Source: Flaccisagitta enflata (taxonomy: Eukaryota). Taken from it: a DNA stretch of 64,000 nucleotides. The notes beneath the pieces are model-generated. The model had not been told where the DNA came from. It ran no database searches and saw only the letters and a list, made by a program, of their open reading frames with translations. The DNA lies in assembly GCA_965153355.1 (NCBI GenBank), contig OZ231126.1, positions 31,744,001 to 31,808,000 on the forward strand, in the 5' to 3' direction. Position 1 is the stretch's first letter, and the number at the start of each line of letters is the position of its first letter. Shown here piece after piece: positions 1 through 64,000 of the stretch. The translations under genes were made by a program, and so were the position numbers.

Positions 1-229
1 AATTCACCAATCCAAACAATTCATTAGCTCCATACTTGGCACCGAGTTAGTTATTTACAAGATTGCATTCAGTTTTTGTTTTTCTCCAATCACACTTTGA
101 CTCAGTAAGATCAAGAAAATATGGCTGGTGGTAGTAGATACTCATCAGGTAAAAACAAGCCCGACCGGGCAAAGATGCGTCCGGACTGTGTCTCTGCGTG
201 TATTGATCATGTGACATATACGGAGAGAC

Positions 230-479
230 AGATGGACGAACAGACGGGTGAAATGATTGAGTAATAGAGGAGGCTCTCAAAACATGCTGGTTAATCATTT
301 GTTTCAGTGTAGGATCTCACCGTGGCCAAAAACAGCCGAGAAACGCGGTTTTTGCACAGGCGTAACGGACCGACCGACGGACGGACGGACGGACGGACCG
401 ACCGACGGACCGACCGACGGACGGACGGACGGACGGACGGACAATCCCTCTTATAGAGATGCGAGGACGCATCTAAAAA
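230..479. mobile_element. HINE-like element (gatgcg...cgcatc hairpin subfamily); sister end at ~13580-13660
   Basis: (gacg/gacc)n followed by agatgcgaggacgcatctaaaa; left boundary approximate. Confidence 0.6.
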
Positions 480-779
480 CTTGACCCAATCAGAAACGGT
501 TTTGAAACAATAAGAATTGTGTTTGTGTAATTTACATGAAGCAATATTATACAACAGTTTGCCTATTACATTAATTAAGTATCCCTATTTTATGACTACT
601 TTATTGAACAAGTATATATCCCAGTTTAGCATGTTTTTACAGTAGCACACTATCAACTTTTGAAAAAACCTGGGTTTGAAAAAAACCCTGATAAAACCCG
701 GGTTTCTTAAAAAACCCGGGGTTTTTCGGGTTTTTTCAAAATTTTGGGTTTTTTACATTCCCTGGAAGCAATGAAATTA

Positions 780-1150
780 CAGTGAGAGGGGTAGTCGAAA
801 TCGCTAGCACCCCTACCTGTAGCTCAGATGATCAATACCACAAGGATATCAGAGGTGGTGACCGATAGCTTATCCCAATACAATTCCCGCCATCAAGGCG
901 ATTTTGTAATCTCAACCTAGTTTTATAGAGATACAGCTCTTTTTAGGGTGAAAATCGGCCATTTTCAGAAGTGTTGGATTTAGCCCTTTTATGACCATTT
1001 TCTAAAGAATGAGAAGGAAATTCGAAAAACGCCTTGATGGCGGGATTTGTTTTTAGGATAAGTTTCCAGCTGCCACCTTAGTTGTCTTCGTAACATAACC
1101 CATCTAAGCTGTGGGTAGGGGTGCTAGCGATTTTACTGCCCCTTTCATTG
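780..1150. mobile_element. Tc1/mariner-type MITE
   Basis: TA|CAGTGAGAGGGGTAG...CTGCCCCTTTCATTG|TA; long imperfect inverted arms. Confidence 0.75.
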
Positions 1151-1184
1151 TATTATCATTGAATCTGTACTAAGTTGGCTGTAC

Positions 1185-2310
1185 CTGAGCAAGCAAGTTG
1201 GATGGCGACCATAATCGGTATGATACAGGCAACGATGACAACTCTAACGAGACTCGAATTGAGATCCTTTCTGGTCGCTGACGCCGCAGTATCGTTGCCA
1301 AATTTCTGCTCTTCGTACAACTTATGCGCGAACCCGAAAATGTCACCGAGAAAGAGCGGGATGGTGAGTGAAAGAGCAGTCCTGGCTCCCATGCAGAGCA
1401 CAGTAATGAACAGTAGACCGCCCTGGAGATAAGAAGAGAGAAGAGAGGATTGTGTTAGCAAGAGCAGTCTTGGCCGCCATGCCGAGAACAGTCATGAACA
1501 GCATACAACCCTGTTGAGAAGGATGAAAATTACCATGGTTATGATGAAAGAGAAAGAATTTATGGTTTAATAAATATGAGTATGAAAATATGAATGAATG
1601 AACAAATAAATGGCAATGACTAAACCAACCTCGGCTCTCAACAAAACGTCGAAGTATGAATGTTTTCGTTCCTTCTTTTCATTATTCTCGATTTTGGTAC
1701 AGCCACTCTCTCCTTTTTTGATTTCCTCGATCTTCCTTGGGATAATTGAGAATTCATTGTGACAATTGATGTTTTCAAGAAATTAAAGTGTCACACACAC
1801 ACACACTGACAAACCCCAACACACACAGTAACAGGTCTTTTCATGCACATTGTTTAACATGCTGATAGTCATGCTATCACAATCAACAACCATGAGCCTT
1901 TTTACATACACAATTGTAAACACAATCACATACACCACACAAAACACACACCAACGCTAATCTCCTTGTCCTTCATACCTGGGTGAGTGGTCGCTATTCG
2001 CGCTAGAAATCAAGTCCACCATTGTTTCATTTGTTTCTTCGAGAGTCGATCGTCTCTTTGGAACATCATTTGCTGCATTGAAGTTCTTATTTGCCCAGTT
2101 TGAATTTCCGTTAGCCACATCGAAATTTCCGATTGCAGCCTTCAAGTTTCTGTCTGCCGCGACAAAGTTACTGTTTGCCGCAGCTAATCTCATAAATGTA
2201 GCTGCGTCAAAATTCGCACAAGTGACAACCGGATCTTGAATTGTATCTGCGGCAGTTAAGTTTGAATCCGGTGCCGAGTTGGCATTGGTCGAGGACAATT
2301 TGTCCCTCAT
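1185..2310 (-). CDS. 5' part of a probable ABCB-family (TAP/ABCB8-10-like) transporter; apparently continues past window start
   Basis: Exons 2310-1979, 1735-1630 and 1422-1185 are phase-consistent; spliced YFDVLLRAE|GGLLFITVLCMGARTALSLTIPLFLGDIF...DLNSSLVRVVIVACIIPIM resembles elbow helix, TM1 and TM2 of an ABC type-1 membrane domain; true start may be further upstream. Confidence 0.55.
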
Positions 2311-5300
2311 ATTTCCAATTGATGAACAGATAGCGCAGTGACTAATGTGAAATTAAAGTTGCTACATTCAATCAGACAGATAACTTTTTTTTTGCTAATC
2401 TTAACGAGGTAGAAAACATGAATTAAACATTATGAACTAATGTACAATTAAGTGGCAGAAGCTCAGCAAAATAACGCCGCAAGAAAACAAAATCTAACAA
2501 GTAAACTCCCATGACGCCGAATCCGTCGATCAACTCAGGAAGATTTACACTTGACGACATTGACGACGATGGTTGATCATGTTCTAAACAGGAATATTCA
2601 TTCTGTCACAATTTCAAAAATTCATTTCGTATTTACGTTAAAGCGTCACTGAATACTTCTTTATCAATAAATCTTATGACATTTTGATCGGACGCAGAAA
2701 CCACGATTTGGCATGAGAAACTGTCGTCGGGTTAAAGAAAATGCGCCCCATGAATCACCGCATCGATACCACAAATTACAAATATTTCCCCTATTTGGAG
2801 CCGAAAAACCTTATTGTTAATGGGCAATGAATGATAATCGCTGACTCGATTGGCATCAGCCACATGATTTTCAGTATCGCTGCAGACCGGCCATTGCATC
2901 GGTTGCGACTTATAGCTTCCTCCTTGAGTCATTACGACTTTAGTTTAACATATTGAGCCTCACCCTAGCCGGCGAAAGACCAAAGTCCACAATCTACGGT
3001 CTAATACTACTAGTTACTTAGGGAACTGTGACCGGCAACAGAATGAGCAAAGCTTTATTAGTCTTTCCGCCGCAAAAAGTAAGCAAAACAGTGCAGTACT
3101 CCGCCCCCGGTCTTGAAAGTGACATACCAGGGAGCAGAAAGGAAAACGGTCTTCTACAGGAAGAAATTCAATCGGGTCAGACATGAAGGATGAGAGACTT
3201 AAAAGGGACTTAAATTGCATCGAATTGCAATACCCTTAGTTATTTAGTGGATGCCCCAAGAGATGTTTTACACAATAATGGAAGACAGTGTTGAAGGTTA
3301 TGGGAGCCATCTTGAAAGGAGCGTTAACGCCTCGGACATAAATGAAGCGAGCAAGGACTATGTTGGAATACATTTAGCCTCTAATCCATTAGGAGAAATG
3401 GGAAAAGGGTTGAGCGAACACGCCACAACGGCACTAATGGAGCGAGCAGGAACTGGGTGTTTCATGCCTTTATCCATACTATTTTGAAAAAAAAGTCTAC
3501 ACCTGAAAATAGGCATGAACATTGGCAGAATGCCACTCCTAAACAAGTCAAGCTATAATTGCCATATTGGTCCCATTCAAAGTAGTTATTCAAACTTTCT
3601 TTTTTTTCTAATTGTAAAGGAACTCCAAACTCAAAAGATTGATACTTATTTTCAGGTGTGTACAGTTGATCTCGTCCACACTTGAGATGACAGGGGCAAG
3701 TATAATGGGAAGAAAAATAAGTTAAAGAACCGATATTTGAAATATAAATTAAAAGAATGATTTATTGTTTATGATGGTTGGTTGCCATAGAAACACATTT
3801 TCATTTTTTTTTGCTAAAATATCAATATTCTGAGAGATTTTTAGTCGCGTGCACGCATCTCTTCACCCCGCTTTGTCTGTCTATCCATCGGATGGTCTAT
3901 CGGTCTGTCTGTTGGTCCATCATACTTTTACTTTATTTTATCAATTTTATTTCCTTTAGTCATTTTAAGTTATTTAAGAGTATATTGAGTCATTCTAAGT
4001 TATTCTAAGTCATTGTGTAAGTCTCGCATGCAACCTACAGGTGCTGGCCTTGTTTGAGAGAACATTGCTTAGAATCAAATGAGCTACAACTTTCCCACAA
4101 TATTTTCCGTAAGAATATTGCTCATTTGGTCATTACTATGGCCCTGTAATGCTCCCTAGCAAATATTCTAACAAAATATACAGTAGGTGTCATCTATGCT
4201 TTGAAATACAGGGGCCCTCTTATCGTAACTACCATTTGTGCCAATGAAATGAAACTGTGTGTATATAATAGTTATGTTCTATAGTGTTGACGATGGGTTA
4301 TGGCAGCTCTGTGGACAAAAAAATTATTTTGAATATACTAAATCAAATTTACTCCACTTCAACAGCTGCCGGAGTGGTCTAGTGGTTAACAAACTTCAAA
4401 TTTATCATGGTCAGTTATTTCTTCAAAGGTTCTAAGTTTGAATCCCAGGTTGGTTTTGCAATTAAAGCAAATAGATGAAGCTGAAATTCTGCCATAGAAG
4501 AGATTATTCCCGATGTTTTATACCAAAAATGTTTTTGTAAGGTAAGCTGTAGGGGGATGCCATACCCCATTGTCAACCCCTTAGGGTCTATACATTACAC
4601 CAGCAAAATATCATTCCCCTCATTGTACTGATGTTCAGGTTATGAGCTCCCCCGTATTTCCAAGTCTAGACGACATCTACTGTACTATAAGAAAATTTTA
4701 GCAAATTTGATTTTGAGCAGTGTTACCTCAAAATATTGATATCTTAGCAAGAAAACATGGAAATGGGTTTTCATAGCAACCAGCTATCATCTTTTATCTT
4801 AATTTATCTATTTTCTAAATATCAATCCCATAACTTCATTAATTCTTTCACAATGCTTGCCCCGTTATCTCAAGTCTAGACGAAATCTACTGTACTCAAT
4901 ATCCAAATGGTATATTTTGAGCGAGAAGGAGAGGAGTCACGCGACTCACTCCATCTCTCCTCGGGAAGAAGAAGAATTGTGACGTACCGGCCAGGAGAAT
5001 TATCCATGAAAAGTAACAGAACTTATCAAGGAACCTTTCGCCCCTTACGATCCCTTGTCTCCCCTCAAGGACCCCCCTTGTCTCCCCTTAAAAGAGTTCC
5101 TTAAGCCCCTATAAAGCCTGGGGTGAATCAAATTGAGTCGCTTTTGATTTTCTTCCCCGTGACTCGACGCATTACAAAACCTATAATTATCTTCCCTACA
5201 ATGCAATAATACAATTAATTCTAGGTTTGAATAGTGTTAAATAGTGTAATATTTATAATTTTTTATGATTAAGTACTGCCAATAATTTTATTTTCCCAAA

Positions 5301-8034
5301 ATTATCTATTTTTCTATTTTTCCCCCTATCTCTAAACCCTTTGATTTTTTTCTCTCCCCCGCCGGAGGGGGGTAAAGAAGGGGACTCAATTTATACACAG
5401 CTCGAGATTTCATTCATTGCGGCACCATCTCCAATTTTTATGCCAACGGGCAACCACTAGCTTTCATTCCTTCAGAACCAATTCCTTCGATTAAAGAATA
5501 TGGCCTGATATTCGGATATGGCCTGTCATTTGGGTACGGCCAGATGTCGGATACGACCTAATATTTCAACATGGCTCATTTCATTCTGACATGACAAGTA
5601 TCCTATATCAACTGTCTTCTAGTTGTTATGTGTTATCATCATAACAAAACCAGGACGGTCAGACGTACAGTTTTACGGACACCACCCCTGGTTCTTTATC
5701 TGGTGTTTAGCGCTCATATTCGTAACCTTTCAACCTATTCGTTAATAGAGTTGAGACCATCGCATCGCCGTCAAAATCGAGACCACCTTCGTCGCTTGTG
5801 AATACGAGATAATCGGGAAAAAAGTCGAAGTCAGTCCTTGAATTTTTGACATATTCGAGAAAAACAGGGTTTCGTTTTCTTATGCGGAAGTTGTGGCTCT
5901 CCACCAACCGAATGGGCCCTCCAATGGAATTGATAGGGTAAGTAAATTTAATAATTCTCTTTCATTTGGCACCAAGCAGATTGCTGTATGTATATTTTCC
6001 GCGTTATGATTTCTTAAAAATTTGTCTGTGAAAATTACGAATTAAATTTTTTTGATTTTTTTCTGATTTTGAGTAAGATGAAAAAAGGAGTGTATTTATG
6101 TTTGTTTGAGCATGAAAATACAAGAAAACATGTTAATGAGCATAGCTGCTCATCTGTGAGGGTGTTTTGGAAGATTCTAGCTCATTTAGCTCAGTTTTTT
6201 TTTTAATCCGATAAATGAATAGATATTTTGATACATGTTTAAGAAAGCAGATACAAAAAAGCATATCAGTGAGCATAACTGCTCATCTGTGAGGCTGTTT
6301 TTCAGCATTTCAGCTCACTTAAGTCATTTAGCTCAATCTTTTTTTTCTGATTTTTAATGGAATAAATAAATGTTTTGATGAGAGCATGTAAATACAAGGA
6401 AGCATATCAGTGAGCATGGCTGATTGTCTTGTTGAGTGATTTTGAGCATTTCAGTTTATCTAACTCATTTGGCTCAGTCCTATTTTGCTCTTATTATCAG
6501 TGCAATCAATACATACAATTGTTCTTGATTTGATCTATTAAAAAAAAGATTTGCAGTGACTAAAAACAAAATCTTGATGAAAAGTGACCAATGCTTTCGA
6601 CTTTTTCCTCACGGCGACAGCCGCCATTACTGGTAAATTATTATTATTATCATTATTGTTGATGACGATACGCCAAATATCGAAAAATCGTTTCCAATAG
6701 AAGGGAAAAAGACGAATACAGGTCGCACTGAGAGCCATATGCCCGAACCAAGACGTTGCGCCAAGCACCGAGCGTGACCGACAGACCAACCGACAGAGCC
6801 TCGCATAGAGTCCGTTTATTCCCTAACCGCATATTTTCCTAAATCACGGGCATTGCATTTCAATTTTCTATATCACGTTTGGTGTTTATCACAGAACAAG
6901 GCCAAGATAGGCCAATAAGATGCGCCGTATGGATTGTCGAATGAGTGCGTTACCGACCAACCAACAGACTGACCGACCAATGTTCGACAATACATCCGGT
7001 GCACGTTTTGGCCCACTTGACCTGTGCACTTACAATTGAGGAGCAATGAGAGAGCGCTGCGCTCGTGTGCGACTCACTGCGATCAAAACAAAAAGCGCTA
7101 AAACGGATAAGACTTAACAGCGCTGAAACGGTAAAGACCTTAAAGACTGATCGACGGATTTGGCGCATGGAAGGGTTTTAGATGGAAATGGACGGGCAGG
7201 GAGACACTGGGAGTAAAACATCGCAGGGGTATATATGGTTACACGGCTTTTGATTTCTTTCCCCATCCCACCGGTCCTTTGTTTTTTCCTACATGGTTTG
7301 AGAGTTACAAGATTTCCTTCCTCATTCTTCTAGTATGGCCATGGAATTGTGTTGAAAACGTTTAATCTCACCATGTAGCATCAACAAACAAAAGTGCAAA
7401 ATTTTGATATTACTTACCCTTTCATTTTTATTCTCTCGAATTCATGAAGTTGAGTGGCTTTTGATTTCTTTTCTCCCCCTCCCTCTGTTCTTTAATTTCC
7501 TTCCCCGGCCAGCCAAAGAATTGTTTGATTTCCTACCTCATGCCCCATAGAGCATTGTCTATACCAAAAAAATTAATTCGTCAAAAAAATATTGTCGTTT
7601 TTCAAGCTTTTTTTAGTCGCGTGCTACGCTACGCGACTCTACACCCTGCTCTCGGTCCATCGGTCGGTCAGACCCCTTTCCACTTTTTTGGCGTTTTTTA
7701 GCTCATGCCCAAATACTTAAGTGACCATCTCTATCACTGCCCCTGCCCATCTGCACGCGACCGGGATAGCCGTGTATTCGGCCTTGTTTCCCTCATCTCC
7801 AAGTTCTTAGGAGGGGGAGGAGAGAAAAACTCAACTTTATACACGCCTGTTTTTTTCTACCTTAAAATCCCTTCCTCATTTTCAAATTCTCTGGTGGTGG
7901 GGGGGGGGAACGAAAATGCAAGAATATACACCCCATTTACATACAACGCAACTAGCGGAAAACCAAGCTATCCTGACTATGGTATACAGACTATAGTCTA
8001 GAATGAATGAAAAAAAAACTTGAGAAATATTTAA

Positions 8035-9115
8035 AATTAGAGGTACAAATGAATTGTCACGCGACACGGATTTTGGTGAAACTGAAAAATCTGAACAGTA
8101 TCTGGGTCCGCAACGGAGGGGGTTAAAGATCACCAATTCCATAAGATCGCTATGACCAAAAGATCGCTAACCCTGTAAAATCGTTAAAACATTACATTTG
8201 AGCCTCCATACAAAGTTTCATGCAAATCCGTTTAAAAATGGCAAAGTTATGCACGTTTTTCACTTTGAGGCTAGTAGGGTGGTTGGGTGGTAGGCTGGTT
8301 TGGATAAATAGTGTGCATATGTTGAGTTCTTCCATTTAGAGACTCCATACCAAGTTTCAACCAAATTGGTTGAAAAATGTCCAATTTATGCAAGTTTTTC
8401 ACTTTTAAACCAGTAAGCTGGTTGGGTGGTAGGTCGGTTTGGCCAGTTAGCATGCTCAAACATAAATAAATCACATACATGTGTTGAGTCATTCCATTTG
8501 GAGACTCCATACCAAATTTCAACCAAATTGGTTGAAAAACGCCAAAGATATGCACATTTTTCACTTTTAGGCTGGTAGGCTGGTTGGGTGGTAGGCTGGT
8601 TTGACAGGATAAATAGTGTGCATATGTTGAGTTCTTCTATTTAGAGACTCCATACCAAGTTTCAACCAAATTAGTTGAAAAATGACAAAGTTATGCAAGT
8701 TTTTCACTTTTGGGCCCGTTGGCTGGTTGGGTGGTAGGTCGGTTTGGCCGGTTAGCATGCTCAAATGCATATAAATCACATACATATGTTGAGTCCTTCC
8801 ATTTAGAGACTCCATACCAAATTTCAACCAAATCGGTTGAAAAATGCCAAAGTTATGCACGTTTTTCACTTTTAGGCCGGTAGGCTGGTTGGGCCGGTTG
8901 GGTTGGTCGGATCACAAAAATCGGATAGGATGTAAAGCGCCTTACCCTAGTACAACTTCCCACCAAATATGAACCAAATCGGTCAAAGCATAAAAAAGTT
9001 ATCCATTTTTAAAAATCTGTAACAACAACAATGACGACAACAACGACAACGACGACGACACCCACCCGCCTTGAATTATAGTCAGCGTCGGAATGATATT
9101 CCGTCGCGGACAAAA
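8035..9115. mobile_element. Helentron-like element with central ~151-bp tandem repeats
   Basis: Subterminal ttgtcacgcgac vs terminal gtcgcggacaa; (aac/gac)n microsatellite; terminal hairpin cgtcggaat-gat-attccgtcg; about five ~151-bp units at ~8195-8990. Confidence 0.6.
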
Positions 9116-10046
9116 ATGACAACTTCACATTAAGAAGCCAGAGGGGGGGGGGGGGGGTCGCAAAAGAAGGGAGAGGAAGTGAAGAGAAATGCCAAATAAT
9201 CAGAAGGCGTTACATTGCTAAATTCATACCACCATAATGCACAGTAATAATCAATTTACATACTTCAGCCACAAACAAATCATCTCCACAGCATTGCAAC
9301 AATTATCAGAACAAAACTAGCCTAAGATAGCCAATGAAGGGAAAAATTTATCAAAATTGCAAAACTCTTAGTCGCGTACCCATCTAGAAAACTACTGGTC
9401 AATCGATCGGGGGGTTCGTAGAGATCGTTACTATTTTTGTGCATGCGGCTATGCGTGAGTGTGTCGATCCGTCTGTAGGCGCCTATGCAATCTTATAATT
9501 TTTCTGATTAAGTAATTTTGGACTAGTTTGCCTCCACCTATCCTTAAGCGACTTTAAGTTTGAGTCGCCCAGCTATATCTTTCAATCAGTCAACATTTCG
9601 CTTTTTGCTTTTGAACGACCTTGTCATTAATGCCCCTGCCCAACCGTAAGCGACTAGTAGAGTTGTCCTCGCCTCAAAAGAAGAAGTTCCTATATCAGGC
9701 TAAAGCTCAGCTTGTCTGCGCCCTAACTAAAGTGAGTATACAAAATTGAAGTGTTGCGGAACTAACTACTGACCATACAACGAATATCGGTGGATGAAAC
9801 GGAGTTAACAAAAATCACAAATCGACAAGTATGTTTGATATGGACTACTGCAGGTACAAAATAAAGTCCTTTCCCATCTGTCCATGTCCGCGTTTTTTGC
9901 GCTTTCTTTTAAAATAGTTTGAAAATGAACTGGTTGTGAAGAAGCCAACAATACTAAACGCGTTATCACATAAAGAGGAGGTAAAGGACAAATAGCCTGA
10001 GAACGTGTACAGAAAAGAAATTCGCTTATCACGCTTCCTATTAATA

Positions 10047-29877
<19,831 letters not shown>

Positions 29878-30251
29878 TTTTCTTTTCGAAAATGGCCGAT
29901 AAATTTAAAAAGAAAGTTTTGTAAGTAGTATCAAAATATTCGTTTAGAATGAACCCGATTGATATTTATTATTACGGTCAAATGATCCCTAGTTGGGGAC
30001 AAAATGAAGAAGTTTCAACGAAAGCGGACAAGACATGTCATAAAGATAGGAGAGAAATAAACAACAAACAGAAATCGGCAAGGGAGGGGGAAGGAAGGGA
30101 AAGAAAGCTCTTCACACGCTCGAAAAGGCTATGGTTTCATCCATGTAAATACTGAGCTGCTTACGCACGACAGAAAAAAAACTTAAAGCGCCACTAGCGT
30201 TAATAAAACTCATAAATCAAAAGCTGAGATTACAGCGAGGAACAAACTTAC

Positions 30252-30390
30252 AGGTCTTAACGGTTGCGTTGGTCTTAAGTTTTGGAATCACAATTTCAGA
30301 GGAGACCGAATCTAGAGAAATTGTCTCGGACACAGACAACACTACTCTCTACAAATGACACCATAAAAGGATATCAGTTAAAATGGAAAA
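30252..30390 (-). other. Putative non-coding 5'UTR exon of vasa
   Basis: Pyrimidine-rich acceptor (ttgttctatcttccag|) at 30391-30392, perfect donor |GTAAGT at 30251, and an acceptor (cattttcgaaaag|aaaATG) 3 nt before the vasa ATG. Confidence 0.45.
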
Positions 30391-30450
30391 CTGGAAGATA
30401 GAACAAATTAAGGATTAAATTGAACGCCCAAGCGCTTCGTGCGCGCATGT

Positions 30451-33400
30451 TTATCTGAGATCAGCCATTTCCTCCAAGTCCTCGACGTCGACTTTTTGGG
30501 CCTTACCCATCGCCGCTGCTTCTCCGCCCCCTTCCGCCATCGCCTCATTCAAATCGTCGTATAGGCCTACGTCTTCATCGCATCCAAATTCGCCGGGATA
30601 CTTTTCAGCGAAATCCACTCGATTATTGTTAAAGTCTTTCTTCTGTCCCGATCCGCCAATACAATCCGCGGTCATTGCGTTATCGCCAAACTCTTCGTCT
30701 GACTTCCCGCCTTCATCGATCCCTTCTTCATTCGGATTGAGATGATCGTCATCGGCCGCGTCGTTGAGCGCCTCGTTGATGTCGACGATTCCCTTGGGCG
30801 AAACGATGGCGAGGTGGACTTCCTCTGCATCTGACTGAGAAGGATTTGGCTCGATGACCTCACCGCCACCTTTATGCGTTGGATGGTCGACAGGTGGGCC
30901 TTCCAATGACGGCGACTCCTTGGGGCGGCCGAACAATCGATCGGCTGTCTTCGCCGGTACGATGGAAGGTGGAACATCTATAACCTTGTCAAAAGCGACG
31001 TCAGCGGCATCGTCGAGGGAAACAGCGCCAACAGCGACATCGTCGATGGAAGCGGCGCCACCAGCGACATCGTCGAGGGAAACGGCGCCACCAGCGGCGT
31101 CGTTGTCATGAGCGTCTTTCACAGTGTCTTTACGAGACTTTTCCAAGACGTCTCCGTAGACGCGGCCGACATTGTCAGATGCGTCATCGCCGCCGCGAGG
31201 AGTCTCCTCGTTGATGAACCAATGCGACAGCGAGGAGTGCATCTTGGCTGCATCTTCAGCCGCAGCCGCGATATCCTCACCATCGCCACCCTGAACGCCT
31301 CTTGAGTGACTCACTGAGATGGCGTTGAGCGGTAGTTGAGTCGGCGCCAAGACGCTTTTAAAGTCGAAATCATCGTCCGTTTCTTTTCCGGACAAGAGAT
31401 CGATCAAAGGAAGGAGTGCTTTTTCGGGTTCCGCATTCATATCACACACCTTCAGGAGTTGAAAAGGGGTAAAAGGTAACAAATTCTTTTACGACTTTAA
31501 AATAAAGGCAAATGAGTAAATAGCAGTTTTGGACAGCATCTTAACATTCTGGGGTCGAATGATGATTCACTGATAAAGTCCGCTTACGCAATGAGTCTCT
31601 ACCTCCTTCCAAACTTCCATATTGGCTTTTTTAGACATGAGTCGAACGTCCTGGCAGGCGATGAGACCATCAACGTTGTTGCTATAGTCTTTGGCATTTT
31701 TCGGGGGCGATTTATCCGGTGATGCGTGTGTCGTCAGTCCGGTGGAAGAAATCTTTTTCCTTTCGGCGGCGATTTTCTGCCATTCGCCAATCACCTTCAT
31801 TCGCTCAAAGTCCATCTCTTTGCGGAATCGCGCCTTTAAACAGGAGAGGTGGTCATAACATATGACATAATGAAAATAGAACTACATCCTAAGTAAATCG
31901 ACTTTTTTTTATCGATTCTGTTTTACCAACTTCATTGATCAAGGTAAAAGCTTCATAATTTACACTGAAAAACTGGTCAATTGTTGGCAATGACAAAAAG
32001 AAAGAAGTTGTTCCAAGTTCTGAGGTAAATACAACCTAGGACAAACTCTTCGTTCACCCATAAACAGTAATAACTACACTTTTAGTAAGAGTAAGTAAGA
32101 AAAAATGGTGATTCTAAAACTACTTACAATCTTTCCCAGTGCGGGTGGGCACCGTGTTTGAGTCAGATCACTTGCAGATCAGCTTGAAGGACCGCAAAAA
32201 ACAAGTAAGTACGACGACCACGGACGGACGACGAGACCGACAAAGCGAGGTAAGTTTGTAGCACGCGACTTAAAAAATGGTGAGATTCTAAAACTACTTA
32301 AAAAAATCTTTCATTTGAAACCAACCCCATTCCAGTGGCTCAAAGAGTTTAGAAATGAGAACAATTTAAAGATGACATGTCATTCTTGAATGCGGAAAAA
32401 CAAGTGAAGTACTTTTGATCAGGGCCGTGGAGAGAAATGGCGGGCCCCCCCTCTTGCCCATATATCCGGGCCCAACTTCTCCCCTCTGTGCCCCCCCCCT
32501 CCCGTCATTTTCTAAATTATCAATTTTTTGTTATCAACACTTCACTTCGAAAAGTGCTCAAACTTTTGCCTCCAGGGTTTACAACCTGGCATTGGTGTTT
32601 GCGGAAATTCTTTTTTGTTCTGTTTTTGTTGTTTTTTTCTTGAAACAAAAAGAAATCAATAAAACATATATGCCAGATTTTTTGTTTTGGTGGAAGAAGT
32701 TTGAGCACTGAATAGCAAAAACTTTTGAAAATAAAGAACATTTTGAAATACTGTCAATAGATCTAAAGAATGTCATTAGAAATTATATATCACCTTTACA
32801 AAAGCTCAAATTTGAAAAGGTTGATATTTAAGATTATATCTATAAGCATATCTGATTTGATCTAATTAGGCTCTCACATAACTTGTAAAGTCCAACAAGG
32901 TCCAAGCATGATTTAATCTATATTGGATCATAATCACTCAATTCTTTTTACCTTTCCCTTTTTTTTTTTTTTTTATTTATCTTTTTTTTTTATTTATCTT
33001 TTTTTTTCTCTCTTTTTTTTTCTCTTACCTCAGGGGCCCCCCGGGCCCCCCTGAGTCCCGGGCCCCCCTTCTTAGAGGGGGGTGGACCCCCCTCTCCACG
33101 GCCCTGCTTTTGATAGGCGCAATTTCATAAAGGGACTAGAAATACTGTTGATGTAATTCCTTCGTTTTTAGGTGCGACAAAGCACCTCGATAACTGGCTG
33201 TGTCCGTCGGTCGGTTGGTCGGTTGGTTACGCATTCGTTCGACGATCCACACCGTAGCACCTATTGGCCTACTTGGCCTTGTTTCATCACTTTTTGTATA
33301 AAATTTGCTTGTGAAAGAAAATCCGTTTGAACCTTGAGCAACTCGAACGGATGCAATTGAGTGATTGAAAAAATTGCTAAATTGGTTAAAAGCTCTAGTA

Positions 33401-35728
33401 ACATGTTTTTGGTATAACCATTGTTAACGCTCAATGTATCATTACTATGACAAATAGAAGTCATCATAGCCAAAGGGAAACATAAAATGAGTTACTTTAT
33501 CATGTGATCAATATTTTCTTTGTAGATTTTATGTCTAAATGAACATTTCCCTCAAGTGAACGAAGACCTTTGTCCTAGGTAGTAGCTCAAATCTTATCAA
33601 TCCATAACAATTAAAATTCCCTAGCTTTGGGAGTAGTACAAATACTGGCGCGAAATGTTGCCAGTTATTTTCTAAATCCCCGTTATAAAACACAAGCTGG
33701 AAAAGAAAAAGATATAGCTTTGAAAATGAGGAAAGTTCAGCTAAATATTGACGACAGAAGAATCCAGAATCCAGAATTTTGTGAGCGCAAGAACAGAAAA
33801 AGCGAAACAGTGAAGTTCAGGATAGAGCCTATTAAATCAAACAATACAATTTCTTTTGACAAGAAAATCCGACAATGGCTTACTTGGTCCACTTCCAGTT
33901 GCTGTCGTTGCCTCTCAATGTTTTTCCGCTCTTCGTTGATTTGCGCCAAAGCTTCGGCGATTTTGGCGAAGATGTAATGAGGATCCGGCGTCGTCAGTCC
34001 AGGCGCGGCGCCGAGGAGGGCGGACGAAGTCGTGGAACGACGCTGCGGAGCCTTTTGCTGCGAGGAAGAGGAAGCGTTTGAAGGATGAGCGCCATTTGCA
34101 TCGATGTCGCGAAAGGTGGCGCCTTCTTTAGCGCCATTGCCACCCACGCTTTTAGCGCTTGCACCACCACCACCACCACCGGTGTTAACGCCGCCGCCGC
34201 TACCACTTCCTCCACCTCCATTCACTCCGAACTTTTTCCAGCCAGGAGCGGCGATGGGTTTAAAACCCAATGCAGAGTCGGAGCGCGGTTGCATGACGAT
34301 ACCATCATCGCTGGACGCCCGAGATCGACTTCGACCATTGTTGTTGTTGCTGTTGTTTGCGGCGTCAAAACCGAAAGGGTCGTTGGCATCGTGAAATTGA
34401 AGAGATTCGTTCATTCCTAACAGCGCGTCCGCATTGTTAACGTAACCTAGTTAAGAAATCCAAATAGTTAGTGACATTATTACTTACCGTATTTTCTCTA
34501 AAAGCGCCCCGGGCGCTTTTGAGATTGAAATATGATTTTGCTTTTTAACTCTCCAGTTAGCGCCGCTTTTAAATAGTAGATGAACTGTCATTCAGTCTAT
34601 CTTTTTCATGAAAGACTAACAAAATGTTAAATTTGACTTGAAATGGAGATATTTATTGCATATCTGTCTTAAAGTTTTTGACAATTGTTCTTTGTGTTGT
34701 ATCATTTCCTTATTTAACTAAACATTTCTGCCAAAATCTTTTCTGAATAGTAATACCAAGTAAAAACAAGGGTGGGGGCGCTTTTTTTTGGGAGGGGGGC
34801 GCTCAATGGAGAAAATGCGGTATGCTTGACAAAACTAGAATTTATTAAACCCTAGAATCGTTAGATAAGATGGAGCGAATGTTCATTTTCAGCTAAAACT
34901 ATCCTGAGAAAAGGTCTCTCATGATATCAGCACAATATTATTCAAAATTACTAACAGGAAGGAACAACGCAACGTTATAATACCTGCCGACGATAGCGAG
35001 GTCGCGACTTTCGCCATGTACGAGCTATTGATACCGCTACCGCCACCTCCACCCCGGCCTCGGACGCTACCAGTACCGTCCTCGCCGCCACCACCTCGCT
35101 TATTTCCTTTTTCCTGCTTGGCGTAGAAATTTCGCATGATTTCTGCGTTTTCGTCCAATGCTTGCATAGCCTTCGCGTCGAGCGTGTAATTGCTTCCTCC
35201 ATTCTTGCAGTTGGCGCTGTTGCTTCCGTAGGCGGTTGCGTTCCCACCGCCGTGATTCGAAGAAGAGCCGATTTTGCCACCGGAGGCGATATAGTGTCGG
35301 AGTTCGTACGTCTCCGTCACGCCGCTCACGCTGTAACTGGCGAGGGCTTTCAACGCCTACGAAGAGAAATACATTCCTATTGTTTGTGGTACGTATATAC
35401 GAGACTAATTACGCATTTCTACTCAATATCAATTACGTTTATGTATGTAATCAATGCATTATTGCAACTAAAGCAAATTAAAATTACAGACTTTATATGG
35501 AAACGGCACAAAAGCGCTACAAACGGCTCGCATGCAAATTCCCAGTAGCGACCTGTTTGGCGGTTTCCGGTGTCGGAAACTCGACGAAGAGGACGTCAGT
35601 TCTTTGGTGAAACTTGGGCTTCAAGTGCAAAACTCCGTCGCGAATTTCTTCTTCCTTTTGACTCAAATAAAGCGGGCCTTCCCTAGGGGACTTGCTCACG
35701 CGCAGACATTTCTCCTTCGCGAAAAATC
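30451..35728 (-). CDS. Uncharacterised protein: degenerate RRM-like segment, Gly/Ser-rich linker, coiled coil, acidic disordered C-terminus (exons 2-6 of model)
   Basis: Phase-consistent GT-AG exons 35728-35553, 35356-34984, 34446-33884, 31833-31588 (or 31603) and 31449-30451. Spliced VLFVEFPTPETAKQ|ALKAL resembles RNP1 plus helix 2; IAEALAQINEERKNIERQRQQLEVDQ|ARFRKEMDFERMK looks coiled-coil. Confidence 0.75.
32420..33106. mobile_element. hAT-type MITE
   Basis: 15-bp TIR CAGGGCCGTGGAGAG / CTCTCCACGGCCCTG; exact 8-bp TSD CTTTTGAT. Confidence 0.92.
34487..34820. mobile_element. pogo/Tc1-mariner-type MITE
   Basis: TA|CCGTATTTTCTC...GAGAAAATGCGG|TA. Confidence 0.8.
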
Positions 35729-37139
35729 CTAAGGAACATAAATCATTATTATCAACTCGTAAATTAGAAAGTAAAGAAGTTACAAAATCATGTACATATA
35801 AGACATGCTTCTTGGCATGATATCATTTAACAGGCCATCTCAAGCGAGATTTTCAATTTCACGTTAAGATGTGCAAATCTAATTAAAAGTGATAATTCGC
35901 GGATATGCAGGTTAGGTAGATAATGATCTATTTGTTTTACTTCATTGAGTTAAAATTGAAACGCGATCTGAAAAAAACTCGCCCCGGGAAGTGTCTAGAC
36001 TCACGACAGGCGTAAATCACCACCGATCTAGGCTTTCTTGGGTTTGTTCGATAGAGATTTGTTTTTTCTCGCGACTTTTGCTTACTAGAGTTGTTGTTTG
36101 TTTGTTAGAAATAGATGAGAGGTACAAATATAAAAACGATTCATGACTGACAAACACAACTTTACATTCAGAGTTAGAGTCCAGGGACTGAAAGGTCAAC
36201 CACAGAGCAGTCACTCGAAATCATTTTTTAATGAAAGCATTTTGTCTATATAATGGTCAAAACCATTTTTGTTTATGATAACCTTCAATTTTTGAGGTTA
36301 TTACACTTTTTTAACTCGATCTACTTCATCATGAGTAGTAACACCTAATGTAAAGCGACTTTTTAAGAGGCGTTTTCTGCGTCACTCTGCGTGTCTCTCT
36401 CTGCTTTGGTAAGTTGTGCATGTGTATAACAAAAACATGAGGACGATTTTTTTCTTAACTAAATTGCATTTTATCTACGGTTGCGAGTAGCCATACTCGA
36501 ACTAATACCTGCTCTACTACCGGACAATCTCCAAAAATTGTTTTTACTTTGGTTTTATACATTTTTTGTAAAAACGATGACGCGCAACGATACATGTGAA
36601 CTGAGACTTGGACTCTGAAAAAAAAGTGTGGGGACGAGTTCTAGAAAATAAGCGTACAATTCATTGACCATATTTTCTTGTCATTTTCGTTAATGAAAAA
36701 TAATATAACATGAAAACGATGTAAGCTGGAGATTTATGGTCCCCCTAGTTTTTTTCGCGGCTTCATGTTTCATAGGTGGAAAAAAAATCCATGTTCGGAA
36801 GCGTCGGGAAGCCACTCTTACTTCTTTGCCTAGGTTAGGATGGAATATAAAATGCTACACATGTTCATGTCACTTTCTAACCCACCATACCCTACAGCAC
36901 AAACCAATTATAGTTGGAAAAAAGTCGAATTACGTAATTCGACCTTTTGAAATGCAGGCTGGCAGAAACAGGGGCACACTTGGCACATTGTGCCTCGGAA
37001 CTATAGCTCAAAAGTCGGACTTATAGATTGGTCCCGATTGGATGATGGAAAAAATTAAGGAAAAAGAGGAGAAGAATAGGAGGAAAATGGAAAAATCAGA
37101 AGCATTAATAGGCACAGTGCTTGTTTAGGCATTAATAGG

Positions 37140-37830
37140 CACAGTGCTTGTTTAGGCCACTCGACAAAGTTTATTTCACCAGACTGTCACCGACCCCCTA
37201 AATCCACCCAAATCACCTACACAGTGCTTGTTTAGGCCACTCGACAAAGTTTATTTCACCAGACTGTCACCGACCCCCTAAATCCACCCAAATCACCTAC
37301 ACAGTGCTTGTTTAGGCCACTCGACAAAGTTTATTTCACCAGACTGTCACCGACCCCCTAAATCCACCCAAATCACCTACACAGTGCTTGTTTAGGCCAC
37401 TCGACAAAGTTTATTTCACCAGACTGTCACCGACCCCCTAAATCCACCCAAATCACCTACACAGTGCTTGTTTAGGCCACTCGACAAAGTTTATTTCACC
37501 AGACTGTCACCGACCCCCTAAATCCACCCAAATCACCTACACAGTGCTTGTTTAGGCCACTCGACAAAGTTTATTTCACCAGACTGTCACCGACCCTAAA
37601 TCCACCCAAATCACCTACACAGTGCTTGTTTAGCCACACAAGTTTATTTCACCAGACTGTCACGACCCCTAAATCCACCCAAATCACCTACACAGTGCTT
37701 GTTTAGGCCACTCGACAAAGTTTATTTCACCAGACTGTCACCGACCCCCTAAATCCACCCAAATCACCTACACAGTGCTTGTTTAGGCCACTCGACAAAG
37801 TTTATTTCACCAGACTGTCACCGACCCCCT
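37140..37830 (+). repeat. 80-bp tandem array of the left terminus (9 heptamer-bearing units)
   Basis: Same unit; starts at 37140, 37220, 37300, 37380, 37460, 37540, 37618, 37691 and 37771; two units carry small deletions. Confidence 0.95.
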
Positions 37831-38021
37831 GATGCCTTTTTTTTTCAAACCCTGTGTTCAATGCGGCCCCTCCTCTTACACTGTCTTTTCTAGCCCCCGT
37901 CCCACCCACCACCAAAGTCCTCATTTTGAATAAATTATCTACTAAGACATTATTTAATTGCTGATCGAAAAGAACAAAAAAACGATATCCGTATCATTAA
38001 AATGTAGCATCGATACTAGTA

Positions 38022-39124
38022 CACCGTGTTGCCTAGCTGTGATAGGTAGGAAAAAATGACACAGCATAGCGACCTATTCTGGGGTGTTATATACACCTAG
38101 ACTGATATTCCCCTGCATGAGACTAAAAATTCTGTTGGGATTTTTCCGAGAAAACGCCGTAAAATGCCGTAATTTCCCGTAAAATTGACATTTTTTAGCG
38201 TTTTTCAGCCAATACTTGCTCAAAAACTGCGGCTCTGGTCAGCAAATGGTCTGACAATTACAATTTAGCACTGAGACACGTTCATGCAAAAATTTAAGTC
38301 AAGCGGAAATCATTTAGTATCATTTTACGCCGTAAAATGCCGTTAAAATAGCAATTTTAAGCGTTTCTTGGGTGTCACTCTCAAATAGCAGGAATTGACT
38401 TGAGAACTGACAGAGAAAGGGTATCAGGGCTTAAAACAAACATATATATCGAACTTTTGTCATATAATGTCAGGATTTGGTGACATATCATGCCGTAAAG
38501 CGCCGTTAAGTACTGTTAAAATGACATTTTTGGGGTAATAATTGCTCATACAACTGCTCCACTTTTAAGAAACAAACAAACTAGGATATTTGAAACCGAG
38601 ACACATTCTATTCAATTTGTCATCATTTGGCATAGTTTCATGCCCAAAAAATGCCGTTAAAATGCCGTCAAAATAGTATTTTTGACAATTTTTGGGTGAC
38701 ACCCTCTCATATAGCACGCATAAACACTAAATGTGCCAGAAAATGGAAAGTTAGATGTACTGACATCATAGATTCAAAACAATGAGTTGATATAAAATCA
38801 TATCCTTATGCCATAAATAACCGCTAAGTGCCGCTTATTCATCAGAGAAAGACTGTCGTAAATTCTTGGAAATGAAAATAACAAAGAAGTGGTACCCAGC
38901 TACAAGGCTAAAATATTACCAGTTATTGAAAATTAGGATTCCCTAGTCTTGGGAATAGTTCAAATATTTGCGCAATTTGATGCTAGAACATTTTCTACAT
39001 TACCATTTCAATCATTCAATACACAACCTAGAGAGTAAAAAGATACAACCTGGAAAATAGGGCTAAATACAGCTTAATATTTACGACAGAAAAAGTCCAA
39101 TGGTCATTTTTTGCAGCTTCTAAG

Positions 39125-39200
<76 letters not shown>

Positions 39201-39434
39201 GAGCGTGTACGTGTGTGGGTGTGTGTGCGTGTACGTGTGTGGGTGTGTGTGCGTGTACGTGTGTGGGTGTGTGCGTGTGTGTATGTGTGTTACTGTATCA
39301 TTGTGTAAATGTATGAAAGTGCTTTTGCATGGACGCACTAACACGCATGTTTTCCAGAGCATTATTGTGTGTATGTACGTGCATGCGTGTGTGTGTGCCT
39401 GCATGCGTGTGTGAATGTGTGCGTGTGTGAATGT

Positions 39435-39509
<75 letters not shown>

Positions 39510-40419
39510 GAAATTAAAGGACGCATCTAATAGTAATAACCGCCAAATAAAATATTTTCCCATTTCACGGTGTTTTATGGTCATTTTAGTATTTTACAGT
39601 CTTTTACGGCATGTAAATGTGAAGTTATCACAACACTTTGTGTTGAAGCCTTCATCTAAATGTATCTCAGGATCTACCATCCTTTTTTAGGCATTTTAGA
39701 AGAATTGCCACACAATATAATGAAATAACACCCAAAAGTCAGTAAAAAAACCATTTATCATTTTTACGGCATTTTGTACGGCATGAAATGATGCTGAATG
39801 ATGACGGCTTGCTTTGAGTTTTTTTAAGAGTGTCTCTCGTTGCCACAAATACTAAGTTTTATCAGGTTAATCATTGTTGAGCCAGTATTACTCAAAAGAA
39901 TGCCAATTATGCCATTTTTACGGCATTTTACAGCATTGACGGCATTTTACGGCTTTGCAATGTGACCAAATACAACAATATTATGTGGAAGTTGAGCACA
40001 TGTGCGTTTTAGGCCCCAATTCCCATTTCCTGGCAGTTTTTAAGACCATATCCTATAATATGGAAGAGCAACACTTAAAATCAGTCAGAAATGTCATTTT
40101 AACGGCATTTAACGGCGTAAAATGATACCATATGACGTCTGCATGACTTGAATTTTTACATGAATGTGTCTTAGTGCTGAATTGCAATTGTCAGACCATT
40201 TGCTGACCAGAGCCGCTGTTTTTGAGCACGTTTTGGTTGAAAAACGCTCAAAAATGTCAATTTTACGGGAAATTACGACATTTTACGCGTTTTCTCCAAA
40301 ATCCCAACAGAATTTTTAGTCTCATGCAGGGGAATATCAGTCTAGGTGTATATAACACCCCAGAATAGGTCGCTATGCTGTGTCATTTTTTCCTAGTTAT
40401 CACAGCTAGGCAACACGGT
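38022..40419. mobile_element. Nested long-TIR element inside copy 2
   Basis: Same sequence as 20153-22479; flanks agta(c)/agtac. Confidence 0.8.
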
Positions 40420-41901
40420 GAGTACTAAGGATGACAATGTTGTACAACTTTCTTTTTTCTTTTGAAACATTGGTTTCTTGACTTTTATGACTTTTTTACT
40501 GACTACTGTATGCAAACTGGATTTTGAAGAACTAAAGCCTTTTATCATGAGCGTCCTTGCACATTGATAACATGTTGTGTCCATCCATCGGTCTTTCTGT
40601 AAGTCTGTCTGCCAGTGGGCAAACGTACGGATTGTGGAGAAGCGAGAAGCGCCCCCTCTTGGAAGCTGAGTGACAGCGTCGTCAAGTCTTGAAATAAAGA
40701 TATGAGAAAAATGAAGTTTTCTTTGGTTGATCAGTTTTATAGTTATCCTGAATCATTTTTCTCTATTTAAGGAAAAAATAACCTAAAATTTGTGTTGGTG
40801 TCTCATGAATCTATTATCTAAGAGTATTTGTTGTCAAAATTTGTCATATTTTTAGTCGCGTGCTACGCGACTCTACACCATATGTTGGTCCGTCGGTCGG
40901 TCGGTCGGTTGGTCGGTCGGTCGGTCCCCTCTTTACTTTTTTGGCGTTTTTGAGCTTTTTGGGTCTACTGCTCCTGCCCAAATGCTCTTGTGACTTTCTC
41001 CTGCACTGCTCCTGCCCACCCGCACGCGACTGGGGTAGCCGTGAATCGGCCTTGTTTTTCAAAAAATTACCATTTGAGACAGACTCCTCATGTCAGAACC
41101 TTTTAGGGGAAAATCTTTGCTTCCCAGTAGTAAAGAAAAATCTCTTTGTCTGCCAGTAGGTTGGTCTGTTGGTCAGAAGGTAGGACTTAACAAGGCCGGA
41201 TACACGACTACCCTAGTCGCGTGTGGGTGGGCAGGGGCAGTGATGAAGATAGTCACTGGGGCATTTGAACAGGAGCAGTAAGCTCAAAACGCTCAAAAAC
41301 ACCAAGAAATTAGATGGGGACCGACCGACAGACAGACGGTTGGATGGACGGACAAAGCGGGGTGTAGAGTCATGTCGCGTACCACGCGACTAAAAATTAT
41401 TTTTACTTTGAAGGCTCATCTCCGAGTTTTTAGTCCGTGTTTTTAGACACTACACCCCGCTTTGTCCGTCGGTCGGTCGGTCGGTCGGCCGGTCCCCATT
41501 TTACTTCTTTTATGTTTTTGCGGTCTTTGGCCTCACTGCACTTGCCCAAGTGCTTTAGTAACTCAAATACTGCCCCTGCCCACCCGCACGCGACTAAGGT
41601 AGCCGTGTATCCAGCCTTGTTAGTCGCGGACACGCGACTCTACACCTTGCTGTGTCGGTCGGTCGGTACGTCGGTACATTACGATTTTTTTTAATTCCGA
41701 GCGGTTTACGCATTACTGCTCCTGCCCAACCGTCCGCGACTGGATTACCGTGTATCCGGCCTTGTTTTTCTGCTTATGGCACTTTGCGAAAATCATAATA
41801 AGCCGTTGGAAAAGGATCCAGGACAAAATTGAACTGGTTTGTCATACAATATGGATTGAAGAAGCTTTTTATCACTTTGGGAATTAAAATGCACACAATC
41901 C

Positions 41902-42055
<154 letters not shown>

Positions 42056-43444
42056 CTCCGTCCCAAGCGTACCCATAGTTGAACCAAGCAGTTTTTTTAG
42101 TTCTCTGTCAATAATTAAAACAAACAAGATTGACAACGAGGGTTATTCATTGAAAAGATGGGCCGGCATATCAAGTTTACACTGCATAGCTTTCCCTCAA
42201 TGGAAATGATGCAAAAATTCCCCCTGCATAAGAAATGCCAGATAGAAATTGAGTTTCCAAATAATCAGCAGACAAACGCACGTCGAGATCTTAAAATAAT
42301 GTGAAATTAAAAGTCGTTTATTTCAAAACTGCAAACTTGCCACTCCGTGCCACCGAGATTTGAGAAGTTTGGAGCCATGAGAATGAGGAAAACACATCGT
42401 CGTCATTGCCACCTACCTTCGAAGACCTTCAAAGTCATTCAAAGTTAAAAGGTATAATTTTGCTTTGCTGACGCTTCCCATCGATCACCGACCTTGACAC
42501 ACTCTACCATAGCGACCATGATGCAAAGGGACCCTATTTTCCATATAACGTCATGAATCGAGTGGCCTAAGCCTGGTTTTTAACGGGATCACAAATTGGC
42601 TAAATTGGTGTACCATGCCTCTGGTAGGCATCCCTCATGGGTCAGACCATGGTTGAAGCTAAGTTTCATCGAGTTTAAGTCATTTATAAAAAAATCTCAA
42701 AAATAATTATACTTCATCATCAGGCAGTGTGATAGGGTTTTAGGTTTGATCACTTATTCTTTTGATGTGGGACTATTAGTTTCCATGAAATTAAAGGTAA
42801 GATGTAGTAAAATAGTATTCTTATGCAATATCTACCTTACAACAGTTGATTTTTAGAGTCGGACATATAGTGCTGCAAAAAATTGTGCCTCGGACCTATA
42901 GAATTTTTTGCCACCCTGTTGAAATGTAGGGGAGAAATCGGGTTTTCCATTTTTAATTTGAGGCACTTGCGGAAGTTGAGCCATTTCCTGCCTAGGATGA
43001 TACATTTTTTGATATTCACAGCTAAGAAAGAGCTTATTTTTCTCTTTCAAATGGCGCCAACCAAAAGTCTTTACGATCATTAGTTTTGGCGCTATGAATT
43101 TTTGTATGAGAGAAGAAAGAGGGAAGAAAAGAAAGAGAACAAATAGAAGAGAGAGGAGAGAGAGAGAGGGAGAGAGAGGAGAGGAAGGGAGGAGAGAGAG
43201 GGAGGGAGAAGGAAGGGAGAGAGAGGGAGAGAAGAGGGACACACACACACACACAGCACACACGCACACATTCAAAGACAAAGGAAGACCAAAAAAGAGA
43301 CGCAAAGAGACAGATTGAATGACAAAAACAGGAGGCAGTCAACCGGACATCGTGAGATACACACACAGAAGAAGATACAATGAAAAAAAAGACTCCTATT
43401 TTCGACTTTTTTCCAGCCGGCGAGAGCCGCCTTTATTGGTATTA

Positions 43445-46400
43445 GTAGAGACATGAAATTTGGTATGGAAAGTCAGTGGGGGAATACTTTTGAGGCCATC
43501 AGAGGGTTTTTTTCAATTTCCGCCCCTGAGCGGGGATATGGGGGCGGGGGTTGGTTATTTCTTTTCGCCCTTTTCAGCTAATATGGAGTGGCTAATTTTA
43601 AGACCCTTACTAGTTTTCTTTTATCAAGAATCATTCATCTTCCGTTTGTTAGAAAATTGTTTTTTATGACCTAATTTGCATAATGCAGTGGGATAAAACA
43701 ACATACTGACATAGTTTGAATTAGTTTCTACAAATTTCTACTCTTCATGGAATTGTAATTCTGCCTTTTTATAAGCGGTTTTATAGCTTATGCTCTGATA
43801 TTTTAGTTAATTTTTACAAACATCATAATTTTTTGAAACAAAGAATTTTTCTTTTTGTAACAAAACTACACAGGATTCTGCTGAATTCTGGGAAATCTGT
43901 GGGAACAAAACAAAACAAAAACGGAAGATGAGATGAAGAAAGGAAAATGGTCATCTTCATAATTTTTGCTCCTCCATATCACCTCAGTAGGGTGAAAGGA
44001 TACTGCCAACTTAGTCAAATCTAGTTCATACCATAGAAAATGTACAATAGCATGGGGGATCATGGTAAAAAATGGTCGGAGCCTTTACGTTCAGGAGATG
44101 TTCGCACCATTTCATGGTATAATGCACCAAAAAAAATTTGGAGGTCTTCCGATATCGGGAAGATGGCGCCGCCACCCCCCCCCCCCCTGAGTAAAACTGT
44201 GGTGGTGCAACAATTCTTGTTGTTTAAGGTCATTTCAACCTCAAAATTCGGCCACTTTGCCTTAGCAAAATGACAATAAATCCATAAGATTATAAAACTA
44301 TAGAGTTCAAGAGCTAACCAGTGGTGCAATCTGCATGTTTCTATCATAACCGGCCAAACCAGCTCTACCACCCAACCAGCCTACCAGCCTAAAAGTGAAA
44401 AACGTGCATAACTTTGGCATTTTAAAACCAATTTGGTTGAAACTTGGTATGTGGTCTCCGACTGGAAGGACTAAACATATAAATTCGATTTATAAAGATT
44501 TTAGTATGCTAACCGGCCAAACCAGCCTACCACCTAACCAGCCTACTAGCCTAAAAGTGGCATTTTTAAATTGATTTGGTTGAAACTTGGTATGTAGTCT
44601 CTGAACGGAAGGACTAAACATATGAATTCGATTCATAAAGATTTTTACATGCTAACCAGCTAAACTGGACTACCACCCAACTAGCTTACCAGCCTAAAAG
44701 TGAAAAAACTTGCATAACTTTGTCATTTTTCAATTGATTTGGTTGCAACTTAGTATGAAGTCTCAAAATGGAAGGACTCAACATATGTATTTGATTTGTT
44801 AAGATTTTAGCATGCTAACTGACCAAACCAGCCTACTACCCAACCAGCCTACCAGCCTAAAAGTGAAAAACCTGCATAACTTTGGCATTTTTCAACTGAT
44901 TTGGTTGAACCTTGGCATGTAATCTCTAGATAGAAGGACTCAACATATGAATTTGATTTATAAAGATTCTAGCATGCTAACCAGCCTACCACTCAATGAA
45001 CCTACCACCTTCAAAATGATAAATGTGCATAACTTGAACAATTTTCAATCAATTTTGTTAAAACTAAAAACTTGGTATGCATACTCAAAATGAAATGACT
45101 TGATGTACGTATGCGACCAAAGCAGCTTACCTCTCAACCACGCCTTTGGCAACGCCATTTGACAATGCCATTTGACAATACCAAGTTGATTGGAAATTGT
45201 TCAAGTTATGCACATTTATCACTTTGAATTTGGTAGGTTGGTTGGGTGGTAGGCCGGTTTGCATGCTTAAATCCTTATAAATCAAATTCATATGTTAAGT
45301 TCCTCCATCTAGAGACTATATACCAAGTTTCAACCAAATTGGTTGAAAAATGCCAAAGTTATGCAGGTTTTTCTCTTTTAGGCTGGTTAGGTGGTAGGCC
45401 AGTTTGGTCGGTTAGCATGCTAAAATCTTAACAAATCAAATACATTTGTTGAGTTCTTCCATTTCGAGACTTTATACTAAGTTTCAACCAAATCAATTGA
45501 AAAATGACAAAGTTATGCACATTTTTAACTTTTAGGCTGGTAGGCTGGTTGGGAGGTAGTCCAGTTTGACCAGTTAGCATGCTAAAATCTTTATAAATCG
45601 AATACCTATGTTTAGTCCCTCTATTCAGAGACTTCATACCAAGTTTCAAACAAATCAATTGAAAAATGCAAAAGTTATGCACGTTTTTCATTTTTAGGCT
45701 GGTTGGGTGGTAGGCCAGTTTGGTCAGTTAGCATGCTAAAATCTTAACAAATCAAATACATATGTTGAATTCTTTCATTTCAAGACTTTAAATTAAGTTT
45801 CAACCAAATCAATTGAAAAATGACAAAGTAATGCACGTTTTTCACTTTTAGGCTGGTAGGCTGGTTGGGTGGTAGGCTGGTTTGGCCGGTTATGATAGAA
45901 ACATGCAGATTGCATCACTGGTTAGCTCTTGAGCTCTAGTTTTATAATCTCATGGATTTTTAGTCATTTTTCTAAGGCAAAGTGGCCCAATTATGATGGC
46001 AAAATGATCTTAAACAACAAAATTTGTACCACCACCACCACTTTACTCAGGGGGGGTGGCGGCGCCATTTTCCTGACATCGGACGACCTCCAAATTTTTT
46101 TAGTGCAAAATACCATGAAATTGTGCGCACATCTCCTGAACATAAAGGCTCTGACCATTTTTTGCCATGAACCCCCGTGCAGGCCGTGCTAATGTACAAA
46201 GAATACTGAATTATTCTTGAAATTTGAAGAGTTATGCACTTTTGAACGTTAAAACAAATCATTTAAAAAAATAAAAAATCCTGGTAAAATCACAATCAGA
46301 ATTTTACGATAGTTTAAAGTTTCTATGCTTATTAGAGCCTAATACAACATTTCCGATTGAAAAAATCCAAAATTAAAAAAAAAAATTGAGATTTTTTCAA

Positions 46401-46522
46401 TCCTCGGTGGTTACCCCATCCCACCCCAATATCCCCGCTCAGGGGCAGAAATCGAAAAAACCCTCTAATGACCCCGAAAGTATTCCCCCACTGACTTTCC
46501 ATACCAGGTTTCATGTCTCCAC
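43445..46522. repeat. ~3.1-kb foldback with inverted arrays of the ~151-bp repeat
   Basis: gagacatgaaatttggtatggaaagtcagtgggggaatac vs gtattcccccactgactttccataccaggtttcatgtctc; inner arms ~44040-45100 vs ~45180-46200. Confidence 0.8.
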
Positions 46523-46680
46523 TTTAAGTAGTTAGGGCTGTAGGGTATGGTGTATGGATTAGAAGGTGACATATAGCATTTCATAATCCATCCGAACATG
46601 TAATCACGTTCGGATTGTATATCATTATCAAACAAGCCAATTTCACGTAAAATCATTGAGGCCAACTAATGCGTGAAAAC

Positions 46681-46990
46681 CGTGGACAGGAGAAGACTTG
46701 CCGCGCGATGCCGCCGCAGTGACAGCGGCAGACGGTTTCGAAGTCGACGCCGCCGCGGTCGAAGGCTTGGTATTCATGCGGCTGGAAGGAGTCGGCGGCG
46801 GTTTAGAAATCTTGGATGATTTGTCCTCTGGAAGCGGCTTACGTGGCGGGAAAAAGGCCTCCTTGAGAACGGAAATTCCCGTTGGCAAATGGCCCGTTGG
46901 GGCGGGGATGGAGGAGGAAGTGGGCTGATCGACGGCCCGTTTGGAGACGAATCGCTTTGTGTAACCGGAATCGCCCATGGATGGCATCAT
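46681..46990 (-). CDS. Pro/Ser/Thr-rich exon, probable first coding exon of the RRM-like gene
   Basis: Acceptor tttcatag| at 47036-47037; ATG at 46990; GC-rich coding-like ORF; phase-1 donor CAC G|GTTTTC fits the phase-1 acceptor at 35728. Linkage across the ~11-kb TE-filled intron is inferred. Confidence 0.5.
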
Positions 46991-48017
46991 CAGTTGCCGA
47001 TCATCATTTGATTCCGAATCGGAATTTCCGATGTGCTATGAAAGACACTTTTCATGTGGACCGATCTGCTCGAAAAAATTGGTTGAAAAGTATAGTAAAA
47101 TAAAACTTTCTTGTTAAATAAAATTGACAATTTGCTCTCCATTTATCTAGAAAAACAAAGACCCATCAATGCCAGCTACCTTCCCCCAGCCCTGAATTTA
47201 TCAGACGGTGTCTATACGAACAAATTTCATTGCAAAATACACGATGGATGAAAAAGGGAAGAGTAAGAGAAATCCTGAAATTTAGAATGTCGATCAATAA
47301 AGCAAGGGAAAAAGCATCATGATCATGATTGAGAGAAGAAGAGGTGACGATGATGATGACGGTTAGGGACCTGACATCGATGAAACAGATGAAGAACGAT
47401 AAAAAAGCTAAAATGAACCGGGCTTCCAAAAAGTTCTAAAATCACATGCGTACAATGTGAGAATGGTAATAATTGACGATTACAATGGAGAAAACCGACG
47501 ATGGCTAAATCATGATGAAAATACATCTGGAACTAATCGCTAAAGTCGCTCTGAAGTCAATATTCAGATCATAAAGAGTGGGCGGTACGCGTTATGCTTA
47601 TTACTGACTGAAAACTATGACTCAAGTTGAAGAGAGAGACGATAAAAGATCAAATTCCTCGTGGAAAACAAGAAAAAACGATTCTAATAGACTACAAGTA
47701 CAAGTACGAGACCCGGATGATAAAATGATGAAACGGAAATAAAACATCCACACATTGAAAAGGTAGAGGTAGATTCAAAATGGATATGAGTTGAAAAGAC
47801 GTCGCCATGGCTTTAGATCAAAAAGTAATACTGACAAATTTATCCACTGATGCGCAAACTCATACCACATGAGAGAGAGCAAGAATGTTTTAAAAAACCA
47901 CTGGATATCATTTATAAATTTCTTTTCATACGAATTTTGATTTGCCTTATCATTTCAAAAGCGACGTTTACAGATTAAGGATATCTGGCAAAAGAGAATC
48001 AAAATTCAAAAACCGAG

Positions 48018-51000
48018 TCACGGCGATGGCGATGGCGGAAACGACGGAGGTTGGCCTCGATCTACAACCGCGTTTCTCGATTGGCCTCGATCGGCAGCCG
48101 TGTTGCTTGATTGGCTTCGATCGGCAGCCGCGTTGGTCGGTTGGCCTCGATCGGCAGCCGCGACGGTTTCGGAAATGACTCGCCGACGATCGTTCCAGTC
48201 GGAAAATCGACGGACCAAAGTGGACATACGTCGGAACGGAGCTGGCGCCGAAGCGGCCGGGGCGCTGTTTGACCCGGACGCTTGACGAGGCGGCGGAGCG
48301 GCGGCAGCGCCGAGTTCATCATCGGCTCCCGCGGCCGGCTGTGCCGCTTCATTGGCAGCTGAAAGGAGAGTATCCATCATGTAAAGTATGACTACAGATG
48401 TTACATTGAACGGGACAATGTTTTTCTTGTCGTATTTCAGAAATGCCTAAGATCAGTCAAAAGTCAAGACGTGGGTAAAATCGTCGCCGAAAAAAGTCCC
48501 GTTTATTCAGTCTAAGGTCATAAATCAAAGACTCACCGGGTCGTCTTTCATCGCCTACAAAGAGTGCCTCAATTTCGTCGGCGATCCTGCAGAGTTCGAC
48601 GCCGATTCGACGCGCCATCGGATGTTGAGCGTCGAAACGCAACGGCAAAGAAACGCGCCGATCCGCCACCGAAAAATGCACCGGCAAATCAAAAGACGAT
48701 CGTCGCTCCGAACTGGAAGAAGAATCACGTGATCTGACTTTTTTTTTTTTGCTGCGATTTGAGGTTTCTTTTCAGTCGCGTGCACGCAACTCTGCAACCC
48801 GCTCTTTCAGTTGGTCCGTCAAACTTTACTTTTTTTTCATTACATTAAGTCATTTTAGGTCGTTTTAAGTCATCTTGAGTCATTTAAAGTCAATTTGGGT
48901 CCTTCTTAGTTATTTATGTCCCGTAAGCGACTTTGTGTTTGCCTTGTTCTTTCTAACGGAAGTGAATTTTCAAGAAATCAACATCAACAAACAAATGAGC
49001 CCAACTAGGGTTACCACGAAAATACTACGACCTACCGTGGAACAACATCCGGAAGATTGCTTGCAGACTGAACCAATCTCGGCGGCGTCAAAGATTCCGC
49101 TTCCGCCGCCTCTGCCGCCTCCGCCGCCTCCACGATCACCAAAGAATCGTCGTCGTCAGAATCAAGATTCTCGATGGCAGCAACCGGCACTCGATCTTGA
49201 TCTTGACAGAGAGGAAGTGACAATTAGAGACCTTGTCATCTTGGTTACGTAATGGGAAGTGGCAAATCATCACCATGATTGAGATAGAGATAAAAATAGA
49301 CAATTAGGAATTTTGATGTTAGATTGAGTGGCAAGCTATAACGTGATTGAGAGAAAGCGGCATTTTGATTGAGAAGAAACATTTGGCAAATTAGGACCTT
49401 GGATGAGAGGAACATGAGCGACGAATTCATCGTCAAGGCGTGGCAAACTCGCGTTTCGACGAGAGGGAGCGCTGACATCGTCGCTTCCCTGCGGCTGTGC
49501 CGCTTCCACGATCGCGTCATCGCGACTGTCGTGAGTGCGAGGCAGCGCCGCGTTGGCGCTGCGAGAGCCAGTCGGCGCCACGGCGTTGGAACGATCGCAA
49601 ATATGCGCCGTTTGCTCGTGGATGCCGACAAAGACTACAGCGCAATTGCCGCAAACGAGAGGCGCAGCCGCCGAAAACGCGACTTCGTCGTGGTTTTGCC
49701 GCAACGCCGAAGCTCGGGCTGTCGGGAGACGCGGTGACGCCGCGTCGGTGGAATGATCGCAAATGTGAGCGACGCCCTCGAGGAATAGCGCGCAATCGCA
49801 GCGCACAATTCTCGTAGAAGAGGAAGACCTTAAGTCGGAAGATTTGAAGAGGAGAGTCAACAAGAAATATTGACGAAAGATTGAGTTGGCGACTTCGACG
49901 GATAGATTAAAGCGCAATTACTAAATCATGGAATCACAAATCTATTAACACTGTCAATGATGCTGTATTTGAAATCAGTCTGTATGGATGTCAAACAGGG
50001 ATGTATATAGTTCTAAGATCTTTGATTAATTTTCCCCCCCTGCCTTTGATTTTCTCCCCCGCAATGTGTCGCGTCGCGTTACAAAATCTATGGTTTTCCT
50101 CCCCATATGACAATAAAACAGTGTTTTTAAGGTTTAAATAGTGTTCAATTGGGTCACGTTAGCAATGTCAATCCGTGTCTTATATTTTAAAGTGTTTTTA
50201 AGCGGGTAATATTTAGGGTTAGGGATGAGGTAAGGGTTAGGGATGGGGTGAGTTTTAGGGTTAGGGTGGGGACTAGGAGTAGGGTTAGGGCCAGGTGTAG
50301 GTTTGTGTTTATATTTTTTAGCACGAGTAAGCTTGAATCGAACATTTGCCCTAACAAGAAAAAAACTAGTGACGGGATTGAATTCCCTAACATTACCTTT
50401 AATTGTGTTTTACTAATTTAGTTTTTATGATTTGGTACTGCCAAAAGTTTATTTTTCCCCAATTTTTTTTCTTCTCTTTTTTCCCCCTTACATTTTTTTC
50501 CCCATCTCCAAACCCTTTGATTATTGGAATGTTGAACAATATACAGGCCTGATATCAAAACATGAGAGAGCTTGATTTGACTATGTTGGGAGATAACAAA
50601 AACAGTTGCATTGCCCCATGATTTTTTTTCTAGAACTAACCAACGGGAAGGCGAAGAAGAAGTGGAGGAAGCATGGAGGAAAGATGAGGAAATGGACGAA
50701 GAAGAAGCGTGGAGGAAACTCGTTCGGTGCCAGGCAGTCAGACTGCTGCCCAACGGCGGGCGATGCGGAGAGGAGTAGCCAGGCACAAATATCACGGGCC
50801 TGCATCGTCCAAGTTCGGGAGGAAAGGATGGAGAGATTCAAGTGGAGTAATGGAAATCACACAATTCACGTTATGATTTGATGGCACCCGCAGTCCGCCT
50901 GAGCCAACTACACAAGACAATCAAAGCCCCCCCCCCCGTGAGGAAAACCCTTCACCCACACGGACAATTGAACCAAAAATATCAGCACATAAATAATACA

Positions 51001-52160
51001 AGATTGTCTAACCTGCGATCTGGCGTGACCGCGTCTTCTTGACAATTGCTAAGCCGGAACTGCCGGCGCGTGGAATCGCGTCTGGTTGAGCGCGGATTGT
51101 CAGCGCCGAAATCCGCCTCCTCCTCTTGACCGACCACCGACTCGGCAACCGGAACATCGTCTTCATCAACGTCGTCGTCGTCATCTTCTTGATCGGTCAT
51201 GCCCGGCGTTCCTTCGAAATTCTGCCTACGTCCGGGAATAGGGATCGAAGGTGATGTGGATTTCGTCGATTTGGCCGTTAGAGGTACGCAGAGTGAGCCT
51301 CCAGCGTCGGCGACACAAGACGCGCGGTACCTGTCGTCTCGCTCGGCGACGTGTTGAACGCAGAGTGAACCACCATTATTCTTTGATCCGCCCGGAGGGT
51401 GATGAGGCCCGCGCAATGCGCCCCTCGCGTTGGCGTCTAGAATCTCGACCGAATCATCGAAGCCATCTCCTCGCGCGTTGACTTCATCATGGTCGGCACC
51501 GACGCGTTTGAGACGATGCCTTTCATCGACTCGACTTTTTAGCACCGGTTCCGCGGCGTCAGCTTCCTCGTCATTCTCGTCCGCCGACGCGAATGAAAAA
51601 GTGGGGAGATTGACGCCGGACTTTCGACGTCGACTTAGCGCCGCGTCTTCGCTCAGCTGCTTTTTCGTCGTCGGCAACGGCGGTGGAGGCGTTTCATTCG
51701 GAGATGGCGGCAACTGATAGCGGAAACCGGAAGCGCCTTCCGTCGAATCCTCGTTATCGCCCCACAGAATACGAGGACGCGGCGGCGACGCCGAAAAGCA
51801 GCCAGAAGAGCCGACGCGGAAGCCGGCCCTAATGCCATAATCGGCTGGTGAAACCGGCGTCAAGGCGACTGAGGGAACTTCCATGACGGCGCCGCGACGA
51901 TCTTGACGAAATTGGTCTTCATCCGTTCGGTTGGAATGGGACCGATGATTGGACCGGTAATCGGACTGTACTTCGGCGGAGAACCCTACCCCGCTGTCGC
52001 ACCGACGACCACCGCCGGTGGAGGAAAACGAGGCCGATCGGCAAATCTTTTGTTTCCGCGGCGGAATGGGAATCGAAGGAGAGCGCATCGACGGAGAGCC
52101 GGAAAACGACTGCCTACTCGCGGGTGGAGTCGAGTTATTAATGAAAAACTGATCGCACAT
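48018..52160 (-). CDS. ~817-aa intrinsically disordered protein with BH3-like motif (candidate BH3-only protein), 6 exons
   Basis: Exons 52160-51013, 50799-50641, 49828-49398, 49201-49036, 48712-48537 and 48391-48018 join by GT-AG with phases 2,2,1,2,1 (2454 nt, no internal stop); motif IGVELCRIADEIE at 48606-48568. The gene model is better supported than the functional call. Confidence 0.7.
49996..50551. mobile_element. hAT-type MITE containing a TTAGGG-like tract
   Basis: CAGG...CCTG ends; flanks ATGTCAAA/ATATCAAA (7/8 TSD); related sequence at ~5120-5400. Confidence 0.65.
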
Positions 52161-52481
52161 CTCTCCTTTTTCGAAACAAAATGACAACCAACGACCGGAG
52201 ATGACAAGATGGGATAGATTGTAATGCTGAGTTTAAGAGACTATTGCACTATGGTCTGGAAGTGGCTAAATCTGAGACAAAACCTAAAGATTGACAATAA
52301 TGATTATAATGAATACAACAATAAAGAAAAAAAATTTAAAAAAAGATTTTTCTTCATTTTTCGGGTTTTTATTTTTTTTTTTGTCATTTATTCGTTAACA
52401 AATTAATGTAACAGCGCAGACAACATTTCACACGTAGAGAGAAAGAGAGAAAGAGAGAGAGAAAAAAAAAAAAAAAATAGG

Positions 52482-52690
52482 TTACAGTGCAGCTAGGTTG
52501 ATAAGGACAGGGTTGCGTGTTTTAGCTAAACTGCGAAGAAAAGATTTTTGGCGTTCAGAAAAAATTTCAGTGATCGACTTATAACCAAGTGATTGTCGTA
52601 AGTAACGTGTGCTTTCCCATCTGTTAAACGAGAAAATCTTTCGAATACAATCATTTAAGGCTACATCCATCCGTGTCATCTCACGACCAG
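52482..52690 (-). pseudogene. 3' end of the same LINE ORF
   Basis: GREMTRMDVALNDCIRKIFSFNRWES...*; joins in frame to CEIKRFS at 61968. Confidence 0.75.
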
Positions 52691-53469
52691 GAAATTTCCC
52701 TCCTATATATTCTTTGTTGAGTGGAGACGTTATGAGTCGCGCTTGGAGACGCAACCCGTCCCCATTGAATAACATGGGAAACTCTTATTTTCTTTTTGTC
52801 TCTGATATTCGAGCATCCATGATAAGATTTTTTCTTTGGCACAAATTCATCTGGACTGCAAAAAAAAATAAAGCGCGTTCATTTCCCTAGTGGTTAAACT
52901 CGTGACACTTAGAAAACCTTTTAAAATGCCTGTGACAGTAAGAAAACCATCTTGGCAGCATGATGGAGAGGAGGCTTATAGATAGTCCCTAACATGACGC
53001 TGCCTAAGAATTCGTAGTTATTTTCTCTGTGTCTCCGCATGATATTTTTCAAAATGTAACGATTGACGCTAGGAAAACAAGCGAGAGGACAAGACTGGAA
53101 CAATCATAAATGCTTTCTTCACTGAGACGACTGAATAATCTTGTCAACAACATTGATAGGGCAAATCAGTGTCAAAAATTCTTAGTGGAGATTCAACTGC
53201 CGCTGCTGGTCAAACGAGTGGGCGATCATTACGTCCAAGGAAATGATGTTTCCCGATCCCGCTGTCAAACTTTGACCGTGAATGTCATCATTTGTTTGAT
53301 AGATATTTGTTAGTTTCATTGCATATCATTAAGAGGATTCGTCTTACGTGTTATCGAGAGAAGTAGAAAATGTAAACATAGATTGTCTCTTTGCTGACTA
53401 TTGCCGTTGGCCAGTTTTCAAAGAATATGCCATGTTGAAGTCAAAGTGGGCCTAAATTTTTTTACCTTT

Positions 53470-56400
53470 TTACTTTCTGGTGGTCTCCAACTCTTTCCTC
53501 ATTTTCTGTCTGTCTCCATCATCATCCTCATTATTATCTGTCTCTATCTTTCTCCTCATTATTATCTGTCTCTATCTTTCTCCTCATTTTCTGTCTGTCT
53601 CTATCTTTCTCCTCATTTACTGTCTGTCTCCATCTTTATCCTCATTTTCTCTGTGACTCCATCATTATCCTCGTTTTCTCTCTGTCTCCATCTTTCTCCT
53701 CATTATCTATTGGTCTCTATCTCTATCCTCATTATTTATCTGTCTCTATCTTTCTCCTCATTTTCTGTCTGTCTCCGTCTTCATCTTCATTTTCTGTCTG
53801 TCACTATATTTTTCCTCATTTTCTCACTGTCTCTATCTTGACAGATAAAGATGGAGACAGACGAAAAATAATGATAAAGTTAAAGACAGCCAGAAAATGA
53901 GGATAGAGAAGGAGACAGACAGAAAATGAGGATAATGATGGAGACAACCAGAAAATGAGGGTAGAGATGAAGACAAACAGAAAATGAATATGGGCAGAAA
54001 CCGGGGAAAAAGATGGAGAGAGACAGAAAATGAGGGAAAAGATGGAGGCAGGCAAGCAGGAATCAATCCTCTGTGATCTGAGCCAAGGTAAAAATCTTAC
54101 CTTCCCGAGACCCTCAACCCTAGGGTAAGACCCCAGGGTCAGAGCCTCAACCCAGTTTACTTTTAAGTTCATCCCCTGAGGAGAGTATCATCCAAAACAG
54201 CGACTGAGCCACCTCACAAATTTTGTCAGAACATGGGTGAGTCCTAATAAGGTGAAGACTGGTGACAAGAGGGGCTAGCGGGGTTAACTCATATGTTAAG
54301 CCGGTTTCAGCTGTTCTCCAGATCAACACCCCAATTTCACCAAAAGCCCCTTATATATATCCATATATATATATGTAGGCTTACCACAGAGAAACAGAGT
54401 GATCCTCTGCAGATAACAAGTAAAAATGGTTTACAATGTTTTTCAACCCCGCTAGCCCCTCTTTCAACCCTTCTGATCATTTTATGGATGTCTCTTATGT
54501 ACATTTGGCTAGCTGGTGAATTTGTGAAGTTTGAATTTTATGTTTGTCTCCACTTCTATCCTCATAATCTATCCATCCCTATCTTCTTCATTGTTTTTTG
54601 TTTGTCTCCATCTTCATCCTCATTTTCTGTCTGTCTCCATCTTTATCCTCATTTTCTGTCTGTCTCCATCTTTATCCTCATTTTCTGTCTGTCTCCATCT
54701 TTATCCCCATTTTCTGTCTGTCTCTGTCTTTTTCTTTGTTTTCTGTCTGTCACCATCTTCCTCATTTTCTCTCAGTCTCTATGTATGAGGAGACTTACAA
54801 AAAATGAAGGTAAAGGTAGAGACAGCCAGAAAATGAGGACAGAGATGGAGACAAACAGAAAATGAAGGAAAAGGTGGAGATGGGCAGAAAACAAAGAAAA
54901 AGATGGAGACAAATGGAAAATAGAAAGAATGATGGACCAATGAGCAGAAACTTCGGCTCCATCTTATAAATGGTAATATGTCTGAGATTTGAGCCAAGGT
55001 AAAAATCTTACCTTCCCAAGACCCTCAACCCCAAGGCAAGACCCCAAGGTCAGAGCCTCAACCCAGTTCACGTTTAAGTCCATCCCCTGTGGAGAGTACC
55101 ATCTAAAACAGCAACTGAGCCACCTCACAAATTTTGTCAGAACATGGGTGTGTCCTAATAAGGTGAAGACTGGTGACAAGAGGGGCTAGCGGGGTTAACT
55201 CATATGTTAAGCCGGTTTCAGGTGTTCCCCAGATCAACACCCCAATTTCACCAAAAGCCCCTTATATATATATCAATATATATATATAGGCCTACCACAG
55301 AGAAACAGAGAGATCCTCTGCAGATAACAAGTAAAAATGGTTTACAATGTGTTTCAACCCCGCTAGCCCCTCTTTCCACCCTTCTGATCATTTTATGGAT
55401 GTCTCTTATGTACATATGGCTAGCTGGTGAATTTGTCAAGTTTAAATTTTTTGTTTGTCTCCATCTCTATTCTCATAATGTATCCATCCCCATCTTCTTC
55501 ATTGTTTTTTGTTTGTCTCCATCTTCATCCTTATTTTCTGTCTGTCTCCATCTTAATCCTCATTTTCTGTCTGTCTCCATCTTTATCCTCATTTTCTGTC
55601 TGTCTTCATCTTTGTCCCCATTTTCTGTCTGTCTCTGTCTTTTTCTTTGTTTTCTGTTTGTCACCATCTTCTTCCTTTTCTCTCAGTCTCTATGTATGAG
55701 GAGACATACAAAAAAATGAGGATAAAGGTAGAGACAGCCAGAAAATGAGGACAGAGATGGAGACAAACAGAAAATGAAGGAAAAGGTGGAGATGGGCAGA
55801 AAACAAAGAAAAAGATGGAGACAAACAGAAAATAACAAGGCCGGATACACGGCCATCAGTTGCGGACGGGTGGGCAGGGGCGGAAATGCAACTGTCCGCA
55901 ACTGAAAATGTTCTAAAACGCTCATTTCCTCACTTTTCGACTCGTGTCCACGGACCGACCGACGGACCGACGGACCGACCGACCGACCGACGGACGGACA
56001 AAGCCTCTTATAGAGTTGCGTGTCCGCAACTAAAAAGAATGATGGACCAACGAGCAGAAACTTCGGCTCCATCTTATAAATGGTAGTTTGTCTGAGATCT
56101 GAGCCAAGGTAAAAATCTTACCTTCCAAAGACCCTCAATCCCAGGGTAAGACCCCAGGGTCAGAGCCTCAACCCAGTTCACTTTTTAGTCCATCCCCTGT
56201 GGAGAGTACCATCTAAAACAGCGACTGAGCCACCTCACAAATTTTGTCAGAACATGGGTGTGTCCTAATAAGGTGAAGACTGGTGACTAGAGGGGCTAGC
56301 GGGGTTAACTCATATGTTAAGTCGGTTTCAGGTGTTCCCCAGATCAACACCCCAATTTCACCAAAAGCCCCTTATATATATCCATATATATATGTAGGCT

Positions 56401-59400
56401 TACCACAGAGAAACAGAGAGATCCTCTGCAGATAACAAGTAAAAATGGTTTACAATGTGTTTCAACCCCGCTAGCCCCTCTTTCAACCCTTCTGATCATT
56501 TTATGGATGTCTCTTATGTACATTTGGCTAGCTGGTGAATTTGTGAAGTTTGAATTTTATGTTTGTCTCCACTTCTATCCTCATAATCTATCCATCCCTA
56601 TCTTCTTCATTGTTTTTTGTTTGTCTCCATCTTAATCCTCATTTTCTGTCTGTCTCCATCTTAATCCTCATTTTCTGTCTGTCTCCATCTTTATCCTCAT
56701 TTTCTGTCTGTCTCCATCTTTATCCCCATTTTCTGTCCGTCACTGTCTTTTTCTTTGTTTTCTGTCTGTCACCATCTTCCTCATTTTCTCTCAGTCTCTA
56801 TGTATGAGGAGACTTACAAAAAATGAGGATAAAGGTAGAGACAGCCAGAAAATGAGGACAGAGATGGAGACAAACAGAAAATGAAGGAAAAGGTGGAGAT
56901 GGGCAGAAAACAAAGAAAAAGATGGAGACAAATGGAAAATAGAAAGAATGATGGACCAATGAGCAGAAACTTCGGCTCCATCTTATAAATGGTAATATGT
57001 CTGAGATTTGAGCCAAGGTAAAAATCTTACCTTCCCAAGACCCTCAACCCCAAGGCAAGACCCCAGGGTCAGAGCCTCAACCCAGTTCATGTTTAAGTCC
57101 ATCCCCTGTGGAGAGTACCATCTAAAATAGCGACTGAGCCACCTCACAAATTTTGTCAGAACATGGGTGTGTCCTAATAAGGTGAGGACTGGTGACAAGA
57201 GGGGCTAGCGGGGTCAACTCATATGTTAAGCCGGTTTCAGGTGTTCCCCAGATCAACACCCCAATTTCATTAAAAGCCCCTTATATGTATATCAATATAT
57301 ATATATAGGCCTACCACAGAGAAACAGAGAGATCCTCTGCAGATAACAAGTAAAAATGGTTTACAATGTGTTTCAACCCCGCTAGCCCCTCTTTCCACCC
57401 TTCTGATCATTTTATGGATGTCTCTTATGTACATATGGCTAGCTGGTGAATTTGTCAAGTTTAATTTTTTTGTTTGTCTCCATCTCTATTCTCATAATGT
57501 ATCCATCCCCATCTTCTTCATTGTTTTTTATTTGTCTCCATCTTCATCCTTATTTTCTGTCTGTCTCCATCTTAATCCTCATTTTCTGTCTGTCTCCATC
57601 TTTATCCTCATTTTCTGTCTGTCTACATCTTTGTCCCCATTTTCTGTCTGTCTCTGTCTTTTTCTTTGTTTTCTGTTTGTCACCATCTTCTTCCTTTTCT
57701 CTCAGTCTCTATGTATGAGGAGACATACAAAAAAATGAGGATAAAGGTAGAGACAGCCAGAAAATGAGGACAGAGATGGAGACAAACAGAAAATGAAGGA
57801 AAAGGTGGAGATGGGCAGAAAACAAAGAAAAAGATGGAGACAAACAGAAAATAAAAAGAATGATGGACCAACGAGCAGAAACTTCGGCTCCATCTTATAA
57901 ATGGTAGTTTGTCTGAGATCTGAGCCAAGGTAAAAATCTTACCTTCCAAAGACCCTCAATCCCAGGGTAAGACCCCAGGGTCAGAGCCTCAACCCAGTTC
58001 ACTTTTTAGTCCATCCCCTGTGGAGAGTACCATCTAAAACAGCGACTGAGCCACCTCACAAATTTTGTCAGAACATGGGTGTGTCCTAATAAGGTGAAGA
58101 CTGGTGACAAGAGGGGCTAGCGGGGTTAACTCATATGTTAAGCCGGTTTCAGGTGTTCCCCAGATCAACACCCCAATTTCACCAAAAGCCCCTTATATAT
58201 ATCCATATATATATATGTAGGCTTACCACAGAGAAACAGAGAGATCCTCTGCAGATAACAAGTAAAAATGGTTTACAATGTTTTTCAACCCCGCTAGCCC
58301 CTCTTTCAACCCTTCTGATCATTTTATGGATGTCTCTTATGTACATTTGGCTAGCTGGTGAATTTGTCAAGTTTAAATTTTATGTTTGTCTCCACTTCTA
58401 TCCTCATAATCTATCCATCCCCATCTTCTTCATTGTTTTTTGTTTGTCTCCATCTTAATCCTCATTTTCTGTCTGTCTCCATCTTAATCCTCATTTTCTG
58501 TCTGTCTCCATCTTTATCCTCATTTTCTGTCTGTCTCCATCTTTATCCCCATTTTCTGTCCGTCTCTGTCTTTTTCTTTGTTTTCTGTCTGTCACCATCT
58601 TCCTCATTTTCTCTCAGTCTCTATGTATGAGCAGACTTACAAAAAATGAGGATAAAGGTAGAGACAGCCAGAAAATGAGGACAGAGATGGAGACAAACAG
58701 AAAATGAAGGAAAAGGTGGAGATGGGCAGAAAACAAAGAAAAAGATGGAGACAAATGGAAAATAAAAAGAATGATGGACCAATGAGCAGAAACTTCGGCT
58801 CCATCTTATAAATGGTAATATGTCTGAGATTTGAGCCAAGGTAAAAATCTTACCTTCCCAAGACCCTCAACCCCAAGGCAAGATCCCAAGGTCAGAGCCT
58901 CAACCCAGTTCACGTTTAAGTCCATCCCCTGTGGAGAGTACCATCTAAAACAGCAACTGAGCCACCTCACAAATTTTGTCAGAACATGGGTGTGTCCTAT
59001 TAAGGTGAGGACTGGTGACAAGAGGGGCTAGCGGGGTTAACTCATATGTTAAGCCGGTTTCAGGTGTTCCCCAGATCAACACCCCAATTTCATTAAAAGC
59101 CCCTTATATGTATATCAATATATATATATAGGCCTACCACAGAGAAACAGAGAGATCCTCTGCAGATAACAAGTAAAAATGGTTTACAATGTGTTTCAAC
59201 CCCGCTAGCCCCTCTTTCCACCCTTCTGATCATTTTATGGATGTCTCTTATGTACATTTGGCTAGCTGGTGAATTTGTCAAGTTTAAATTTTTTGTTTGT
59301 CTCCATCTCTATCCTCATAATGTATCCATCCCCATCTTCTTCATTGTTTTTTGTTTGTCTCCATCTTCATCCTTATTTTCTGTCTGTCTCCATCTTAATC

Positions 59401-61830
59401 CTCATTTTCTGTCTGTCTCCATCTTTATCCTCATTTTCTGTCTGTCTCCATCTTTATCCCCATTTTCTTTCTGTCGCTGTCTTTTTCTTTGTTTTCTGTT
59501 TGTCACCATCTTCCTCCTTTTCTCTCAGTCTCTATGTATGAGGAGACATACAAAAAATGAGGATAAAGGTAGAGACAGCCAGAAAATGAGGACAGAGATG
59601 GAGACAATCAGAAAATGAAGGAAAAGGTGGAGATGGGCAGAAAACAAAGAAAAAGATGGAGACAAATGGAAAATAAAAGGAATGATGGACCAACGAGCAG
59701 AAACTTTGGCTCCATCTTATGAATGGTGATATGTCTGAGATCTGAGCCAAGGTAAAAATCTTACCTTCCCAAGACCCTCAACCCCAGGGTAAGACCCCAG
59801 GGTCAGAGCCTCAACCCAGTTCACTTTTAAGTCCATCCCCTGTGGAGAGTACCATCTAAAATAGAGACTGAGCCACTTCACAAATTTTGTCAGAACATGG
59901 GTGTGTCCTAATAAGGTGAAGACTGGTGACAAGGGGGGCTAGCGGGGTTAACTCATATGTTAAGCTTGTTTCAGCTGTTCCCCAGATCAACACCCCAATT
60001 TCACCAAAAGCCCCTTATATATATCCATATATATATATATAGGCCTACCACAGCTGGAAAATGAGGACAGAGATGGAGACAATCAGAAAATGAAGGAAAA
60101 GGTGGGAATTGGCAGAAAACATAAAAAAAGATGGGGACAGACGGAAAATAAGGAGAATGATGGACCAATGAGCAGAAACTTACTCCTTCATCTTTTAAAT
60201 GGTGATATGTCTGAGATCTGAGCCAAGGTGAAAATCTTACCTCCCCAAGACCCCCAACCCAAGGGTAAGACCCCAGGGTCAGAGCCTCAACCCAATTCAC
60301 TTTTAAGTCCATCCCCTAAGGAGAGTACCATACAAAACAGCGACTGAGCCACCTCACAAATTTTGTCAGAACATGGGTGTGTCCTAATAAGGTGAAGACT
60401 GGTGACAAGAGGGGCTAGCGGGGTAAACTCATATGTTAAGCCTGTTTTAGCTGTTCCCCAGATCAACACCCCAATTTCACCAAAAGCCCCTTATATATAT
60501 ATCCATATATATATATAGGCCTTTAACAGAGAAACTGAGAGATCCTCTACAGATAACAAGTAAAAATGGTTTACAATGTGTTTCAACCCCGCTAGCCCCT
60601 CTTTCAACCCTTCTGATCATTTTATGGATGTCTCTTCTGTACATTTGGCTAGCTGTGAATTTGTCAAGTTTAAGTTTTTTGTTTGTCTCCATCTCTATCC
60701 TCATAATCTATCCATCCCCATCTTCTTCTTTATTTTTTGTTTGTCTCCATCTCAATCCTCATTTTCTGTCTGTCTCCATCTTAATCCTCATTTTCTGTCT
60801 GTCTCCATCTTAATCCTCATTTTCTGTCTGTCTCCATCTTCATCCTCATTTTCTGTCTGTCTCCATCTTTATCCCCATTTTCTGTCTGTCTCTATCTTTT
60901 TCTTTGTTTTCTATCTGTCACCATTTTCTTCATTTTCTCTCAGTCTCTATATATGAGGAGACATACAAAAAATGAGGATAAAGGTAGAGACAGCCAGAAA
61001 ATGAGGACAGAGATGAAGACAAACAGAAAATGAAGGTAAAGGTGGAGACAGACGGAAAATTAAGAGAATGATGGACCAATGAGCAGAAACTTAATCCTCT
61101 ATCTTATAAATGGCAATATGTCTGAGATCTGAGCTAAGGTGAAAATTTTACCTTCCCAAGACCCTCAACCCCAGGGTCAGAGCCTCAACCCAGTTGACTT
61201 TCAAGCCCATCCCCTAAGGAGAGTACCAACCAAAACAGCGACTGAGCCACCTCACAAATTCTGTCAGATCATGGGTGTGTCATAATAAGGTGAAGACTGG
61301 TGACAAGAGGGGCTAGCGGGGTTAACTCATATGTTAAGCCTGTTTTAGCTGCTCCCCAGATCAACACCCCAAATTTACCAAAAGCCCCTATATATATATC
61401 CATATATATATATAGGCCTACCACAAAGAAACAGAGAGATCCTCTAAAGATAACAAGTAAAAATGGTTTGTAATGTGTTTCAACCCCGCTAGCCCCTCTT
61501 TCAACCCTTCTGATCATTTTATGGATGTCTCTTTTGTACATTTGGGAAGCTGGTGAATTTTTCAAGTCTTGATTTTCTGCCTAGCTCATCAAATGTTTTT
61601 TATTTGACTCTTTGCTGAGAATTGACTAAGTAAGACAGGATATGAGGACAAAGATAGAGACAGACAGAAAAGGAGGATAGAGATGGAGACAACTAGAAAA
61701 TCTGTAATCACCAGATGGACAGAGACAGACAGAAAAAAAAAGGATAATGATGGAGACAGCCTGAAAAGGAGTATGTAGATGGAGACAACCAGAAAATTAG
61801 GATAGAGAGGGAGACTGACTGTAGTCACCG
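53470..61830. repeat. ~911-bp macrosatellite (8-9 monomers, A/B alternation, internal ~30-bp subrepeats in both orientations)
   Basis: Marker gagccaaggt(a/g)aaaat at ~54080, 54991, 56101, 57010, 57922, 58833, 59743, 60220 and 61131. Confidence 0.93.
55834..56031. mobile_element. Short HINE/DINE-1-like element inserted in a satellite monomer
   Basis: aacaaggcc start, (gacc/gacg)n core, terminal hairpin agttgcgtgtccgcaact; absent from sister monomers; no TSD. Confidence 0.85.
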
Positions 61831-61967
61831 TGGAGACATCCAAAAAATATCCAAAGAGCCATGCAGAAAACCTGGACTTAGCAAATTCAACTCTTCCTAT
61901 TTCCGCAAATTTTCTGAAGGGCTCCGGCAAATTTTCTGAGGGGCTCCGGCATTGTCAATTTTCTTAT

Positions 61968-62605
61968 AGAAAATCTCTTAATTTCACAACAATAAGTCAT
62001 CAAAGGGACGCAATTTGTGTACAGAAGCTGCATTTGTACAAGTTCACTAGGACCGTGTAATACATTAAGAATCGTGTTCGCGCTACAATGAAAGTTTGAG
62101 AGAGGTTTTCTGCTAGAGCATGAAAAGTCTTTTCCGGCCACAACGTTTACGCCAAGATATTTGCACTCATCAACTTTTACTATCGGCGTTTCGTTAAGAA
62201 GCAATGGAGAATGTTCAACGCTTTTACCAAAAACCATAACATTTGTTTTAGCAGGATTGTATGAAATACACCATTGAAGTCCGTATGCATAACAAATATT
62301 CAAAAGTTTCTGAAGGGATGATCTTGTGGGGGCCAGTAATGCTAAGTCATCTGCATACATAATAGCTGCTATAAACATATCAACTATGTGACAACCAACA
62401 CCTGATTTTCTTAAAGCACCAATTAAATCATCTACATAAAGAAGAAACAATCGTGGACTTAAAACACCACCTTGACGCACACCAGAGGTAACGGCAAAGC
62501 TTCTGCTTAAGACATTATTCCATTTCACCACACTCGATAAATTTCGATACCAATAGATTATCACATTAAGCAAGCATAGAGGTACTCCTCTTTGTAAAAA
62601 ATGTC
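61968..62605 (-). pseudogene. Non-LTR retrotransposon (LINE) reverse transcriptase fragment, 5' piece
   Basis: VTSGVRQGGVLSPRLFLLYVDDL, IMYADDLALL and YLGV motifs. Confidence 0.92.
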
Positions 62606-64000
62606 ATGCAAAAAGGTCATTTTTAACAATTCAAGATTATTTTAGAATAAAAGAAATCCTTAAATCTCCTTAAAATTGAATAGTGAGATTTTAATATTTG
62701 GTAATAAAAATGTTTTCTGAGTAAGGGCTTAGGTATTACAAAGAAAAATTAAGATATTATATTTTCATCAATATTCTTTTATTTAGCTTAAGATATCTAA
62801 GATACTACTCAAAATATGCAAAGTAAACGCTGAATTATGTATAATTTCACTAATCTATCGGTAAGTTTCATGGACAAAAGATTCAAAGTTTTTTGATGAA
62901 GTTTAAGCTTAACAGAAACACAGAATAAATACAGAATAAAATATCACTAAGAATATTTATTTATTGTTTAATCATGAAAAGTATCATGAATGATTTGAAA
63001 CTCAGAAAATGCTAAAAACGAATGAAGTCATGATATTTATTTTTTTTTCATATATACAAAAGAAATAAGAATGATAGAAATATACTTAAAATTATACATC
63101 TTTAATCTTTTTAATATGGGTGCACCACACAGAAATCACTAGATATAAAGTTTTTCACTGTTTTTAGCCATATTTTGTTATTTTTTCAGGGTAAACTCAT
63201 TTTGACACCTCCCCATGCTACTATTACAGTTTATGTTTGACCTTCAATAGGCAATTTTAGGTTTCTATAAGCAAATGCATGATAAATTGTACATTTATAG
63301 ACAAGATAACAATTGACCAGCTCAACTTTTGTTTTCAATTATGGGTAAAATAGAGCAACCAGTGCCACCTCCACTTGTTTTTTAGTGATACAACACCATG
63401 AAAAGCAATCAAGGCAAAAATGAGAAAAATCGCCGCTGTTATTGTATTTTTAGTTCATTAGAACGGTCATGAAAGAGTTTTTTGTACATTTTTTCATCTA
63501 GAAAACAGTCTCACTGTACCCCAGCCAATTGCTCAAAATGACCTCTTGTTTGGGCTGAATCCAGAGGTCAGGGTGTACTGACTTTAGTTATCAGGGTTCT
63601 ATGCTAGAGAATTCAACAAAAGATCACCGTTTTCTAGTTCTTTTGATCGCGTTTAAGGACCCATCAAAAAACGCCTACGGTGCACTATTTAAACAGAAGG
63701 GGGGCTAAATCCTATACTATGAAATCTGGTAAAAACAGTCAAATCATGATGAATCTAAGCAAGATGAACTAATTTTTTGCTAAATTTTTTAAAATGTACT
63801 CTAATATTATTATTTTGAAAGTTTTATGAGCTTTTAATTTCAAACTAATGGTAACAAAAAAAAAACAAAAAATTCCAATTTTTATTTCTTTTCTTTGATT
63901 TTTCTATTATAAATGGTTGTAAGTCTTGTTTTGAGTATTTTTTTCAATGAAAAAAAATATTTTGTGCTTCTCTGAGGCAAACCCAAGGTCTCTGGACATG

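Follow-up and report, generated by a model that had tools for sequence, protein, structure and literature searches.

A transcribed gene for a disordered, candidate BH3-only-type protein with a conserved PUMA-like helix and a putative phospho-serine site

The window, that is, the whole stretch of 64,000 nucleotides analysed here, contains a vasa gene on the minus strand (approximately 10050-29904) and a further minus-strand gene, which encodes the peptide HPMARRIGVELCRIADEIEALF. The two are separated by open reading frames without annotation at 30454-35356. The scanned ORFs of the window included no Bcl-2 gene, and the Rfam search revealed no family in the window.

The initial annotation had placed an exon at 48537-48712 and suggested that RNA data be used to confirm it. 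The same limits were found, on the minus strand, in spliced RNA contigs from marine metatranscriptome runs, and the exon is transcribed, spliced and read in the proposed frame. Such contigs were present in three of the four runs compared, and these three come from two studies. In particular, record 3 of run X1 (3377 nt) joins six exons (51012-52246, 50639-50798, 49398-49826, 49036-49195, 48537-48712 and 47262-48358), and identical joints are backed by records 4 and 5 of run X2 and record 10 of run X3. All five introns are bordered by CT..AC on the plus strand, corresponding to GT..AG on the minus strand. The spliced transcript translates into an ORF of 804 amino acids, or 806 if an alternative acceptor at 49201 is used, which is close to but slightly shorter than the previously estimated length of about 817 amino acids. 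The protein was correctly described as being of low complexity, as the residues A, R, G, Q, S, P, E, K and D account for 68% of its length.

The first exon within the window (51012..52246, minus strand; joint 50798/51012 in the RNA contigs) encodes amino acids 1-383. Its ATG at 52160-52158 is preceded by an in-frame stop within the same exon, and the resulting N-terminus can be aligned to the start of the full-length relative P0128. The loose 5' end of the transcripts had no match in the window at up to three mismatches and is taken to be one further upstream exon beyond the window. The second exon (50639..50798, minus strand, approximately amino acids 384-436; joints 49826/50639 and 50798/51012 in X1 and X2) contains motifs of the form F/YVP...SLT-WH...SSSPS-W that are conserved in the alignments. 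It is followed by an exon with two similar Cys...His-x-Cys motifs (49398..49826, minus strand, approximately amino acids 437-579). An exhaustive HMMER search with this Cys/His exon (49399-49824) returned P0006, with 99% identity, as the sole match among 1.84 billion representatives; the exon matches no Pfam family and appears as a gap in the alignments with the relatives. It is thus lineage-specific and uninformative with regard to the protein family. The acidic exon (DSDDDDSLVIVE...; 49036..49201, minus strand) starts at either of two acceptors that differ by two residues, 49195 (joint 49195/49398 in X1) or 49201 (joint 49201/49398 in X2 and X3). The BH3-like exon (48537..48712, minus strand, approximately amino acids 634-691) is connected by the joint 48358/48537 in X1, X2 and X3 and by the joint 48712/49036 in X1 and X3, and in X2 the upstream joint lies at 48711, with one letter in between. 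The last exon (47065..48358, minus strand; X1 record 3 and X2 record 4) encodes the protein tail from 48358 down to 48021, which is not conserved in the relatives, and continues after the stop at 48018-48020 with a 3' UTR of roughly 1 kb.

An ORF arising by chance, or an artefact of assembly, without any real coding feature would be in line with the low-complexity composition and the lack of a Pfam family. The polyA run X6, in which all 11 reads fitted in part, could be read in the same way, although it is neutral with respect to the gene model. This explanation is already contradicted, since contigs from three runs and two studies lose five GT..AG introns while one long frame remains and since spliced relatives retain both the frame and the conserved block, and we give it virtually no credence.

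Searches for relatives matched 5 of 47 and 13 of 8000 candidates, which represent about five sequence groups or lineages. All of them belong to one narrow clade, and the conservation described here holds within that clade. Overall identity is only about 44-60%; the full-length relative P0128 (442 amino acids) is identical at 191 of 430 aligned residues (44%). The order of conserved blocks is common to the relatives and consists of an R-x-x-S-x-P site, an F-D-A-x-H-P motif and a helix, all of which lie within the single exon 48537..48712. Across all eight aligned sequences 24 columns are invariant, namely R18, S21 and P23 of the first block, F26, D27, A28, H30 and P31 of the region between, and A33, R34, I36, G37, E39, L40, C41, R42, I43, A44, D45, E46, I47, E48, A49 and F51. 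The expectation that the helix would form the conserved island of the protein was borne out, as it is the best 20-residue window in the comparison with P0128, with 19 of 20 residues identical. The P0128 protein stops about 30 residues past the helix. For two further relatives, P0133 and P0134, the sequence is a genomic ORF. Upstream of the R-x-x-S-x-P site their frames are open for 29 and 49 residues, respectively, and beyond the last invariant residue of the helix, the F, for 23 and 19 residues, which makes a similarly compact exon plausible. A scan of metagenome contigs with the conserved block produced 474 pattern matches, of which one was confirmed and none added a true relative. The confirmed match, L001, turned out to be a false positive, namely an out-of-frame stretch in a bacterial dehydrogenase-like ORF.

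Based on alignment A4, AlphaFold2 predicted a single amphipathic helix for the BH3-like exon, comprising exon residues 31-52 (48556..48621, minus strand), with a pLDDT of 94 for residues 31-50 and disorder in the remainder. The segment ranks second of 787 windows by helical hydrophobic moment. In the model of full-length P0128, a helix at residues 395-424 is the sole structured element; 307 of 442 residues have a pLDDT below 50, and there is no globular domain. Furthermore, no membrane-anchor-like segment was detected in P0128.

Within this helix lies the BH3-like core IGVELCRIADEI (48571..48606, minus strand, amino acids 669-680), which aligns in the register of PUMA. The BH3 consensus consists of hydrophobic-small-x-x-Leu-x-x-hydrophobic-small-Asp-acidic-hydrophobic residues, and we expressed it as the strict pattern [ILVMF][GAS]xxLxx[ILVMF][GAS]D[DE][ILVMFY]. 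The core matches this pattern, in agreement with the initial annotation, which had noted a fit at every defined position. When the window is translated in all six frames, the strict pattern matches once, compared to 0.033 expected (mean of 300 residue shuffles of that translation); of 20000 shuffled versions of the 804-residue protein, 6 contained it. All seven sequences tested retain it. A looser BH3 pattern was not enriched, with 3 matches compared to 3.36 expected. The helix appears by sequence closest to the BH3 of PUMA. When the exon alone was compared with the PDB, two of the three matches were PUMA BH3 peptides (E 0.69), and 10 of 21 residues are identical, in register, between the exon and the PUMA BH3 peptides of PDB entries 2roc and 2vof. 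Profile A3 returned PUMA as the first match with E 0.11 and the exact BH3 register. With profile A4, built on the conserved block, PUMA BH3 peptides occupied the top six positions (E 0.0059-0.055), and eight of ten PDB matches were BH3 peptides. These E-values are marginal, ranging from 0.69 for the single sequence to 0.006 at best with a profile. The nearest named clusters of the ESM Atlas were BMF, Bim, PUMA, Noxa, PXT1 and a BAK fragment, with scores of 0.75-0.85 that all lie below 0.9 and serve as leads only. Both the PDB and the Atlas similarities may merely re-detect the motif noticed earlier and are therefore not independent of it.

The earlier statement that BH1 and BH2 are lacking holds and extends to BH4, as none of the six exons matched a Pfam family at E ≤ 10, and hence no Bcl-2 domain is present. 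The relatives P0128, P0004 and P0127 likewise matched no Pfam family at E ≤ 1. The profiles of PUMA (PF15826), BMF (PF15185), Bim (PF08945) and BAD were matched neither by the BH3-like exon nor by these three relatives.

Next to the helix lies the candidate phospho-serine/14-3-3 site RRVSLP (48643..48660, minus strand), whose proline precedes the core's first hydrophobic position by 12 residues. The residues R18, S21 and P23 are those of this site, and the R-x-x-S-x-P expression matches in 7 of 7 sequences, in which it occurs as RRVSLP, RRSSLP, RRASLP, RRASVP or RPFSAP. The second most conserved island of the protein, RSPSIPIPPRKQKICRSASF (52026..52085, minus strand, amino acids 26-45), contains an R-S-x-S-x-P site and is identical to P0128 in 18 of 20 residues. 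This second site reads RSPSIP in all four longer sequences, and a related copy, SPSIPIPG, is located at amino acids 302-309. We presume that the R-x-x-S-x-P site before the helix is a candidate 14-3-3 site by its likeness to the mode-1 consensus.

These sites also open another interpretation. Sites of the type R-x-x-S-x-P beside such helices are typical of shuttling switches, and the helix could serve binding or trafficking with a partner outside the Bcl-2 family, the fit to BH3 being coincidental. For example, a 14-3-3 phospho-site and an export helix could together place a disordered signalling scaffold in the cell. Indeed, a nuclear-export pattern of class 1a and class 3 overlaps the helix in five of seven sequences, and the neighbouring R-x-x-S-x-P site is invariant. 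The helix is conserved on both faces, and the invariant residues E39, C41, R42, E46 and E48, which lie outside the contact face, could reflect a different partner or a second one. The long protein also carries other conserved linear motifs that are unrelated to apoptosis proteins, such as the island at amino acids 26-45, and the Pfam families of BH3-only proteins are unmatched. In addition, BH3 patterns are reported to have low predictive value and to yield numerous false positives (PMC9171138). On the other hand, a change from Leu to Gln removes the export pattern from P0133 and P0134, whereas all seven sequences retain the strict BH3 pattern. G37, A44 and D45 are invariant, yet a helix that was simply amphipathic or served export would not require them. 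BH3 peptides head the PDB matches and align in exact register, and the named look-alikes in the Atlas are BH3 families. We regard a partner outside the Bcl-2 family as the main alternative, possible though unlikely.

A related explanation concerns the architecture of the whole protein, which might be a multifunctional scaffold that modulates Bcl-2 proteins by a working BH3-like motif and is not a dedicated death trigger. The length of 804 residues with the lineage-specific Cys/His exon and the acidic exon would be consistent with this, as would the presence of several further conserved islands. BH3-like motifs have been reported in large non-apoptotic proteins (PMC12134178, PMC6078858). Beclin-1, nesprin-2 and TERT are reported to contain a working one. 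However, the Cys/His exon is missing in the relatives, and P0128, which is predicted to be disordered except for the helix and has about 30 residues beyond it, has the architecture of a dedicated BH3-only protein. A scaffold of this kind appears quite improbable to us.

Our preferred reading, which we hold with slightly more confidence than doubt, is that the gene encodes a real disordered protein of the BH3-only type, possibly switched off in a BAD-like manner by phosphorylation and 14-3-3 binding. In its free state, the helix would insert into a Bcl-2-fold protein at the hydrophobic groove, where I, L, I and I would serve as the four hydrophobic anchors, G and A would take the small positions and D would pair with the arginine of the groove; the cell would thereby be pushed towards apoptosis. 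Basophilic survival kinases might phosphorylate the serine upstream of the helix as well as the second R-S-P-S-I-P site, and subsequent binding of 14-3-3 would sequester the protein, comparable to vertebrate BAD. The BH3 interpretation given in the initial annotation is partly supported, and its pro-apoptotic sensor is a role that we likewise infer for the protein. We consider the gene a good candidate for a BH3-type death trigger in animals in which almost none are known.

Comparison with known BH3-only systems reveals likeness to more than one of them. Vertebrate PUMA/BBC3 provides the best match of the helix, and both proteins are disordered with a single BH3 helix. There is no likeness to PUMA outside the helix, the protein described here has 804 residues (442 in P0128), and an invariant serine/proline site precedes its helix; the similarity could be due to homology or to convergence. 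In its proposed logic the protein resembles BAD, with one R-x-x-S-x-P site shortly upstream of the helix and a second one further N-terminal, and by prediction it shares with BAD a disordered, cytosolic nature and the lack of a membrane anchor. For BAD, it is reported that Ser112 and Ser136 are part of 14-3-3 consensus motifs and that phosphorylation of these residues releases Bcl-XL and blocks binding to it (PMC1368972). Unlike in BAD, the BH3 core described here is devoid of serine and the phospho-switch is a candidate based on sequence, and no BAD peptide was among the PDB matches at E ≤ 10, nor was there a Pfam match. BMF and Bim/BCL2L11 are the nearest named Atlas clusters (0.76-0.81 for P0128, 0.78-0.84 for the exon). 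In contrast to these two, neither a dynein-light-chain motif nor a C-terminal anchor was seen in the protein described here, and their Pfam profiles gave no match. With 804 residues, it is also far longer than the classical BH3-only proteins.

To place the organism, we used the vasa gene. The best named matches of a vasa exon were from molluscs (73-74%), and none was near-identical; for the helicase core, named proteins reached 55-60% and three unnamed ones 65-68%. In the FastTree phylogeny, the vasa of the window groups with those three (support 1.0), adjoining arthropods (0.966) and within protostomes (0.941). This placement is tentative, as it is based on one gene and long branches.

BH3-only proteins are stress sensors of mitochondrial apoptosis and are nearly invisible to homology searches. 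For the phylum Mollusca, it is reported that no BH3-only protein was found (PMC5550854), and searches over protostome branches are described as unsuccessful (PMC8998228). Among the papers listed for BH3-only proteins and crustaceans, no title or abstract opening dealt with a crustacean BH3-only protein. The first BH3-only protein of a fly is reported from 2023 (PMC10107002). Here, a transcribed gene of a probable protostome combines an invariant and perfect BH3 helix of the vertebrate type with an adjacent conserved candidate phospho-site. It supplies a peptide and point mutants with which binding and killing can be assayed, as well as a sequence profile that can be applied to other invertebrate transcriptomes. 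If the helix does bind Bcl-2 proteins, the gene is relevant to the question of whether BH3-only sensors, together with their control by kinases and 14-3-3, are ancestral to bilaterians or convergent. It may even be speculated, although we consider this doubtful, that the gene is the founding member of an undescribed protostome BH3-only family in a marine zooplankton lineage, in which a PUMA-like BH3 and a BAD-like double 14-3-3 phospho-switch are combined in one module. If this were true, the circuit in which a survival kinase silences a BH3 sensor would not be a vertebrate invention and would either predate the split of protostomes and deuterostomes or have arisen twice.

Candidate BH3-only proteins of echinoderms, known from sequence, are reported for S. 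purpuratus (373 amino acids) and A. planci (350 amino acids) and described as disordered with a BH3 encoded by a single exon (PMC8998228). Compared by description, these are similarly long and disordered, and they differ in that the present organism, by its vasa gene, falls with the protostomes and not with echinoderms. Sayonara (Drosophila CG14044) and EGL-1 (C. elegans) are, as proposed here, BH3-only proteins of protostomes, and Sayonara demonstrates that such proteins exist in arthropods (PMC10107002). Sayonara is reported to have 378 amino acids, to require two coiled-coil domains and to contain a weaker BH3 (PMC10107002). Compared by description with the Sayonara orthogroup (PTHR21974), P0128 differs in having a single predicted helix, and the BH3 described here fits the vertebrate-type consensus fully.

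The peptide HPMARRIGVELCRIADEIEALF is encoded on the minus strand of the window, in an open frame that has a polypyrimidine-AG acceptor on one side and a GTGAGT donor on the other. The initial annotation had assigned it to an exon at 48537-48712 of a candidate invertebrate BH3-only gene. We compared four public RNA runs with window positions 45500-53500. Contigs of three marine metatranscriptome runs from two studies (X1, X2 and X3) were 95-100% identical to the window with five introns spliced out, all of which read CT..AC on the plus strand, that is, GT..AG on the coding strand. Record 3 of X1 (3377 nt) comprises the minus-strand exons 51012-52246, 50639-50798, 49398-49826, 49036-49195, 48537-48712 and 47262-48358, and the same joints are backed by records 4 and 5 of X2 and record 10 of X3. 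The contigs also revealed an alternative acceptor at 49201 and a single-letter difference at 48712; the limits proposed for exon 48537-48712 agree exactly with them. The polyA run X6 was uninformative, with only 11 reads that each fitted partly, and transcript sequence 5' of 52246 was not found within the window. The joined exons form a single ORF of 804 amino acids (806 with the alternative acceptor), starting with an ATG at 52160 after an in-frame stop and ending at 48018-48020, close to the approximately 817 amino acids first estimated. The initial observation of a BH3-matching peptide on a spliced exon of a longer reading frame is confirmed.

The minus-strand exon 49398-49826 of the same gene contains two similar segments (…RCDCALF…AHICDH… and …CGNCAVVF…AHICDR…), in each of which a C-x(1-2)-C ... 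H-x-C motif precedes an Ala/Ser/Pro-rich stretch that is alike in the two. A possible small zinc-binding unit seems to have been duplicated within the exon. The exon was absent from all relatives found, and its only match among 1.84 billion representatives was a 99%-identical copy of itself. Past the mapped 3' end, RNA contigs continue at low depth (1.7-4.3 in X2 and X3) over 46568-47101 on the minus strand, where a 130-aa frame is open (46646-47035); this may reflect an extended 3' UTR or a small transcript of its own. Within the 812-bp intron, a degenerate CCCTAA-type (TTAGGG-like) repeat lies at 50200-50330 on the minus strand, where the locally high contig depth probably stems from other repeat copies.

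The window, translated in six frames, contained one strict BH3 match, where 300 residue shuffles averaged 0.033; of 20000 shuffled versions of the protein, 6 contained the pattern. A loose pattern was unremarkable (3 matches, 3.36 expected). As a point against the BH3 reading, such patterns are described as degenerate and prone to false positives (PMC9171138). Since strict matches still arise by chance over a scan of many windows, weight was placed on conservation. With the 58-aa exon as query, a word-seeded search gave 5 matches among 47 candidates and a profile search 13 among 8000 scored candidates, none of them named or carrying a Pfam domain; metagenome contigs, scanned as well, contributed nothing beyond a bacterial false positive. 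These related database ORFs divide into about five sequence groups, namely unspliced ORFs from this organism or one very close to it (P0001, P0002, P0132), a genomic ORF from a further relative (P0133), another from a different further relative (P0134), and two groups consisting of P0003, P0004, P0005, P0129 and P0131, and of P0127, P0128 and P0130. The longer members of the last two (P0003-P0005, P0127, P0128) resemble spliced transcripts. P0128 (442 aa) begins with methionine and its N-terminus can be aligned to that of the window's protein, and was therefore taken as a full-length relative.

Eight aligned sequences share 24 invariant columns in one block, in the order R-x-x-S-x-P, two residues, F-D-A-x-H-P, x, A-R-x-I-G-x-E-L-C-R-I-A-D-E-I-E-A-x-F. 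That the coding feature is an artefact appears exceedingly improbable. In the window, the whole conserved module lies on a single exon. In P0133 and P0134 the open frame starts 29 and 49 residues ahead of the R-x-x-S-x-P site and stops 23 and 19 residues past the last invariant phenylalanine, and a similarly compact exon is plausible in both. The window's protein and P0128 are identical at 191 of 430 aligned positions; over 20-residue windows, identity peaks at the helix itself (aa 663-682, 19/20 identical), followed by aa 26-45 (RSPSIPIPPRKQKICRSASF, 18/20), and the C-terminal tail is not common to the aligned relatives. The length of the protein and such additional conserved motifs of no assigned meaning speak against a BH3-only protein and would fit a scaffold in which a working BH3-like motif happens to be present, a reading that we regard as improbable.

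AlphaFold2 predicted one helix from the exon alignment (exon residues 31-52; pLDDT 94 for the blocks covering residues 31-50) and disorder for the remainder. The P0128 model, based on 14 aligned rows, has a mean pLDDT of 48.5 with 307 of 442 residues below 50, and its sole secondary-structure element (residues 395-424, pLDDT 85-95) corresponds to the helix of the exon. By helical hydrophobic moment, the helix region ranked second among 787 windows. Pfam matched no family in any exon or in the relatives examined, and hence no Bcl-2 domain, and P0128 has no hydrophobic stretch suited to a membrane anchor. A conserved helix could also serve another partner: its solvent-facing residues are likewise invariant, and five of seven sequences carry a class-1a/class-3 export-signal pattern overlapping it. 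P0133 and P0134 lack this pattern and retain the BH3 pattern. We consider another partner rather unlikely.

With the exon alone as query, a search of all PDB chains yielded three matches at E <= 10; two were PUMA BH3 peptides (2vof_B and 2roc_B, E 0.69), which align to it in register and share 10 of 21 residues. An eight-sequence profile ranked these peptides first (E 0.11), and when the five short sequences made up the profile, 8 of 10 matches were BH3 peptides, the top six being PUMA (E 0.0059-0.055). In the ESM Atlas feature search, the named neighbours of P0128 were BMF, Bim and PUMA clusters and PXT1 (0.75), with BH3-only clusters at 0.76-0.81 and an unnamed, mostly arthropod cluster on top (0.85); the exon alone retrieved a BAK fragment, BMF, PXT1, Bim, Noxa and PUMA (0.77-0.85), and all scores lay under the 0.9 mark set by the tool. 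Both methods may merely recognise the motif itself and were counted as support, not proof. The protein fell outside the PUMA, BMF, Bim and BAD Pfam families. It also differs from Drosophila Sayonara, which requires coiled-coil domains (PMC10107002). By description, it resembles the unvalidated echinoderm BH3-only candidates, portrayed in PMC8998228 as long and disordered with a single-exon BH3.

Judged by sequence and prediction, the protein fits the definition of the BH3-only class: it is expressed and disordered, and its sole conserved helix matches every defined position of the consensus, with the invariant R-x-x-S-x-P site directly ahead of it. The helix would occupy the groove of a Bcl-2-fold protein, with four hydrophobic anchors (I36, L40, I43 and I47), two small residues (G37 and A44), and D45 pairing with a groove arginine. 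By the 14-3-3 mode-1 consensus, the serine of R-x-x-S-x-P and a conserved R-S-P-S-I-P site lying more N-terminally may together form a BAD-type basophilic-kinase/14-3-3 switch. In BAD, Ser112 and Ser136 lie within 14-3-3 consensus motifs, and their phosphorylation favours 14-3-3 binding and dissociation from Bcl-XL (PMC1368972). A true BH3-only-type function seems somewhat more probable than not. The initial annotation's interpretation finds partial support. The gene is a credible candidate, and an expressed one, for a BH3-only gene that would belong to a new family in a sparsely sampled protostome lineage; Bcl-2 binding and cell killing, which define the class, are putative. For Mollusca no known BH3-only protein is reported (PMC5550854), searches across protostomes are reported to have failed (PMC8998228), and no crustacean one was among the literature matches listed.

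The window also contains a vasa/DDX4 gene (10050-29904, minus strand), whose N-terminal exon encodes seven CCHC zinc knuckles (zf-CCHC E 2e-54). Its helicase core exons (10544-12942 and 27624-27815, minus strand) imply an intron of ~14.7 kb. The database search gave no near-identical named protein. In a single-gene FastTree, the window groups with three marine sequences (support 1.0), adjoining arthropods (0.966) inside protostomes (0.941); vasa alone would tentatively suggest this placement. Between vasa and the BH3-like gene, four ORFs at 30454-35356 on the minus strand (345, 104, 237 and 145 aa) gave no significant Pfam match (DUF222 at E 0.23, below cut-off, for the 104-aa ORF) and probably belong to another disordered-protein gene. 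The long vasa intron holds a 22-bp tandem repeat (24689-26167; 67.6 copies, 97% matches) with several open frames of up to 532 aa and a spurious Pfam 'Melittin' match; the unit recurs at 19398-19499. An 80-bp tandem repeat of identical consensus occurs at 19499-19958 and 37140-37830, and the neighbouring ORFs (21238-23238 and 39123-41156) are near-identical, which points to either duplication of a segment or a transposable element, ~2-4 kb in size. A long array of repeated units with 29-bp microsatellite-like blocks spans 53400-61000, and its recurring ORFs (QEGLAGLTHMLSRFQ… and KPLICISIYIYRPTTEKQRDPLQITSKNGLQCVS…) matched no Pfam family. A reverse-transcriptase fragment at 61890-62603 on the minus strand (RVT_1, E 5e-17) is presumably a retroelement remnant.
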